From NCBI GenBank assembly GCA_944329425.1, contig CALVIG010000002.1:75880-139879 (forward strand): DNA of 64,000 nt, written 5' to 3'. The notes under the pieces are model-generated. The model saw only the letters and a list, made by a program, of their open reading frames with translations, searched no databases and was not told where the DNA came from. Positions 1 to 64,000 of this stretch are shown here, in pieces. Origin of the DNA: an uncultured Bacilli bacterium (GTDB taxonomy: Bacteria; Bacillota_I; Bacilli_A; RF39; UBA660). Position 1 is the first letter of the stretch. Each line of letters starts with the position of its first letter. A program made the position numbers and the translations under genes.

Positions 1-1
1 T

Positions 2-676
2 ATTCCCGAAATAGTTAAACCTAAACACTTGGTTTATTATGATGGCGTTTTTGTTGGTTACATAATGGAGTATTTACCTGAAGGTGAGGCTTTATGGGAT
101 AACAGTGAACAATATAGCTTTGAAGAAAAAATTGATAAGATTAAAGCAATAGAAAAAGTTATGAAAAAGCTTCATGGTAAAAAAATATATATATGTGATT
201 TAAACCCAGATAACATTTTCTTTGATAAAAGTGGGAACGTTAAGTTAATTGACTGTGATGCTTTCGTGGTTAAAGATAACGTTATAAATAATGAAGTGGT
301 TTCTAAATACAGGGATCCATTAAATAAAATAGTTTCCGAAAAAACCGATCTTTATGCTTTTGCAATCACCACGCTTCAGCTTTTAATTGATAAAAAAATA
401 CCAGATGATGCAACTTTTGCGGACATAGAGAAAATATATAATAAAAACAAAAATAAGTTACCAGTAAGTTTTAAAAACTACTACGATACGATATTTAAAG
501 GTAAGGATAGATATTACTTAACCGATTCGTATGAACGTTATTTAAATGACATATATAATTCTGAAGATGATGATTCGTCAAATAAACGAAGTGGTAAAAT
601 AAGCGTAATAATATTATCATTTATAATGGTTGTAATAGCAGTTATTGGTTATTTTGTATTTAAAATGAGCAGGTAA
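2..676 (+). CDS. Membrane-anchored Ser/Thr protein-kinase-like protein, 5' end cut by the window edge
   Basis: The frame is open back to nt 2. Kinase catalytic-loop-like 'ICDLNPDNIFF' and 'LIDCDAF' (DFG position), then 'TDLYAFAITTLQLL'. C-terminal hydrophobic helix 'ISVIILSFIMVVIAVIGYFVF'. Confidence 0.6.
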   Translation: MPEIVKPKHLVYYDGVFVGYIMEYLPEGEALWDNSEQYSFEEKIDKIKAIEKVMKKLHGKKIYICDLNPDNIFFDKSGNVKLIDCDAFVVKDNVINNEVVSKYRDPLNKIVSEKTDLYAFAITTLQLLIDKKIPDDATFADIEKIYNKNKNKLPVSFKNYYDTIFKGKDRYYLTDSYERYLNDIYNSEDDDSSNKRSGKISVIILSFIMVVIAVIGYFVFKMSR

Positions 677-689
677 CTGCTTTTTTTTA
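667..689 (+). terminator. Rho-independent terminator after the kinase-like gene
   Basis: Short hairpin gcag-gtaa-ctgc overlapping the stop codon, followed by an 8-T run. Confidence 0.45.
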
Positions 690-706
690 TTTTAATGTAT
701 TTTAAC

Positions 707-734
707 TTGACAATTAATTAATTCCGTGTATAAT
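707..734 (+). promoter_or_regulatory. Sigma-A type promoter (TTGACA, 16 nt, TATAAT)
   Basis: ttgaca at 707-712 and tataat at 729-734, with tg immediately upstream. Precedes the ATG at 759. Confidence 0.6.
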
Positions 735-758
735 ATGTGCAAAAAAAAGGGGATTTTT

Positions 759-1367
759 ATGAAAAAAATATCAGATAACATAAAGTTACTTAGAACGTAT
801 GAAAAAACGAAAAAGAATTTAAAAAAAAATATAACTTGGGGATTTTTTGATTGTGTTTTAAGGATAATTGTAGGCTTAATTTGTTTTTTAGGATTCACGG
901 CTGTAAATTATATCAACTTTTGGTTAGGAATCATATGGTTTCTTAATGCAGTGTTAGCGCTTGGGGAGATTATCGATAATAAAAAAGAATTAAAGCAATT
1001 AAATATTGACTATGAAAGAGCTTTGGATAGTATTGATGAATTTGTAAGAAAATTAAAAACTAAAGGAATAAAGATAAGCAAAGATAGTTTGGTTAAAAGT
1101 AACGTTTATTCTAATAAAACGTTAAGTGATATGACGATAATTTCAGCCAAAACAAAAGATTTAAAAGAAGAAATTAAAATTATTGAAGAACCAAAATCAA
1201 ATAGTTTGTTACTAAATCACGGTGGTTATAGTATGGTAAATAATTTAGAAGATAAAAGCGATATGGCATATTTTGTTGATAGTGATTTAGTAGAACAAGA
1301 AAAGCAAGCAAAAGATGCTGATAATGAGCTTGGTGGTAGCGTAAAAGCCATTAAAAGAAATATTTAA
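759..1367 (+). CDS. Hypothetical membrane protein
   Basis: ATG at 759 follows the RBS-like 'aagggga'. Two hydrophobic segments ('WGFFDCVLRIIVGLICFLGF', 'FWLGIIWFLNAVLALG'). No recognised domain. Confidence 0.5.
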   Translation: MKKISDNIKLLRTYEKTKKNLKKNITWGFFDCVLRIIVGLICFLGFTAVNYINFWLGIIWFLNAVLALGEIIDNKKELKQLNIDYERALDSIDEFVRKLKTKGIKISKDSLVKSNVYSNKTLSDMTIISAKTKDLKEEIKIIEEPKSNSLLLNHGGYSMVNNLEDKSDMAYFVDSDLVEQEKQAKDADNELGGSVKAIKRNI

Positions 1368-1443
1368 TGCTATTTTAATAATATTGACAAAATAAATAAA
1401 AGGTGTTAATATATACGGCATTCAAGCAAAGGGGGAGATTTGA

Positions 1444-3495
1444 ATGAATTTATCAGAAGTTTTGGAATTATCAAATAAATTATCTATAATTTATGGTGGA
1501 ATTCAAGAAAAAGTGGATAATATTATTGAAGAAGGTAAAAAAGAAGCTAACGAAATAGATAAAAAGTGGTTAGAAAAACTACACACTAAATGTGGGCTAA
1601 AAACTGATAAAAACGTTAGTACTGCTAGTGAAGCTATTTCTATGGCAAAAAAACAACGTGAGTCTATTTTAAAAACGTTGTCAAAGGGAAACATTGATGC
1701 TAAAACACAAATCAAGTTAAGTGAGGATTTGATTTATTTAAACAAAGTCATATTATCTTATCAAAATGAATTTGACAAAAAAGAAGAAGCTAAAAGTGAA
1801 ATATTACGTGTAAAAGCAAATCAAAAGTGTGCACAAGTTGTTAAGAGTTCAATTGAAGTATCAATTGAAGAAATTGAAAAAGAAATAAGCAGAATTAATA
1901 ATTTTTTAACCGAAAATTCAGCGGTTAATTGTAAAAATTCTGAAGAATTAAAAAACATAACAGATAATGTAAATGAAAAATTTCAATTAGAACATTTAAA
2001 ACAATCTTTAGCTAAGTTATTAAGTTTTAATGCGTATTCATATAATGATTCTTATGTTAAGGATTTAGTTGCTGATTTACCAATAAAATATCAACGTATG
2101 TTAGAAAAATATTATCTTTTAATGAATAAAAACTCAATTAACATGAAGGTTTTGAAAGATTTAAATAATGGTGTCGTTACTGTTAAAGAATCTAACGATG
2201 ATGTTAAAGAATCTAAAGATGATGTTAAAGAATCTAATAATGATGTTAATGAAATAAATTATTACTTAGATGTTGCTAGAAATAATCATAGTAAGAAAGC
2301 TTTGGATTATGCTGCTGACTTAATAAAAAAATTAGATGATGAAGAAGCTAAGGATGATCTACAAGCTGAAGCGGCTGAAATTAATGAGTTGATATCAGGA
2401 CAAACTGAACTTAATGATTATGATAAAGAAGAAAAGTTAGTATCTAAGGCAGAGCAAACCGAAAAATTTGCCGATTATGCAAGAGCTTATAATGCTTGTA
2501 AAGAGTTACATGAAGATGATAACAAAAAACTAGAATTTGCCGCTAGGTTAGATAGTTTACAAAAGTTAAATAATGATAAATTTATTAAATTAAAAAGAAT
2601 TTTATTGGATAAAATCGTAAGTGAAGAACCAATAGAACAAAGTGAAATAATAGAATTATCAGATAGATACCAATATATAAGTAAAGATATTTTTGAAAAA
2701 TTTAAGAAAGATTATGAAGAAATAATTAATGTATATAACAACCAAGTTCAAAATGAATATCAAGAAGAACTTGAAAAAAATGATTTTGAATATTATTCCT
2801 TTATAGAAAAGTTTAGAGAATTTGCATCAAAGCCAATTATTTGGGTTTCGAAAACTAAGATAGCTTCAAAGATTAATAAAAAAATCATTAATAGAATAAG
2901 AGAAAAATCAGATAGTTATTCTAAATTTACAAAGAAAATAGCTTCTAGGTTAGAAAATAAAATTGAAAATTCTGTTAAAGATGGGGATGTTATAAATAGC
3001 TATAAGTTATTTAAATCAAGAAACGCTTTAGCTAAAATAAAACCAAAGTTGTATAAAGGTGAAGAACTTACTAGAAAACAAAATAAAAAATATGTAAAAG
3101 CTTCTAACAGAATAGAAAAAGAATTGAAAAAAGGTTTAGACAAGTTATCTAATAATGAAGATATTTTAAATGATAATTCACGTGTAATTACCATATTAGA
3201 CCAATACGTTGATTTAATTGCAATGGGAACGTATAATGAAGAGAACGTTGAAAAGGCATTATATTATTTAGATAGTGTAAAGGATGTTTTAACTGAAGGA
3301 GAATATAATGCATATTATGAACAAATTCTTATGATTAATAATTATCGTCATAATAATGAAGAAAAACCTTATGAGTATTCTAAAACTGACGAAGAAGGAA
3401 ATAAAAGCTATGAGGTTGAAGAAATATTAAAATATTATGACAGTGATGCTTACAAGGTATTACATCATCCACAACAATATATTAAAAGAAAGTAA
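1444..3495 (+). CDS. Large K/E/N-rich coiled-coil-like protein of unknown function
   Basis: 683-aa ORF with RBS 'aagggggag' upstream. Low-complexity charged sequence with an internal heptad tandem repeat. Confidence 0.6.
   Translation: MNLSEVLELSNKLSIIYGGIQEKVDNIIEEGKKEANEIDKKWLEKLHTKCGLKTDKNVSTASEAISMAKKQRESILKTLSKGNIDAKTQIKLSEDLIYLNKVILSYQNEFDKKEEAKSEILRVKANQKCAQVVKSSIEVSIEEIEKEISRINNFLTENSAVNCKNSEELKNITDNVNEKFQLEHLKQSLAKLLSFNAYSYNDSYVKDLVADLPIKYQRMLEKYYLLMNKNSINMKVLKDLNNGVVTVKESNDDVKESKDDVKESNNDVNEINYYLDVARNNHSKKALDYAADLIKKLDDEEAKDDLQAEAAEINELISGQTELNDYDKEEKLVSKAEQTEKFADYARAYNACKELHEDDNKKLEFAARLDSLQKLNNDKFIKLKRILLDKIVSEEPIEQSEIIELSDRYQYISKDIFEKFKKDYEEIINVYNNQVQNEYQEELEKNDFEYYSFIEKFREFASKPIIWVSKTKIASKINKKIINRIREKSDSYSKFTKKIASRLENKIENSVKDGDVINSYKLFKSRNALAKIKPKLYKGEELTRKQNKKYVKASNRIEKELKKGLDKLSNNEDILNDNSRVITILDQYVDLIAMGTYNEENVEKALYYLDSVKDVLTEGEYNAYYEQILMINNYRHNNEEKPYEYSKTDEEGNKSYEVEEILKYYDSDAYKVLHHPQQYIKRK
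2182..2253 (+). repeat. In-frame 21-bp tandem repeat, 3 full copies plus a partial one
   Basis: gttaaagaatctaaCgatgat / gttaaagaatctaaAgatgat / gttaaagaatctaaTaatgat / gttaatgaa, encoding VKESNDD-VKESKDD-VKESNND-VNE. Confidence 0.9.
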
Positions 3496-3540
3496 TTAAA
3501 CACTTTCTTTTTTTGTGATAAAATATAATTGGTGATATAA

Positions 3541-4392
3541 ATGGACGGCGTTATATTAATTAATAAACCAAAAGGAATTACTAGTAGGGACGTGGTTAAC
3601 GAAGTTTGTAAAATTTTAAAAACAAAAAAGGTTGGGCATACCGGAACCCTTGATCCGATTGCGAGTGGCGTTTTGGTGGTATGTGTTGGAAAAGCAACCA
3701 AGTTGGTTGATATTATTACTTCGGCTAATAAAGAGTACGTATCTACGGTTAAACTTGGGTTATTAACTGATACTTTAGATTTGGATGGAGAAGTATTAAA
3801 AAAAGAAAAAGTTACGATAAGAAAAGAAGAATTAATTAATGTATTAAATTCGTTTTTGGGAAAGTATGAACAAGAAGTTCCAATATATAGTGCGGTTAAG
3901 GTTAATGGTAAAAAATTATATGAATACGCAAGAGAAGGTAAAAAAGTAAACCTTCCTAAAAGAATGGTTGAAATAAAGAAAATAGAGCTAATAAATCTAA
4001 CCGACGAAGAATATAAATTTAAAGTTTTGGTTTCTAAGGGAACTTATATAAGAAGTTTAATATGCGATATAAACCGCAAGTTAAACGTTATTGGGGTTAT
4101 GAGTGATTTGGTTAGAACAAAACAAGGAATTTTTAACATAGATGATGCATATACCTTAGAGGATATAAAAACGGGTAATTATAAAATGTATACCATAACG
4201 GATGTTTTAAAAAATGATAATTGTGTTGTTATAAATGATAAATTATTTAATTCCATAAAGAATGGTTGTATAATAGACAATATATATGGAAAGGAAGTTG
4301 TTACTTTCATTTATGATAATGAAGTGGTCTCAATATATAAAACGTATGATAAGGATAAAACAAAATTAAAACCATTTAAGATGTTTATTTAA
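3541..4392 (+). CDS. truB: tRNA pseudouridine(55) synthase TruB
   Basis: 'GHTGTLDPIASGVLVVCVGKATK' catalytic-Asp motif, plus 'VPIYSAVKVNGKKLYEYAREG' and 'VSKGTYIRSL'. Confidence 0.9.
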   Translation: MDGVILINKPKGITSRDVVNEVCKILKTKKVGHTGTLDPIASGVLVVCVGKATKLVDIITSANKEYVSTVKLGLLTDTLDLDGEVLKKEKVTIRKEELINVLNSFLGKYEQEVPIYSAVKVNGKKLYEYAREGKKVNLPKRMVEIKKIELINLTDEEYKFKVLVSKGTYIRSLICDINRKLNVIGVMSDLVRTKQGIFNIDDAYTLEDIKTGNYKMYTITDVLKNDNCVVINDKLFNSIKNGCIIDNIYGKEVVTFIYDNEVVSIYKTYDKDKTKLKPFKMFI

Positions 4393-4402
4393 GGAGGATA
4401 AT

Positions 4403-5419
4403 ATGAAAAATACGATTACGTTAATAAAAGAATTAAAATTAGTTGAATCACGAAAGTCTTTTGAATTGCTTTTAAAGAATTACCTTGATGATGGTTATTC
4501 AGTTAAAAATTTACTAGAAAACATTAAGGATAAAGATAAGAGAAAAATTATACTAGAAATGGTTTTTTATCGTTCTTTATACAGTTCTCAAAAAATGATA
4601 AAAGATTATTTTGAATACATCGATAACGAAGAAAAAATATATGTTTTTAGAATCATATTAAAAAGAAGTCCTCTTCAAGCTTATGATTTTTATAAAGAAA
4701 TAGAAAACCCATTTTCAAACTTAACTGATGATGAAATATCAAAAGTTGTAGACCAATTAGCAACTGAAGTCATCATAAAGGATTTTGATGCATGTTATGT
4801 TAATTTAATTTTTTCTACGAAATTAGTAAACAGAAAAGATTATTATAAGTTGTTAGAGATTAAAGAACATTTATCATGTGATGTAAGAAAAAGTATATAT
4901 AAAAAGTCATTTTTGAAGGAATCGAAAAAAGATTTTTTACGTGTTATTGAATATTTAAACGAGGAAGAAAAAAAAGAATACTCTAACATGTTTGCATTAG
5001 ATCCTTCTAGCAATAATTATGAACTTGCAACTTATATTTTGAATAATAAACTATATAAAGAAGAAAACCTTAATAAGCTAATAGACATAATTGGTAATAA
5101 TGCCCCAGCTTGTGTTATATATGACACTTTAATGAGTGATAACTTAAACGCTCAAAGCATAAATAAGTTAGAGGTTTATCTTCTTAAAACACGTGACATT
5201 GAGTACATATCATATTATTATTTTTATAAAAATAAAAAAGCTTTTATAGCATTATTTGGTAGTGCATTACTATTTTTATCATTTGTAAAGCTTAACGAAA
5301 GTAAGTTTAAGAACACTAAAATTTTAAACGACGTTATTTCAAAAATAAAGGATGAAAACGCAATTTATACGGATAACGTTATGAATAAATTAGGGAGTTC
5401 ATACCAAAAACAAAAGTAA
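4403..5419 (+). CDS. Hypothetical protein
   Basis: 338-aa ORF with RBS 'aaggagga' 5 nt upstream. It occupies the slot between truB and rpsO. No recognised motif. Confidence 0.55.
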   Translation: MKNTITLIKELKLVESRKSFELLLKNYLDDGYSVKNLLENIKDKDKRKIILEMVFYRSLYSSQKMIKDYFEYIDNEEKIYVFRIILKRSPLQAYDFYKEIENPFSNLTDDEISKVVDQLATEVIIKDFDACYVNLIFSTKLVNRKDYYKLLEIKEHLSCDVRKSIYKKSFLKESKKDFLRVIEYLNEEEKKEYSNMFALDPSSNNYELATYILNNKLYKEENLNKLIDIIGNNAPACVIYDTLMSDNLNAQSINKLEVYLLKTRDIEYISYYYFYKNKKAFIALFGSALLFLSFVKLNESKFKNTKILNDVISKIKDENAIYTDNVMNKLGSSYQKQK

Positions 5420-5449
5420 TAAAATGATTTACAAATAAAGTAAAATTAC

Positions 5450-5537
5450 TTGCATAATTTAAAAAATTAATGTATATTATATGTGTTACCTGTTCTCGGG
5501 TATTGGAGAGTACTCCTAACCATATCTTGGAACAAGG
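5450..5537 (+). promoter_or_regulatory. rpsO promoter plus structured 5' leader (possible S15 autoregulatory element)
   Basis: TTGCAT (5450-5455), 17 nt, TATATT (5473-5478). The leader can pair cctgttc (5489-5495) with gaacaagg (5530-5537), enclosing the hairpin ggag-agta-ctcc (5505-5516). Function is inferred only from position. Confidence 0.35.
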
Positions 5538-5564
5538 CGAATTTATGAAAGAAGGAGGATAAAA

Positions 5565-5831
5565 ATGTTAAAAAAAGAAGTTAAACAAGCTATCATTAAG
5601 AAGTATGCAACCCATGAAGGTGATACTGGTTCACCAGAAGTACAAGTTGCGGTTCTTACTGAAGAAATCAACGTTTTAACAGCTCACTTGAAAGAAAACA
5701 TTCATGATTTCCACTCAAAAAGAGGATTATTAATGAAGGTTGGTAAAAGAAGAAATTTACTTAACTATTTAAAGAAGACCGACATTAACAGATATCGTGA
5801 ATTAATTAAGAGCTTAGGATTAAGAAAATAA
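5565..5831 (+). CDS. rpsO: 30S ribosomal protein S15
   Basis: 88 aa. '[51 protein letters not shown]' is the canonical S15 sequence. Confidence 0.95.
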
Positions 5832-5891
5832 TTTTGTTAAAAGTAGGCACTCTTTTTTGGGTGCTTTTTTATATAATAAAGGAGATGTATT

Positions 5892-8090
5892 ATGGCAAAA
5901 AGAGTATTTGAAACAGAATTTAGAGGAAGAAACCTAACCGTCGAAGTAGGAGAGTTAGCTAAGCAAGCACATGGTGCCGTACTCGTAAGATATGGTGATA
6001 CGGTTGTTTTATCAACGGTTTGTGTAAGCAAGGAAGCTAACGTGTTATCAGATTTTTTTCCGTTAATGGTTTTATATCAAGAAAAATTATATTCAGTAGG
6101 TAAAATACCTGGAGGATTTATTAAAAGGGAAGGAAGACCTACGGAAAACGCAACTCTTGCAGCAAGAATGATAGATAGACCTATGCGTCCTTTATTTCCT
6201 GAAAATTTTAGGAATGAGGTTCAAGTAGTAAACACGGTGTTATCGGTAGATCCTGATAATTCACCAGAATTAACCGCTATGTTTGGTTCTTCTTTGGCAA
6301 CATCAATAAGCAAAGTTCCTTTTGATGGGCCAATCGCTGGTGTTAAAGTGGGAAGGGTAGATGGTAAATTTATCATAAATCCAACCGTTGAACAGGCAGA
6401 GAAAAGTGACATTGACCTAACCGTTGCGGGAACTAAAAACGCTATTAACATGGTGGAAGCAGGGGCTAAGGAAGTAAACGAAGATGATATGTTAGAAGCG
6501 TTAATGTTTGGGCATGACGCCATTAAGGAACTAATAAAATTTGAAGAAAAGATAATAAAAGAAGTTGGTCAGGAAAAAATGGAATATGAAGTTCTAGAAA
6601 TTACGGATGAACTTAAAGAAGAAATATACCAACTTTCTAAAGAACCTTTTGATAGTGCAATGCGTATTAAAGATAAGATAGAAAAATACGAAGCCATTGA
6701 TAAAGTAAAAGAAGACGTTATCGCAAAGTTTGAATACGAAAACGAAGGTTTGGATAAAGATGAACTTAACGAGTTAATCACAAAGGTTAAGTTATGTTTA
6801 TCAGAAGTAGAATACGAAGTATTTAGAAAAATAGTTGTTAAGGAAAAGAAAAGGGCTGACGGAAGAAAAATGACTGAGATACGTCCTTTATCAACCGATA
6901 TAGACTTACTTCCTAGAACGCATGGTTCTGCATTATTTACGCGTGGTGAAACACAAAGTTTATCAGTTGTTACGCTTGGTGCTTTAGGAGAACATCAAAT
7001 AATAGATGGTTTATCTCCGGAAGATCAAAAAAGATTTATGCTTCACTATAATTTCCCTCAATTTTCCGTTGGGGAAACGGGAAGGTATGGAGCTCCAGGG
7101 CGTCGTGAAATAGGTCACGGTGCATTAGGTGAAAGAGCTTTAGCTCAAGTTATTCCATCAGAAGAGGAATTTCCTTATACGATACGTGTAGTATCAGAAA
7201 TATTAGAATCTAATGGATCATCTTCTCAAGCTTCTATTTGTGCTGGTTGCATGGCTTTAATGGCAGCAGGTGTTCCAATTAAAGCTCCGGTTGCGGGTAT
7301 TGCTATGGGACTTATTACTGATGGTGATGATTATACCATTTTAACCGATATCCAGGGAATGGAAGACCATTTAGGCGACATGGACTTTAAGGTTGCAGGG
7401 ACCAAAGATGGCATATGTGCACTTCAAATGGACATCAAAATAAAAGGTATTACTAAAGAAATATTAAAAGAAGCTTTAGCACAAGCTAAAAAAGCAAGAA
7501 TGGAAATATTAAAAGTTATAACAAAACAAATAAAAGAGCCAAGAAAAGAAGTTAGTAAATACGCTCCTAAAACGATGACGTTTATGATTGATCCAGCTAA
7601 GATAAAAGACGTTATTGGAAAGGGTGGAGAAATGATTACCAAAATAATACTTGAGGCTTCTGGCGTTGAAACGGTAACCGACATGAACGCGGTTAAGGTT
7701 GACATAGAAGAAGACGGAAGGGTAATTATTTATCACACCAACCAAGAAATAATCGATAAGACCGCTAACATGATTAAAAACGTTGTTAAAGAAGTTGAAA
7801 TAGGTAAGATATACACTGGTAAAGTAGTTAAAGTAATAGATGAATTAGGATGCTTTGTAGAACTTTGGGAAGGTTGTGAAGGTTTGGTTCACATATCACA
7901 ATTATCTGATAAAAGAATTGCTAAAACTTCAGACGTTGTTCAAGAAGGCGATGACATCATCGTAAAAGCAATCGGATATAAAAATGGTAAACTAACCTTA
8001 TCAAGAAAAGAAGTTTTATTAAAAGACAAGATAAAAGATGAAAAGCCATCTAAAAAAGAAAGTAAGAAAGAAGAAAACCACGAAAAGTAG
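5892..8090 (+). CDS. pnp: Polyribonucleotide nucleotidyltransferase (PNPase)
   Basis: 732 aa with two RNase PH-like halves ('[13 protein letters not shown]', '[12 protein letters not shown]', '[15 protein letters not shown]'), a KH domain ('[11 protein letters not shown]') and S1 ('[16 protein letters not shown]'). Confidence 0.97.
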
Positions 8091-8142
8091 TTTTCTTTTG
8101 TTTTTGTATATGTTATAATACTGAGTCAAAGGAGAGGATACT

Positions 8143-8853
8143 TTGAAAAAATTCATGATGTTTAAAAATTTATTTCAAAAAGAGGGGTTAAATAAGTTAA
8201 GAAATAAAAAGCATGGTATTACCGAAAAAGAAATTATTAAAAATTTTAGTTCTAGTACCAGACAATTAAAGTTAATTGATGGGTTAGAAGCAGCTTTACA
8301 AAACGAATTAATCATGTTTGGAGAAACTTCTGAACCGGTGTTTTTATGGCAAGAAAAATTAATTTATCAATTTAATTTTTTTGTAACAATGATTGGTGTG
8401 TTAGATGGAAAAATAGATTACATAGGAAAGCAAATAAAATATAATGAAAATGTTAAAGCATTTTTAACTAGTGATGAAATATTAAAAATAACAAATCAAA
8501 AACAAGAATTATTTTTATTAAGAAAAGAAGTGGTGGATAATTTGTTTTCTATGTGTACTGGAACCCAATTTGATCATTTTTTAGAAGATGTGGTGAAAAC
8601 CTGTCCATCAAGGTCTAAGTTTAACGAAATATACAATAATTTAGATGACCCTTTTGATAGTGATAATAATAATTTTTCTTTACAATTAAAATTTATTGAT
8701 GCTTATAATCGAGGTTACGAATCTTCTATTTTTTATGATTTAAGAAGATTGGTAAACGAATATAGATATTTGTATTCGGATTTAAAGTCATGTATTCAAA
8801 AAAATGAAGCGGCAAAAATGAAGGTAAAAAAGAGTTTTGATACTAAAAAATAA
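8143..8853 (+). CDS. Hypothetical protein
   Basis: 236-aa ORF (TTG at 8143, or ATG at 8155) after RBS 'aaggagagga'. An extended -10 tgttataat lies at 8111-8119. Confidence 0.5.
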   Translation: MKKFMMFKNLFQKEGLNKLRNKKHGITEKEIIKNFSSSTRQLKLIDGLEAALQNELIMFGETSEPVFLWQEKLIYQFNFFVTMIGVLDGKIDYIGKQIKYNENVKAFLTSDEILKITNQKQELFLLRKEVVDNLFSMCTGTQFDHFLEDVVKTCPSRSKFNEIYNNLDDPFDSDNNNFSLQLKFIDAYNRGYESSIFYDLRRLVNEYRYLYSDLKSCIQKNEAAKMKVKKSFDTKK

Positions 8854-8940
8854 ATTATGCAATAAGAAGAATAAAATCTTCTTTTTTTTTGACACAATTT
8901 AAACAAAGCTTTATAATAAAATATACTTAAGGAGGTAATC

Positions 8941-9585
8941 ATGTTTAAAATACTAATTGTTGAAGATGAAGATTCAATAAGAACCATAATAAACAAGTAC
9001 TTAAGTAAGTATGATATTAGGTGCATTGAAGCAGAAAATGGAGTAAAAGGACTTGAAGTTTTTACTAAGAATAAAGATAGTATCGATTTGGTAATCATGG
9101 ACGTAATGATGCCAGAAATGGATGGTGTTGAGTGCACTAAGAAAATAAGGAAAATAAGTAACGTACCTATAATCATGTTAACGGCTAAAAATCAGGATGA
9201 AGATGAAATAGAAGGACTTAAAGTCGGTGCTAATGATTTTATTACCAAACCTTTTAACTTGGAGGTTTTACTTCTTAGAATTAAAAAATTAATTAACTTG
9301 GATAGTTCTAACGATTTAGAACTTGTTAGTGAGCAAAGAAGCGTTAGAAAAAACGGAAGATTTATAGAGCTAACTAAAAAAGAATATTTAATCTTAGAGT
9401 ATTTTTTTGAAAACCCAAACGTTGTTTTAACAAGGGACCAAATTTTAAACCATGTTTGGGGCATAGATTATTTTGGTGATGATAGGGTTGTTGATACTAA
9501 TATTAAAAGGATAAGAAAAAAAATTGACGAAGATAAAAAATACATTAAAACGTATTCTGGAACGGGTTACGTATTTATTAAATAA
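8941..9585 (+). CDS. OmpR-family response regulator
   Basis: Receiver domain ('ILIVEDEDSIR', 'DLVIMDVMMPEMDG', 'IIMLTAKN') plus a winged-helix output ('LTKKEYLILEYF', 'VVDTNIKRIRKKI'). Confidence 0.9.
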   Translation: MFKILIVEDEDSIRTIINKYLSKYDIRCIEAENGVKGLEVFTKNKDSIDLVIMDVMMPEMDGVECTKKIRKISNVPIIMLTAKNQDEDEIEGLKVGANDFITKPFNLEVLLLRIKKLINLDSSNDLELVSEQRSVRKNGRFIELTKKEYLILEYFFENPNVVLTRDQILNHVWGIDYFGDDRVVDTNIKRIRKKIDEDKKYIKTYSGTGYVFIK

Positions 9586-11002
9586 AAATAAAAGAGTATC
9601 AATAAGAACCAAAATATTTGTTTTTGTGGGTTTGTTTGTCATTTTAAACATAATGATAAATTTAATCATAGTAAAGTTTTCTATTAATGACATTTACTTA
9701 ACTTTAGAAAAAAGAGAGTTAAAAAAGGAATATAAATTAATTAAAGAAAATTATGGTAATGAAGATAACTTAATAAACATCTTATATGAAGCTAATAACA
9801 ATGGTATTAAAATTAAGGTTTTAGATAGTAATTATAATATTTTATACACGATTTTTAATGATAAAATGAGTACCCGTTTCACCGAACTTGACTTAATGAT
9901 TTTAAATAGGTTGGGAAATAACGAAAGTGAAATAGTAACTTTAAAGAATTATGAAAAAAGTGGTTATGATTTACACTTGGTAGGTAAAATAAATGATAAT
10001 TACGTAATATTATCAACTTCCATTGAGTCTTTAAAAAAAGATGCTAGAACAACCGTTATAATTTTAATTATTACTTCTTTATTTACTTTTGCTATACTTA
10101 CCGTTTTATCTTATTTTATCTCAAGGTTATTTAGTGAAAAAATAAATGAAATAAAGGAAGTTACCGAAGATATATCTAACCTTAAATTTTCTAAGAAAAT
10201 AGAGATAAACTCGAATGATGAACTAGGAGATTTGTTTGATAACGTAAATAAGATGAGCCAAAAGCTTCAAGATAGTATAAAGGCTCTTGAAAACGCAAAT
10301 TTAAAATTAAAGAACGATTTAATTGAAAAAGAAAAACAAGAAAAATTAAGAAGACAATTAATCGCTAACATTTCTCATGAATTTAAAACCCCTCTTACCA
10401 TTATTTCTGGATATAGTCAGTTAATGATGGATGAAGTTAAAGGAAAAGAAAACAAAGAAAATTTGGAAATGATAATAAGTGAATCCGAAAGACTTAGTGG
10501 TTTGGTTTACGAATTCTTAGAATTATCTAAACTAGAAAGTGGTAACGTTAAATTAAATAATACTAGGGTAGATATTAACGAATTAATAAAAAAAGAATTA
10601 AAAAAACTTAGTGTAAGAATCCAAGATAAAAATATTAGTGTAAAAGAAAGTTATGCAAAAGATGCAATAATAATCATTGATGAAAAGCAGGTAACTAGGG
10701 TAATTGAAAACATTTTAACTAACGCAATAAAGTTTTGTAAAAACGAAATGGAAATAAAAATACGTACGTACGTAAAGGAAGATTACCTAGTTTATGAAGT
10801 ATATAATTCTGGTAGCAACATTGCTGAAAAAGAAATAGAAAACATATTTAATTCTTACTATAAAGATAAAAGCGGTAGAAATAAAGATGGTACGGGATTA
10901 GGACTAACGATAGTAAGGGCAATCGTAGACTTATATAACGGAAAATGTGAGGTTGTTAACACTAAAAAAGGCGTAAAGTTTATTATTTATTTAAAAAAAT
11001 AA
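9524..11002 (+). CDS. Sensor histidine kinase (HisKA + HATPase_c). The start codon is uncertain.
   Basis: H-box 'ANISHEFKTPLT', N-box 'NILTNAIKF', G-box 'GTGLGLTIV', two TM segments and a HAMP-like linker. The tracked TTG start overlaps the regulator gene by 62 nt, so the true start may be further downstream. Confidence 0.85.
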   Translation: MTKIKNTLKRILERVTYLLNKNKRVSIRTKIFVFVGLFVILNIMINLIIVKFSINDIYLTLEKRELKKEYKLIKENYGNEDNLINILYEANNNGIKIKVLDSNYNILYTIFNDKMSTRFTELDLMILNRLGNNESEIVTLKNYEKSGYDLHLVGKINDNYVILSTSIESLKKDARTTVIILIITSLFTFAILTVLSYFISRLFSEKINEIKEVTEDISNLKFSKKIEINSNDELGDLFDNVNKMSQKLQDSIKALENANLKLKNDLIEKEKQEKLRRQLIANISHEFKTPLTIISGYSQLMMDEVKGKENKENLEMIISESERLSGLVYEFLELSKLESGNVKLNNTRVDINELIKKELKKLSVRIQDKNISVKESYAKDAIIIIDEKQVTRVIENILTNAIKFCKNEMEIKIRTYVKEDYLVYEVYNSGSNIAEKEIENIFNSYYKDKSGRNKDGTGLGLTIVRAIVDLYNGKCEVVNTKKGVKFIIYLKK

Positions 11003-11003
11003 A

Positions 11004-11037
11004 AAATAAACATTCTTTATTGAATGTTTATTTTTTT
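11004..11037. terminator. Bidirectional terminator between the convergent kinase and RNase J genes
   Basis: 12-bp perfect stem aaataaacattc / gaatgtttattt with A-runs and T-runs on both sides. Confidence 0.7.
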
Positions 11038-12707
11038 ACGTCTAATATAACTGGTAAAATTATTGGTCTTCTTCCGGTTTTTTCATATACGAAGGTTAAA
11101 ATGTTACTTATGATTTGACTTTTTAATTCGTTATAGTTAACGTTTTTCTTTGTTAATTCTTTATTTATCGTATTTGTAGTAACATCTTCTATTTCTCTTA
11201 ATAGTTCTTCATTTTCATTTACCAAAATAAAACCTCTAGTTGTTATGTTTACCTTACCTAGTAATTTATGTGTTTCCATGTTTATGTTTGATATAGCAAC
11301 CAAGATTCCATCATTTGCCATTATCTTCCTATCTTTTATAACAACGTTTCCAATGTCACCAATACGATTACCATCTACGTATACATCATCAGCGCCTACG
11401 TTTCCAAGCTTTCTTATACCTTTTTTATTTAGTGATAAAGCGTCTCCGTTTTGGAGTAAGAATGTTTTTTCTTTTGGAATGTCACAGTCAATAGCTAAGT
11501 CTTGATGAGCTTTAAGCATTCTGTATTCACCATGTATTGGCATAAAATATTCTGGATCTATTAATCTAATCATAAGTTTTAATTCTTCTTGATTTGCGTG
11601 ACCAGATGTGTGTATTTCGTTTTCTGAATTGTTTACAAAAACTTCAACCCCTTGTAAATATAAAGCGTTAATTGTTTTTGCAACAGAAGCATTATTTCCA
11701 GGAATTGGGTTAGAAGAAAATATTACCGTATCAGTTGGCCTTAATTTTATTTGCTTATGGGTTCCGTTAGCTATTCTTGATAAAGCCGCTAATGGTTCTC
11801 CTTGTGAACCAGTACATAACAAGCAAATTTCTTCTGGAGGTAAAGTATTAGCAACTTCAGGTGAGACGAAAATTTTATCATCTTTTATGTATCCACCCTC
11901 AATTGATATTTCAATGTTGTTTTCCATACTTCTACCAAATAATGCTATTTTTCTATTATTCTTTTTGCAAGTTTCTACGATGTGTTTTAACCTATATATG
12001 TTAGACGCAAAAGTTGCAACGATAATTCTTCCTTTTTTCTTCTCAAATATTTCCTGTAATTCTTCTTCTACTTTTGATTCACTCATTGAAAATCCTGGAG
12101 ATAACGCGTTGGTTGATTCGCTCATTAAAAGCTTAACACCTGATTTACCTGTGTCAGACATTTTATGAATGTTACTCATAGGACCAATAGGTGTTAAATC
12201 GAATTTAAAGTCTCCGGTTTCAACTATTTTTCCGTTAGGTGTATTTATTATAATTCCGTGAGAATCTGGAATTGAGTGCGTTGTTGCAAAAAATTCAACG
12301 GATAAATGTTTAAACTTTACCTTCGTTGTTTCATTATATATTTTTAAGTTATCATAGCTAATGTTTCTGTCTAATAGTTTTCTTTTAATCAATCCATAAG
12401 CTTGATTAGGAGCGTATATAACGGGAATATTAACCGTTTGTAGTAAATATGCTATACCTCCAATATGATCTTCATGTCCGTGGGTTATAAATAACGCTTT
12501 TATTTTATCTTCGTTATTTTTTAAAAAAGTAAAATCTGGAATAACGTAATCTATGCCCATAAGTTCATCTTTAGGGAACATTACTCCAGCATCAATTATA
12601 ATTAATTCATCATCGTGCATAACAACATACATATTTTTTCCGACTTCACCTAAACCGCCTAATGCAACAACCAATGTTTCCGCACGATTAGCATCAAAAA
12701 TTTTCAT
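11028..12707 (-). CDS. rnj: Ribonuclease J
   Basis: 559 aa. Metallo-beta-lactamase motif 'ITHGHEDHIGG', the beta-CASP region and 'HTSGHANQEELKLM'. Confidence 0.93.
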   Translation of the reverse strand: MKIFDANRAETLVVALGGLGEVGKNMYVVMHDDELIIIDAGVMFPKDELMGIDYVIPDFTFLKNNEDKIKALFITHGHEDHIGGIAYLLQTVNIPVIYAPNQAYGLIKRKLLDRNISYDNLKIYNETTKVKFKHLSVEFFATTHSIPDSHGIIINTPNGKIVETGDFKFDLTPIGPMSNIHKMSDTGKSGVKLLMSESTNALSPGFSMSESKVEEELQEIFEKKKGRIIVATFASNIYRLKHIVETCKKNNRKIALFGRSMENNIEISIEGGYIKDDKIFVSPEVANTLPPEEICLLCTGSQGEPLAALSRIANGTHKQIKLRPTDTVIFSSNPIPGNNASVAKTINALYLQGVEVFVNNSENEIHTSGHANQEELKLMIRLIDPEYFMPIHGEYRMLKAHQDLAIDCDIPKEKTFLLQNGDALSLNKKGIRKLGNVGADDVYVDGNRIGDIGNVVIKDRKIMANDGILVAISNINMETHKLLGKVNITTRGFILVNENEELLREIEDVTTNTINKELTKKNVNYNELKSQIISNILTFVYEKTGRRPIILPVILDVKK

Positions 12708-12829
12708 TTATTTTTATATACTCCTTTCTTTTTAGTTAATAATTAAAAAAGAATTAACGAATAAGATTATACTATTTTTTTTACAATTTGTCCATTGTTT
12801 GATATAATAATAGACGAAAGGTTGATATT

Positions 12830-13792
12830 ATGAAGGATTTTGCAAAAAAGAAATTAATAAGACAAGCACTTAGTGAACTTGCTGAAGAAGACTTTGTGGC
12901 ACAATCAATAATTTTTTATTATGATCAGTTGGATAGAATAGTAGATTTAAGAAAAAGTGGTAAGCTAACGAATGAAGAATGGGTTAAATTTTACGATTCA
13001 TATCATAAATTATTAAGTTTATTTAAGCAAGTTATTCCGGAAGAATATGAAAAAGCAAAAGATAAGAATAAGGTTGATGATTTAGTTTCATTATACATAT
13101 TACGTAACTTTATGAACTTGTGTCCAAGTAATTCTTTGAAACCTTATTATGAGCGTATTTTAAACTTAAGAACACGTTTAAGTAAAAACTTTTCTTTAAC
13201 AATGGAATTAGCTATTATTTTAAGAACTAATGAAATATTAAAGAAAATAACTGATAAATACGGGTATGATACCGCAAATAGGTTTTTAAGTTTTTTGGAA
13301 TCAAGTAGGGAATCAGAAGATCAACTTTTATACATCATATATTATGGATTATTTGACGGAACCATAATAAATAATTATATGGTAGATAACGGTATGAAAG
13401 TTAAAAATGATATTGTTGCAGAATCTTTGTTAGATAATGACGAAAAGTTACCAGATAGCATAATAACGCATATATGTAATGATGAGCAGTTTAAAGATTT
13501 TAACCCTCAAGTAGTGTTATTTTTAATTCAGCGTTTTTTTATGTTCCGACTAGATATGAAACTAGAAGATGATGATATGTTAGATATAATTCAAAAGATA
13601 TTTAATAATAACGTTAGAGATTTTAACACTGAGGCTGAATTTTTAAATTTAGAAGAGTTTTTGGTTAAAGTAAATGAATGCTTTAATGGTAAGTTAGAAG
13701 ATGATGAGTTATATACATATTTTTTACAAATCGTAAATGGTATAGAAACAGTAGACAGAAGGGACGATGGTAAGAATCATGGGTCTATTTAA
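12830..13792 (+). CDS. Hypothetical protein
   Basis: 320-aa ORF with RBS 'gaaaggttga'. Its 3' end overlaps the ftsY start. No recognised motif. Confidence 0.5.
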   Translation: MKDFAKKKLIRQALSELAEEDFVAQSIIFYYDQLDRIVDLRKSGKLTNEEWVKFYDSYHKLLSLFKQVIPEEYEKAKDKNKVDDLVSLYILRNFMNLCPSNSLKPYYERILNLRTRLSKNFSLTMELAIILRTNEILKKITDKYGYDTANRFLSFLESSRESEDQLLYIIYYGLFDGTIINNYMVDNGMKVKNDIVAESLLDNDEKLPDSIITHICNDEQFKDFNPQVVLFLIQRFFMFRLDMKLEDDDMLDIIQKIFNNNVRDFNTEAEFLNLEEFLVKVNECFNGKLEDDELYTYFLQIVNGIETVDRRDDGKNHGSI

Positions 13793-14750
13793 GAAAATAA
13801 AAAGCATTATAAAAAAGGATGATAATAGTGTAGCTACTTACGAAAAAGGCCTTTCTAAGACCAGAAAAAGCTTTGTTAACAAGTTAGCTAATTTATCAAA
13901 AGAATATGATGAAATAAATGATAATTATTTTGAAGAACTTGAAGAGTTACTTATAAACGCAGACATAGGAGTTAATACCGTAATGAACTTCATGGATAAA
14001 CTTCAATCAAGGGTAAGTAAAGAAAAAATTACAAGTCCTTCGATGTTAACTGAAATAATCGTTGATGAACTATTTATCATATACGTAAACGAAGAAATTA
14101 TAACCAACAAAATAAATTATAATGAAAATGGGCCAACGGTTATTTTGTTTGTTGGGGTAAACGGGGTTGGCAAGACAACCACCATTGCTAAGCTTGCTAG
14201 TAAGTTAAAAAAGGAAAAAAAATCAGTGCTTTTAGTAGCGGCTGATACCTTTAGAGCAGGGGCGGTAGAACAGTTAAAACAGTGGGGTAAAAGAATTGAT
14301 TGTCCAGTTATAAGTGATGAAAACACCACTGATCCTGCAAGCGTTGTATATAAGGGATTAGAGTATGCTAAAAATAATGATTATGACGTTGTTTTGATTG
14401 ATACCGCTGGTAGGTTACAAAATAAGGTTAACTTAATGAAAGAGTTAGAAAAAATAAATAACGTGGGAGAAAAAATAATACCAGGTGCACCACACGAAAC
14501 GTTTTTAGTAATTGATGCAACAACGGGTCAAAACGGAATAAGTCAAGCAAAGGCCTTTAAAGAAATAACTAATTTAACTGGTATAATTTTGACTAAGTTA
14601 GATGGTACTGCTAAAGGTGGTATTGTTTTAGCAATAAAAGACGAAGTAGGCGTTCCCGTAAGATACATTGGGCTTGGAGAAAGTGCTGATGACTTGCAAA
14701 CTTTTGATATAGAAAAATATATATATGGATTATTTAAGGACATGATGTAA
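13767..14750 (+). CDS. ftsY: Signal recognition particle receptor FtsY
   Basis: SRP GTPase motifs 'GVNGVGKTTTIAKLA', 'DTAGRLQNK', 'TKLDGTAKGG'. An alternative ATG lies at 13779. Confidence 0.93.
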   Translation: MVRIMGLFKKIKSIIKKDDNSVATYEKGLSKTRKSFVNKLANLSKEYDEINDNYFEELEELLINADIGVNTVMNFMDKLQSRVSKEKITSPSMLTEIIVDELFIIYVNEEIITNKINYNENGPTVILFVGVNGVGKTTTIAKLASKLKKEKKSVLLVAADTFRAGAVEQLKQWGKRIDCPVISDENTTDPASVVYKGLEYAKNNDYDVVLIDTAGRLQNKVNLMKELEKINNVGEKIIPGAPHETFLVIDATTGQNGISQAKAFKEITNLTGIILTKLDGTAKGGIVLAIKDEVGVPVRYIGLGESADDLQTFDIEKYIYGLFKDMM

Positions 14751-15047
14751 ATGGAACAAAGAGATTATTTAGTAATTTTATATGATTATTATGGTGAATT
14801 ATTAAACGAGGATAATAAAAAGTATTTTGAAGATTATTATTTTGATAATTTATCATTGGGTGAAATAGCTAGTAACAATGATGTTAGTCGTAATGCGGTA
14901 CATAAACACATTAAAAATACTGAAGCTAAGTTAATGTTTTATGAGGAAAAATTAGGGTTATACAAAAAAGATAAAAAATTACAAGAAGTAATTGATAAAA
15001 TAAAAGATGAGAAGATAAAAAAAGAGATAAAAAATATACTTGATTAG
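14751..15047 (+). CDS. ylxM: UPF0122/YlxM helix-turn-helix protein of the SRP operon
   Basis: 98 aa. 'LYDYYGELL', 'YYFDNLSLGEIASNNDVSRNAVHKHIKN'. Conserved position between ftsY and ffh. Confidence 0.85.
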   Translation: MEQRDYLVILYDYYGELLNEDNKKYFEDYYFDNLSLGEIASNNDVSRNAVHKHIKNTEAKLMFYEEKLGLYKKDKKLQEVIDKIKDEKIKKEIKNILD

Positions 15048-15057
15048 GGTGATATAA

Positions 15058-16365
15058 ATGTTTGAGAGTTTAACTGAAAAATTAGAAAACGCGGTTAATA
15101 AAATAAAAGGTTATGGGGTTATAAACGAAGATAATATATCTAGTGCCATGCGTGAGGTAAGACTTGCACTATTAGAAGCAGACGTAAATTATAAAGTGGT
15201 AAAAGAGTTTACTAATAAAGTAAAAGAAAAAGCTCTTGGAGAGGAAGTTAAGAAGTCATTAAAGCCAGGAGACGTGTTTTTAAAAATACTTAAAGACGAA
15301 CTTTTAAATTTATTAGGAGATGATAACTCCGAACTTAATTTATCTGGTAATCCAGCTGTTGTAATGCTTGTTGGTCTTCAAGGTAGTGGTAAAACTACCA
15401 CGATTGCAAAACTTGGTAACTTGCTTCGTAAAAAGAAAAATAAAAAACCGTTGTTTATAGCGGCGGATGTGTATAGACCAGCAGCAATTGATCAGCTTAA
15501 AACCCTTGGAAAAGAGTTAAATATAGAAGTTTATGATGAAGGCCAGGGTAATGCGGTTGAAATAGTAAAAAATGGTATCGTTTATGCTAAGGAACATGAT
15601 TACGATTTAGTTCTTGTAGATACCGCAGGTCGTTTACACGTTGATGAAGTATTAATGACAGAATTAAAAAACATAAAAGAAAGCGTTAACCCAAACGAAA
15701 TAATTTTAGTAATAGATGCAATGATAGGGCAAGATGCAATAAACGTTATTAGTGGTTTTAATGAAGCATTACCTTTAACGGGAACCATTTTAACCAAGAT
15801 GGATGGAGATACAAAGGGTGGTGTTGCTTTATGCGCAAAACACTTAACTGGGGTACCTATTAAGTTTATAGGTACTTCTGAAAAACTTGATGGATTAGAT
15901 AGTTTTAACCCTGAAAGAATGGTATCTAGAATACTAGGCAACGGTGATATTATGTCCATAATCGAAAAAGCAGAATCCGTTATTGACGAAAAAGAGGCTA
16001 TGTCTACCGTTAAAAAACTAAAGGCAGGTAAAATGGATTTAGAAGATTTTTTATCACAACTTAAACAAATAAAAAAATTAGGTCCACTAGAAAATTTACT
16101 TAAACTTCTTCCAGGAGCAAGAAAAATAGGACTTAATAACATAAGTATTGATCCAAAACAATTTTCTAAGTTAGAGGCAATAATATCTTCTATGACGATA
16201 AAAGAAAGAAAAAATCCTGATATAATTAAAGCGTCAAGAAAACAAAGGATCGCAACTGGTAGTGGAACTTCTGTTCAAGACGTAAATAAATTACTTACTC
16301 AATTTGAACAGATGCAAAAGATGATGAAAATGATGCGAAATGGTAATTTTAAAATGCCGTTTTAA
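15058..16365 (+). CDS. ffh: Signal recognition particle protein Ffh
   Basis: 'GLQGSGKTTTIAKL', 'DTAGRLHVD', 'TKMDGDTKGG' and a Met-rich M domain ('QFEQMQKMMKMMRNG'). Confidence 0.95.
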   Translation: MFESLTEKLENAVNKIKGYGVINEDNISSAMREVRLALLEADVNYKVVKEFTNKVKEKALGEEVKKSLKPGDVFLKILKDELLNLLGDDNSELNLSGNPAVVMLVGLQGSGKTTTIAKLGNLLRKKKNKKPLFIAADVYRPAAIDQLKTLGKELNIEVYDEGQGNAVEIVKNGIVYAKEHDYDLVLVDTAGRLHVDEVLMTELKNIKESVNPNEIILVIDAMIGQDAINVISGFNEALPLTGTILTKMDGDTKGGVALCAKHLTGVPIKFIGTSEKLDGLDSFNPERMVSRILGNGDIMSIIEKAESVIDEKEAMSTVKKLKAGKMDLEDFLSQLKQIKKLGPLENLLKLLPGARKIGLNNISIDPKQFSKLEAIISSMTIKERKNPDIIKASRKQRIATGSGTSVQDVNKLLTQFEQMQKMMKMMRNGNFKMPF

Positions 16366-16465
16366 AAGTTTAAAATAATTAATATAAAATAAAAATAGTT
16401 TCTGACAAAGACCTATTCAAACATTTAAGACTCTCATACTATAAAGTAGGTAAGGGGGATTTTAA

Positions 16466-16741
16466 ATGTTTTTTAATAATAACAAATGTTGCCATCAACA
16501 ACACTGGCAACAAGAAGGTTGTTGCAACATGGATGCATGTCAATGTGGCCCAATAATTGAGCCAACAATTGAAAAATGCGTAGAAAGAAATATCTGTCAT
16601 AAAGTAGAACACGTTTGCCCAATACATACTAGAATAATTAATAATCATATATATGAACATACTTATAGACCTGAATATACAACTTCAGAAGAAAACGTAG
16701 TTACGAACATTGATCCAGGTTGCTGCGGTCAAAATTTTTAA
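16466..16741 (+). CDS. Cys/His-rich CotD-like spore coat protein
   Basis: 91 aa. 'PIIEPTIEKCVERNICHKVEHVCPIHTRIINNHIYEHTYRPEY' parallels my recollection of B. subtilis CotD (PIVHPT...HIHP.HTT.VNH..F.H.HYFPH). CC/CxC clusters at both ends. Confidence 0.55.
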   Translation: MFFNNNKCCHQQHWQQEGCCNMDACQCGPIIEPTIEKCVERNICHKVEHVCPIHTRIINNHIYEHTYRPEYTTSEENVVTNIDPGCCGQNF

Positions 16742-16742
16742 A

Positions 16743-16772
16743 AAATTCCTAATTAGGAATTTTTTCTTTTTT
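16743..16772 (+). terminator. Rho-independent terminator
   Basis: Perfect 20-nt palindrome aaattcctaa/ttaggaattt followed by a T-run. The next gene's extended -10 tgttataat lies at 16774-16782. Confidence 0.75.
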
Positions 16773-16791
16773 ATGTTATAATATTAGTATC

Positions 16792-17286
16792 ATGGAGGAA
16801 GTTATGATTGAGAACGATAATTGGATAAAAAAAATTATAGATGTTAGAATATCTAATATATTTGGACATAACAATGATGATTTAACTTACGTTGATTTGT
16901 TTTTTCCAAAAATTAACGTTTTATTGGGTACTGAAGGTTGCATAGCAATGCATGAAGGAAAGGATCCTGTAAAAGTTTTTGAAGGCGTAGGTCTAACTTC
17001 TGAGGATTTTTTATCCATTAATTCGTTAATTAAACGAGGAGTAGATATAAATGAAGCGGATAGTTCGTTAGACACGCTTTTAGAAATCGATAAAAGAAGT
17101 GATATCGTGTTATCAGGATATGTAAATAAAGTGAGAAATCATATGGTAAAAACCGGAAGGACAAATGATGAAATAGAGAAGTTTGAAAAAGATGTTGCTG
17201 ATTTTTTCGAAAATAACCCTGTTTTATTTATGCCATGTGAGGAATATGAAAAAACTATAGGAGAAACTGAAAAAAGTGTAAAATAA
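16792..17286 (+). CDS. Hypothetical protein
   Basis: 164-aa ORF with 'atggaggaag' at the start region. No recognised motif. Confidence 0.5.
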   Translation: MEEVMIENDNWIKKIIDVRISNIFGHNNDDLTYVDLFFPKINVLLGTEGCIAMHEGKDPVKVFEGVGLTSEDFLSINSLIKRGVDINEADSSLDTLLEIDKRSDIVLSGYVNKVRNHMVKTGRTNDEIEKFEKDVADFFENNPVLFMPCEEYEKTIGETEKSVK

Positions 17287-17340
17287 TGTATAATGTATTG
17301 ATATTTATATTACACATGATATATACTAAAAATAAGGAGT

Positions 17341-17544
17341 GTGATATTAGTGATTTATCCATCAATTGATAAACTACTTACAAAGGTTGGTTCAAAGTAT
17401 TTGTTAGTTCATGTGGCATCAAGAAGAGCTAAAGAAATGACGGAGACAAAACATTATCAAATGCCTGAATCTAAGTATAAATGTCAAAAAAATATTGGTA
17501 GAGCACTTGAAGAAGTTATGGAAGACTTAATACAAATTAAATAG
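17341..17544 (+). CDS. rpoZ: DNA-directed RNA polymerase subunit omega
   Basis: 'PSIDKLLTKVGSKYLLVHVASRRAKEM' is the canonical omega N-terminus. The likely true start is the GTG at 17350, after RBS 'aaggagtg'. Confidence 0.85.
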   Translation: MILVIYPSIDKLLTKVGSKYLLVHVASRRAKEMTETKHYQMPESKYKCQKNIGRALEEVMEDLIQIK

Positions 17545-17573
17545 TATTATGTTTTTTTTATATGGAGGGCTTA

Positions 17574-18338
17574 ATGAAAATAATAAAATTTAAAAAAACA
17601 TCAAAAGATAAGTATAAATTATATTTAGACAACGGAGAAAGCTTATCTTTGTTTGAAGATGTGATTGTAAATAATAATCTTTTACTAACTAAACAAATAG
17701 ATAACGAGCTATTAGATAAGTTAAATTATCAGAACAACGAACAACATGCGTACGTGATTGCAATTAAGTATTTATCCATTAAGATGAGAAGTAAAAAAGA
17801 AGTTAGTGAATATTTAATAAAAAAAGGCGTAGAAGAAAACGTTATAACTGAAGTGATTAACAGACTTATAAAAGATGGTTACATAAACGATTTAGCATTT
17901 TCAAAAGCATACGTTAATGACGCCTTATTATTATCTAATGATGGACCATATAAAATAAAAAATAATTTAATTAAGTATGGGGTTAAACAGGAGATAATAG
18001 ATGAAGTAATTAATGATATTGACCTTAATTTGGTAAATCAAAAACTTAATAACTTAATAGAAAAACAAATAAGAATAAAAAAGGGAAGCTTTAACATGAT
18101 TAAAGTAAAGCTTTTAAATTATTTTTATAATTTAGGATATGATAAGGAAAGCATATTAAAAAAATTAAATGAATGCGTAATAAAAGTTGATTATGATCAT
18201 TTAAAAAAAGAGTATAAGAAATTATATAATAAATATTTTAATAAATATGATCCTGATAAACTTAAATGCATGATAGAGCAAAAATTATATGCTAAGGGTT
18301 ATACGAAAGAAGATATGGATAAAATAAAAGAGAACTAA
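17574..18338 (+). CDS. recX: RecX-like regulatory protein
   Basis: 'KYKLYLDNGESLSLFEDVIV', then repeated three-helix units ('SKKEVSEYLIKKGV', 'IINRLIKDGYINDLAFSKAYV', 'GPYKIKNNLIKYGV'). The ATG at 17574 follows RBS 'atggaggg'. Confidence 0.7.
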   Translation: MKIIKFKKTSKDKYKLYLDNGESLSLFEDVIVNNNLLLTKQIDNELLDKLNYQNNEQHAYVIAIKYLSIKMRSKKEVSEYLIKKGVEENVITEVINRLIKDGYINDLAFSKAYVNDALLLSNDGPYKIKNNLIKYGVKQEIIDEVINDIDLNLVNQKLNNLIEKQIRIKKGSFNMIKVKLLNYFYNLGYDKESILKKLNECVIKVDYDHLKKEYKKLYNKYFNKYDPDKLKCMIEQKLYAKGYTKEDMDKIKEN

Positions 18339-18355
18339 CGTTCTCTTTGTTTTTA
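18327..18355. terminator. Bidirectional terminator between convergent recX and prsA
   Basis: Stem aaagagaac / gttctcttt with loop taac, flanked by T-runs. Confidence 0.6.
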
Positions 18356-19567
18356 TTCTGAAGCGGTTGTTGTCGTAGTTGTTGTTGCTTCTTCAATGTA
18401 TGAATTATAATCGCTTTTAATTGTTTTATCTTTAATTTTAATATTATATTTTTCTCTTAAAGCTATCATGGCTTTAACACTTATAGTAGAATCATTATTT
18501 TTCTTTTCTTCTACTAATTTTTCTATTATAGTATCTTTTGATTTTTCATAACTTGGTTTTTCTTTTTGACCAGTTTTCATTATTATATGGTATCCATACG
18601 TTGTTTTGACAGGTTCAGTAGTATATTCATTAACGTCTAATGCATAGGCTGCTTGTTCAAATTCTTTAACCATATCACCAGTATTAAAATAACCTAAGTC
18701 TCCACCGTTTTCTTTTGAACTTTCATCCGTTGAATATTCTTTAGCAAGTTCACTAAAATCTTCCCCATTTTTAAGTTTTTCGATTATTTCTTCTGCTTGT
18801 TTTTTAGCATTTTCTTCTGCTTCTTCTTTTTCTTCATCAGTAGCATCATCATCGTAATCAAACGAAATTAATATGTGTTTAGCGGAAATATCACCGTATA
18901 TGTTATTTTCATAATAATCTTTCATTTCTTTTTCAGTTATATTATCTTTTATATAATCTTCGGTAACAAGGGTTAACTTGTTATTTTTTATTAATAATTC
19001 CTTTAACTCATCATCATTACTAATTCCGTTATATTCAAGGAATGATTCATAACTATCCCCATAAGTACTTTTATAAGTTTCAATCGTTGCTTCAGCTGAT
19101 TTTTTCATATCATCAGTTGTTTTATATTCTTTATTAAGAATGTAATCATCAATCATGTTTATGGCTACGTTATATCCGTTTTGTTCCTTTAATGCATCAT
19201 AAAGGTCATTAGCGGTGATTGTTTTTCCATCTACTTGTACAACGATATCATCACCGTTTTTTGTTTTTGTGTTTTTGGTTGCAGCGCAAATTAAAACGAT
19301 TAATAATATTGCTATTAATATAACACCACCAATTACTATTTGTTCAAGTGTTAAACCATTAAACCATTTTACTATTTTATTACTCTTTTTTTCTTTTTTT
19401 AGTTTAACTTCATAAGTATCTACTACTTTTTCTTCTTTAACGGTATCTTTTTTAGCGGTAACTTTAGCAACACTTTTTTTACTATTAGTGGCCTTTTTAG
19501 TAGTTACTTTATTTTTAGCTGTTTTAGAAGTATTCTTTTTTGCTGAAGTATCTTTTTTTTCTGCCAT
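18353..19567 (-). CDS. prsA: PpiC/parvulin-type peptidyl-prolyl isomerase, PrsA-like foldase with a long basic N-terminal extension and a TM anchor
   Basis: Parvulin core 'SAKHILISF', 'GGDLGYFNTGDMVKEFEQAAYAL', 'TTYGYHIIM'. N-terminal K/T-rich tail, then 'VIGGVILIAILLIVLICAA'. Confidence 0.85.
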   Translation of the reverse strand: MAEKKDTSAKKNTSKTAKNKVTTKKATNSKKSVAKVTAKKDTVKEEKVVDTYEVKLKKEKKSNKIVKWFNGLTLEQIVIGGVILIAILLIVLICAATKNTKTKNGDDIVVQVDGKTITANDLYDALKEQNGYNVAINMIDDYILNKEYKTTDDMKKSAEATIETYKSTYGDSYESFLEYNGISNDDELKELLIKNNKLTLVTEDYIKDNITEKEMKDYYENNIYGDISAKHILISFDYDDDATDEEKEEAEENAKKQAEEIIEKLKNGEDFSELAKEYSTDESSKENGGDLGYFNTGDMVKEFEQAAYALDVNEYTTEPVKTTYGYHIIMKTGQKEKPSYEKSKDTIIEKLVEEKKNNDSTISVKAMIALREKYNIKIKDKTIKSDYNSYIEEATTTTTTTASE

Positions 19568-19650
19568 TTTTATTTATCCTCCTATCAAATGTACCTATAT
19601 ATCATAACAAATTATATGCTAAAACACAACTTTTTTTAATAAACATATTC

Positions 19651-19678
19651 ACACATTTATAGCAAATGCCATAAAATA
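19651..19678 (+). promoter_or_regulatory. Possible mother-cell (sigma-K type) promoter: AC, 17 nt, CATAAAATA
   Basis: ac at 19651-19652 and cataaaata at 19670-19678 match the AC-17-CATAnnnTA pattern. Sits upstream of the YjcZ-like micro-ORFs. Confidence 0.35.
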
Positions 19679-19708
19679 CTTTGAAAAGACAAAAAGGAGG
19701 AATGAATT

Positions 19709-19792
19709 ATGGGAAACAATTACGCATCTGGTGCTGGAATTATATTAGTATTATTTATTTTATTAGTAATCATAATAGGTGCTTACGTTTAA
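19709..19792 (+). CDS. YjcZ-family tiny sporulation membrane peptide (27 aa)
   Basis: Absent from the ORF track (under 60 aa). RBS aaaggagg, then ATG at 19709. MGNNYASGAGIILVLFILLVIIIGAYV matches the G-rich head plus 'VLFILL.I..G' signature of the family. Confidence 0.7.
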   Translation: MGNNYASGAGIILVLFILLVIIIGAYV

Positions 19793-19815
19793 TTTAAAAA
19801 AAGGAGGTTTATAAT

Positions 19816-19938
19816 ATGGCATGCTGTGGAACAACAACTACCACAACTAGTTGTGGATGCAGAAGAGGTAATGGCTATTTATTAGTAATAGTATTATACA
19901 TCTTACTTGCAATAATAGTTGGTTCATTTATGTGCTAA
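19816..19938 (+). CDS. Second YjcZ-like tiny membrane peptide (40 aa) with a Cys/Thr-rich head
   Basis: RBS aaaggagg, then ATG at 19816. MACCGTTTTTTSCGCRRGNGYLLVIVLYILLAIIVGSFMC. Confidence 0.6.
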   Translation: MACCGTTTTTTSCGCRRGNGYLLVIVLYILLAIIVGSFMC

Positions 19939-19972
19939 AGGGAGCTTTTAAAAGCTTCTTTTTTCTTTTTTT
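19939..19972 (+). terminator. Rho-independent terminator
   Basis: Hairpin centred on agctttt/aaaagct followed by a long T-run. Confidence 0.7.
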
Positions 19973-20061
19973 ATTAATTTTTAATAAACGGTATAAAATA
20001 AATATAGATATGGGGTGATTTTACGTTTGTTATAAAAATAGGTAATAAAAAAATAAAACTT

Positions 20062-21414
20062 ATGAATTGGATCGTACTTATGGTTATAATGTCTTTAATT
20101 ATATATATTTTAGGTTCACAAATTTTTTTAATTCCCGTATTTAAAAAAACGTATAATTATAAAATAACAAAAGAAAATTATAGCATAAATGGTACGATTA
20201 CATTTAAAAAGAGTTGGACTAATTGCAATTTAATTGAAGAACAAATAATAACCGCTAATGATGAATTGATATATAATGAATTAAGTCAAGATTTAATTAA
20301 AGACGGTTTTGAAAGAAAAAAAGATAAATATATAAAAGTTACCAAAAAGAAAGGATCGTGTAAAAAATATGAAGATCAATATAAAAAACATAACTACTTA
20401 AATAACGTGGTATTTGAGTTAAAAGGAGATTCAAATAAAGAAATATTAGTTGGGGACAATTATGTTGAAGAATACGTTGTAGCTAAAGTTAATGGAAAAG
20501 AGTCAAAAGCCGTATCCATAAATTCTAATTTAAATAAAGATAAAGTTGGTACGTATGTAGTATCTTATTGTCTTACAATATCTAATGATTATAAGCAAAG
20601 ATTATATAGAAAAATAAAGGTTATTGATGATGAAAAACCGAATATAATTTTAAATGGAGATGGTGAAATTACGTTAGAATATGGTGAAGAATATAAAGAA
20701 CCTGGCTTTAGCGCTTCTGATAATTATGATGGAGATATCACAAGTAAGGTGATGGTAAAAAACACGATTAATACAAAAAAATCTGGCACTTATAAAATAA
20801 CTTATAAAGTATCTGATTCATCTGGTAATTATGTAGCAACCAAAAGAATGGTACATGTAAAAGAAAAGACTGATAACGTGATTAAAGAAAGTCCTAAGAT
20901 CGAGGTAAAAGAAGGAATAACTTACGTTAACGGAATAATTATCGTAAACAAAGATTATTCACTTCCAAAAAACTATGATCCAAAAGTAAATAAAATAGCC
21001 TTAGAAGCTTTAAAAAACATGCAAGCTGACGCTGAAGCACTCGGGCTTGATCTATCACTTATTTCAGGATATCGTTCATATGATAAACAAGAAAAATTAC
21101 ATGATGAGTACGTAAAAAAAGACGGAAAAGAAGTTGCAAATACTTATTCTGCTTTGCCAGGACACTCTGAGCATCAGACTGGATTAGCCTTTGATATAGG
21201 AAGCGTTGAACGTTCTTTTGCTGATACTAGCGAAGCAAAATGGATAGAAGAAAACGCACATCTTTATGGATTTATAGTAAGATATCCCAAAGGTAAGAGT
21301 GATATAACAGGTTACATATATGAACCATGGCACGTTAGATACTTAGGAATTGATATCGCTACGGACGTAAAAAACAGTGGCTTAACACTAGAAGAGTATT
21401 TAGGATTAAAATAA
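20062..21414 (+). CDS. VanY/M15B-family D-alanyl-D-alanine carboxypeptidase with an N-terminal TM and an Ig-like (DUF5011-type) domain
   Basis: 'SGYRSYDKQEKL', 'LPGHSEHQTGLAFDI', 'EPWHVRYLG'. Central 'DDEKPNIILNGDGEITLEYGEEYKEPGFSASDNYDGDIT...GTYKITYKVSDSSGN'. Confidence 0.85.
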   Translation: MNWIVLMVIMSLIIYILGSQIFLIPVFKKTYNYKITKENYSINGTITFKKSWTNCNLIEEQIITANDELIYNELSQDLIKDGFERKKDKYIKVTKKKGSCKKYEDQYKKHNYLNNVVFELKGDSNKEILVGDNYVEEYVVAKVNGKESKAVSINSNLNKDKVGTYVVSYCLTISNDYKQRLYRKIKVIDDEKPNIILNGDGEITLEYGEEYKEPGFSASDNYDGDITSKVMVKNTINTKKSGTYKITYKVSDSSGNYVATKRMVHVKEKTDNVIKESPKIEVKEGITYVNGIIIVNKDYSLPKNYDPKVNKIALEALKNMQADAEALGLDLSLISGYRSYDKQEKLHDEYVKKDGKEVANTYSALPGHSEHQTGLAFDIGSVERSFADTSEAKWIEENAHLYGFIVRYPKGKSDITGYIYEPWHVRYLGIDIATDVKNSGLTLEEYLGLK

Positions 21415-21423
21415 GAGGCTTAT

Positions 21424-21825
21424 TTAGGCCCCTTTTATTATTTCATGAACTTCTTTAGTATCTTTTAAAAGTTCTTTATGCTTTATAAATTCAACGAATT
21501 TTTTATCTTCATACTGTGGTTTTATATGTAAATGAAAATGTTTTACTTCTTGTGAACTACCATAGTTAATCATTAACGTATAACCAGTACAATTTAATTT
21601 ACCTTTTAAATCATTCATCAAGGTTTTGGCAACATCAAATATGTGCTGTAATACTTCTTTTGGTAATTCATAAATATCGGTATAGTGTTTTTTTGGAATT
21701 ATTAATGTGTGACCATCACTATCAGGATTAATGTCTAAGTATGCTAAACAAACATCATCTTCATATACTTTCATACTTGGTATTTTTCCATTTACTATTT
21801 TACAAAAAATACAATCTTCCTTCAT
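21424..21825 (-). CDS. HIT-family (histidine triad) protein
   Basis: 'CIFCKIVNG', 'GHTLIIPKKH' and the histidine triad 'HFHLHIKP'. Confidence 0.9.
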   Translation of the reverse strand: MKEDCIFCKIVNGKIPSMKVYEDDVCLAYLDINPDSDGHTLIIPKKHYTDIYELPKEVLQHIFDVAKTLMNDLKGKLNCTGYTLMINYGSSQEVKHFHLHIKPQYEDKKFVEFIKHKELLKDTKEVHEIIKGA

Positions 21826-21962
21826 ATTTTCACCTCTACATTTATTTTATCATAAATAGTAATAAAAAAAGCCATTATTTATGCTACTTTAAATATATAT
21901 CAATATTTTTTATTGAAAAATAACGTATTTTATGTATAATATTTAGCAATGGAGATGACATT

Positions 21963-23354
21963 ATGAATAAAATAGGGGAAAATAATAATAATTTAAAAAA
22001 TGTAGGACTAAAATGGCAACCATTTTTGTTACCAGATGAAAGCGAAATACTTACCGTACCAAACTATGAAAAAAACAGCATGTTATATATTTATATTAGT
22101 AAATATTTACCATGGATAGAAGAAGAAAATATAAGATCTGAAAATCAGGTAAATAAAAACACACAGTTAACAAGGAATCAATTAATGGGGGATATTGAAT
22201 TTATTAAAGGTAATAATTATAAACCCATTTATAGTTTATACGAAGCTTATGATGACCGTTGGCTAAATAAGTTTGTAAAAGTAATTGATAATTATAAAGG
22301 GAAGGTTAATGATAAAAAATTACGTAAAGTTTTAAATGAAGCAAAATTATTTTTTCAAAAAAATCCAGGAGATTTTTTATCATTTTTCTTAAGAAAATTA
22401 GCACAAACTTCATCAAATAAAACATTATTTTTTACGTCTCCAACAATTTATAATGGTGATGTTCAATCCGTGGTTGAATTTTTGGGTAAAATTCATGAAA
22501 ATAAATGGTATCGTGAAACTTATTCTTGGATTACCTTGGAAGACATTAAAGAGCTTATTTATTCAGGTATAAAGTTTATTCCTTCAGAAAAGCTAGATTA
22601 TTTTGCAAAAATTAACCAACCTGTAACTGAAAGTGTATCTATTTCTAGTTTTTTTGATTTAATCGAAAGAAAACCAGAATATTTAAGCGGTGATATAAAG
22701 GACCTTTTTAAAGCATTATCTGAAATCAACCAATTATCTAAGCGGGATAAAAAAATTATTGAATTAGAAAAACAATTAGTCTGCTTATGTTTAGATGTAA
22801 ATGGAAAGAATGATCCTTATGTTAAAAGCAAAGATAAAATGATTTTAGAAGAAAGATGTAACCGAAGAGGCAGGTTTTTAGTAGGCTGCCTTGCTAATTC
22901 CAGGTATCCTGAAATATTATCTAAGCTTTTATTAAATAAAGCTTTTATTAGTAATGTGTTATATATCCCACATAGAAAGACTTGTTTATTTGATGGATTT
23001 GACGCTATAATTTATTGTATTTCTAATGCTAAAGATGACAAGCAAGCAAAAGAAATGGTTGAAAAAGTCATTAATTACTTTGAAAAACATGATTTTGAAA
23101 AATATAAAGGTGTATACGTATCAGAGTATGATTTAGTGAAACTTTTTGAAGCTAATTCAGCATTATATGGTATTGTTCAAGATGCTATTGGGATTTGTTC
23201 TGATGAGGTTACAAAGCCAACATTTAATAATTCTTCGGCTTTTTTACAACCAACGTATAGATTTTGTGATGCTGACGGTGAAAAAGATTTAAATAACGAA
23301 AGTAATCAAGCAATTTGTGATAGCTTTATAGATGCAGCAAAATGTATAAAATGA
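21963..23354 (+). CDS. Hypothetical protein
   Basis: 463-aa ORF with RBS 'atggagatga'. No recognised motif. The terminator tagagaa-ataaa-ttctcta plus T-run lies near 23421-23450. Confidence 0.5.
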   Translation: MNKIGENNNNLKNVGLKWQPFLLPDESEILTVPNYEKNSMLYIYISKYLPWIEEENIRSENQVNKNTQLTRNQLMGDIEFIKGNNYKPIYSLYEAYDDRWLNKFVKVIDNYKGKVNDKKLRKVLNEAKLFFQKNPGDFLSFFLRKLAQTSSNKTLFFTSPTIYNGDVQSVVEFLGKIHENKWYRETYSWITLEDIKELIYSGIKFIPSEKLDYFAKINQPVTESVSISSFFDLIERKPEYLSGDIKDLFKALSEINQLSKRDKKIIELEKQLVCLCLDVNGKNDPYVKSKDKMILEERCNRRGRFLVGCLANSRYPEILSKLLLNKAFISNVLYIPHRKTCLFDGFDAIIYCISNAKDDKQAKEMVEKVINYFEKHDFEKYKGVYVSEYDLVKLFEANSALYGIVQDAIGICSDEVTKPTFNNSSAFLQPTYRFCDADGEKDLNNESNQAICDSFIDAAKCIK

Positions 23355-23580
23355 AATAAAATACAATATAATATAACGCATATTTTAATAGAATAATTTA
23401 AACTTAGTTTGTTAATTAAATAGAGAAATAAATTCTCTATTTTTTATTTTGTAGAGTCAAATGTATTTGAATAAAATAAATTGAGTGAATAGTATATTAG
23501 TAGGAAGTAGTAGTGGTTGTATAAAAAATTATGTTACTAAAATAAATATGTAAAATAATTAAAAATTGGGGGGTGAAAAG

Positions 23581-24774
23581 GTGAATTTTAACGATGATTT
23601 TAACATGCTTTCTTCTGGGATTACGTATTTTGATAACTGTGCAACAACGCTAAAACCAAGGTGCGTTATTGATGCCGTTAGTGATTATTACAAGAATTAT
23701 AGTGCCAATGCAAGCCGTGGTGATTATGATATAAGTTTTAAAGTCGATAAAAAAATAAATGAAGCAAGAAAGAAGGTAGCAGGTTTTATAAATGCAAGTA
23801 ATGATAAAGAAATAATATTTACTAGTGGTGCTACCGAAAGCTTAAACATGATTATTAAGGGATTTTTTACGAATTATTTAAAACCTGGTGATGAAATATT
23901 AACTACTAAAGCAGAGCATGCATCACTTATATTACCTTGGTTTGAAGTGGCTAGAAAAACAAATGCTGTAGTTAAATACGCGGATTTAGAAAATGATTTA
24001 TCTTTAACGTTAGATAACTTAAAAAAAAGCGTGACTAAAAATACTAAAGTAATATCACTTGCACACATTACTAATGTTATTGGGGATGTTAGACCGATAA
24101 AAGACATAATAAAATACGCTCATGAAAATGGTATATTGGTCGTTATTGATGGTGCTCAAAGTGTTCCACATCAAAAAATAGATGTAACTAATCTCGACGT
24201 GGATTTTTTAGCTTTTTCTGCGCACAAAATGTTAGGGCCTACGGGATTAGGCGTTTTGTATGGAAAAGAAAAGTATTTAAACATGATGGAACCAATTATT
24301 ACTGGTGGTGGCATGAACGCTTTTTTTGATAGCTTTATGAATACCCAGTATAAGGATATTCCGGATAAATTTGAAGCAGGTACCCTTAACATATCAGGGA
24401 TAATAGGTTTTTCAAAAGCCATAGACTATTTAAATAACCTTGGAATGGAAAACGTTCATAAATATGAGGTTGATTTAAAAAAATACATGATAAGTGAAAT
24501 GTCAAAATTAAATAACGTAATTATTTATAATAAAAACACACCAAATGGTATCATTACCTTTAACGTTAAAGGGATTAACGCTAAGGATGTTGCATCATGT
24601 TTAAATAAAAAAAACATATGTGTTAGGGTAGGAAGTCACTGTGCAAAGATGTTATCGGAGGTTCTTGGGGTAAATAATACTTGTAGAGCAAGTTTGTATT
24701 TTTATAATACCAAAGAAGATGTTGACAAATTTATAATGGCGTTGGATAATATAATTATAATGAAAAACATTTAA
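23581..24774 (+). CDS. Cysteine desulfurase (class V aminotransferase, SufS/NifS-like)
   Basis: PLP-lysine context 'FSAHKMLGPTGLGVLYG', active-site Cys 'RVGSHCAK', 'DGAQSVPH'. The GTG at 23581 follows RBS 'ggggggtgaaaag'. Confidence 0.88.
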   Translation: MNFNDDFNMLSSGITYFDNCATTLKPRCVIDAVSDYYKNYSANASRGDYDISFKVDKKINEARKKVAGFINASNDKEIIFTSGATESLNMIIKGFFTNYLKPGDEILTTKAEHASLILPWFEVARKTNAVVKYADLENDLSLTLDNLKKSVTKNTKVISLAHITNVIGDVRPIKDIIKYAHENGILVVIDGAQSVPHQKIDVTNLDVDFLAFSAHKMLGPTGLGVLYGKEKYLNMMEPIITGGGMNAFFDSFMNTQYKDIPDKFEAGTLNISGIIGFSKAIDYLNNLGMENVHKYEVDLKKYMISEMSKLNNVIIYNKNTPNGIITFNVKGINAKDVASCLNKKNICVRVGSHCAKMLSEVLGVNNTCRASLYFYNTKEDVDKFIMALDNIIIMKNI

Positions 24775-24797
24775 TGTATAAAAAAGGAGTAGTATGT

Positions 24798-25229
24798 ATG
24801 TTTAATAAAAAAGAATTTGTTGATCCTAAAAAAATTATGTTTGCTCATTTAGCAAAATTAACTGATGATGATTTGGAAATAAACAAATTAGATAACGTTA
24901 ACATAAGGTGTACGAATGAATCATATATCGTTGGTGAACTTGGAAAAACAAAGGATAACGTACCAATATTTTTAGATGTTATGAATGATGATTCGTTTGG
25001 CTATTTATATTTTAATACCGTTAGTGATGCTGAGTATGCTTTGCGTCCGTTTGAAGGTGAGGAATTGTTTGTAATTAACGCTAAACCTTTAACCGATCTT
25101 GGAATATATGATGTAATCGAAAAAGAAAAATTAAAAGAAAAATTATCTGGTTTGGGGCTTATATTTAACTTTATGGATGAGGAAGAAGTTAAACAAAAAA
25201 CGAAGGTTCCAGTTATGAGAATGTATTAA
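24798..25229 (+). CDS. Hypothetical protein
   Basis: ORF immediately after the desulfurase. ATG at 24798 after 'aaaaggag'. It has only one Cys, so it is not SufU/IscU-like. Confidence 0.45.
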   Translation: MFNKKEFVDPKKIMFAHLAKLTDDDLEINKLDNVNIRCTNESYIVGELGKTKDNVPIFLDVMNDDSFGYLYFNTVSDAEYALRPFEGEELFVINAKPLTDLGIYDVIEKEKLKEKLSGLGLIFNFMDEEEVKQKTKVPVMRMY

Positions 25230-25434
25230 TTTATAAATAAGTTTATCGATTATTGTCAAAACTTGTTTATTGCTTTAGAAAAATTAAATATTTGTAATAA
25301 AAATAAAACTAAAACGTTATTTTAACTTATTAGTTTTATTTTTTTTGTATGCTAAGTATTACTAAGTTTAGTTTTTCCTTTTTTGTTTATTAATATTAAA
25401 AGTTGTATATTACTTTTCGAAAGGAGAAATTAAT

Positions 25435-25773
25435 ATGTTAAATCAATTGGTAGTAATAGGAAGGTTAGTAAGGGATCCTGAACTTAGAAAAACCGAAAAT
25501 GGTAAAAACGTTACTAACATAACTTTGGCGGTACCAAGGAGTTATAAAAATCCTAACGGGGAGTATGATACTGATTTTATTGATTGTGTTTTATGGAGCA
25601 CGGTAGCAGAGTCAACTACCGAGTATTGTAAAAAGGGTGACTTACTTGGGGTAAAAGGAAGGATTCAAACAAGAAGAATAGAAACCGAAGATGAAAAAAC
25701 AAAGCAAGTAACCGAAGTGGTTGCAGAAAAAGTAACGTTTTTATCATCAAGAAAACACAAAGAAACGGATTAA
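25435..25773 (+). CDS. ssb: Short single-stranded DNA-binding protein (SsbB-like, no acidic C-terminal tail)
   Basis: OB-fold 'VVIGRLVRDPELRKTENGKNVTNITLAV', 'DFIDCVLWSTVAE', 'KGDLLGVKGRIQTRR'. 112 aa, ending '...SRKHKETD'. Confidence 0.88.
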   Translation: MLNQLVVIGRLVRDPELRKTENGKNVTNITLAVPRSYKNPNGEYDTDFIDCVLWSTVAESTTEYCKKGDLLGVKGRIQTRRIETEDEKTKQVTEVVAEKVTFLSSRKHKETD

Positions 25774-25789
25774 CCCGTTTCTTTTTTTA
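25763..25789 (+). terminator. Rho-independent terminator
   Basis: aaacgg-attaac-ccgttt hairpin overlapping the ssb stop, followed by a T-run. Confidence 0.6.
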
Positions 25790-25836
25790 TTATTTTTGTT
25801 ATAATTAAAATAGTTTAATAATAAGGGGATGAAATT

Positions 25837-27111
25837 ATGAACATAGTAAGTATCATAGAAAAGAAAAAGGATAAGAAAACACTTACTTGTGATGAAATAA
25901 ATTACGCGGTAAATGGTTACGTAATGGGAATAATATCGGATGCACAGATGTCATCTCTTTTAATGGCAATTTGCATTAACGGGATGAACATGGATGAAAC
26001 GTATTTTTTAACTAAAGCCATGATTGAAAGTGGAGATCAAATTGACTTATCTAAAATTCCTGGAATAAAGGTAGATAAACATTCTACCGGTGGTGTTGGC
26101 GATAAAACTACGCTAGTTGTGGCTCCAATAGTTAGTGCTTGTGGTGTTTCGGTAGCAAAATTATCCGGAAGAGGTTTAGGACATACTGGCGGTACAATCG
26201 ATAAATTAGAATCAATTAAAGGATTTAGATCTGATTTATCTGAAGAAGAGTTTATAAAACAAGTAAGGGAAATAGGAATCGTAGATGCCGAGCAAACGAA
26301 GGAAATCGTTCCTGCTGATAAAAAGATTTATGCCTTAAGGGACGTTACCGGAACAACTAGATCAATACCTTTAATAGCATCTTCAATAATGAGTAAAAAA
26401 ATAGCGGCAGGGGCTGATAAGATAGTACTTGACGTTAAAACTGGTTCAGGGGCTTTAATTACCGATTTTGAAGAATCCGTTGAACTTGCTAAAACCATGG
26501 TTATGTTAGGGAAAAAATTTAATAAAGAAACCATCGCTTTAATAACCGACATGAATGAGCCTTTAGGAAGTGCGATAGGAAATGGTTTGGAAGTAGAAGA
26601 AGCAATTAAAACGCTAGAGGGAAACGGAGAAAAATCACTGGTAACTTTAAGTATTACTTTGGCGGCGTACATGATAAGTTTAGGAAAAGAAATACCATTT
26701 GAAGAAGCTAAAGAAGAAGCGATTGATGCACTTACTAGTAAAAAAGCCCTTAATAAGTTTAAGGAATTTGTTAAGTATCAAGGTGGTGACATAAAAAGCG
26801 TTAACGTGTCTAAAAAAACTTATGACATATACGCAAATGGAAGCGGTTACGTAAAAGATATTGATGAAACCTTGCTTGCAATGGAATGCTTAAACATGGG
26901 TTCTGGTAGAAAAAATAAAGATGACGTTATAAATCCAGGCGTTGGAATGGTTGTAAAAAAGCACATTGGAGATTATGTAAAAAAAGGTGATACTTTAGTA
27001 ACGGTTTATTATGATAACGTTAAGGTAAACGACGTAAACGTTATAAAATCATTCATCCTTAGTGAAAAAAAAGAAGAAGGTTTTCCTCTTATATATACCG
27101 TTATAAAATAA
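25837..27111 (+). CDS. pdp: Pyrimidine-nucleoside (thymidine) phosphorylase
   Basis: 'VDKHSTGGVGDKTTL', 'SGRGLGHTGGTIDKLESI', 'KKIAAGAD'. Confidence 0.93.
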   Translation: MNIVSIIEKKKDKKTLTCDEINYAVNGYVMGIISDAQMSSLLMAICINGMNMDETYFLTKAMIESGDQIDLSKIPGIKVDKHSTGGVGDKTTLVVAPIVSACGVSVAKLSGRGLGHTGGTIDKLESIKGFRSDLSEEEFIKQVREIGIVDAEQTKEIVPADKKIYALRDVTGTTRSIPLIASSIMSKKIAAGADKIVLDVKTGSGALITDFEESVELAKTMVMLGKKFNKETIALITDMNEPLGSAIGNGLEVEEAIKTLEGNGEKSLVTLSITLAAYMISLGKEIPFEEAKEEAIDALTSKKALNKFKEFVKYQGGDIKSVNVSKKTYDIYANGSGYVKDIDETLLAMECLNMGSGRKNKDDVINPGVGMVVKKHIGDYVKKGDTLVTVYYDNVKVNDVNVIKSFILSEKKEEGFPLIYTVIK

Positions 27112-27168
27112 AAAATATTAAATGTATAAATTATAAAAAGAAACATATTTTTTACTAGAGGTGTTAAA

Positions 27169-28377
27169 GTGAAAAAAATATGTTTTTTTATTATTTGTCT
27201 TTTTATGTTTTTGCCATTAATAAGTGCGCTTGAAGAAGAAAAACAAGAAACTAATACTACTAACGAAGAAGAAAAACAAGATACGAAAACCGAAGATGAT
27301 GGCTTACTAAGTGATGGTAAAAGTGCTATTTTAATTGAAGCATCAACTGGTAAAATACTATACGAAAAAAACTCTCATGAAAGATATGCGCCAGCTTCAA
27401 TGACCAAAATAATGAGTATGATACTTATTATGGAAGAAATAGAAAAAGGTAATTTAAAATGGAACGATACTTTGGTAGCAAGTGAGTATGCCGCATCTAT
27501 GGGTGGATCTCAAATATTTTTACAACCGAACGAAAAGATGAGCGTAAAAGATTTGTTTAAAGCGGTAGCAATAGGTTCTGCTAATGATGCAACGGTTGTT
27601 TTTGCGGAAAAAATAGCAGGAACTGAAGAAAAATTCGTAGAAAAAATGAATAAGAAAGCAAAGGAATTAGGGCTTAAAGATACTAACTTTAAAAACGCCG
27701 TAGGGCTTGATGAAGCTAATCATTATTCATCAGCTTATGACATGGCTTATATGGCTAAAGAATTAGTTAAGCATGAAAAAATATTTGAATTTACTACGAT
27801 ATATGAAGATTACTTAAGACAAAATACTGATAATAAGTTCTGGCTTGTAAATACCAATAAACTTATAAAGACGTACGATGGGGCAGACGGGCTTAAAACA
27901 GGATACACCACCGAAGCAGGATATTGTTTAACCGCTACTGCGTACCGAAACAACATGAGGTTAATAGGAACGATAATGGGTGCTAAAGAAAGCAAAACAA
28001 GAAATACAAACATGGCTACTTTGTTAGATTATGGTTTTAACATGTATCAGATGCAAGTTGAAGTAAAACAAGGTGAAGTAGTGTCTAAAAAGAAATCTTC
28101 TAAAGCAGAAAACGAAGTAATAGAAATAGTACCTAAAAAAGATGCTAGTGTATTAGTAGAAAAAGGAGAAGAAAAAGAAGCTTTAAACTATGAAATGAAT
28201 TTAGATAAAATAAAACTTCCAATAAAAAAAGGAGATAAAATAGGTGTATTAAAATTAAAGGATGGTAATAAGGTTATAAGTACCGTTGATTTAACGGTTA
28301 AAGAGGACGTAGAAAAAGCAAGTATACTAGAACTATATAAAAGGTCAATAAAATCTATTTTATCAGGTAATATGTAA
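27169..28377 (+). CDS. D-alanyl-D-alanine carboxypeptidase (S11, PBP5/DacB/DacF-like)
   Basis: Signal peptide, SxxK 'ASMTKIM', SxN 'GSANDA', KTG 'LKTGYT' and a C-terminal PBP5 beta domain. Confidence 0.9.
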   Translation: MKKICFFIICLFMFLPLISALEEEKQETNTTNEEEKQDTKTEDDGLLSDGKSAILIEASTGKILYEKNSHERYAPASMTKIMSMILIMEEIEKGNLKWNDTLVASEYAASMGGSQIFLQPNEKMSVKDLFKAVAIGSANDATVVFAEKIAGTEEKFVEKMNKKAKELGLKDTNFKNAVGLDEANHYSSAYDMAYMAKELVKHEKIFEFTTIYEDYLRQNTDNKFWLVNTNKLIKTYDGADGLKTGYTTEAGYCLTATAYRNNMRLIGTIMGAKESKTRNTNMATLLDYGFNMYQMQVEVKQGEVVSKKKSSKAENEVIEIVPKKDASVLVEKGEEKEALNYEMNLDKIKLPIKKGDKIGVLKLKDGNKVISTVDLTVKEDVEKASILELYKRSIKSILSGNM

Positions 28378-28399
28378 GAGATATTAATCTCTTTTTTTA
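28377..28399 (+). terminator. Rho-independent terminator, the last clearly core feature before the AT-rich accessory block
   Basis: agagat-atta-atctct followed by a T-run. Confidence 0.65.
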
Positions 28400-28484
28400 T
28401 GTTTATTTATGTCATGATAATATTTTTTAAAAAATAAATGTTATAATACATAATAATAGTTAATAATTGATATGGAGAAAGTAT

Positions 28485-29972
28485 ATGAGGGATAAAGTTA
28501 AAAAAATTTTGGAGAATATTAAAAATTATATAAAAGAAACATATGAAATTAATGTAAATAAAAAAATAGAACAAAAAATATTTAAAAATTCACAACCTAT
28601 TAACAATATTATAGATAATGTTTGGTATTTAAAAAATGGTGAAAATATTCTGAAATGTGGTAGATTTTATAACAATAATAAATGCTATATGCTGTTTTAT
28701 AATCAAAATGGAAAACAAATGGTATTTGATAATTTGCAACCTGATCGTTTTCTTAATCCAATACATTTATACATAAAAATATCGGAAAATAAATATAGTG
28801 AATTAAAAAATAAAACTAATTTATTAAATCCTTTAGAACTTGATAAATTAAAGGATATGATACTTTTTGTTGACACATTAGATGGCATGTATATATATTA
28901 TAATTATAAAATCAGATTTATCTTAAATAAACATTTTATGAGAATTAATTTTAATAATTCAAGGAGAGTTGTCTGTAGTGGATTAAAAAATAATGATATA
29001 TGGATACAAGAATTCTCTATATTTGGTGATGAACTTGAGTTTGTAAAAAAAACAAAAGATTTTTCAAATTATAAAGCAATTGAATTAAATGTCAAACAAA
29101 AAATGAATAAAAATAAAATTGAAATATATTTTTCAAATCATAATTATAAATCTGAATTGATTTCCGAAAATTATTTTAAAGAAAAAAATAAGATAAAAAG
29201 GATAAATAATGAATTTAAAGATGATGATACAATAAATTATAAAGTAACTTTGGATATTAACGACGTGTATGAATTAGGATTTGCTAATTACTTAAACAAA
29301 AAATGCAGTAAATTAAGCATATATGGAATAGAGGTTGATGTTATTTTAGATATTATAACAAAATCATATAGTTCACAAATATATCATTCCGCATCTCAAG
29401 AACAAAAAAAGTATTTAGAAGAAGAATGTAATAGAATAAAGAAAAAAATTCAAGATGAGAAAAATATTAAAGAAAAAGATATACCACAATATTTATATGA
29501 CAAATATGTATATGATTCTTCAAATAATTTTAAATTCATATGTGATTTATTGCTTGAAAATAATGTTGATTATAAATCATATGGATTTTTTTGGGAATCT
29601 GTTTATACTGAAATTTATCATAAATTAATACAAAATAAAGTAATTAAAGTAAAATGGAAATCAGAGTATAACTTATATAATTTAGTAAAAAAAGAATTCA
29701 ATGACGCTAAATTTCAATATAGATGTAGTTGGTTAGGAAATCAATCTCTCGATATTTATATTCCATCAAAATTAATTGCGATAGAATATCAAGGAAAACA
29801 ACATTATGAACCTGTGAAATTATTTGGTGGGGAAGATAGTCTAAAAAAGCGAAAAGAGTTGGATGAAAGGAAAAAGAAACTATGCGAAAATCATGGCATA
29901 TCATTAATCGAATGGAAGTATTATGAACCAATAACTAGGGTTAATTTATTGAAAAAATTAAAAAAATACTAG
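28485..29972 (+). CDS. Unknown N-terminal region fused to a C-terminal PD-(D/E)xK (Vsr/DUF559-like) nuclease-fold module
   Basis: C-terminus 'SLDIYIPSKLIAIEYQGKQHYEPVKLFGG...RKELDERKKKLCENHGISLIEWKY' has the D...E-x-Q/K core and the helical tail typical of Vsr/DUF559-type endonuclease domains. Extended -10 tgttataat at 28439-28447. Confidence 0.55.
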   Translation: MRDKVKKILENIKNYIKETYEINVNKKIEQKIFKNSQPINNIIDNVWYLKNGENILKCGRFYNNNKCYMLFYNQNGKQMVFDNLQPDRFLNPIHLYIKISENKYSELKNKTNLLNPLELDKLKDMILFVDTLDGMYIYYNYKIRFILNKHFMRINFNNSRRVVCSGLKNNDIWIQEFSIFGDELEFVKKTKDFSNYKAIELNVKQKMNKNKIEIYFSNHNYKSELISENYFKEKNKIKRINNEFKDDDTINYKVTLDINDVYELGFANYLNKKCSKLSIYGIEVDVILDIITKSYSSQIYHSASQEQKKYLEEECNRIKKKIQDEKNIKEKDIPQYLYDKYVYDSSNNFKFICDLLLENNVDYKSYGFFWESVYTEIYHKLIQNKVIKVKWKSEYNLYNLVKKEFNDAKFQYRCSWLGNQSLDIYIPSKLIAIEYQGKQHYEPVKLFGGEDSLKKRKELDERKKKLCENHGISLIEWKYYEPITRVNLLKKLKKY

Positions 29973-30082
29973 TTATTTAATTATACACATTAAAAATGAT
30001 ATAGTTTCAAAAAAATATTTTAACTATATTTTTGAATATAAATTATCAACTTAAAATAATTAATGAAAGGTATTATATAAAA

Positions 30083-30451
30083 ATGGCACAGGAAAATTCT
30101 AATATAGGTGAGCTATTTATTAATATTTTAAATGATATTAATTTAATAGAAAAAAGCAAATTTTATAAAAAAGATGATTCTTTTATGAAAATCAAAGAAA
30201 TAATAAAACAGTGGTATGATAATTATAAATTAAATAAGATATTAACATCTATAACGATAAAAGATTTGGAGTATTTAGATTTAGAAATTACTAGTTTTTT
30301 TGATAAATATATAGAATATGAATCAATTAAAGAAAATTATTCTGAAAGATTATATTATGATTTTTGTAGGTTAGAAAAAATTTGGAAAAATAAAATGGTA
30401 GGAGAAAAAAGTAAAAGAATTCATCAAAATATAATAAATATAATTAATTAA
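30083..30451 (+). CDS. Hypothetical small protein
   Basis: 122-aa ORF from the ATG at 30083. The tracked TTG at 30032 would overlap a candidate hairpin at 29999-30034. No motif recognised. Confidence 0.4.
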   Translation: MAQENSNIGELFINILNDINLIEKSKFYKKDDSFMKIKEIIKQWYDNYKLNKILTSITIKDLEYLDLEITSFFDKYIEYESIKENYSERLYYDFCRLEKIWKNKMVGEKSKRIHQNIINIIN

Positions 30452-30559
30452 ATAAATTTATTATGAAAAATTAATAAATAATGAGTAATATTTTACACCA
30501 GGTTGACAAAAAATGCTTTTTATGATAACATATTCCCCAATTAAAGGGGGTTTTTTATT

Positions 30560-31519
30560 ATGGAAAAGAAAAGTGGTCAACTGCAACCGCATGAGATGAT
30601 AATTCAATACGAAGGATATAAAGGAATAAATCTTGAAAGATTTAATGTTAATCAATTAAGAAATTTAAAACAAATTCTTCAGATGGCGTCAAATATGCCT
30701 GAATATGCAAGAATTAATAGTGACATGGCAAGTTTGCCTTCATTATCTCTAGAAGAAATCAAGAATAAAACAAAAGAATTTTGTCTCAAGTATTTTAATT
30801 TGCACGATATTAATTTTACTACGATGGATTCTATTAGAAAAATAGTGAATCAAATACCTATTACGGCAAAACCAGAAGAAGCATATAGAATTATTAATTC
30901 TGTAATGGAAAAAAAGAGTCCATTAGATTTAGAAGTGCGATTGACAAATGGTCATGCAATGTCGGGAAAAATAGTTAAGCCTATACCATTAATAGAAAAT
31001 ATGATTAATGATGATAATAGAGAAATGTGTTTTTCACATATTGAAATCGGGGCTCAATTAAATCCGTTATCCGTTGGTACTTTAGTACATGAGGTTGCTC
31101 ATGCAGAACAAGAACAAAATATTGGATATGCAGAAGATTATTTAAATAAAGAAATAATAAGTATATTTTTAGAAAAAGTAAATGCTATGGAAATGGATCC
31201 TTCAGGTAATTTACTGAAATTATCTGAAAGAGCGAGACTTACTGATTTATTAGTAAGATATTCGACTTTATTACTAAAACCTAATTCAGTTACTGAATTA
31301 CAAAAGATTGATAATTTAATGTATATAAAATCAATACTAAATGCAGAAAAATTATTTGATATGTATATTAATGAAAGAAAACAAAAAAACAAAGATAAGT
31401 ATTTTACCATGATACAAGATGTATTTGATGGAAAAATAACGGTAGAAGATATGTTAAGAATTAAAAACATTACTACTAATAATAGTCAGGATTTTGGAAT
31501 GTTAAAAAGACATTTATAA
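30560..31519 (+). CDS. Putative zinc metallopeptidase (HExxH)
   Basis: 'TLVHEVAHAEQ' followed 17 residues later by 'KEIISIFLE', a gluzincin-like third-ligand region. RBS 'aaaggggg'. TTGACA at 30503-30508 upstream. Confidence 0.5.
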   Translation: MEKKSGQLQPHEMIIQYEGYKGINLERFNVNQLRNLKQILQMASNMPEYARINSDMASLPSLSLEEIKNKTKEFCLKYFNLHDINFTTMDSIRKIVNQIPITAKPEEAYRIINSVMEKKSPLDLEVRLTNGHAMSGKIVKPIPLIENMINDDNREMCFSHIEIGAQLNPLSVGTLVHEVAHAEQEQNIGYAEDYLNKEIISIFLEKVNAMEMDPSGNLLKLSERARLTDLLVRYSTLLLKPNSVTELQKIDNLMYIKSILNAEKLFDMYINERKQKNKDKYFTMIQDVFDGKITVEDMLRIKNITTNNSQDFGMLKRHL

Positions 31520-31681
31520 TTTAAAATAATATAGAAATATATTCTTTTTTTAAATTAAATAGCAGGTAAAATGATATAATTGTTTTTTTGAAATTACTGT
31601 TAATTTTGTTTTAAACAATATGTTTTTTACCAATATGAGGGTGTTTGAACTACAAATATTTATTTAATTAAAATATAAGAT

Positions 31682-31747
31682 GTAATTAAATGTAAACAGT
31701 ACTTTTTGTGCTGTTTATTTTTAATTTTTCTCTGTTATAATATAATT
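31682..31747 (+). repeat. Copy A of a roughly 66-bp terminator-plus-promoter cassette (direct repeat of 47018-47082)
   Basis: gtaattaaatgtaaaca + 9-bp-stem hairpin (aaacagtac/gtgctgttt) + atttttaatttt + extended -10 tgttataatataatt. Confidence 0.8.
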
Positions 31748-31774
31748 ATTAGTAATTAAGTTGTGGTGATAAAG

Positions 31775-33604
31775 ATGAAAATAATAGATGCAGCTCAAAA
31801 TAAACCTATTGAACTCATTAAAAATAAGATAATAAAAAAAAGGGATTATCAAGATTTATTAAAAATAGTACGTAAAAACAGACCTGATTTAAGCATAGAA
31901 GAGATAAATTATATGTTTAATAAAATTAATAAAACAGGTTGTTCTTGTGCAACACTCGCTAATAACATAGGTAAAATTTTTTTGAGCAAAGAAGATGAAT
32001 TTGAAAAATACTTTGGTTACTCTTTATATTCTAGTAATGGTAATATAGATTATAATAGAATATTAGTAGATTTGTTTTCCAAATTTTATGGAGTTGCAAA
32101 AGTAAGGTTGATAAAACACGACGTATTTTCTTTTAAAAGTGCAAAAGAAGCGGCAGAAAAACTACTTGGTAAAAAGTTCGATAAAGAAAGTGATGCTACT
32201 TTAAAACTTTTTGAACAAGGATATCAAGGTGATGGTTTTGATTCAGATGGTAATCTTTTATTTAAAAAAAGAATTCCTGATGTAAGTGAAATTATAGGTA
32301 CGAAAAATGAAATATCTAAAAAACTTTTAAATATTGACAGCGTAAAAGATTTTGATGAATTAAAACATTTATTAGAAAAAAAAGGTTATATTCTTGAATA
32401 CAAAGACTTGGAAATACATGAAAAGTTAACTGGTTTAACTATTACTAATTTTAATTTTTGGACTAATTATTATTTTAATAGCTATAATTTAGACTTTACT
32501 TTAAATGCTACCAGTATTGTACCAAAAGACTTTAGTAACTACGAGGATTTTATAAACTATATAAATAATTTGATTTGTAAAGGTAATTTAATAAATGTAT
32601 CTGTAGGTCCTAATAAAGAAGTTTATATACATACTGATAAACCTTTTTCATGGACAAAGATCTCTAACGAAAGAGCGGGGCATATAATGAATTTTTTGGG
32701 ATTTGATAAGGAAGGTAATATAAAAGTATCTACGTATGGAGAAACATACGTAATTCCAAAAGAATATGCTAGTTTACTTGAATTTTCGAAAGTAGAAAAG
32801 AAAGACAAGAATATTGTGTTTGGTAATAAAGTTAAAACTAAAGTAAAAGATAATATGGAAAAAGAATTAATTGAATTATCAGCAGCAAAAGTACATGAGG
32901 ATTGGTGCTATCAAGAATTAAAAGCATTTTTCGATAGAATGCAAGATGTCATTAAAGAAGGAGTAACAAGACCGATAGAAATATTTGAAAAGGCTTGTTA
33001 TAAAGGAGATATAAAAAGAAATGAAGTTGAAATTGATACATCATTCATGATGGGACATGAAACCATGGCACAACAATCTTTAACGGATTTTAATACGTTT
33101 ATGAACTTGTTTAAAATTGGGGCAATAAACGTTAAAAGATTTGCAAAAAGAAATTTAACCGAAGAAGAACAAGAAAGATTAAAAAGAAGTAATGATTATA
33201 AAGATGGAAACGAAAACATTTTAAGACCATTTGAAAAGTTATCTAATGATTCAAGAAAAGAAAATTTAAATGCCGCACAAGGCGCATATAACGTTTATGT
33301 TGAACTAAGTAAAGCTGGAATAACTCCTGATGAAATGCAAAATAATCCGGATATAAATAATATTATAGGTATTGCAATTCATGCTGACTGGTTAAAAAGA
33401 AACAAAGAACATCCTAATGACGCTTTAAAAGTTCCTTATTCACAATTAGATGAATGGACTCAAAATCAAGATATAACGGTTTTTAATGCTTTATTAAAAA
33501 CTGTAAAAGAAAATGATTATAAATTTTTAATTAATAAAGAAGAAGGATATGAATTACCTGATTATGAACAGATGGAAAAAGACGTGTTAGGTATAAGTTT
33601 ATAG
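31775..33604 (+). CDS. Papain-fold (C39-like) cysteine-peptidase-like N-terminal half fused to two RyR-like repeats
   Basis: Candidate nucleophile 'NKTGCSCATLANNIG' and His 'RAGHIMNFLGFDKEGNIKVSTYG'. C-terminal 'AAKVHEDWCYQEL...LRPFEKLSNDSRKENL' and 'IAIHADWLKRNKEH...LKVPYSQLDEWTQNQD' resemble the RyR domain pattern hE.W ... P(F/Y)..L. Confidence 0.45.
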   Translation: MKIIDAAQNKPIELIKNKIIKKRDYQDLLKIVRKNRPDLSIEEINYMFNKINKTGCSCATLANNIGKIFLSKEDEFEKYFGYSLYSSNGNIDYNRILVDLFSKFYGVAKVRLIKHDVFSFKSAKEAAEKLLGKKFDKESDATLKLFEQGYQGDGFDSDGNLLFKKRIPDVSEIIGTKNEISKKLLNIDSVKDFDELKHLLEKKGYILEYKDLEIHEKLTGLTITNFNFWTNYYFNSYNLDFTLNATSIVPKDFSNYEDFINYINNLICKGNLINVSVGPNKEVYIHTDKPFSWTKISNERAGHIMNFLGFDKEGNIKVSTYGETYVIPKEYASLLEFSKVEKKDKNIVFGNKVKTKVKDNMEKELIELSAAKVHEDWCYQELKAFFDRMQDVIKEGVTRPIEIFEKACYKGDIKRNEVEIDTSFMMGHETMAQQSLTDFNTFMNLFKIGAINVKRFAKRNLTEEEQERLKRSNDYKDGNENILRPFEKLSNDSRKENLNAAQGAYNVYVELSKAGITPDEMQNNPDINNIIGIAIHADWLKRNKEHPNDALKVPYSQLDEWTQNQDITVFNALLKTVKENDYKFLINKEEGYELPDYEQMEKDVLGISL

Positions 33605-33618
33605 GAAAACGTAAAAAG

Positions 33619-33668
33619 AATTAATTAATGACTTAAAATATGATTTTGCAACATTAATTAATTTTTTA
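33619..33668 (+). terminator. Candidate terminator (12-bp stem, large loop)
   Basis: aattaattaatg (33619-33630) pairs with cattaattaatt (33652-33663), followed by a T-run. Confidence 0.4.
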
Positions 33669-33701
33669 TTATATACAAATCTATATTTAAAATAATATAG
33701 A

Positions 33702-33710
33702 TGTTATAAT
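33702..33710 (+). promoter_or_regulatory. Extended -10 promoter element TGTTATAAT
   Basis: tgttataat sits 12 nt upstream of the micro-ORF start. Confidence 0.45.
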
Positions 33711-33721
33711 AATATTAGGTG

Positions 33722-33823
33722 ATGTATATGGGAAAAATAATTAAATTCTTTTTATATCTTATATTTATACCACTAGCTTTTTTATATTTTTTTGCTAAAG
33801 CAATAGTGAAGGCGTATAAATAA
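33722..33823 (+). CDS. 33-aa hydrophobic micro-protein (single TM, basic C-terminus)
   Basis: Absent from the ORF track. RBS 'aggtgatg' overlaps the start. MYMGKIIKFFLYLIFIPLAFLYFFAKAIVKAYK. Confidence 0.35.
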   Translation: MYMGKIIKFFLYLIFIPLAFLYFFAKAIVKAYK

Positions 33824-33905
33824 TTAAATAATAAAGTAGAAGTTGTATAGAAAAATATAAAAGTTACAAATAAAGTATTATAGTTTTGATAAAGGAAGGA
33901 AAAAT

Positions 33906-34262
33906 ATGGAATATAAATATAACATTATTAATGATGTATATAATTGGATGGTATCTAGAAAAAAGAATGTTGAAGTTAGATTATTAAAAGAAAAATCAGA
34001 AAAAATTCAAATAGGTGATTATATAACTTTTAATAATATAAATTACTTTGGAAAATTCGCTAAAGTTAAAATTATTAATAAAACTATATTTAATAATATT
34101 GAAAAATTATTGTTAAAATATGATGTTGAAAGAATAATGCCTGGTCATAATACAAATGAACTTATAAAGTTAATTAATGATATATATGGTTATGAGTTAA
34201 AAAATAAAAAAATTGTTGCCTTTGAATTTGAATATTTGTTATGTGATAAAGATGTTAAATGA
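33906..34262 (+). CDS. ASCH (PUA-like fold) domain protein
   Basis: 118 aa. 'VSRKKNVEVRLLKEKSEKIQIGDYITF ... KVKIINKTIFNNIEKLL ... PGH ... IVAFEF' follows the ASCH pattern (k.iE.Rl.d.k...i.vGD.i.f ... f.el ... v.ai.f). RBS 'aaaggaagga'. Confidence 0.6.
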   Translation: MEYKYNIINDVYNWMVSRKKNVEVRLLKEKSEKIQIGDYITFNNINYFGKFAKVKIINKTIFNNIEKLLLKYDVERIMPGHNTNELIKLINDIYGYELKNKKIVAFEFEYLLCDKDVK

Positions 34263-34354
34263 TATAGATAGAATTATAGTAATTAAATGAATTTGCTTTA
34301 TAGCAGATAAAAATAAATTGAAAAATTATACTATGATTATTAAGAGGTGAAATT

Positions 34355-35734
34355 ATGGTTGATAAAGATTATGCTAATTTAGAGGAAATAAAAAATAATA
34401 CTGTTTGTTTAGATGATTTTGATGATAATGAAGAAGATGATACTTCTATAGTTGAAAATAGAAATTTAGTTATAGATAAACCAGAACCTACTATTGAAGC
34501 TTTAGTAAATAAATATAATCGTGGAAAAATAATTCTACAACCAGATTATCAAAGAAAATATGTTATGAAACCTATGGTAGCAAGTAGATTAATAGAATCT
34601 ATATTATTAAATATTCCATTACCTGTTATTTATTTTGCTGAAGAAGAAGATGGTAGTTGGAGCGTGGTTGATGGACAACAAAGATTAACTTCAATTATAT
34701 CTTTTGTGCAAGGAAAATATATTACAGATGGAAAAGACTTTAAACTTTCAGGTTTAAAGGTATTATCAGAGTTAAATAGAAAATCTTTTAAAGAATTAGA
34801 TGATGCTATGCAAGAAAAAATAATGGATACATCATTAAAATCATTTGTTATAAAAAACAGTTCAAGTGAAGAAATAAAATTTGAAATATTTGAAAGATTA
34901 AATACGGGATCAACTCCGTTAAATGAAGATGAAATAAGAAATAATCTTTATAGAGGAGAATATATAAATTTACTTGCAGAATTAGAAAATGATCCTGTTT
35001 TTGATAAATTGGTTGCTAAACCAAATTTTAAAAATCGTATGTTATATAGAGGAATGATATTAAGATTTTTCGCTTTTTATGAAAAAAGTTACTTAAATTA
35101 TGTACCTAGTATGAAAACTTTTTGTAATAAACATTTAAAAGATTTTAGAAATATGAGTAAAGAAAAAAGGGCAGAATATACTAAGGTATTTAAAGAAACC
35201 ATAGATAAAGTTAATTATGTGTTTGGTGAAAATGCGTTTAGAAGAATGAAAAAACAAGATGATAGTAATAATACTATTTGGGTAAAAACAAGAATTAATA
35301 TGGCTTTATATGATGTTCAAATGAATGGCTTTATTAGATATTCAAAAGATCAAATTATTAGACATAGTGAAGAAATAAGAGAAGCTATGTATGAATTAAT
35401 GACAACTAATATTGATTTTATAGATTCTATAGAAATGCAAACAAGTAATAGTGATATGGTAACAAGAAGATTTAAAATGTGGTTAGATAAATTAGAAGAA
35501 ATAATGAAAAGTGAAAAACCAAATCCAAGGCTATTTCCAGATGAAATAAAAATAGAACTATGGAATGAAAGCCCAGTTTGTAAATTATGTAATCAAAGAA
35601 TATTAAATTTTGATGATGCTCAAGTTGATCATATTATTCCTTATTCAGAAGGCGGTTTAACAGTAAAAGAAAATGGACAATTAGCACATAGATATTGTAA
35701 TCAACATAAGAGTAATAAAATTAAAGAAGATTAA
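34355..35734 (+). CDS. DUF262 (ParB/GmrS-like) N-terminal domain fused to a C-terminal HNH nuclease; a GmrSD/BrxU-like putative type IV restriction enzyme
   Basis: 'LQPDYQRKYVM', 'VVDGQQRLTSI', 'FEIFERLNTGSTPLNEDEIRNN'. C-terminal 'CKLCNQ...DHIIPYSEGG...NGQLAHRYCNQHKSN'. Confidence 0.8.
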   Translation: MVDKDYANLEEIKNNTVCLDDFDDNEEDDTSIVENRNLVIDKPEPTIEALVNKYNRGKIILQPDYQRKYVMKPMVASRLIESILLNIPLPVIYFAEEEDGSWSVVDGQQRLTSIISFVQGKYITDGKDFKLSGLKVLSELNRKSFKELDDAMQEKIMDTSLKSFVIKNSSSEEIKFEIFERLNTGSTPLNEDEIRNNLYRGEYINLLAELENDPVFDKLVAKPNFKNRMLYRGMILRFFAFYEKSYLNYVPSMKTFCNKHLKDFRNMSKEKRAEYTKVFKETIDKVNYVFGENAFRRMKKQDDSNNTIWVKTRINMALYDVQMNGFIRYSKDQIIRHSEEIREAMYELMTTNIDFIDSIEMQTSNSDMVTRRFKMWLDKLEEIMKSEKPNPRLFPDEIKIELWNESPVCKLCNQRILNFDDAQVDHIIPYSEGGLTVKENGQLAHRYCNQHKSNKIKED

Positions 35735-35751
35735 AATAATCTTCTTTTTTT
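35723..35751 (+). terminator. Rho-independent terminator
   Basis: aaagaagatt-aaaat-aatcttcttt followed by a T-run. Overlaps the stop codon. Confidence 0.7.
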
Positions 35752-35829
35752 GTATTAAATATCATTTTAAAATTTTGTGTTAAATCAAAGCTGTTATTTG
35801 CTTAAGTAATAGAAGAAACAAGAATTTTA

Positions 35830-35838
35830 TGTTATAAT
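35830..35838 (+). promoter_or_regulatory. Extended -10 promoter element TGTTATAAT of the hsd operon
   Basis: tgttataat sits 37 nt upstream of the hsdM ATG. Confidence 0.5.
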
Positions 35839-35874
35839 CATAAGTAAATAAGGCGTTTTAACGGAGGGTTAAAT

Positions 35875-37371
35875 ATGAATGAAAATGAATTAAAAAAATT
35901 AGAGTCTAAATTATGGGCAGCAGCAGATAAAATGAGAGGCGCAGTTTCAGTATCGGAATATAAATTTATAGTATTAGGTTTAATATTTTTAAAATATATT
36001 TCTGATTCATTTGAGGAAAGATATAAAGAATTAGTAGAAGAAGGATATGGCTTAGAAGAAGAAAAGGATAGCTATACAGAAAAAAACATATTCTTTGTAC
36101 CACAAAAGGCTAGATGGGAATATTTAGTAAAACATTCAAAAGACGATAACATTGGTGAAATAATTGATGATGCATTAACACTAATTGAAAAAAATAATAC
36201 GTCATTAAAAAATGTATTACCAAAAGATTATAATAGTCCAACAATGAGAAATGTAAATTTAGGAGAATTAATTGATTTATTTACTAATATTAAAGTTGGA
36301 ACAAAAGATGCTATTCAAAAAGATATATTAGGTAGAATATATGAATATTTCTTAGGACAATTTGCTAAAAACGAATTACAAAAAGGAGGAGAATTCTATA
36401 CACCAGCATGTTTAGTTAGAACAATGGTTGAATGTATTGAACCTTATCAAGGTAGAGTATATGATCCAGCTTGTGGATCTGGTGGAATGTTTATTCAGTC
36501 AATGAAGTTTGTTAAGGAACATCAAGGAAGATTAGCTAACATTAGTATTTATGGGCAAGAAAAAAACCCAACTACCTGGAGATTAGCAAAAATGAACTTA
36601 GCAATTCGTTCATTAAATGGCGATTTGGGTAAATATGCGGCAGATACCTTTACAGAAGACCTACATAAAGATTTAAAAGCAGATTTTATATTAGCAAATC
36701 CTCCTTTTAATCAAGAATGGGATGTAGATAAAGTATCAAAAGATTCAAGATGGAGATATGGATTAGCTCCTAAAAATAATGCAAACTATGCTTGGTTACA
36801 ACACATGATATCTAAATTATCTCAAAATGGTAAAATGGCTTGTATATTAGCAAATGGATCACTATCAGCAGGAGGACAAGAAGGAGAAATTAGACAAAAA
36901 ATAATTGAAGCTGATTTAGTAGATTGTGTTATTTCGATGCCAACTAATTTATTTTATACAGTAACTGTTCCATGCTCTATATGGATTATAAATAGAAATA
37001 AAAAACAAAAAGGAAAAACATTATTTATAAATGCTACAAATTTAGGAACAATGGTTACAAGAAGATTAAGAGAATTATCAGATGAAGATATAAAGAAAAT
37101 AGCAGATACATATCACAATTATCAAAGTAATGAAAATTATGAAAATATTAAAGGTTTTTGTTACTGCGCAACAATAGAAGAAATTAAGTCAAATGATAAT
37201 GTATTAACACCAGGAAGATATGTTGGTGTGGAAGATTTTGAAGATGATAGCATTCCTTTTGAAGAAAAAATGAAAAATATTACTTCAGAACTATCTAAAC
37301 AATTTGAAGAATCACATAAATTAGAAGAAGAAATAAAGAAAAATTTAAAAGCAATTGGTTATGAAATTTAG
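35875..37371 (+). CDS. hsdM: Type I restriction-modification system, methyltransferase subunit
   Basis: HsdM N-terminal domain ('LWAAADKMRG', 'YKFIVLGLIFLKYISD'), SAM motif I 'VYDPACGSGGMF', motif IV 'LANPPFN'. Confidence 0.95.
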   Translation: MNENELKKLESKLWAAADKMRGAVSVSEYKFIVLGLIFLKYISDSFEERYKELVEEGYGLEEEKDSYTEKNIFFVPQKARWEYLVKHSKDDNIGEIIDDALTLIEKNNTSLKNVLPKDYNSPTMRNVNLGELIDLFTNIKVGTKDAIQKDILGRIYEYFLGQFAKNELQKGGEFYTPACLVRTMVECIEPYQGRVYDPACGSGGMFIQSMKFVKEHQGRLANISIYGQEKNPTTWRLAKMNLAIRSLNGDLGKYAADTFTEDLHKDLKADFILANPPFNQEWDVDKVSKDSRWRYGLAPKNNANYAWLQHMISKLSQNGKMACILANGSLSAGGQEGEIRQKIIEADLVDCVISMPTNLFYTVTVPCSIWIINRNKKQKGKTLFINATNLGTMVTRRLRELSDEDIKKIADTYHNYQSNENYENIKGFCYCATIEEIKSNDNVLTPGRYVGVEDFEDDSIPFEEKMKNITSELSKQFEESHKLEEEIKKNLKAIGYEI

Positions 37372-37409
37372 TCTCAAAAATTGTGATTTGTAGGAGAAAG
37401 GAGATATTT

Positions 37410-38546
37410 ATGGAATTTAAAAACTATAAAATGGAAGATATTGCAACTTTTTCTCAAGGCAAACAAGTTGAAATAGAAAATCAATATACAGAAAAAAAAG
37501 AAAATATGAGAAGATTTTTAAGAATTATTGATTTTACTAATCCAAATGAACCAATTAGATATGTTGAAGATTTTGGAGATAGATATTATGCAAAAAAAGA
37601 TGATTTAGTAATGATAAGATATGGATCTCAGACTTGTGGTAAAGTTGTAATTGGAAAAGAAGGAATTATTGCTAATAATATGTTTAAAATTAATTTAGAT
37701 AATTCAATTGTATTAAATAGATATGCTTATTATTATCTAAAACAAGATATTGTTTATAATTATCTTCGTGGTTCACAAAATTCTTCTACAATGCCATCTA
37801 TTAATTTTGGAATTTTAAATAAACTTGAAATAGAAGTTCCAAGTATAGATAATCAAAGAAAAATAGTTAAAATATTAAATGATATTGATGAAAAAATTGA
37901 TTTAAATAATCAAATAAATAATAATTTGTATGAGATGGGAGATAATTTATATAATGAATATTTTGGTAAGTATAAAGATAATTTACCATCTGATTATAAC
38001 ATTGTTAAATTAAATGAAGTTGCTGATAACTTTGATTCAAAAAGAAAACCAATGTCCAATAGAGAAAGAAAACAACATAGAGGAATATATCCATATTATG
38101 GGGCGACTTCAATCATAGATTATGTTGATGATTATATTTTTGATGATACATATTTACTAATGGGTGAAGATGGAACTGTTAAGACTGATGATGGATATCC
38201 AGTTCTACAATATATATGGGGTAAAAACTGGATTAATAATCATGCTCATGTATTAAAAGGTAAAAATATTTCAACTGAATTATTAATGTTTGCTTTAAGA
38301 AAAATTAACATTGAAAATATTATTACTGGAGCTGTTCAACCAAAAATAAATCAAGAAAATATGAATAAAATAGAATTTGTTATTGGTTCAGATTCTAAAA
38401 ATAAAGAGTTAGAAGATATTCTTAAAAAATTAATGGATAAGTCAAAAAATATAATTGAAGAGAATAAAAGATTAGAAGAATTAAGAGAAACATTATTACC
38501 AAAATTAATGAATGGTGAAATAGATTTAGATAAAATAGAATTGTAA
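37410..38546 (+). CDS. hsdS: Type I restriction-modification system, specificity subunit
   Basis: Two target-recognition domains separated by conserved helices ('IPSIDNQRKIVKILNDIDEKI', 'LEELRETLLPKLMNGEIDL'). ATG at 37410 after 'aggagaaaggag'. Confidence 0.9.
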   Translation: MEFKNYKMEDIATFSQGKQVEIENQYTEKKENMRRFLRIIDFTNPNEPIRYVEDFGDRYYAKKDDLVMIRYGSQTCGKVVIGKEGIIANNMFKINLDNSIVLNRYAYYYLKQDIVYNYLRGSQNSSTMPSINFGILNKLEIEVPSIDNQRKIVKILNDIDEKIDLNNQINNNLYEMGDNLYNEYFGKYKDNLPSDYNIVKLNEVADNFDSKRKPMSNRERKQHRGIYPYYGATSIIDYVDDYIFDDTYLLMGEDGTVKTDDGYPVLQYIWGKNWINNHAHVLKGKNISTELLMFALRKINIENIITGAVQPKINQENMNKIEFVIGSDSKNKELEDILKKLMDKSKNIIEENKRLEELRETLLPKLMNGEIDLDKIEL

Positions 38547-38569
38547 TTTTAATGTTGTTAGGAGAAAAA

Positions 38570-38929
38570 ATGAAGAAAGAAAAACTAAAATTTGAAGAAA
38601 AGTATTTTAAAATTCAAAAAGAATTTAAATCTAACCAATGGAAAAAATCTCAACTTGAAAAATATATTTTGAATATACAAGCTGAAAAAGTAAAATTGGA
38701 AACTCTCATTAAATTGGTAGAAATAGGGACTGTTCCATTATCATTGTCTTTTTTATCCTTTATTCTTTCTTTAACTCAATTTAAAATAGTTGCTATAATA
38801 TTGTTATTATTAATTTTCATAATAATGACATTAAGTATATCATTTATAATTATATATAAGTGTAAAAAAAGTATATTTCAAATTGAAATGATAATTGATT
38901 TGGCAAATAAAATTATTAATAAAAAGTGA
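38570..38929 (+). CDS. Small membrane protein of unknown function embedded in the hsd operon (119 aa; N-terminal charged helix plus 2 TM segments)
   Basis: RBS 'aggagaaaaa', then ATG 24 nt after the hsdS stop. 'VPLSLSFLSFILSL' and 'IVAIILLLLIFIIMTLSISFIIIY' are hydrophobic spans. Confidence 0.6.
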   Translation: MKKEKLKFEEKYFKIQKEFKSNQWKKSQLEKYILNIQAEKVKLETLIKLVEIGTVPLSLSFLSFILSLTQFKIVAIILLLLIFIIMTLSISFIIIYKCKKSIFQIEMIIDLANKIINKK

Positions 38930-38959
38930 TCATACAAATTGTGATTTGCTGGAGGTAAA

Positions 38960-39472
38960 ATGAAGGGTATAGAATTAATAATTAACTTTTTAACTGCAAT
39001 TGGAACTATAGGAGCGGTAATTGTGGCATTATATCTTAACAATATTAATAGTAAACCAAAATTAAAAATTGTTAAAATTTATACTGAAGATGAGGAAAAA
39101 CTATATTTTGCGTTTCAAATATTTAATAATGGAAGTTTTGAACCAATAGTAAAACAACTTGGGTTTTCGAATAAAAAGAAAATGAAATGGCAAAAATTAG
39201 GCGATAGTAGAAGGCAATATAAAAAGGAATTTTTAGACGAAGAATTACTGGATAAGATTTCTTATTATCATTATCCAGTAAAGATTAAGACTGGAGAAAT
39301 GTTAGGAATATTATTAAATAGAAGTGAACTTTTAGATATAAAGGATAATTTAAAATTAGGACGAATAAGATTAAAATTAATATTTATAGATGAATCAAGA
39401 ATATCTATAAAACTATCTAGAAAAGAAATAGATAAATATTTAGAAGAAACAAATAAGTTTGGAAGTGATTAA
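38960..39472 (+). CDS. N-terminally anchored protein of unknown function embedded in the hsd operon (170 aa)
   Basis: RBS 'ggaggtaaa'. N-terminal TM 'LIINFLTAIGTIGAVIVALYL', then a soluble domain of about 140 aa. The stop lies 4 nt before the hsdR ATG. Confidence 0.6.
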   Translation: MKGIELIINFLTAIGTIGAVIVALYLNNINSKPKLKIVKIYTEDEEKLYFAFQIFNNGSFEPIVKQLGFSNKKKMKWQKLGDSRRQYKKEFLDEELLDKISYYHYPVKIKTGEMLGILLNRSELLDIKDNLKLGRIRLKLIFIDESRISIKLSRKEIDKYLEETNKFGSD

Positions 39473-39476
39473 TAAT

Positions 39477-42400
39477 ATGTTTACAGAAGAAATGTTAGAA
39501 GAAATGACAATGAATTTGTTATTGGAATTAGGATATGATTGTAAAAATGGATATGAAATAGACAGAGATTTCCATAGTGTTTTTGATGATAACATTTTAT
39601 TTAATTCTATTGCAAATATAAATAGAGATTTTAATGCTGAGCAAATAAATGAAGCAATAAAAATTATTAAGAATTTAACTCATAATAATGTTGTTGAAGA
39701 TAATAAAGTGTTTACAAAATATTTATTACAAGGTGTACCAGTGGAAGTTAAAACTAATACTGGATATCAGTATAAAAATGTTAAATTAATTGATTTTGAT
39801 AATATAGAAAATAATCACTTTCAAGCTATTAATCAATTTACTATTATTGAATTTGAACAAAAAAGACCAGATATAATTATATTCGTAAATAGTATTCCTT
39901 TAGTAGTTATTGAACTTAAAACAGCTACTAATGAGGATGTAAATCTAAAAGATGCTTATAATCAATTATGGAGGTATAGAGAAATGTCTATACCAACATT
40001 ATTTAGATATAATCAGTTTTTAGTTATAAGTGATGGAGTAACTGCTAAAGCCGGAACAATTACAAGTCCATATAGTAGATTTAGTGATTGGAAAAAGATT
40101 GAAGATACTGATGAAGTAAGAGAAAATATGGATACTCATTTAACACTATTTAATGGTATGTTTAGAAAAGATAGATTATTAGATTTAATAGAAAATTATA
40201 TTTTATATAGTAATGATGCTAAAATTTTAGCTCAATATCATCAATATTTTGGCGTTAAAAAAGCAATTAAATCAACGGTTACTAATGGTGTTAAAACTGG
40301 TAAAGCTGGAATTGTTTGGCATACACAAGGATCTGGTAAATCATTTAGCATGGTATTTTACGCTGGTAATATGATTAGGTTATTATTAAATCCAACTATA
40401 TTAGTTGTAACTGATAGAAATGATTTAGATAATCAGTTATATGAAACATTCTATAAATGTTCTAATTTTTTAAAACAAAAACCTATACAGGCTGATTCAA
40501 GAAGTGATTTAAAGGAACTTCTTAAAGATAGAGTTGCAGGTGGAGTATTTTTTACAACTTTACAAAAATTTGAAGAAGAATCTGGATTATTCTCAGATAG
40601 AGATGATATTTTAGTTTTAGTAGATGAAGCACATAGAAGCCACTATGGATTAGAAGCTACTATGAAATTAAATTTAGAAACAATGCAAGCTTATAAAAAA
40701 TATGGTACTGCAAAATTTTTGCATGATGCATTACCTAATGCAATTTATATTGGATTTACTGGAACTCCAATAGAAACTAAGGATAAGTCAACATCTTCAA
40801 TATTTGGTAACGTTATTGATACTTATGATATGACTCAAGCAATCCTAGATGGTTCAACGGTACCAATTTCTTATGAATCGAGAATGGCTAGAGTAGGATT
40901 GAATCAAAAAATACTTGATGAAATAGATAGATATTATGCTTTTGTAGAAGAGTCTGGAGCAGCTGATGAAGTTGCTATAAATAAATCAAAACAAATGATG
41001 GCAAAAATTTCTCAAGTAATAGAAGATGAAGACAGATTAGAATTAATTGTAAAAGATATTATTAGTCATTATGAAGAAAGAAAAAATATGACTGCAAATC
41101 ATGCTATGGTAGTTGCTTATTCAAGAAAAAGTGCTTATATAATGTATAAGAAATTTTTAGAGATAAGACCAGATTATAAAGATGTAGTAAATATGGTTAT
41201 TACACCAAGTAATAAAGATCCAGAAGAAATGCAAAAAGCAATTGGTACTAAAGGTGATAAAAAAGAATTAGAAAGAAGATTTAAAAGTGAAGATGCAGAT
41301 GAAAAATTTAAAATAGCAATTGTAGTTGATATGTGGCTTACAGGATTTGATGTTCCACAACTTGGTACAATGTATATTGATAAACCAATGAAAGCTCATA
41401 ACTTAATGCAAGCTATTGCGAGAGTTAATAGGGTTTATAAAGATAAAACAGGCGGATTAATTGTAGATTATATTGGTTTAAAAGGATGGTTATTAGATGC
41501 TTTAAAAACATATACAAAAAGAGATCAAAATAAAATAACTGATACAAAAGAATTAGTAAATGTATTATTAGATAAAATTGAAATTATTGATAATATGTTT
41601 AATGATTTTGATTATTCTAAGTTTAAAGAATTAGATAACACAGGAAAATATCAATTAATTAGAGATGGAGCAAATTTAATGTTATCTACTGAAGATACAA
41701 AACGTAGGTATATGAAACATAGTGGGGATGTTAAAAATCTATATACATTATGTAATGGTGTTGTTAGTAATTTAGTTAAAGATAAATGTTTATTTATTAT
41801 TTCGGTAAAATCATTTATATCTAAAATAACAAATACTGGTAAATTAGATGTATCAGAAATTAATCAAACAGTAGGTAGAATGTTAGAGGAATCTATTACA
41901 GAAGATGAATTAATTAATTTAGGAGAATTAACTAGAGGAAATAGTTTAGAATTATTAAGTGATACTATGTTAAGTAAACTTAGAGCTATGAAAGATAAAA
42001 ATGTTGTTGCCGAGGTATTATCTAGAGCAATCAAAACAACTATAAGTGATATTGGTAAAATAAATTTAACAATACAGGAGAAGTTTTCTACAAAATTCAA
42101 TAAGATAGTTGATATGTATAATGAAAGAACAGATATAGCAGATATAGAAAAAATAATTGAAGAAATGATTAATTTAAAAAAAGAAATAGAAGATGAAATT
42201 GCCAATGGTAATGAGTATAATTTATCTCCAGAAGAAAAAGCATTTTTTGATGCTTTGGGTGCTGATCCTGAAATTAAAGAATTAATGAAAGATGACGTTT
42301 TAGTACAAATAGCAAAAGATTTAGTAGAATTAATTAATAAAAACTTAACTCTTGATGCATTTAAAAGGGAAGATGCTAGAGCTAGAATTAGAAGTAATAT

Positions 42401-42500
42401 AAGAAGATTACTTATCAAATATAATTACCCTCCAGTAAAAAGGGAAGGTGCTGTTGATAAGGTAATTAAGCAAGCAGAATTAAAGTATGCAAATAATTAA
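39477..42500 (+). CDS. hsdR: Type I restriction-modification system, restriction (helicase-nuclease) subunit
   Basis: N-terminal PD-(D/E)xK 'RPDIIIFVNSIPLVVIELK', Walker A 'HTQGSGKS', DEAH 'LVDEAHRSHYG', 'GFTGTP', 'QAIARVNR'. Confidence 0.95.
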   Translation: MFTEEMLEEMTMNLLLELGYDCKNGYEIDRDFHSVFDDNILFNSIANINRDFNAEQINEAIKIIKNLTHNNVVEDNKVFTKYLLQGVPVEVKTNTGYQYKNVKLIDFDNIENNHFQAINQFTIIEFEQKRPDIIIFVNSIPLVVIELKTATNEDVNLKDAYNQLWRYREMSIPTLFRYNQFLVISDGVTAKAGTITSPYSRFSDWKKIEDTDEVRENMDTHLTLFNGMFRKDRLLDLIENYILYSNDAKILAQYHQYFGVKKAIKSTVTNGVKTGKAGIVWHTQGSGKSFSMVFYAGNMIRLLLNPTILVVTDRNDLDNQLYETFYKCSNFLKQKPIQADSRSDLKELLKDRVAGGVFFTTLQKFEEESGLFSDRDDILVLVDEAHRSHYGLEATMKLNLETMQAYKKYGTAKFLHDALPNAIYIGFTGTPIETKDKSTSSIFGNVIDTYDMTQAILDGSTVPISYESRMARVGLNQKILDEIDRYYAFVEESGAADEVAINKSKQMMAKISQVIEDEDRLELIVKDIISHYEERKNMTANHAMVVAYSRKSAYIMYKKFLEIRPDYKDVVNMVITPSNKDPEEMQKAIGTKGDKKELERRFKSEDADEKFKIAIVVDMWLTGFDVPQLGTMYIDKPMKAHNLMQAIARVNRVYKDKTGGLIVDYIGLKGWLLDALKTYTKRDQNKITDTKELVNVLLDKIEIIDNMFNDFDYSKFKELDNTGKYQLIRDGANLMLSTEDTKRRYMKHSGDVKNLYTLCNGVVSNLVKDKCLFIISVKSFISKITNTGKLDVSEINQTVGRMLEESITEDELINLGELTRGNSLELLSDTMLSKLRAMKDKNVVAEVLSRAIKTTISDIGKINLTIQEKFSTKFNKIVDMYNERTDIADIEKIIEEMINLKKEIEDEIANGNEYNLSPEEKAFFDALGADPEIKELMKDDVLVQIAKDLVELINKNLTLDAFKREDARARIRSNIRRLLIKYNYPPVKREGAVDKVIKQAELKYANN

Positions 42501-42527
42501 TAAACTATTTAGAATTTATTTAAAAAA

Positions 42528-42536
42528 TGTTATAAT
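42528..42536 (+). promoter_or_regulatory. Extended -10 promoter element TGTTATAAT
   Basis: tgttataat sits 28 nt after the hsdR stop and 72 nt before the next ATG. Confidence 0.45.
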
Positions 42537-42608
42537 AACTCTAGATACTAAAGGGTATATTTCGTTTTTAATAATGGAATATGCTCTTTTTTGATTGGAG
42601 GAAATATT

Positions 42609-43709
42609 ATGAAAGATAATTTAAGTACAATAAAATATTCTATACAGGATAAAAAATTTAAATATCACATGATAAAATCACAATTAAAAAAAGATAGTTT
42701 AATTTCTAAAAAAACTCATCCGTTAAAAGAAGTAGAAAATTATAAGAAAAAATTAATGAATAAAAAATTATTAGAAAATTATAATGCTGATTATTATGTT
42801 TTAAAAAAAACAATAAAAGTTGGAGGCTTAATGGCATATAATTTGTATTCTGGAAAAATTAAAAAAGAGTTTGAAATTAATTACCCAATTGTTATAAATA
42901 AAAGTGATGATATGATAAAACAAGAATTTAAAATAAAAAATATTTTTTCTATAGATTCTATATTACATAATAATGTTAATATAGGAGCTTATAAATTAAA
43001 GAAAATCAGTAAATTAGAAATAAATTTTAATTTTATATCGGAACATAATGCAGATAAATTTTCTCCAGTAGAAGAGATAATCAAAAATTTATTAATTAAA
43101 TATTCACATATTAGCAAACATGCCAGGCATGGTATATCTAAGTTTAAAGAATGTGATATTGTTGATGAAACAACAAATAAACAAATAGAAGTAATAACAG
43201 AATTTAAAAATAGATTAAAAAAAGATAAAACTCCTCAAAAAAATATAGATATGCTAATTATTGAATGTGTTGACAACAATCTAATAAAAACTTCTAAGGC
43301 TTTAATAGAAAAATATATTAAAAAAGACTATACTTCTAAATACGAAAAGCAGCTTGCTATTTTTTGTATAGGAACCAGGCAAGCAGTTGTAACAATGTTG
43401 GAAAAATTAGCTGATAATTTAAAAGAAACTGTTATAAAGAATAATTTTAAAAAATTATATATTTTATTTTATGATTTTGTGAAAGAGAAATATTATTGGT
43501 ATCCAACAGAAAAAAATGATGTAAAAAAAGTTAATAATATAGTGGACAGAATTATTTATAAAACTAATATTAATTATAAAGATATACTTAATAATGAAAA
43601 ATATTTAATTGAATGTAAAAATATATTTAATTCAGATATAATGATTACTTTTCTTACAGGAAAAGAAATAAAGGATTTTGCTAACAGAATCGAATTAATA
43701 ATAGATTAA
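42609..43709 (+). CDS. Hypothetical protein (366 aa) directly downstream of hsdR
   Basis: RBS 'ttggagga'. No confident domain. 'CDIVDETTNKQIEVITEFK' could be read as a D...E.K nuclease-like core, but this is speculative. Confidence 0.5.
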   Translation: MKDNLSTIKYSIQDKKFKYHMIKSQLKKDSLISKKTHPLKEVENYKKKLMNKKLLENYNADYYVLKKTIKVGGLMAYNLYSGKIKKEFEINYPIVINKSDDMIKQEFKIKNIFSIDSILHNNVNIGAYKLKKISKLEINFNFISEHNADKFSPVEEIIKNLLIKYSHISKHARHGISKFKECDIVDETTNKQIEVITEFKNRLKKDKTPQKNIDMLIIECVDNNLIKTSKALIEKYIKKDYTSKYEKQLAIFCIGTRQAVVTMLEKLADNLKETVIKNNFKKLYILFYDFVKEKYYWYPTEKNDVKKVNNIVDRIIYKTNINYKDILNNEKYLIECKNIFNSDIMITFLTGKEIKDFANRIELIID

Positions 43710-43894
43710 TTTTAGATATGATTTAGGTACTAAATCACTAAATAGAGCTGGTAAATTACGAAAGTATCAATAATAAATTAGGAAAGTTTAATCAAAAGCA
43801 TTTTTAACCGCAAAAGAATCAATCAACTATCTCCCTGAAGGAACTTAATTGCTCCTTTTTTAATTTGTGTTATAATACCATTAAGGAGAATACT

Positions 43895-45115
43895 ATGAAA
43901 GATTATTATAAGGCTTATGATGAAAGATATAAAGAAGTTCATAAAAGAAATTTATTATGGGAGTATGAAGATCCTACTAAAGAAATAAGTGATATTATTA
44001 ATAAATACAAAATTAATAAAAAAGATAAAATATTGGATCTAGGTTGTGGTGAAGGAAGAGATACAATTTATTTATTAAATAAAGGTTATAATGTTTTAGG
44101 TGTTGATTATTCTAAAGAAGCTATTAAAAAATGTAATGAACTTACAAATAATAAATATTGTAATAACTTTAAACAGTTTGATTTAATACAAGATAAAATA
44201 AGTGAAAAGTTTAAGTTTATTTATTCTATGTCAGTTATTCATATGTTTGTATTAGAAGAGCATAGAAATAAGTTTTTAAAGTTTATTTATGATCATTTAG
44301 AAGATGATGGTATAGCTTTTATAACTAGTATGGGTAATGGAAAAGAAGAAAGTAAATCTGATATTACTAAGGCTTTTGATAAGGTAGAAAAAACAGTACA
44401 AAAAAGTAATGTTAAAGTAAAAGTTACAAATACCTCATGCATGAAAGTATCATGGAATAAATTATTAGAAGAAATAGGTAATAATGATTTAATGGTGGTA
44501 GATAAATTCTTATCAGAAGAAATTCCAGGTTTTAATATTTCTATGTGTGTGATAGTTAAAAAGAAAAATGCTAAAAAGAATCTTGAATTATACGTTCCTA
44601 GGTTAGAAGATTATTGGTATGAAAAAAAGTTAAATGAAGATGAAAAAACAATGAGTTATAATGCAGGTTATGACGTATCATATTATGGATATCATTATGA
44701 TACAGGTTGTATTGATTTTCCTAAAGAAAGATGGAAAATAAAGTATGATAAAAGAAAAAAAGAAAATATGTTTTTTGCATATATAAAAGATGTTTCATTA
44801 AATAAATATGTAGGTTATTGTAATTATTATTATAATAATGATTCTAATAGATATGAGTGTGGTATTTTAATAGAATATAAATATAGAAAAAAAGGTTATT
44901 CCAAACCAGCTTTAAAATTATTATGTGAAACTGCTTTTAAAAATGGTATTAAAAAATTATATGATAACTTTGAAAAAGATAGAGATAATAATACTTTAAA
45001 GTTATTTAAAGAAGTTGGTTTTAAAGTAGTAGAAGAGCTAAAATGGAAAAAATTTAATAAGTGCGTTAAAGGAGTTTTAGTTTGTATTACAAAAGAAAAC
45101 TTATTGGAGGATTAG
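43895..45115 (+). CDS. Fusion of a class I SAM-dependent methyltransferase and a GNAT N-acetyltransferase
   Basis: Motif I 'ILDLGCGEGRDTIYLLNKGYNVLGVDYS'. C-terminal GNAT core 'YRKKGYSKPALKLLCETAF ... LKLFKEVGFKVVEE'. Extended -10 at 43868-43876. Confidence 0.75.
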   Translation: MKDYYKAYDERYKEVHKRNLLWEYEDPTKEISDIINKYKINKKDKILDLGCGEGRDTIYLLNKGYNVLGVDYSKEAIKKCNELTNNKYCNNFKQFDLIQDKISEKFKFIYSMSVIHMFVLEEHRNKFLKFIYDHLEDDGIAFITSMGNGKEESKSDITKAFDKVEKTVQKSNVKVKVTNTSCMKVSWNKLLEEIGNNDLMVVDKFLSEEIPGFNISMCVIVKKKNAKKNLELYVPRLEDYWYEKKLNEDEKTMSYNAGYDVSYYGYHYDTGCIDFPKERWKIKYDKRKKENMFFAYIKDVSLNKYVGYCNYYYNNDSNRYECGILIEYKYRKKGYSKPALKLLCETAFKNGIKKLYDNFEKDRDNNTLKLFKEVGFKVVEELKWKKFNKCVKGVLVCITKENLLED

Positions 45116-45610
45116 ATGAAGATAGTAGACTATGAAGATAAATATTTAGAAGATGTAAAAGATTTATTAGTTGAATTAGAAGAATACATAGTAAGTATAG
45201 ATAAAGATAATTTAGATATAGTTCATCCAGAATATCGTGATAAGATGGCATTATTAGATTTAAAAAAAATAAATGAAAATAATGGTAAGTGTTATCTTGC
45301 AGTAGAAAATAATAAAGCTGTAGGATTAATTATGGGAGCTATTTTTCCATATGATGAATATGATTATCTTGATTATAAATGTCCTAAACGTGGAGAAATA
45401 ACTGAATTAATAGTTTCAAAAAATATTAGAAGTAAAGGTGTAGGAAACCTATTAATGAATAAGATGGAAGAGTATTTTAAATCATTAGGATGTGAATATG
45501 TTTTAGTTGATGTTTTTGCATACAATGAAAATGGTATAAAATTTTATAATAAAAATAATTATCATAATAGAATGCATACAATGATAAAAAAATTAGATGA
45601 TAATAAATAA
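45116..45610 (+). CDS. GNAT-family N-acetyltransferase
   Basis: 'ELIVSKNIRSKGVGNLLMNKMEEYFKSLGCEYVLVDVFAYNENGIKFYNKNNY' (R/Q-x-x-G-x-G/A acetyl-CoA motif). Confidence 0.85.
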   Translation: MKIVDYEDKYLEDVKDLLVELEEYIVSIDKDNLDIVHPEYRDKMALLDLKKINENNGKCYLAVENNKAVGLIMGAIFPYDEYDYLDYKCPKRGEITELIVSKNIRSKGVGNLLMNKMEEYFKSLGCEYVLVDVFAYNENGIKFYNKNNYHNRMHTMIKKLDDNK

Positions 45611-45692
45611 TAAATATAAATTAAAAAATAAAGAATTAATTAAATTAATAAAAAATGATTTAATAAGAAAAAAATAATTGGAGAACTAAAAA

Positions 45693-46235
45693 ATGAAAAA
45701 TTACGAAACCAAAAGATTGGAAACAGAAAGATTAATAATAGATAAAGGAACTTCTGATGCTTGTAAAAAAATTTATGAATATGATTTAACTAAATGTACA
45801 GGTGTCGATGGCAGAAATGAACTTGTAAAATGTAAAAAAGAAATAGATTTTATTGGTGATGACCCAGATAGTTATTACAAAGAATGCGAAAACGATAGAC
45901 TATTCGATTGGTATATTTTTTTAAAAACCACAAATGAACCAGTAGCAAATATAATAGCGGATAGAGAAAACGAAGAAGAAAAGTCAATTGAAGTATCATA
46001 TAACACCCATCCAAAATACTGGGGTAATGGATATGTTCCAGAGGCGTTAAAAGAAATCTCAAATTACTTAAAATCACTAGGGTATAAAAAAATAGTTGTA
46101 CATTTTTATGAAGAAAATGAAAAATCAAAAAGGGTTTGTGAAAAGCTTGGATTTAAATTTGAAAAAAAAGAATTAAAATACTTTAAACCTAGTGATAAGT
46201 ATATTAATGATTATGAGTATATATTATATTTATAA
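45693..46235 (+). CDS. GNAT-family N-acetyltransferase (RimJ/RimL-like)
   Basis: 'TERLII', 'YNTHPKYWGNGYVPEALKEISNYLKSLGYKKIVVHFYEENEKSKRVCEKLGFKF'. Confidence 0.8.
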   Translation: MKNYETKRLETERLIIDKGTSDACKKIYEYDLTKCTGVDGRNELVKCKKEIDFIGDDPDSYYKECENDRLFDWYIFLKTTNEPVANIIADRENEEEKSIEVSYNTHPKYWGNGYVPEALKEISNYLKSLGYKKIVVHFYEENEKSKRVCEKLGFKFEKKELKYFKPSDKYINDYEYILYL

Positions 46236-46370
46236 TTATTTATTAAATAAACTATAAGGAATTTTAGAAAGAATAAAAAGTTACGTTTTAGAAAGCATTA
46301 AAAATACGCAAAATTTGAATCCGCAATATGTTAAAGTTTTAGAACGTGCTAAAGATAGAAGATGATAAAT

Positions 46371-46970
46371 ATGGAGAAAAAAATAAAATATGTGTATCAT
46401 GGGAGTACCCAACATGGATTAAAAGTAATAAAAAAAAATATAAGCACTCATGGTAAGCCATGGGTATATGCAACTTTATCTAAAGCGATTTCAATAATCT
46501 TTATAAGCAATAAAGGTAGTGATTTATATTATTATTTAGGTGGAGAAGGGACAAAAGAATTAGGTGGAGAAGGAACAAAAGAAAAACCAGTGATTTTAGT
46601 AGAAAGAAAAAAAGATATGTTTAAGGATATTTTTAATGTTTCAGGTTCACTTTATACATTAAGTGGTAAAAACTTTATTTCAGGGAAAACTGGTTGGTCA
46701 GCCGAAGTGGTTAGTGAATTTGATGAGAAAGTCATCCATGAGGAATACATAAATAGTGTTTTTGAAAAACTTAAAGAATTAAATAACAAAGGTGAATTAA
46801 AAATTTATTTATATCCAAACAGACCAAATTATATTCCAAAAGATAATAGTGATTTAATTTCTAAAGTCATAGGATGGCAAAAAAATGGGATAAACATTGA
46901 TCAGTTTTTTAAATTATATCCAGAATTAAAAGAACAGTATTTAAAACAGTTAGAAGAAGATGGAAAGTAA
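46371..46970 (+). CDS. Hypothetical protein carrying an 8-aa tandem duplication
   Basis: ORF with ATG at 46362 or 46371 ('atggagaaa'). Contains LGGEGTKE-LGGEGTKE. No recognised domain. Confidence 0.5.
   Translation: MEKKIKYVYHGSTQHGLKVIKKNISTHGKPWVYATLSKAISIIFISNKGSDLYYYLGGEGTKELGGEGTKEKPVILVERKKDMFKDIFNVSGSLYTLSGKNFISGKTGWSAEVVSEFDEKVIHEEYINSVFEKLKELNNKGELKIYLYPNRPNYIPKDNSDLISKVIGWQKNGINIDQFFKLYPELKEQYLKQLEEDGK
46536..46583 (+). repeat. In-frame 24-bp tandem duplication (2 copies, 1 mismatch)
   Basis: ttaggtggagaaggGacaaaagaa / ttaggtggagaaggAacaaaagaa. Confidence 0.95.
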
Positions 46971-47017
46971 ATCCATTTTTCTTTTTAATTATTATAAAAA
47001 AATACTAAATAATTAAC

Positions 47018-47082
47018 GTAATTAAATGTAAACAACACTTATGTGTTGTTTATTTTTAATTTTAGTTTGTTATAATATAATT
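47018..47082 (+). repeat. Copy B of the terminator-plus-promoter cassette (direct repeat of 31682-31747)
   Basis: gtaattaaatgtaaaca + hairpin aaacaacac/gtgttgttt + atttttaatttt + tgttataatataatt. By-eye alignment to copy A gives 58 of 66 columns identical. Confidence 0.8.
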
Positions 47083-47095
47083 GGTGATAATAGTT

Positions 47096-49702
47096 ATGGA
47101 AGATTATAAAAAAGGTACTGATGAAATATTAAAAGCGTATAATACGTCTTTAAATGGATTAAATAATAACGACGTAAAATTACTATTTAGAAAATATGGT
47201 AAAAATGAATTAAAGGAAAAAGGTAAGAAAACTAAATTACAAATATTTTTAAGTCAGTTTAAGAATATGATGATAATCCTTTTATTAATTGTTGGTGTTT
47301 TATCTTTAATCTATGCTATTGTAACTAAAGGTGATTATTTAGATGCAATAGTAATATTAGGTACTACTTTAGTTAACTGTATTATGGGTTATATGCAGGA
47401 GTCTAAAGCTGAAGATGCAGTAGGTAAATTAAAGAAGTATTCTGTTTCATACGTAACCGTTAAAAGAAATGGTAAATATAAGAAAATTGACTCTAAAAAC
47501 TTAGTTCCAGGTGATTATATCGTTTTAGAAGCAGGGGATAAAATACCTGCGGATGCAAGGATAATAGATGCAACGGTTGCTAAATGTGATGAATCTATTT
47601 TAACTGGTGAAAGTGCATCTGTATCAAAAGATGAAAGTGTAATTAATAGTGATGTAACTATATCAGAAAGACGAAACATGGTTTATTCTGGTACTGTTTT
47701 AGTAGCGGGTAAAGTAGAAGCTATCGTTGTTAAAACGGGTATGGAAACCGAGCTTGGTAAAATAGCATCATCAGTTGATACTGACGAAGAACCACAAACA
47801 CCGCTTCAAATGAAAGTAAAAAAAGTAAGTAAATTTATTTCATATGTAGCAGCTTTTTTAGTTGCGTTTGTTTTAGTTTACGGTGTTATTAATAATTATG
47901 ATACTTTAAATATTGTAATGCTTTGTATATCTATGATAGTAGCTAGTGTACCAGAATGTCTTCCAATAGCAATTACGGCAACACTTTCTATTGGTGTTGG
48001 GCAAATGGCTAAGAAAAAGTCTATCGTAAGAAACTTAGCAGCCATAGAAACACTTGGTGCAACAGAAATAATATGTACTGATAAAACAGGTACTTTGACT
48101 AAAAACCAGTTAGAAGTAATAAGTATTTATGCTAATAATAGTATATTGTTTAAAGAAGATGTATTAAAAAATAGTAAATTATTAGAAACACTATATTATG
48201 CTAATGGTGCTTATTTAAGTGAAGATAATAAATATACTGGTGATTCAGTTGATGTTGCTTTAAAAAATTATATTAAAGATAATGATATTAAGATAAATAA
48301 TTATGAAAAAATAGTAGAATTACCGTTTGATTCTGATCGTAAAATGATGAGTTCTATATATAAAAATGATTCAACTTATACTATGTATACTAAAGGAAGT
48401 TTAGAGTCCGTACTTAGTTTAAGTACGCATGTTTTAATAGATGGTAAAGAAGTTGAATTAACGGATAAACTAAAAAAGGAAATTTTAAATGCTGAAGAAA
48501 AATTTTCTTTTGAAGCATTAAAAGTACTTGCTTTAGCTTATAAGAAAATAGATAAAAAATATAAAAATGAAGAAGACTATTTTAAAGAAGAAAAAGATTT
48601 AGTACTAGTAGGATTAGTAGGTTTAAAAGATCCAGTAAGACCTAACGTTAAAGATGCTATTAAAACATGCCAGGAAGCTAATATAAGGCCTATTATGGTA
48701 ACAGGTGATAATTTACCTACAGCACTTTCGGTAGCTAAAGAAATAGGTATTTGCACAAGTGATAGCGAAGGCATTAATGCATCAGAATTAAATAATTTAA
48801 GTGAAAAAGAATTAGTAAAGTACGCAAATAAATATTCTGTTTTTGCAAGGGTAAGTCCTGATAATAAATTACAACTTGTTAAAGCACTACAAAAAACAGG
48901 TAAAGTAGTTGCGATGACAGGTGATGGTGTTAATGATGCTCCCGCAATAAAGCTTGCAAACGTTGGAGTTGGAATGGGTAAAAGTGGCACTGACGTTACT
49001 AAAGGTGTTGCAGACATAATTTTACTAGATGATAGCTTTACAACGATTACAACAGCCGTAAAAGAAGGAAGAAGAATATATGATAACGTTATAAGTAACA
49101 TTTTATATAACTTATCTAGTAATTTTACCGAGATAGCTATAATATTATTTGGTTTATTTACCGGAAATACCATTATTTCTGCAATACATGTTTTATACAT
49201 TGACTTAGTTGCAGATACGGTACCATCTATTACGCTTGCTTTTGAAAAAGCATCAAAAGATACGATGAAAAGAAAACCAAATGGCTTAAATAAAAGAATA
49301 TTTACAAGTTTCTTTAGTTCGTTTTTAATAGCTTCAGTAATATTAGAAACAATAATAAGCTTAATTGTTTATTATCATTTTAAATCAGAAGGTGTAATGC
49401 TTGCTCAAACACTTGCTTTACTAAGTATCATTATAAATGAATTTGTTTTTGCTTATAACTGTAGAAGTTTAAAAGAAAGAATTACAAAAAGAGGTTTGTT
49501 TTCTAATAAATACTTAAACTTAGGAATATTTACGTTATTAATTGTTCAAGCAATTGTATTCTTTACACCAATAGGTAAAATATTTGGTTTAACGATTATT
49601 TCTTTATCACAATTTATTTACGTTATTTTAATAAACATAATTTCATTTATAATACTAGAAATATTAAAACCATTATTAGTTAAGTTATTTAAGGATGAAT
49701 AA
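47096..49702 (+). CDS. P-type cation-transporting ATPase, P2 (Ca2+-ATPase-like)
   Basis: 'TGES', phosphorylation site 'ICTDKTGTLT', 'MVTGDN', hinge 'MTGDGVNDAPAIK', and about 10 TM segments. Ca2+ specificity is inferred from overall P2A-like architecture only. Confidence 0.88.
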   Translation: MEDYKKGTDEILKAYNTSLNGLNNNDVKLLFRKYGKNELKEKGKKTKLQIFLSQFKNMMIILLLIVGVLSLIYAIVTKGDYLDAIVILGTTLVNCIMGYMQESKAEDAVGKLKKYSVSYVTVKRNGKYKKIDSKNLVPGDYIVLEAGDKIPADARIIDATVAKCDESILTGESASVSKDESVINSDVTISERRNMVYSGTVLVAGKVEAIVVKTGMETELGKIASSVDTDEEPQTPLQMKVKKVSKFISYVAAFLVAFVLVYGVINNYDTLNIVMLCISMIVASVPECLPIAITATLSIGVGQMAKKKSIVRNLAAIETLGATEIICTDKTGTLTKNQLEVISIYANNSILFKEDVLKNSKLLETLYYANGAYLSEDNKYTGDSVDVALKNYIKDNDIKINNYEKIVELPFDSDRKMMSSIYKNDSTYTMYTKGSLESVLSLSTHVLIDGKEVELTDKLKKEILNAEEKFSFEALKVLALAYKKIDKKYKNEEDYFKEEKDLVLVGLVGLKDPVRPNVKDAIKTCQEANIRPIMVTGDNLPTALSVAKEIGICTSDSEGINASELNNLSEKELVKYANKYSVFARVSPDNKLQLVKALQKTGKVVAMTGDGVNDAPAIKLANVGVGMGKSGTDVTKGVADIILLDDSFTTITTAVKEGRRIYDNVISNILYNLSSNFTEIAIILFGLFTGNTIISAIHVLYIDLVADTVPSITLAFEKASKDTMKRKPNGLNKRIFTSFFSSFLIASVILETIISLIVYYHFKSEGVMLAQTLALLSIIINEFVFAYNCRSLKERITKRGLFSNKYLNLGIFTLLIVQAIVFFTPIGKIFGLTIISLSQFIYVILINIISFIILEILKPLLVKLFKDE

Positions 49703-49708
49703 AATAAA

Positions 49709-49741
49709 AAAATGATTAATTTGACAAAATCATTTTTTTTT
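49709..49741 (+). terminator. Rho-independent terminator
   Basis: aaaatgatt ... aatcatttt stem followed by a long T-run. Confidence 0.7.
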
Positions 49742-49779
49742 GTTAGTATATATGGCCATATAAAAAAGGGGGATTTTAT

Positions 49780-50961
49780 ATGATAGCGAAAAAAAATATA
49801 ACTTATTCAGAGTTTGAGGAATATTGTGATAAAATCAAAAAAATATTAATTAATAATTTTAATGAAACTAGTTTACTACCACCATATCAATATGAAAACC
49901 AAGATAAAACCGTTGATTTAAGTAATAAGATTGAAACCATATTTTTATCAAGTGGTGATGTTTTTAAATATTCAATTCCTAAATCTTCTATAGCACATTT
50001 ATTAGGTATAAACACTGAATATTTAAATAAAACCTCATTGTTTTCAGGAAAAGATTCATATAGCATTTTGTTAGAATTAATAAACAACCCATATAAATAT
50101 TATCAAAAATATACAGAGGGGTTATTTGATTTTAAATATGCTATATCACCTTATATTGATATCAAAATAAAATCTTTTTTTAAAAACATAGAAATGAATA
50201 TTAATAATTGTGAATTTGTATGCAAATATCAAAAAGAAAGATCTTATGGATATGGCGAAATTAATACGGCTTATCTAGTGTTATCAAAACATGATGATAA
50301 ATATTATGTTTTAATGTTAGATAAATTTGAAAATAAGAATCAAGATTCATTGTTTGTTCCAAAAAGTAATAGAATGTATGAGTCAAAAGAAGAAGTTTCT
50401 AACGCATTATCCTCTATATTATTTAATCAAGAACTTACAATACTTAATGGCAAGTCAGTAAAAAAAGGTTATAAAGAATCACAAAAGTTTTGGATTCCAA
50501 AGTATGATAGAATTAATAAGATAGATACTTTAAATGAATGGTCTAAAAACCTAGATTGTATTCCAAATACAATAGCTGATTATAAATATTTAGTAAATAT
50601 ATTTGATAATGCAAAAAGTCATTATTTTCATCAATCTGATGTTTTAGCAGATATATCAGAGCTTATGAAAAATAAAAAAATAATAGATATTAATACATCT
50701 AATTTATCACCAGAAGTTGTAGAAATTATAAACGCCTATAATGATTCTTTGAATTATGGAGAAAGCATAGAAAATGAAGCTAAATTTTCTGATGTACTAA
50801 GTAGAAAAAATGAATTAGAACAAAAGTTAAAACAAGCTTTAAAAGAAAAAACGGAGTTAGAAAGTAAATATAATGAAATAAAACAAAAATATGAAGATTC
50901 TGTTACGGAAAATCAAGAACTAACTAATAAACTAGAAAACGTAAGAAAGGCTTTGGGATAA
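49780..50961 (+). CDS. Hypothetical protein with a C-terminal coiled coil
   Basis: 393-aa ORF with RBS 'aaaaggggg'. C-terminal 'ELEQKLKQALKEKTELESKYNEIKQKYEDSVTENQELTNKLENV'. Confidence 0.5.
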   Translation: MIAKKNITYSEFEEYCDKIKKILINNFNETSLLPPYQYENQDKTVDLSNKIETIFLSSGDVFKYSIPKSSIAHLLGINTEYLNKTSLFSGKDSYSILLELINNPYKYYQKYTEGLFDFKYAISPYIDIKIKSFFKNIEMNINNCEFVCKYQKERSYGYGEINTAYLVLSKHDDKYYVLMLDKFENKNQDSLFVPKSNRMYESKEEVSNALSSILFNQELTILNGKSVKKGYKESQKFWIPKYDRINKIDTLNEWSKNLDCIPNTIADYKYLVNIFDNAKSHYFHQSDVLADISELMKNKKIIDINTSNLSPEVVEIINAYNDSLNYGESIENEAKFSDVLSRKNELEQKLKQALKEKTELESKYNEIKQKYEDSVTENQELTNKLENVRKALG

Positions 50962-51047
50962 AACAAAGTCTTTTTTGTTTACAAAAAATAAATGTTAATA
51001 ATAAAATTTGGCATTTAAATGATATAATTATTCTAGGAGTTGATGAT

Positions 51048-52022
51048 ATGAACGTAACGATATTAGGTGCAGGAGCTTATGCGTTAGGTCTTGCGTTAAG
51101 GTTTAATAGAAATAAAAACAAGATAATAATTTGGTCAGCGGTAAAAGAAGAAATAGATACCTTATCTAAAACCAAGATGAACGAAAGGGCCTTACCAGGC
51201 GTTAAGATGCCAGGTAATTTTGTTTATACTGAAAACGTGGAAAAGGCAATATATGGTAGTGACCTTGTTGTAATAGCGGTTGCGATGAAATTTATATCAA
51301 GTGTTTGCGATAAGATAAAACCATTTATAAAAGATAAACATATTTTAATTGCTTCAAAAGGAATAGAACAAGAATCATACCACTTTGCATCTGATATAGT
51401 AAAAAAGAAGCTTAAAACCAAAAAAGTAGCTTCATTATCAGGGCCAACCTTTGCAAAGGACATGGTAACGGATGAACTTGTTGGTTTATCACTTGCAACA
51501 ACTAATAATAAAACAAAAGTATGCGTTGAAAAAGCGTTATGTAATAAAAGACTAAAATTAAGGCCTACTAAAGACTTTATTGGGGTAGAACTTTGTGGCT
51601 CTTTAAAAAACGTAATAGCTATAGGTGGCGGTATTTTAGATGGACTTGGGGTATCAGAATCAACTAGGGCAATGTTTTTAACCGAAAGTTTAAATGATGC
51701 TAGAAAGTTAATTAAAAAACTAGGTGGAAACGAAAAAACGATTCTTTCTTTCGCGGGGTTTGGAGATATGCTTTTAACATGTACTTCTAAAAGTTCTAGA
51801 AACTATTCGTTTGGTAAGTTACTAGGTTGTAAAACCCCAAAAGAAAAGTTAGATAGTTATTTAAAAAATAATACCGTAGAAGGAGTATATACCTTAAAAT
51901 CTTTATACGGTTTAATAAAGGTAAGAAGGGTAAAAATGCCGTTTTTAGATTTAATTTATAACATGGTATTTGGATATAAAAAAGTGGATGATTTAATTCC
52001 GTTCTTAAAGGATAAAGAATAA
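51048..52022 (+). CDS. gpsA: NAD(P)H-dependent glycerol-3-phosphate dehydrogenase
   Basis: 'ILGAGAYALGLA', 'SGPTFAKD', 'GSLKNVIAIGGGILDGLG', 'GFGDMLLTCTSKSSRN'. Confidence 0.9.
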   Translation: MNVTILGAGAYALGLALRFNRNKNKIIIWSAVKEEIDTLSKTKMNERALPGVKMPGNFVYTENVEKAIYGSDLVVIAVAMKFISSVCDKIKPFIKDKHILIASKGIEQESYHFASDIVKKKLKTKKVASLSGPTFAKDMVTDELVGLSLATTNNKTKVCVEKALCNKRLKLRPTKDFIGVELCGSLKNVIAIGGGILDGLGVSESTRAMFLTESLNDARKLIKKLGGNEKTILSFAGFGDMLLTCTSKSSRNYSFGKLLGCKTPKEKLDSYLKNNTVEGVYTLKSLYGLIKVRRVKMPFLDLIYNMVFGYKKVDDLIPFLKDKE

Positions 52023-52108
52023 AAGAATCATTGGTTATACATGGTTCTTTTTTTCTTGCTTTTTTTTAATTAATAATTATAATAATTAGACATAAAAGGG
52101 TGATTAAC

Positions 52109-52873
52109 ATGGATTTATATAAAATATGTGAAGATTTAATTAATGGCAAAGTAAAAATAAAAGATGTAATAAAAAAGTATAAAATTAACTGCTTTAGATT
52201 AATTGATTTTATAAAAAGATACTGTTTTCATTACAAAATTTTAATTGATGAAGATATTAAGAAAATATTAGATGCTCCTTTAATTGAAATGCTAGAATTA
52301 AGAAAACAAGGTATATCATACGAAAGATTATCCAATGAATATAATTGCAATTCAAGTACGATAAAAAATAGATTAACAAAATATTGCGAAGAAAATGATT
52401 TTAAAATACCTAAAAAAACCATTAAACATGAGTCAATAGAGTTACCAATGGAAGAAATATACACGTTAAAAAAGCATGGTTTCTCATATAGAAAAATAGC
52501 GAGGCAATATGAGTGTTCTCATCAATTAATAAAAAAAAGATTAACGAAATATTGTGAGGAAAACAGTTATGAAATTCCCGAAAAAGTAGTTTATCCTAAG
52601 TTAATAGAGCTACCAATAGAAAAAATATGTGAGTCGATAAATCAAGGAGCTTCATATAATGATTTAGCAAGAGAGTATGGCTGTTCTGCGGCCACAATAA
52701 GAAAAAGATTAGTAGAATATGAAGAAGAACTTGCTTTGAAAAATAAATATTTAGAGATTTTATTATACGATTTTAACCAAATTCAAGAAGATATATTAAA
52801 TAGAAAAATAGGACTATTTTATGAAGAAAGAAGTAAAGACCAAAAAGGAAGTATAGCTAGTACAAAGAAATAA
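52109..52873 (+). CDS. Protein with three tandem helix-turn-helix-like repeats of about 56 aa
   Basis: Repeats '..QGISYERLSNEYNCNSSTIKNRLTKYCEEN', '..HGFSYRKIARQYECSHQLIKKRLTKYCEEN', '..QGASYNDLAREYGCSAATIRKRLVEYEEE'. Confidence 0.55.
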   Translation: MDLYKICEDLINGKVKIKDVIKKYKINCFRLIDFIKRYCFHYKILIDEDIKKILDAPLIEMLELRKQGISYERLSNEYNCNSSTIKNRLTKYCEENDFKIPKKTIKHESIELPMEEIYTLKKHGFSYRKIARQYECSHQLIKKRLTKYCEENSYEIPEKVVYPKLIELPIEKICESINQGASYNDLAREYGCSAATIRKRLVEYEEELALKNKYLEILLYDFNQIQEDILNRKIGLFYEERSKDQKGSIASTKK

Positions 52874-52977
52874 AAATCACTTAAATTGAGTGATTTTTTT
52901 TCTTTTTGTAAGCTTCTGTCGAAGTGCTTTTTTTTATGATTTAAAAGTGTTTTAATGAAAGCGTAGGAGGAATTAAG

Positions 52978-53295
52978 TTGCTTAAAGTAATGATGGAGTT
53001 TAGGAAAGGAATATTATTTGTAAGGTTATATGGCATATTAGACATTACGACGATAGATACTTTTAAAAAAGAGGTTAAGGAGGTGATCATAGACTCTGGG
53101 ATAAAGTACGTTGTATTGAACACCTATAATTTAGAAAGTGTTTCAAGTGATGGTGTTAAAGAAATAAAGAATCTAAGGAAGATACTAAAAAAGATGGATG
53201 GGGCGTTTTTCTTGTTTGGAGGAGAAATAAAAGAACTTAAATCTTTAGTTAATTTAGAAAACGAGTTAAAGGTATTTGAAAGGGTTGTGATATAG
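52978..53295 (+). CDS. spoIIAA: STAS-domain anti-anti-sigma factor (SpoIIAA-like)
   Basis: 105 aa. 'ILFVRLYGILDITTIDTFKKEV...VVLNTYNLESVSSDGVKEI' has STAS topology. It sits directly upstream of a SigF/G/B-type sigma gene. TTG start after 'gtaggagg'. Confidence 0.65.
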   Translation: MLKVMMEFRKGILFVRLYGILDITTIDTFKKEVKEVIIDSGIKYVVLNTYNLESVSSDGVKEIKNLRKILKKMDGAFFLFGGEIKELKSLVNLENELKVFERVVI

Positions 53296-53296
53296 T

Positions 53297-53971
53297 GTGC
53301 AAGTAGCTTGCAGCATAGACGAAATAATTAGACAAAACAGTAATTTAGTATATGGGATATGTGCTAAATATAATGGTTACGCTGATAAAGAAGATTTACA
53401 TCAGGTTGGGATGATAGGACTTATTAAAGCTTATAACAATTATGACGAAAGTAAGGAAGCTAAGTTCTCAACGTATGCGTTTTCGTACGTAGTAGGAGAG
53501 GTTAGTAAATACGTAAGGGAAAATAAAGCCATTAAGGTAAGTAAAGATTTGATTAGGCTAGGAAGAAAAATAAACGAATACATCGAAAAACATTTTAAGG
53601 TAAGGGGTTATAAGCCATCAACCAAGGATATTGCTTTAATGCTTGAAGTTAAGGAAGAAAAAGTAATTAGTGCCCTTGATGCTTATGGAATGGTTACCAA
53701 AAGTTTGGATGAAGAAATAAGTGATGATGGTAAGGTAATTACCCTTTTAGATGTTACTCCTACTAAACAAGTGGTAAGTAATGAGCAAATGCTTGACTTA
53801 AAAGAAGCTTTTAAATTTTTAAGTGATGATGAAAAGACGCTTCTTATAAATAGGTATTTTAATGATTTAACCCAAAGTGAGGTTGCTAGTATCTTGGGGG
53901 TTAATCAAGTATACGTATCTAGATTAGAAAAAAAGGCTTTAACAAAGATGAAAAATAAGATGGTTTGTTAA
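53297..53971 (+). CDS. sigF: Group 3 sporulation-type sigma factor (SigF-like)
   Basis: 'DLHQVGMIGLIKAYNNYD', 'KFSTYAFSYVVGEVSKYVRENKAIKVSKDL', region 4 'LTQSEVASILGVNQVYVSRLEKKAL'. spoVA genes lie downstream, as in clostridial sigF loci. Confidence 0.75.
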   Translation: MQVACSIDEIIRQNSNLVYGICAKYNGYADKEDLHQVGMIGLIKAYNNYDESKEAKFSTYAFSYVVGEVSKYVRENKAIKVSKDLIRLGRKINEYIEKHFKVRGYKPSTKDIALMLEVKEEKVISALDAYGMVTKSLDEEISDDGKVITLLDVTPTKQVVSNEQMLDLKEAFKFLSDDEKTLLINRYFNDLTQSEVASILGVNQVYVSRLEKKALTKMKNKMVC

Positions 53972-53972
53972 A

Positions 53973-54003
53973 AGAATAATGGATGGACATTATTCTTTTT
54001 ATT
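53973..54003 (+). terminator. Rho-independent terminator
   Basis: agaataatg-gatgga-cattattct followed by a T-run. Confidence 0.75.
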
Positions 54004-54092
54004 TGTGTTAATTATTATCAATTTAAACATAGTTGTGGTATACTAGTTACTAAAGTGTTAGATTATTTTACTTCTTAGAAAGGAGATAAAAA

Positions 54093-54806
54093 ATGCTAGA
54101 GTTACAAAACGTATGTTTTAAAAAAGATAATAAATTAATTTTAAATAACATAAACATTAAATTTGACGAAACGCGGTTTTACGTAATAACAGGACCAAAC
54201 GGGTCAGGAAAATCAACCCTTGCCAAGATAATAATGGGGCTTGAAAAACCTACTTCTGGTAAAATCATCTTTAACGGAAAAGACATAACTGATATGCCGG
54301 TTGATAAAAGATCAAAAGAAGGCATTAGCTTTGCTTTTCAGCAACCAGTTCGTTTTAAGGGAATAACGGTTTATGATTTGCTAAAAATATCTACTGGTAA
54401 AGATTTATGTAAAAAAGAAGCTTGCGGTATATTATCAAAAGTGGGTTTATGTGCTTTAGAGTACGTAGATAGAGAAATAAACGCATCCTTATCTGGTGGT
54501 GAGTTAAAGAGAATAGAAATTGCAAGCGTAATAGCAAGAAATCCAAAAGTAGCAATATTTGATGAACCAGAAGCGGGTATTGATTTATGGAGTTTTAAAA
54601 ATTTAATACAGGTGTTTAAAGAGTTAGAATCTAATTATTCGGGAATAACGATCGTTATTTCCCACCAAGAAAGAATATTAAACATAGCGGATCAAATAAT
54701 CCTTATGAAAGATGGTAAGGTCTCAAAAGTTGGTAAAAAAGAAGAAATGATAAACGAAATACTTAATGGTTCAAGTTGCTGTAAGGGGGTTAATGATTGT
54801 GAATGA
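54093..54806 (+). CDS. sufC: SufC-like Fe-S cluster assembly ABC ATPase with a Cys-rich C-terminal tail
   Basis: Walker A 'GPNGSGKST', signature 'LSGGELKRIEIA', Walker B 'VAIFDEPEAGID', H-loop 'VISHQ'. Tail 'GSSCCKGVNDCE'. Promoter-like TTATCA, 18 nt, TGgTATACT at 54015-54044. Confidence 0.8.
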   Translation: MLELQNVCFKKDNKLILNNINIKFDETRFYVITGPNGSGKSTLAKIIMGLEKPTSGKIIFNGKDITDMPVDKRSKEGISFAFQQPVRFKGITVYDLLKISTGKDLCKKEACGILSKVGLCALEYVDREINASLSGGELKRIEIASVIARNPKVAIFDEPEAGIDLWSFKNLIQVFKELESNYSGITIVISHQERILNIADQIILMKDGKVSKVGKKEEMINEILNGSSCCKGVNDCE

Positions 54807-55716
54807 GATTGACAAAAATTTATTAGATGAAATAGACGTTAGTGATTTTAAAGAAAGTGAAGCTTATAACATAAGAAAAAACGGTAAAAGCATAAAAAGG
54901 AAAATAAATGATTACGTTGATATAGAACCAAAAGAAGATGGAAAAGGTATAAACGTTTACGTAAAAGAAAACACGTACTTTGGCATTGTTCACATACCGG
55001 TTATATTAACCCAAAGTGGTCTTAAAGACGTGGTTTATAATGATTTTTACGTTGGAAAGAACGCTAACGTAATAATATTAGCAGGTTGCGGCATTCATAA
55101 TGATGAACACGAGGATAGCGAGCATGACGGAATCCATCGGTTTTTTATAGAAGAAGGAGCCAAGGTAAAGTATACCGAAAAACATTATGGAAATGGGCGC
55201 GGTACTGGTAAAAGAATATTAAACCCGGTAACGGAAATAAACCTAAAGAAAAACGCTAGTATGACGATGGATTCGGTTCAGATAAAAGGTGTTTCAAAAA
55301 CCAAAAGAGTAACTAAAGCAAAAATATATGAAGGTGCAACGCTTGTTGTTAAAGAAAAGATTTTAACCAGTGATAACCAAGTAGCCAAAACTGATTTTGT
55401 AATAGATTTAAAAGGTGATGGTGCTAGTTGTAACGTTACTTCACGCTCGGTTGCTACCGAAAATTCTTATCAGGAATTTAAATCAGTTGTTACTGGCAAG
55501 GCAAAATCATACGCTCACGTTTCTTGTGACGCAATAATAAAGGATGATGCTAAAGTAAAAGCAATACCTGAAATATACGCAAAAGATGCTGATGCTAACT
55601 TAGTTCATGAAGCCGTAATTGGTAAAATAGCGGGTGAACAATTGATGAAATTAATGTCATTAGGATTAAGTGAAAAAGAAGCAGAAGACGTAATAATAAA
55701 GGGATTTTTAAAGTAA
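54793..55716 (+). CDS. Short SufB/SufD-family protein
   Basis: C-terminal 'NLVHEAVIGKIAGEQLMKLMSLGLSEKEAEDVIIKGFL' is the SufBD signature, preceded by a beta-helix-like repeat body. ATG at 54793 after 'taaggggg'. About 307 aa. Confidence 0.8.
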   Translation: MIVNEIDKNLLDEIDVSDFKESEAYNIRKNGKSIKRKINDYVDIEPKEDGKGINVYVKENTYFGIVHIPVILTQSGLKDVVYNDFYVGKNANVIILAGCGIHNDEHEDSEHDGIHRFFIEEGAKVKYTEKHYGNGRGTGKRILNPVTEINLKKNASMTMDSVQIKGVSKTKRVTKAKIYEGATLVVKEKILTSDNQVAKTDFVIDLKGDGASCNVTSRSVATENSYQEFKSVVTGKAKSYAHVSCDAIIKDDAKVKAIPEIYAKDADANLVHEAVIGKIAGEQLMKLMSLGLSEKEAEDVIIKGFLK

Positions 55717-55717
55717 T

Positions 55718-55750
55718 AAAAAGTTTGGTATAAATTACCAAACTTTTTTT
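55718..55750 (+). terminator. Rho-independent terminator
   Basis: 11-bp stem aaagtttggta / taccaaacttt followed by a T-run. Confidence 0.8.
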
Positions 55751-55772
55751 AATACTAATACTGGTGATTTAA

Positions 55773-56213
55773 ATGAATAAAGAAAGGTATAAAGAATTAA
55801 CTAATAAAATTATTCCAAAAGAAGATAAGGTAAAAAATGGTTTAACGGCTTTTTTTATAGGTGGTTTAATAGGTTTTTTAGGCCAGTTAATCGTTTTTGT
55901 GTTAGAAAAAGTTTTTAACGTACCTTACAAAGATGCCACTTCAATCATGATAGTTATCCTTATTTTTTTAGCATCTTTATTTACCGCTTTAGGCTTTTTT
56001 GATAACTTGGTATCCAAGGCGAAAGCTGGACTTATCGTACCGATAACGGGGTTTGCTCACGCGATGACCTCAAGCATGATTGACTATAAAAAAGAGGGTT
56101 TAATTACTGGTATAGGTGCTAACGCATTTAAATTAACGGGTAGTGTAATTTTGTACGGAGTAGTATCTGCCTACGTTTTTGGAATTATTAGATATTTATT
56201 TTTTGGAGGGTAA
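55773..56213 (+). CDS. spoVAC: Stage V sporulation protein AC
   Basis: 146 aa, 4 TM segments. 'LTAFFIGGLIGFLGQ', 'GLIVPITGFAHAMTSS'. Confidence 0.9.
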   Translation: MNKERYKELTNKIIPKEDKVKNGLTAFFIGGLIGFLGQLIVFVLEKVFNVPYKDATSIMIVILIFLASLFTALGFFDNLVSKAKAGLIVPITGFAHAMTSSMIDYKKEGLITGIGANAFKLTGSVILYGVVSAYVFGIIRYLFFGG

Positions 56214-56215
56214 AG

Positions 56216-57211
56216 ATGACTATTAATTTTAATAATGTATTCATAAAAGAAGTATCAGCGGTTGCTAGCTTTGATGAAAAAAAGGGTACCTTTGGTAAAC
56301 TTTATGATAAAACCTATGATGATTATTATCTTGGGTGTAAGACTTTCGAGCAAGCAGAAATTAAAATGCTAAAGGATAGCGTTGATTTAGTTCTTGGTAA
56401 ATCTGGTGTTAAAATTAATGAAATAGACGCCGTTATTGGGGCGGACTTATCAAACCAAGGGGCGGTAAATTCATATGCCTCGGTAGACTTTAATAGGCCA
56501 TACTTAGGTTTGTATAATGCGTGTGCTTCCATGTGTGAGGAGTTTATAATAGGAAGTAGTTTACTTCAGAGTAGGCCTTTAAAGAACGTTTTATTAAACG
56601 TATCATCACATAACATGACGGCGGAAAGGCAGTTTAGAAACCCCGTAGAATATGGTTGCCCTAAGCCTAAAAGGTCTACTTTTACCGTTACGGGTTCAGC
56701 TTCATGCATTCTTACCACCGAAAAAACAAATATTAAGGTTACTTCTGTTTCGATAGGTACACCAACTGATTTAGGAGTAACGGATGCTTATGACATGGGT
56801 TCAGTTATGGCCCCATCAGCTGGTAGAACCATATATGAGCATTTTCTTGAAACAAAAACCAAAGTGGATGATTATGACGTCATTTTAACTGGGGATCTTG
56901 GTGTTTATGGTAAAGATATATTAAAAGAATACATGAAAGAAACTTATGACATTGATTTAAAAAATAAGTTAGAAGACGCAGCTTCAATTATTTATGATAG
57001 AAAAAAACAAGGACACGTAAAAGCAGGCGGAAGTGGACCGGCATGTTTAGCATTAGTTACTTATACCGACATAATTAATAGGATGAAAAATAAAGAATTA
57101 AGTAGGGTTTTACTAGTTGCAACCGGAGCTTTGATGAGTCCAACGATGAATAACCAAAGACTTTCTATTCCAAGTATTTCCCACGCGGTATGTTTGGAGG
57201 TGGTAAAATGA
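56216..57211 (+). CDS. spoVAD: Stage V sporulation protein AD (thiolase-like fold)
   Basis: 331 aa. 'YNACASMCE', 'TGDLGVYG', 'GGSGPACLALV', 'LLVATGALMSP'. Position between spoVAC and spoVAEB. Confidence 0.9.
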   Translation: MTINFNNVFIKEVSAVASFDEKKGTFGKLYDKTYDDYYLGCKTFEQAEIKMLKDSVDLVLGKSGVKINEIDAVIGADLSNQGAVNSYASVDFNRPYLGLYNACASMCEEFIIGSSLLQSRPLKNVLLNVSSHNMTAERQFRNPVEYGCPKPKRSTFTVTGSASCILTTEKTNIKVTSVSIGTPTDLGVTDAYDMGSVMAPSAGRTIYEHFLETKTKVDDYDVILTGDLGVYGKDILKEYMKETYDIDLKNKLEDAASIIYDRKKQGHVKAGGSGPACLALVTYTDIINRMKNKELSRVLLVATGALMSPTMNNQRLSIPSISHAVCLEVVK

Positions 57212-57558
57212 TATTTTTATATTCCTTTTTGTTTTGTGGTGTAGTGTGCTTAATAGGACAAATAATTCTTGATAATACTTCCTTTACTCCTGGCCACGTA
57301 ACGAGTTTATTCGTTGTTTTAGGAACGTTTTTAGATTCGTTTGGATTGTATGATAAATTTATAAAGTGGTTTGGTGCTGGAACCTTAGTACCAATAACTA
57401 GTTTTGGTCATTCTTTAATTCATGGTGCCTTGGATGCCGCCAATGAAAAGGGTATTTTAGGATTACTAGGTGGAATGTTTAGCTTAACTTCTGCCGGTAT
57501 AGTTGCAGCAATTGTTTTTGGCTTTATACTAACCATAATATTTAAGGCAAAAAACTAA
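57208..57558 (+). CDS. spoVAEB: Stage V sporulation protein AE (AEB)
   Basis: 116 aa membrane protein. 'GAGTLVPITSFGHSL'. ATG at 57208 after 'ggaggtggtaaa'. Confidence 0.88.
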   Translation: MIFLYSFLFCGVVCLIGQIILDNTSFTPGHVTSLFVVLGTFLDSFGLYDKFIKWFGAGTLVPITSFGHSLIHGALDAANEKGILGLLGGMFSLTSAGIVAAIVFGFILTIIFKAKN

Positions 57559-57592
57559 AAAGTAACTTAAAAAAACTTAAGTTACTTTTTTA
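57559..57592. terminator. Bidirectional terminator between convergent spoVAEB and tmcAL
   Basis: aaaagtaacttaa-aaaaac-ttaagttactttt. Confidence 0.75.
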
Positions 57593-58703
57593 TTATTGAT
57601 GAAGCATAATCTTTTTTTGCGTCGTAATTAGTTAAAATTGAGTATACTAAACTAGCTTTTATATCTTCTTTAAATAAAAGCTCGTATTCTTTTTTAAACT
57701 TAGTAATTATTGGGACGTTACCTTTTTTAGCTTCCTTTAATATTTTTTTACCATTATTATTTAATCCCAAAACCCTTACGTAATTTATTTTTAAATCATT
57801 ATCTTCCTTTTTATTCTTACATAACACGTGAAGTAACGTTCTTTGAATTCGGTTGTAAGAATATCTTTTTGATTTAACGTTTAATATTAATTCATCAACG
57901 CTTGATACGTTATTAATTACTTTTTTTAGTTTGTTTTCTATTCCCTCATCAACACCAACATATTCGTTTAGATTGCAAGAAGTGTTAATTTGGTATTTTA
58001 ACAAGTTAAAATAAGTATCATAATCAACTTCTTTAATGTAGTTAATAACTTTATTCGGCATTACTTTCTTAATTAATCGTACGTTATTTACGTTTTTTCT
58101 AATTGAAGTGGCACTAGTAACGTTGCCACGTATGTTCTCATCATGATAATCATTTGTTCTTTTAATGCTAACGGCAGTAATCTTGCTATTAGTGTTCTTT
58201 ATTTGTCTTACGTACTCTAATGCTAAAACATCATTAGGTTTATCTATCTTAACGTTTGATACTTTACTTAACGCAAATGAACAAGCACTTGGATAATTTA
58301 AACCATCATCCATGGCTTTTTTGACTAATTTTTCATATTTTTCATTATTATGGGTTATTGAAACTAAGTTTTCTAGTAATTTTACGTCATTGGTTTCTGA
58401 TCCAAACACTAAGTAGTCACAATTTAAATAATTTAGTATTTCGATTGCTCCCTTAGCGTATATGTTAGCAGCTTGGGTTGCAAATAAAAAGGGAAGCTCT
58501 ACAACCAAATCATACCCATAATCAAGCGCTGTTTTTGTTTTATCCCATTTATCAATTATTGATACTTCTCCTCTTTGGGTAAAGTTCCCAATTAAAACGA
58601 GAATAAAGTTACAATTAGGAAACATTTTCTTAGCTTCGTTTAAATGGTATAAATGCCCGTTATGAAAAGGATTATATTCTGCGATAACGCCAACGTTTTT
58701 CAT
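57582..58703 (-). CDS. tmcAL: tRNA(Met) cytidine acetate ligase (YlbM/UPF0348 nucleotidyltransferase)
   Basis: 'GVIAEYNPFHNGHLYHL' HxGH-type motif near the N-terminus. Length about 373 aa. ATG at 58703 after RBS 'aaaggaag'. Confidence 0.8.
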   Translation of the reverse strand: MKNVGVIAEYNPFHNGHLYHLNEAKKMFPNCNFILVLIGNFTQRGEVSIIDKWDKTKTALDYGYDLVVELPFLFATQAANIYAKGAIEILNYLNCDYLVFGSETNDVKLLENLVSITHNNEKYEKLVKKAMDDGLNYPSACSFALSKVSNVKIDKPNDVLALEYVRQIKNTNSKITAVSIKRTNDYHDENIRGNVTSATSIRKNVNNVRLIKKVMPNKVINYIKEVDYDTYFNLLKYQINTSCNLNEYVGVDEGIENKLKKVINNVSSVDELILNVKSKRYSYNRIQRTLLHVLCKNKKEDNDLKINYVRVLGLNNNGKKILKEAKKGNVPIITKFKKEYELLFKEDIKASLVYSILTNYDAKKDYASSIIKK

Positions 58704-58778
58704 GTCTATCACTTCCTTTTTTATATAATAACATAAATTATGTTTTAAACATAAAAAAACATCTATTTTATAGATGCT

Positions 58779-59063
58779 TTATTTTATTTTGTTTTTAAAC
58801 TGATTATATAAAGTTATAACGTTATTATAAGTCTCGTTAGATACGTTTTTCTTCAGTTTTTCAAACGCTAATTTAGCATTGCCTTTATATACTTCTTTCC
58901 AGTTTTCCATGATAAAATCATAGATTATTTTATCCTCGTTTTTTTGTAATACTATTTTGTTTTTTACCGCAAAGTCATTTATGTCCTTTAAAGATAACCT
59001 TTTTAAATATTCTTTTATTAAAGCTTCATACATAATAAACCAACTCCAATTTATTATATGCAT
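58779..59063 (-). CDS. Hypothetical small protein
   Basis: 94-aa ORF (an internal ATG at 59033 is possible). Followed on the minus strand by hairpin catctat-aaaa-atagatg plus T-run (about 58752-58782). Confidence 0.45.
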   Translation of the reverse strand: MHIINWSWFIMYEALIKEYLKRLSLKDINDFAVKNKIVLQKNEDKIIYDFIMENWKEVYKGNAKLAFEKLKKNVSNETYNNVITLYNQFKNKIK

Positions 59064-59107
59064 ATCATTTCATTTTTATTAGCATAATAATGATGAGGTG
59101 ATAACTT

Positions 59108-61144
59108 TTGAAACAAAATAAAAATCCAGAAATTATTACTAAAAACAGAATTACGTTTTTATTAATATTCATAATTATTTGTTTTTTTATAATCACTTTA
59201 AAAATGGGATACATGCAGCTGTTTAACGCTAAAGCCTCCATCGCGGACCTTAACCAATTATCAACTAAAACGGTATATGGATCATCAATGCCAAGAGGAA
59301 GAATTTATGACCGCAATTATAACGTTATAGTGGACAACGTTGGCGTTAATCTAATAAGTTATAAAAGAGAATCTGGGATGAACACGAAAGACGAAGTTTC
59401 CATTGCATATAAGTTGGCAGAAAAATTAGACGTTGATTATAGCGCGTTAACCGATACCGAACTTAGAAGGTTTTGGATAATTAATAATGAAGAGGAAGCT
59501 GATAAAAAAATTACCGAAGAAGAAAAGGAACTTTATGAAAGAAGAAAACTTAAAGCTACCGAAATAGAAGAATTAAAAATAAAAAGAATAACCCTAGATG
59601 AATTAAGTGCGTATGGTGACGTTGATAAAGAAGCGGCGTACATATATTACTTAATGAATAACGGATATTATTATGATGAAAAGACAATAAAAGAAGGCGC
59701 AACCGATGAAGAATATGCTTATGTCGCACAAAACCTGGATGATTTAAAGGGAGTTAGTATATCAACTTCTTGGCAAAGAAGTTATCCGTACGGTGATACT
59801 TTAAGACAAATTTTAGGTAACGTTTCATCTTCAAAAACGGGAATACCACAGGAATTAAAAACGGAATATTTAAACAAAGGATATTCTTTAAATGATAGGG
59901 TTGGTCTTAGCTACTTAGAGTATCAGTATGAGGATGTTTTAAAGGGAACAAAAGACGAGTATGAAGTAAAAAACGGGGTAAAAGAGTTAGTTAAAAAAGG
60001 AAGCCGTGGTAACGACATCGTTTTATCGATAGATATAAATTTACAGTTGGAATTAGAAAAAGTAATAGAAGAAGAGTTAATTAAAGCAAAAAAAGAAGCT
60101 AATACTGCGTATTATGATCACACTTCGGTTGTTATAACTGATCCTAAAACTGGTGAAATACTTGCAATGGCGTCAAAGCAAATAACAACTACCAGTGACG
60201 GTTATAAAATAAGTGATTATACAACCAATATTTTAACTGGTAGTGATACTCCTGGTTCAATCGTTAAAGGAGCTTCAATGTTAGTAGGATATAAAACTGG
60301 TAATTTAAAGATAGGCGACGTCTTTTATGACAAGTGCATAAAATTTAAAAATACTCCTCAAAAATGTTCTTGGAGCACGTCACTAGGAGCGTTAAACGAC
60401 GTTAAGGCGTTAGAATACTCATCTAATTCATACCAGTTTCAACTTGCTTTAAAAGTTGCTGGTGTTAATTATTATTATGATATGCCGATTAAAATAGATG
60501 ACAGTGCACTTAACACTTATAGAAAAATATTTAATGAACTTGGTTTGGGGGTAAAATCAGGTATTGATCTTCCATCTGAAACTGAAGGATACAAGGGTAA
60601 AACATCCAACGCTGGTTTATTGTTAAATTATTCAATAGGTCAATATGATACCTATTCTGTTCTTCAGTTATCTAGCTACGTTAATACAGTGGTAAATAAC
60701 GGAGAAAGACTTAAACTTAATTTGCTAAAAGAAGTAAGGGAAGCAACCGATAGTGAAGAGTTAGGAAAAGTAAAAAGCTCTTATGAAAAACAAGTTTTAA
60801 ATACGGTTGACATTGATAAAGTTTATTTTGAAAGGGTAAAGGAAGGCTTTCAAAGTGTGATGAGCGGTTTTTTAGGTAGAGGATACATGGGTAATAGTCC
60901 TAAACCAGCTGGTAAAACCGGCACATCAGAAAGTTTTTACGATTCAAACTTAGATGGTAAGGTAGATACCGAAACGTATAGCAAGTCGTTTATTGGCTAT
61001 GCTCCGTACGATGATCCGGTAATGAGTATTGTGGCAATTTCTCCCCACGTTAGTTATAAAAAGGGCACTACTTCATACACTTCTAACGTAAATAAGCGAA
61101 TTGTATCAAGAATTTGTAATATTTTCTTTGAAAATTATAAATAA
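59108..61144 (+). CDS. Class B penicillin-binding protein (transpeptidase, PBP2/SpoVD-like)
   Basis: N-terminal TM, PBP dimerisation domain, SxxK 'PGSIVKG', SxN 'YSSNSY', KTG 'AGKTGTSE'. TTG start after 'gaggtgata'. Confidence 0.88.
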   Translation: MKQNKNPEIITKNRITFLLIFIIICFFIITLKMGYMQLFNAKASIADLNQLSTKTVYGSSMPRGRIYDRNYNVIVDNVGVNLISYKRESGMNTKDEVSIAYKLAEKLDVDYSALTDTELRRFWIINNEEEADKKITEEEKELYERRKLKATEIEELKIKRITLDELSAYGDVDKEAAYIYYLMNNGYYYDEKTIKEGATDEEYAYVAQNLDDLKGVSISTSWQRSYPYGDTLRQILGNVSSSKTGIPQELKTEYLNKGYSLNDRVGLSYLEYQYEDVLKGTKDEYEVKNGVKELVKKGSRGNDIVLSIDINLQLELEKVIEEELIKAKKEANTAYYDHTSVVITDPKTGEILAMASKQITTTSDGYKISDYTTNILTGSDTPGSIVKGASMLVGYKTGNLKIGDVFYDKCIKFKNTPQKCSWSTSLGALNDVKALEYSSNSYQFQLALKVAGVNYYYDMPIKIDDSALNTYRKIFNELGLGVKSGIDLPSETEGYKGKTSNAGLLLNYSIGQYDTYSVLQLSSYVNTVVNNGERLKLNLLKEVREATDSEELGKVKSSYEKQVLNTVDIDKVYFERVKEGFQSVMSGFLGRGYMGNSPKPAGKTGTSESFYDSNLDGKVDTETYSKSFIGYAPYDDPVMSIVAISPHVSYKKGTTSYTSNVNKRIVSRICNIFFENYK

Positions 61145-61189
61145 TTTGATATAATACGTTTAGTTATCCGAAAAGGAGGGGAATAATAT

Positions 61190-61360
61190 ATGGCAAAGAA
61201 AAACGAAAATAGAGCTAATGTTACTTTAAAATGCCCTAATTGTGGTGAATTAAACTATCGTGTTCAAAAGAACAAAAAGAATGATCCTGAACGTATGGAA
61301 ATAAGTAAATATTGCCCAAGATGCAGGCAACACACAAACCATAAAGAAACTAAAAACTAA
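61190..61360 (+). CDS. rpmG: 50S ribosomal protein L33
   Basis: Absent from the ORF track (56 aa). RBS 'aaaggagggg'. MAKKNENRANVTLKCPNCGELNYRVQKNKKNDPERMEISKYCPRCRQHTNHKETKN has the CxxC...CxxC L33 pattern. Terminator ataagc-gtaaa-gcttat plus T-run at 61360-61382. Confidence 0.9.
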   Translation: MAKKNENRANVTLKCPNCGELNYRVQKNKKNDPERMEISKYCPRCRQHTNHKETKN

Positions 61361-61406
61361 TAAGCGTAAAGCTTATTTTTTATCATGATTGAAAGGAGTA
61401 AACGAA

Positions 61407-61967
61407 ATGATTAACGTAAACGACATAAAAAACGGAATGACCGTTGAAGATGAAGGTAACATTTACCAAGTTTTAGAATTTTCACACGTTAAACCAGGTA
61501 AAGGTGCAGCGTTTGTAAAGATGAAATTAAAAAACATGAGAACTGGTGCCATCGTTGAAAAAACGTATAACAGTAGTGTTAAATTAGCAAAAGCAACCAT
61601 CCAAAGAAAACCAATGCAATACCTATATCAAGCTGGTGATACTTACAGTTTTATGGATATGACAACTTATGAACAAGCTGAACTTTCTAAAGAACAAATT
61701 GGGGATAGTTTAAAGTATTTAAAAGAAAATTTGAATGTTGATTTGATTTATTATGATACCGAACTTCTTGGAATTAACCTACCTGAAAAAATAGATTACA
61801 TGGTAGTTGATACCGAGCAAGCAGTAAAAGGGAACACTTCTAGTGGAGCCCAAAAAGATGCTACTTTAGAAAATGGTATGACGGTTAAGGTTCCTTTATT
61901 TATTAATCAAGGAGAATCAATTATAATATCAACTGATGATGGAAAGTATGTATCAAGAAGCAAATAA
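61407..61967 (+). CDS. efp: Elongation factor P
   Basis: 'MINVNDIKNGMT', 'HVKPGKGAAFVKMKLKNMRTG', 'VVDTEQAVKGNTSSGAQKDATLENGMTVKVPLFI'. Confidence 0.95.
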   Translation: MINVNDIKNGMTVEDEGNIYQVLEFSHVKPGKGAAFVKMKLKNMRTGAIVEKTYNSSVKLAKATIQRKPMQYLYQAGDTYSFMDMTTYEQAELSKEQIGDSLKYLKENLNVDLIYYDTELLGINLPEKIDYMVVDTEQAVKGNTSSGAQKDATLENGMTVKVPLFINQGESIIISTDDGKYVSRSK

Positions 61968-62128
61968 GCTTCTTTTTTATTTTATTAATAATTTGAAATA
62001 TAAAAAAGTAAATATTATATTAAATGGTAGTAATAAGTTTACTTGTAAACAAATGTAAAGATTAAATATGTAATTATGAATAATGATAAAGGTATGTGCT
62101 AAAATACATAGTAGGAAGAAGTGAAAAG

Positions 62129-62737
62129 ATGAAAAAGAAAAACATGATAATAATAGGTGTTATCGCACTAATACTAGCAGTATCGGTAGGATATGCTTTG
62201 TTTTCAAGTACTTTAAACATAAACGGAACAGCAAGTGCAAAAGGAGATTTTAATTTAACTTATGCTTGCGAAATTGATGAATCAAGTTCTAATGAAGATT
62301 TAGCATCATGCCAAGTTGAAGAAGGTAATAAAGTTACGATGGAAAGTACGCTTTCAAAGCCAAATGATGCGGTTATATTCCATGTCACGGTAACAAATAA
62401 CGGAACCATTCCAGCGGTATTAAGAGGTGTTACATCACCTAACAATAAGGGCATGGATTTTAAAGCTGAAGGAGATGCTTATTATGTAGATACTGATTAT
62501 AGTTTGGTTGCTTACTATGCTATCGAAGGAGAAGGCCAGGAAGAACAAAAATGGGGTGATAGCGTAGTAGAGGGTGCAAACATTACTTTAAATCCTGGAG
62601 AAAAAATAAAAATAAGTGTTATTCATGGCTGGGTAGATTCTGATTTATTAGGTTTGGCATCACAGCCAGAGCTACCAGCAGAAGGTGTAACAATGAATTA
62701 CAATTTAACGTTTGACTTTGAACAAGCGACAAATTAA
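62129..62737 (+). CDS. Secreted protein with an N-terminal signal/anchor resembling SipW-dependent (TasA/camelysin-type) signals
   Basis: 'MKKKNMIIIGVIALILAVSVGYALFSSTLNINGTA', then a beta-rich body with 'NDAVIFHVTVTNNGTIPAVL'. The family assignment is tentative. Confidence 0.4.
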   Translation: MKKKNMIIIGVIALILAVSVGYALFSSTLNINGTASAKGDFNLTYACEIDESSSNEDLASCQVEEGNKVTMESTLSKPNDAVIFHVTVTNNGTIPAVLRGVTSPNNKGMDFKAEGDAYYVDTDYSLVAYYAIEGEGQEEQKWGDSVVEGANITLNPGEKIKISVIHGWVDSDLLGLASQPELPAEGVTMNYNLTFDFEQATN

Positions 62738-62768
62738 AATTTTGTGATTCATTAATAGTGTTTAAAAG

Positions 62769-62796
62769 CCAAAAATGAAAATTTTTGGTTTTTTTG
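62769..62796 (+). terminator. Rho-independent terminator
   Basis: ccaaaaat-gaaa-atttttgg followed by a T-run. Confidence 0.7.
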
Positions 62797-62874
62797 TTAT
62801 AACTATTTAAATTTTAATAATTTTATGTTAAAATAACCTTATAAATAGAAGATACGCTTATTGGAGGGATAAAA

Positions 62875-63273
62875 ATGGCTTTTAATTTAAAGAAATTGTT
62901 AGGTGGTAGTGATATTTCTAGTGAAGATGAATATTATACTTTAAGTGTTGAGGAAGCAAACAGGGAAGAAGCAGCAGAAGGAAGTAAAATGATTCTTCTT
63001 GAGCCAAGAGCATACTCTGAGTCGCAACAAATAGCGGATTATTTAAAAAAGAGAAATACGGTTGTTGTAAATTTAAAAAGGGTAACGCCAGACCAAGGTA
63101 AACGAATAATAGACTTTGTAAGTGGATGTTTATACGCGATTGGTGGTAGTATGCAAAAGTTAGGAGACGGAATATTTTTGTGTGCACCTAAAAACATAAA
63201 CGTTCAGGGCAAAATGACCGATGAGGACGAACCAAAAAGAAACAGAACAAAAAACATATCTGAAGATTTTTAA
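62875..63273 (+). CDS. sepF: Cell division protein SepF
   Basis: 'ILLEPRAYSESQQIADYLKKRNTVVVNLKRVTPDQGKRIIDFVSGCLYAIGGSMQKLGDGIFLCAP' is the DUF552/SepF core. Confidence 0.9.
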   Translation: MAFNLKKLLGGSDISSEDEYYTLSVEEANREEAAEGSKMILLEPRAYSESQQIADYLKKRNTVVVNLKRVTPDQGKRIIDFVSGCLYAIGGSMQKLGDGIFLCAPKNINVQGKMTDEDEPKRNRTKNISEDF

Positions 63274-63276
63274 TAC

Positions 63277-63304
63277 TTGATTAATTTTAAAAATATGTTA
63301 AAAT
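63277..63304 (+). promoter_or_regulatory. Promoter of the ileS leader (TTGATT, 16 nt, TGtTAAAAT)
   Basis: ttgatt at 63277-63282. Extended -10 tgttaaaat ends at 63304. Confidence 0.55.
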
Positions 63305-63314
63305 ATATTCTATT

Positions 63315-63545
63315 CAAAACAAATGAGGAAGCCGGCATAATGGTGCTTAATAGAGAACTTATCATTTTGGTGAAAGATAAGCTAAGTTTAAGTTATGTAG
63401 ATCACTTCTGATGTGAGTACTTGAAGTTAGTAGGGTATTTCCGCTTGTTAAGCGTTAAAACGAATGAGATGCATATCTTTTGATATGAATTAAGGTGGTA
63501 CCGTGGGTTTAACTCATCCTTTATTAAGGATGAGTTTTTTTATTT
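63315..63545 (+). promoter_or_regulatory. T-box riboswitch leader with an isoleucine (AUC) specifier
   Basis: Stem I elements (agagaac, ggtgaaag distal region). Candidate specifier ATC at 63401-63403 followed by A. T-box sequence aattaaggtggtaccgtg at 63488-63505. Terminator actcatcctt/aaggatgagt plus T-run at 63512-63541. Confidence 0.85.
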
Positions 63546-63562
63546 ATAAAGGAGGAATAAAG

Positions 63563-64000
63563 ATGAGTAAAATATTTGAAGAATTATCTAAAAAAAGCGA
63601 ATTTGAAATTGAACAAGAAATTTTAAAAAAATGGAAAAGTGAAGATATTTTAAAGAAAACCATTGATAATAGAGAGGGTAAGGAAAATTTTGTTTTCTAT
63701 GACGGACCTGCTACCGCGAACGGGAAACCAGGAGTTCATCACATGGTAGCAAAATTCTTAAAGGATGCGTTTTGTAAATACCAAACCATGAAAGGTAAAA
63801 GGGTACTAAGAAAAATTGGATGGGATACTCACGGGTTACCAGTAGAGGTTCAAGTAGAAAAAGAATTAGGTTTTAATGGTAAAAAAGACATTGAAAAGTA
63901 TGGTATTGAAAAATTTAATAAAAAGTGTCGTGAAGCCGTATGGGAAAACGAGGAAGCCTTTACTAAGTTAACTGATGAAATGGGACAATTTATTGATACT
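63563..64000 (+). CDS. ileS: Isoleucine--tRNA ligase, 3' end beyond the window
   Basis: RBS 'aaaggagg'. 'FYDGPATANGKPGVHHMVAKFLKD' (HIGH region) and 'GWDTHGLPVE'. The frame is open to the window end. Consistent with the ATC specifier upstream. Confidence 0.85.
   Translation, partial: MSKIFEELSKKSEFEIEQEILKKWKSEDILKKTIDNREGKENFVFYDGPATANGKPGVHHMVAKFLKDAFCKYQTMKGKRVLRKIGWDTHGLPVEVQVEKELGFNGKKDIEKYGIEKFNKKCREAVWENEEAFTKLTDEMGQFIDT

What the first reader, a model, noticed from the sequence alone, without database searches (positions are those of the whole stretch)
38552..39472. Two small membrane-protein genes wedged between hsdS and hsdR inside an otherwise canonical type I R-M operon
Seen in sequence:
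- The hsdS stop is at 38546.
- A 119-aa ORF (ATG 38570, RBS aggagaaaaa) has a charged N-terminal helix and two strongly hydrophobic spans.
- A 170-aa ORF (ATG 38960, RBS ggaggtaaa) has one N-terminal TM helix and a soluble domain of about 140 aa.
- Its stop at 39472 lies 4 nt before the hsdR ATG at 39477.
- I see no terminator or TGnTATAAT element anywhere between the hsd promoter (35830) and the hsdR stop, so all five genes look co-transcribed.
- Neither inserted protein shows a motif I recognise.

Established knowledge: the E. coli prr locus has the same geometry (hsdM-hsdS-prrC-hsdR). There the inserted gene is a latent suicide effector held in check by the R-M complex and released when phage inhibits restriction.

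Inference: this pair could be a membrane-acting backup or abortive-infection module, or another R-M accessory, physically or functionally coupled to the type I enzyme. This is my top candidate for an undescribed system.
Basis: partly seen in the sequence, partly recalled or inferred. Interest (0 to 1): 0.8.

Follow-up and report, generated by a model that had tools for sequence, protein, structure and literature searches.

The report
Two membrane-protein cassettes inside restriction operon
Two small, uncharacterised membrane-protein genes really do sit between hsdS and hsdR of a type I restriction-modification operon, but they are two separately mobile accessory cassettes in a known "cargo slot" rather than a coupled pair, and their function is untested, though probably related to phage defence.

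Summary
hsdM, hsdS, ORF A (119 aa), ORF B (170 aa) and hsdR lie on one strand with tight junctions, one promoter-like site upstream and one terminator-like hairpin downstream. One detail is wrong: a TGCTATAAT lies inside ORF A.

Both ORFs are real genes under purifying selection (dN/dS 0.2-0.3 for A, 0.06-0.16 for B). Neither matches Pfam, NCBIfam or PADLOC.

They are not an obligate pair.
- **ORF A** is very rare. Wherever its surroundings could be read, it directly follows an hsdS gene in one clade of type I operons. There it is usually followed by a second hsdS, not by B.
- **ORF B** abuts hsdR in at least four hsd lineages, three of them without A. Relatives also occur next to HEPN genes and serine recombinases.
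- **The wider B superfamily** has a strikingly conserved transmembrane (TM) helix and a predicted cytoplasmic beta-sandwich. Members sit in prophage accessory slots, beside an Abi_C gene and a McrB_N/NOV_C gene.

Embedding genes between hsdS and hsdR is already documented (PrrC, DarTG2, TgvAB, "guilt by embedding"). So this is a new, uncharacterised member of a known kind: plausibly defence or exclusion cargo, with function unproven. Interest is moderate.

The parts
35831..35839 (+). TGTTATAAT extended -10-like site upstream of hsdM (putative operon promoter)
   Evidence: Read directly in the sequence. This is a consensus match only.
35875..37371 (+). hsdM (498 aa)
   Evidence: Pfam N6_Mtase 3.3e-112 and HsdM_N 1.1e-28.
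37372..37390 (+). Degenerate copy (16 of 19) of the intercistronic junction motif, directly after the hsdM stop and before the hsdS ribosome-binding site (RBS)
   Evidence: Motif search. Direct repeat D2, 37353-37396 versus 38911-38954.
37410..38546 (+). hsdS (378 aa from ATG 37410; the mechanical ORF starts at GTG 37383)
   Evidence: Pfam Methylase_S 1.7e-30 in two stretches. Start inferred from the RBS context.
38547..38929 (+). ORF A cassette: 23-nt leader with RBS, plus ORF A (CDS 38570-38929, 119 aa). Predicted cytoplasmic K-rich amphipathic N-terminus, a two-TM hairpin and a short cytoplasmic basic tail
   Evidence: The cassette is a precise indel relative to L036, where the junction motif follows the hsdS stop directly. 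Only 6 clusters were found in 5.8 billion proteins. Every context that could be read lies directly after an hsdS. dN/dS is 0.22-0.33.
38791..38799 (+). TGCTATAAT extended -10-like site inside ORF A (with TTAACT at 38771-38776). A possible internal promoter for B-hsdR, or a chance match
   Evidence: It is kept in L025-L027 but not in L013, L016 or L029.
38864..38870 (+). A7 homopolymer tract in ORF A. An A8 allele elsewhere frameshifts the C-terminal 19 residues
   Evidence: The A8 allele P0024 (105 aa) lies on contigs from at least four samples.
38930..38948 (+). 19-nt junction motif TCATACAAATTGTGATTTG, which precedes the RBS of the next cistron
   Evidence: It is found directly after the stop codons of hsdS cassettes and of ORF A across this operon clade.
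38960..39472 (+). ORF B (170 aa): N-terminal TM helix with the conserved A-x-G-T-x-G-A-V-x-x-x-L motif, a predicted cytoplasmic beta-sandwich and a C-terminal helix
   Evidence: About 21 close clusters and a wider superfamily. AlphaFold2 model: pLDDT 76. All 56 aligned members carry more positive charge after the TM helix than before it. dN/dS is 0.06-0.16.
39461..39468 (+). GGAAGTGA, the SD for hsdR, embedded in the last codons of ORF B (suggests translational coupling)
   Evidence: Equivalent SD-like sequences lie in the 3' ends of B in L036, L022 and L030.
39477..42500 (+). hsdR (1007 aa)
   Evidence: Pfam HSDR_N 7e-43, SWI2_SNF2 1.6e-72 and T1RH-like_C 5e-73.
42550..42589 (+). Terminator-like hairpin followed by a T run, downstream of hsdR

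Best explanation
**Shown**
- This clade of type I operons is modular. Cistrons are joined by a repeated 19-nt leader, TCATACAAATTGTGATTTG, followed by an RBS.
- The stretch between the first hsdS and hsdR is a cargo slot whose content differs between related operons.
- In the window the slot holds two independent single-gene cassettes, both expressed as part of the hsd transcript.

**ORF A**
- It is a small hairpin membrane protein specific to hsd operons.
- Predicted layout: a cytoplasmic amphipathic N-terminus, a Ser/Thr-rich first TM span, a second TM span and a basic tail.

**ORF B**
- Its stop lies within a few bases of the hsdR start, and its last codons carry the hsdR SD sequence.
- It belongs to a wider uncharacterised superfamily of N-out/C-in, single-pass proteins with a cytoplasmic beta-sandwich.
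- The TM helix has invariant small residues (G15, T16, A19, V20, L24). This suggests helix-helix packing or oligomerisation rather than a passive anchor.
- Members of this superfamily are cargo of mobile elements: prophage accessory slots, edges of serine-recombinase elements, and positions beside HEPN, Abi_C and McrB_N/NOV_C genes.

**Inferred**
- Both proteins are accessory phage-defence or exclusion factors that ride on the R-M operon.
- B most likely acts on its own as a membrane-tethered cytoplasmic sensor whose TM helices assemble and compromise the membrane, or block DNA entry, when triggered.
- A may be a small holin-like effector whose activity depends on the R-M proteins, because it is never seen away from them.
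- They are not an obligate two-gene system.
For: **Operon anatomy**
- Gene order, junctions and signals.
- A cassette as a precise indel, and the shared junction motif.

**ORF A**
- Every context that could be read follows an hsdS. These lie in at least four different genomic neighbourhoods.

**Contexts of B**
- hsdS-B-hsdR (L036, L030).
- hsdS-241 aa-B-hsdR (L022, L037).
- Serine recombinase-HEPN-B-GTPase (L001, L039; L038 carries HEPN-B-GTPase on a short contig).
- HEPN-B-helicase (L007).
- Serine recombinase-B (L031).
- Sources.

**Other occupants of the slot**
- A 207-aa protein in L016 and a 218-aa TM-anchored protein in L013.

**Lineage and selection**
- hsd-linked B sequences group together in a neighbour-joining tree.
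- Both genes are under purifying selection.

**Structure and topology**
- AlphaFold2 model: TM helix plus beta-sandwich, pLDDT 76.
- Positive-inside rule satisfied in 56 of 56 superfamily members.
- Invariant TM motif.

**Links to mobile elements and defence genes**
- Lactococcus phage Dub35A gp053, the last gene after the lysin, is a superfamily member (hhalign probability 98.5%, E 1.6e-15).
- IMG/VR prophage: holin, lysin, B-like gene, Abi_C protein, integrase. Another contig: B-like gene directly upstream of a McrB_N/NOV_C protein.
- The window operon sits directly downstream of a GmrSD_N/HNH (NsnA-like) gene.

**Precedent**
- Defence genes embedded between hsdS and hsdR: PMC12255303, PMC11411939, 10.1101/2024.01.29.577857.
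Against: - There is no functional evidence of any kind.
- No match to any PADLOC defence model. The only hit is a marginal 7.5e-4 match of ORF A to PDC-M43A over a low-complexity helical stretch.
- Foldseek hits for B are generic 'helix plus beta-sandwich' folds with TM-scores of 0.3-0.45.
- The topology is a prediction.
- The survey of contexts rests on a few dozen metagenomic contigs from related AT-rich gut or rumen organisms. Part of the hsd linkage could therefore be vertical inheritance.
- Frameshifted ORF A alleles occur in several samples. A is therefore dispensable or phase-variable.
- The tight junction with hsdR is a property of the slot, not of B. The 207-aa and 218-aa genes also abut hsdR.
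Confidence: 0.5

Rival explanations
1. A and B together form a PrrC-like guarded suicide module: a latent membrane-disrupting effector held inactive by the assembled HsdMSR complex and released when a phage anti-restriction protein inhibits the enzyme.
For: - The geometry matches prrC (hsdM-hsdS-X-hsdR).
- ORF A is found only inside type I operons, as reported for PrrC.
- A has a holin-like two-TM layout, and B has a conserved TM helix.
Against: - A and B co-occur only in the window's lineage. Each occurs without the other in several operons.
- B and its relatives also function outside R-M operons.
- Neither has an NTPase or nuclease domain, and neither hits PADLOC PrrC models.
- No interaction data exist.
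Confidence: 0.12
2. B, and possibly A, is a regulatory or localisation factor for the restriction enzyme. Being translationally coupled to HsdR, it would tether or restrain HsdR (or another adjacent nucleic-acid enzyme) at the membrane. This could place restriction near the site of DNA entry, or delay restriction when the operon is first established in a new host.
For: - B always directly abuts hsdR, and the hsdR SD lies inside B's last codons. This holds in four hsd lineages whose HsdR is only 63-71% identical to the window's.
- hsd-linked B sequences group together in the tree.
- The predicted soluble domain faces the cytoplasm.
- Relatives of B lie next to other nucleic-acid enzymes: HEPN, Abi_C, McrB_N/NOV_C and an SF1 helicase.
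Against: - Other operons of the same clade carry unrelated genes at that position, and most type I systems carry none.
- B relatives occur alone, for example next to a serine recombinase or as the last gene of a prophage.
- Nothing suggests a binding interface.
Confidence: 0.15
3. The two genes are hitch-hiking cargo with no role in defence or R-M. They could be small membrane proteins of mobile elements with another function (lysis timing, element maintenance, envelope modification), or nearly neutral genes kept because they carry the translation signals of the downstream cistrons.
For: - Frameshift alleles of A are tolerated in natural populations.
- No defence-family match.
- A phage relative of B lies immediately after the holin-lysin cassette.
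- Neither gene was found in 185,579 GTDB species-representative genomes, which fits dispensable accessory genes.
Against: - B is under strong purifying selection (dN/dS 0.06-0.16) and A under moderate purifying selection.
- The genes repeatedly sit next to restriction, HEPN and Abi genes in unrelated elements.
- ORF A has no PHROG holin match and no lysin neighbour.
Confidence: 0.2

Closest known systems
PrrC anticodon nuclease in the E. coli prr locus (hsdM-hsdS-prrC-hsdR)
   Same: The position is the same: between hsdS and hsdR, on the same strand, inside the operon. ORF A, like PrrC, is seen only inside type I operons.
   Different: PrrC is a soluble protein of about 400 aa with an ABC-type NTPase domain and a tRNA-Lys nuclease domain. 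A and B are 119-aa and 170-aa membrane proteins with neither domain and no sequence similarity to it.
Two-gene defence systems embedded between hsdS and hsdR: DarTG2 in EPEC (PMC12255303) and TgvAB in V. cholerae VPI-2 (PMC11411939)
   Same: Two extra genes occupy the same slot of an active type I operon. The slot is described as a recombination hotspot for defence cargo.
   Different: DarTG2 and TgvAB are obligate pairs with recognisable enzymatic domains (ADP-ribosyltransferase with macrodomain; GmrSD-like). A and B are separable, lack any known domain and are predicted to be membrane proteins.
'Guilt-by-embedding' candidates (Payne et al. 2024, bioRxiv 10.1101/2024.01.29.577857) and the rlo genes of Campylobacter jejuni type I loci
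   Same: These are uncharacterised genes found recurrently inside type I R-M, BREX or DISARM operons. The class is large (3,231 families reported).
   Different: A and B match no model in PADLOC-DB v2. Whether they are in the later catalogue could not be checked.
Membrane-anchored prophage or plasmid exclusion and abortive-infection proteins (for example lactococcal Sie2009-type proteins and AbiP; recalled from memory, not compared by sequence here)
   Same: These are small proteins with one N-terminal TM helix, encoded in accessory slots of temperate phages or other mobile elements. AbiP is reported to be anchored with its soluble, nucleic-acid-binding part in the cytoplasm, as predicted for B.
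   Different: No sequence comparison could be made with the tools at hand. The prophage relatives of B lie after the lysin or before the terminase, not in the int-repressor slot typical of sie genes.
TM-plus-beta-domain effectors of signalling defence systems (for example CBASS Cap15)
   Same: The overall logic is the same: N-terminal TM helix or helices plus a small cytoplasmic beta-rich domain that could drive oligomerisation and membrane damage.
   Different: B has one TM helix and a sandwich rather than a barrel. It has no PADLOC Cap15 match. No cyclase or other signal generator lies next to it.

Membership tests
Type I restriction-modification operon (host operon) | HsdM (N6_Mtase), HsdS (two target-recognition domains) and HsdR (HSDR_N nuclease plus SF2 motor), all co-oriented | tested here: met
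   Pfam hits above the curated cut-offs for all three. All lie on one strand with short junctions.
Genes embedded in a defence system ('guilt by embedding') | Located between core genes of a known system, on the same strand, with no intervening terminator | tested here: met
   The only convincing terminator-like hairpin lies after hsdR.
Genes embedded in a defence system ('guilt by embedding') | Recurrent embedding of homologues in other instances of the system | tested here: met
   A: every context that could be read is inside a type I operon. B: directly upstream of hsdR in the window, L036, L022/L037 and L030.
Genes embedded in a defence system ('guilt by embedding') | Demonstrated anti-phage activity | not testable with these tools
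   This needs phage challenge of strains with and without each gene.
PrrC-type anticodon nuclease | N-terminal P-loop NTPase domain and C-terminal nuclease domain, about 400 aa, soluble | tested here: not met
   No Pfam, NCBIfam or PADLOC match. A and B are 119 and 170 aa and have TM spans.
Obligate two-gene system (A with B) | The two genes co-occur and are co-inherited across loci | tested here: not met
   A without B in L013, L016 and L026/L027 (in L025 and L029 the contig ends right after A). B without A in L036, L022, L030, L001, L007 and L031.
Phage holin (for ORF A) | Small protein with 1-4 TM spans and a charged C-terminus, next to an endolysin, with a match to a holin family | tested here: not met
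   The two-TM layout and basic tail are present. But there is no holin match in Pfam or PHROGs, no lysin neighbour, and no phage context in any locus.
HEPN-MNT toxin-antitoxin (for the HEPN-B pairs elsewhere) | The partner of the HEPN protein is a minimal nucleotidyltransferase | tested here: not met
   B has no NTP_transf_2 match or any other Pfam match. It is a TM-anchored beta-sandwich.
CBASS Cap15-like TM effector (for ORF B) | Sequence match to Cap15 models and an adjacent CD-NTase | tested here: not met
   None of the 56 superfamily members hits a PADLOC model. The window has no cyclase next to B.
Phase-variable type I system (hsdS shufflon) | A site-specific recombinase plus additional hsdS cassettes in the locus | tested here: not met
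   Relatives (L013, L016, L025, L029) have a tyrosine recombinase, and L013 and L016 also carry extra hsdS cassettes. The window has neither (tblastn).
Superinfection-exclusion proteins of temperate phages (Sie2009-type) | Sequence relationship to known Sie proteins; a block of phage DNA injection | not tested
   No Sie reference sequence was available for comparison. Only the architecture and the prophage accessory position are similar.

The most novel reading that the evidence does not exclude
The B superfamily (conserved A-x-G-T-x-G-A-V TM helix plus a variable cytoplasmic beta-sandwich) could be a widespread, undescribed membrane sensor or effector of phage defence. It would either work alone or partner with neighbouring nucleic-acid-targeting enzymes (HsdR, HEPN/Abi_C, McrB_N/NOV_C). 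ORF A could be a membrane-acting counterpart of PrrC: a suicide effector that depends on, and is guarded by, the type I enzyme.
Probability: 0.17. Interest if true: 0.75.

Novelty: new member of a known kind. Interest (0 to 1): 0.4.

Why it matters
If either protein is shown to protect against phage, it would add a membrane-acting member to the short list of characterised cargo embedded in type I R-M operons. That list is so far nucleases, ADP-ribosyltransferases and type IV enzymes.

ORF A would then be only the second family, after PrrC, known to be tied exclusively to type I operons.

The B superfamily reaches into lactococcal and other prophages, where it sits beside Abi and restriction genes. 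Its function could therefore matter for phage resistance in dairy and gut Firmicutes.

The repeated 19-nt junction motif also gives a concrete handle on how cargo is swapped in and out of these operons.

Tried and rejected
- **Family libraries.** Pfam, NCBIfam, PHROGs and PADLOC scans of A and B gave nothing above noise. PHROG matches for B-family members are weak and go to families of unknown function.
- **Solved structures by sequence.** Profiles of A and B and the 241-aa neighbour found nothing significant in the PDB.
- **First structure model.** AlphaFold2 on the shallow alignment gave pLDDT 49 and was discarded.
- **Fold search.** Foldseek with the better model returned only generic helix-plus-sandwich folds (archaeal pilins, TRAP subunits, Cu chaperones). 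I do not read these as homology.
- **Public collections.** Neither A nor B was found in the GTDB representative genomes or in IMG/VR. B was not found in GenBank phages or PLSDB plasmids, nor A in PLSDB plasmids.
- **Upstream partners of B.** I tested whether the different upstream neighbours (ORF A, the 241-aa protein, the HEPN protein) are related to each other. They are not detectably related.
- **The 218-aa gene in L013.** I tested whether this slot occupant shares B's anchor. The result is only a weak 30-residue match (hhalign E 0.0015, probability 16%).
- **RNA families.** Rfam scan of 35000-43000 found no RNA family.
- **Organism.** Cluster look-ups returned no names, so the organism could not be identified.
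- **Alternative genetic code.** A and B are in the same frame, 30 nt apart, so I considered a fusion through TGA read-through. I rejected it because the window's long genes are intact under code 11 and homologues of A end in TAA or TAG.
Full report
**What is there**

The window carries a five-gene block on the + strand:
- hsdM, 35875-37371
- hsdS, ORF from 37383, probable ATG at 37410, ending at 38546
- ORF A, 38570-38929, 119 aa
- ORF B, 38960-39472, 170 aa
- hsdR, 39477-42500

Pfam identifies the three Hsd subunits well above the curated cut-offs.

A TGTTATAAT lies upstream of hsdM at 35831-35839. The only convincing terminator-like hairpin follows hsdR at 42550-42589. Co-transcription is therefore the simplest reading.

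A TGCTATAAT with a -35-like hexamer 17 nt upstream lies at 38791-38799, inside ORF A. It is kept only in the nearest relatives. Promoter-like matches in this AT-rich DNA are about as frequent as in shuffles (101 against 90 expected), so I give it little weight.

**Are they genes?**

Both are. Against homologous loci, ORF A has dN/dS of 0.22-0.33 and ORF B 0.06-0.16, with changes concentrated at third codon positions.

ORF A has four parts:
- a K-rich N-terminal 52 residues with net charge +6, and 11 of 15 a/d heptad positions hydrophobic in the best register
- a Ser/Thr-rich hydrophobic span
- a second, very hydrophobic span after a one-lysine turn
- a basic amphipathic tail

This gives a predicted N-in/C-in hairpin.

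ORF B has one N-terminal span. In an alignment of 56 superfamily members, all 56 carry more positive charge after the span than before it (mean +3.4 against -0.9). The soluble domain is therefore predicted to be cytoplasmic.

AlphaFold2 on that deeper alignment gives pLDDT 76. The model has a TM helix (residues 2-30), a beta-sandwich and a C-terminal helix. An earlier model on a shallow alignment (pLDDT 49) was unusable.

Foldseek finds only generic 'helix plus sandwich' proteins and some uncharacterised siphovirus proteins, with TM-scores of 0.3-0.45.

Neither protein matches Pfam, NCBIfam or PADLOC. PHROG matches are weak and to families of unknown function.

**ORF A is tied to hsd operons**

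Only six clusters related to A exist among 5.8 billion proteins. Every context that could be read has the same layout: A starts 23 nt after the stop of an hsdS gene in a type I operon whose HsdM is 86-87% identical to the window's (where it could be compared). These operons sit in at least four different genomic neighbourhoods.

In those loci a tyrosine recombinase follows hsdM. In L013, L016 and L026/L027 a second hsdS cassette follows A. In L013 and L016 an unrelated gene (207 aa, or a 218-aa TM-anchored protein) lies just before hsdR.

B follows A only in the window's own lineage. The exact A and exact B sequences are seen on 28 and 27 contigs respectively.

A frameshift allele of A (an A8 tract instead of the window's A7 at 38864-38870) occurs in at least four samples.

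**ORF B travels separately**

About 21 close clusters exist, 61-86% identical to the window's B. B is found in these contexts:

| Context | Loci |
|---|---|
| hsdS-B-hsdR, no ORF A | L036 (closest relative, 86%), L030 |
| hsdS-241 aa-B-hsdR | L022, L037 |
| HEPN protein (PF05168, 28 bits) then B, beside a large serine recombinase and an RbgA-like GTPase | L001, L039 (L038: HEPN-B-GTPase only, short contig) |
| HEPN-B-SF1 helicase | L007 |
| Serine recombinase-B | L031, and a truncated copy in L020 |

In the operons where B precedes hsdR, HsdR is only 63-71% identical to the window's. In every one of them B's stop lies within 7 nt of, or overlaps, the hsdR start, and an SD-like sequence sits in B's last codons.

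In a neighbour-joining tree the hsd-linked B sequences fall in one half and the recombinase- or HEPN-linked ones in the other. This fits a single old capture followed by co-inheritance with hsdR.

In the HEPN-linked contexts B has its own TGATATAAT about 30 nt upstream.

**How the cassettes are joined**

In L036 the 19-nt motif TCATACAAATTGTGATTTG follows the hsdS stop directly and precedes B's RBS. In the window the same motif (38930-38948) follows ORF A's stop instead. The A cassette (38547-38929) is therefore a precise indel.

The motif follows the stops of hsdS cassettes and of A throughout the clade. A 16-of-19 copy follows the window's hsdM stop at 37372-37390. The operon is thus built from cistrons linked by a repeated leader, and the stretch between this leader and the hsdR start changes content between relatives.

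**The wider family of B**

Profile searches reveal a sparse superfamily of 150-200-aa proteins, all annotated as hypothetical. They share an almost invariant TM motif (G15, T16, A19, V20, L24) and an 'I-x-N-x-G' strand (N56 invariant).

Members include:
- Lactococcus phage Dub35A gp053, the last gene after the lysin (hhalign probability 98.5%, E 1.6e-15)
- a prophage contig with the order holin, GH25/LysM lysin, B-like gene, Abi_C protein, integrase (L044)
- a contig where the B-like gene lies directly upstream of a McrB_N/NOV_C protein (L048)
- contigs where it lies just before the terminase genes (L042, L043)

B-like genes are therefore typical accessory cargo of mobile elements, repeatedly beside HEPN-type and restriction-type genes.

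Neither A nor close relatives of B were found in 185,579 GTDB representative genomes or IMG/VR; B was also absent from GenBank phages, and both from PLSDB plasmids.

**Interpretation**

- *Shown:* embedding, probable co-transcription, separability of A and B, and the links to mobile elements and defence genes.
- *Predicted:* the membrane topology.
- *Inferred:* function.

The best reading (confidence about 0.5) is two independent accessory cassettes in a known cargo slot, most likely involved in phage defence or exclusion.

B plausibly acts as a self-contained, membrane-tethered cytoplasmic sensor whose conserved TM helix oligomerises. A may be a small holin-like effector that depends on the R-M proteins.

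Rivals:
This is weakened by the separability of the two genes and by the absence of any PrrC feature.
- a factor that localises or regulates HsdR (0.15)
- non-defence hitch-hikers (0.2)

**Comparison with what is known**

Embedding between hsdS and hsdR is established for several systems:
- PrrC
- DarTG2 (PMC12255303, which calls the site a potential recombination hotspot for defence systems)
- TgvAB (PMC11411939)
- the Campylobacter rlo genes

A systematic survey reports 3,231 protein families embedded in BREX, DISARM and type I systems (10.1101/2024.01.29.577857).

The finding is therefore a new, uncharacterised member of a known kind, not a new kind of system. Three features are distinctive:
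- both products are predicted membrane proteins
- A is exclusive to hsd operons
- the TM helix of the B superfamily is unusually conserved

**Verdict**

Novelty: new member of a known kind. Interest: 0.4.

Noticed in passing
window 34355-35734 (+): A 459-aa GmrSD_N plus HNH protein lies directly upstream of hsdM. It hits PADLOC NsnA at 7.9e-93 and is type IV restriction-like. The hsd operon therefore sits in a defence island.
   Followed up: partly
window 28467-33604 (+), 33906-34262 (+) and 42609-43709 (+): Four consecutive ORFs (501, 139, 319 and 613 aa) have no Pfam match, and a 118-aa ORF has only a sub-threshold ASCH match. A 366-aa ORF with no family match lies just after hsdR, with its own TGTTATAAT at about 42528-42536. 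These flank the R-M genes between housekeeping genes (a D-Ala-D-Ala carboxypeptidase at 27169-28377 and a methyltransferase/GNAT gene at 43865) and may be further defence candidates.
   Followed up: partly
window 38930-38948 and 37372-37390; L013, L016, L022, L026, L036, L037: A 19-nt motif, TCATACAAATTGTGATTTG, recurs immediately after the stop codons of hsdS cassettes and of ORF A, and in degenerate form after hsdM. It always precedes the next RBS. It also has a 16-of-18 inverted match to the conserved central hsdS segment (window 37916-37933). It could be a shared translation leader or a cassette-exchange site.
   Followed up: partly
window 38864-38870; L025-L028: ORF A contains an A7 tract. 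An A8 allele that frameshifts the last 19 residues (P0024, 105 aa) is present in contigs from at least four samples. This suggests either phase variation or tolerated loss of function.
   Followed up: partly
L001 9199-10513; L007 9204-10522; L038; L039; L044 3802-5204: B-family genes are paired repeatedly with HEPN-type genes. A 251-257-aa PF05168 HEPN protein lies upstream of B in gut or rumen contigs. An Abi_C (RNx5H) protein lies downstream of a distant B-like gene in a prophage. This may be a separate two-gene module worth its own study.
   Followed up: partly
L013, L016, L025, L029 (relatives of the window operon): Related operons carry a tyrosine recombinase right after hsdM. In L013 and L016 two hsdS cassettes lie in direct, not inverted, orientation and share conserved central and C-terminal repeats of 40-87 nt (71-90% identical). 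This is an unusual layout for a presumed phase-variable type I system.
   Followed up: partly
L022 458-688; L030 180-395; L037 88-318: A conserved 71-76-aa ORF lies immediately upstream of hsdM in the sister hsd clade. This is the position occupied by the small repressor RptR in the EPEC island (PMC12255303). The window has no equivalent ORF.
   Followed up: no
L013 16431-17852: A CBASS-like pair (CD_NTase_C protein plus a Cap15_CD_rec protein) lies just downstream of the related hsd operon, and an Abi_2 gene lies upstream. The relatives also sit in defence islands.
   Followed up: no
window 38927-38962: ORF A and ORF B are in the same reading frame, separated by 30 nt that contain two TGA codons. 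I judged this incidental, because the genome reads well under code 11 and homologues of A end in TAA or TAG.
   Followed up: yes
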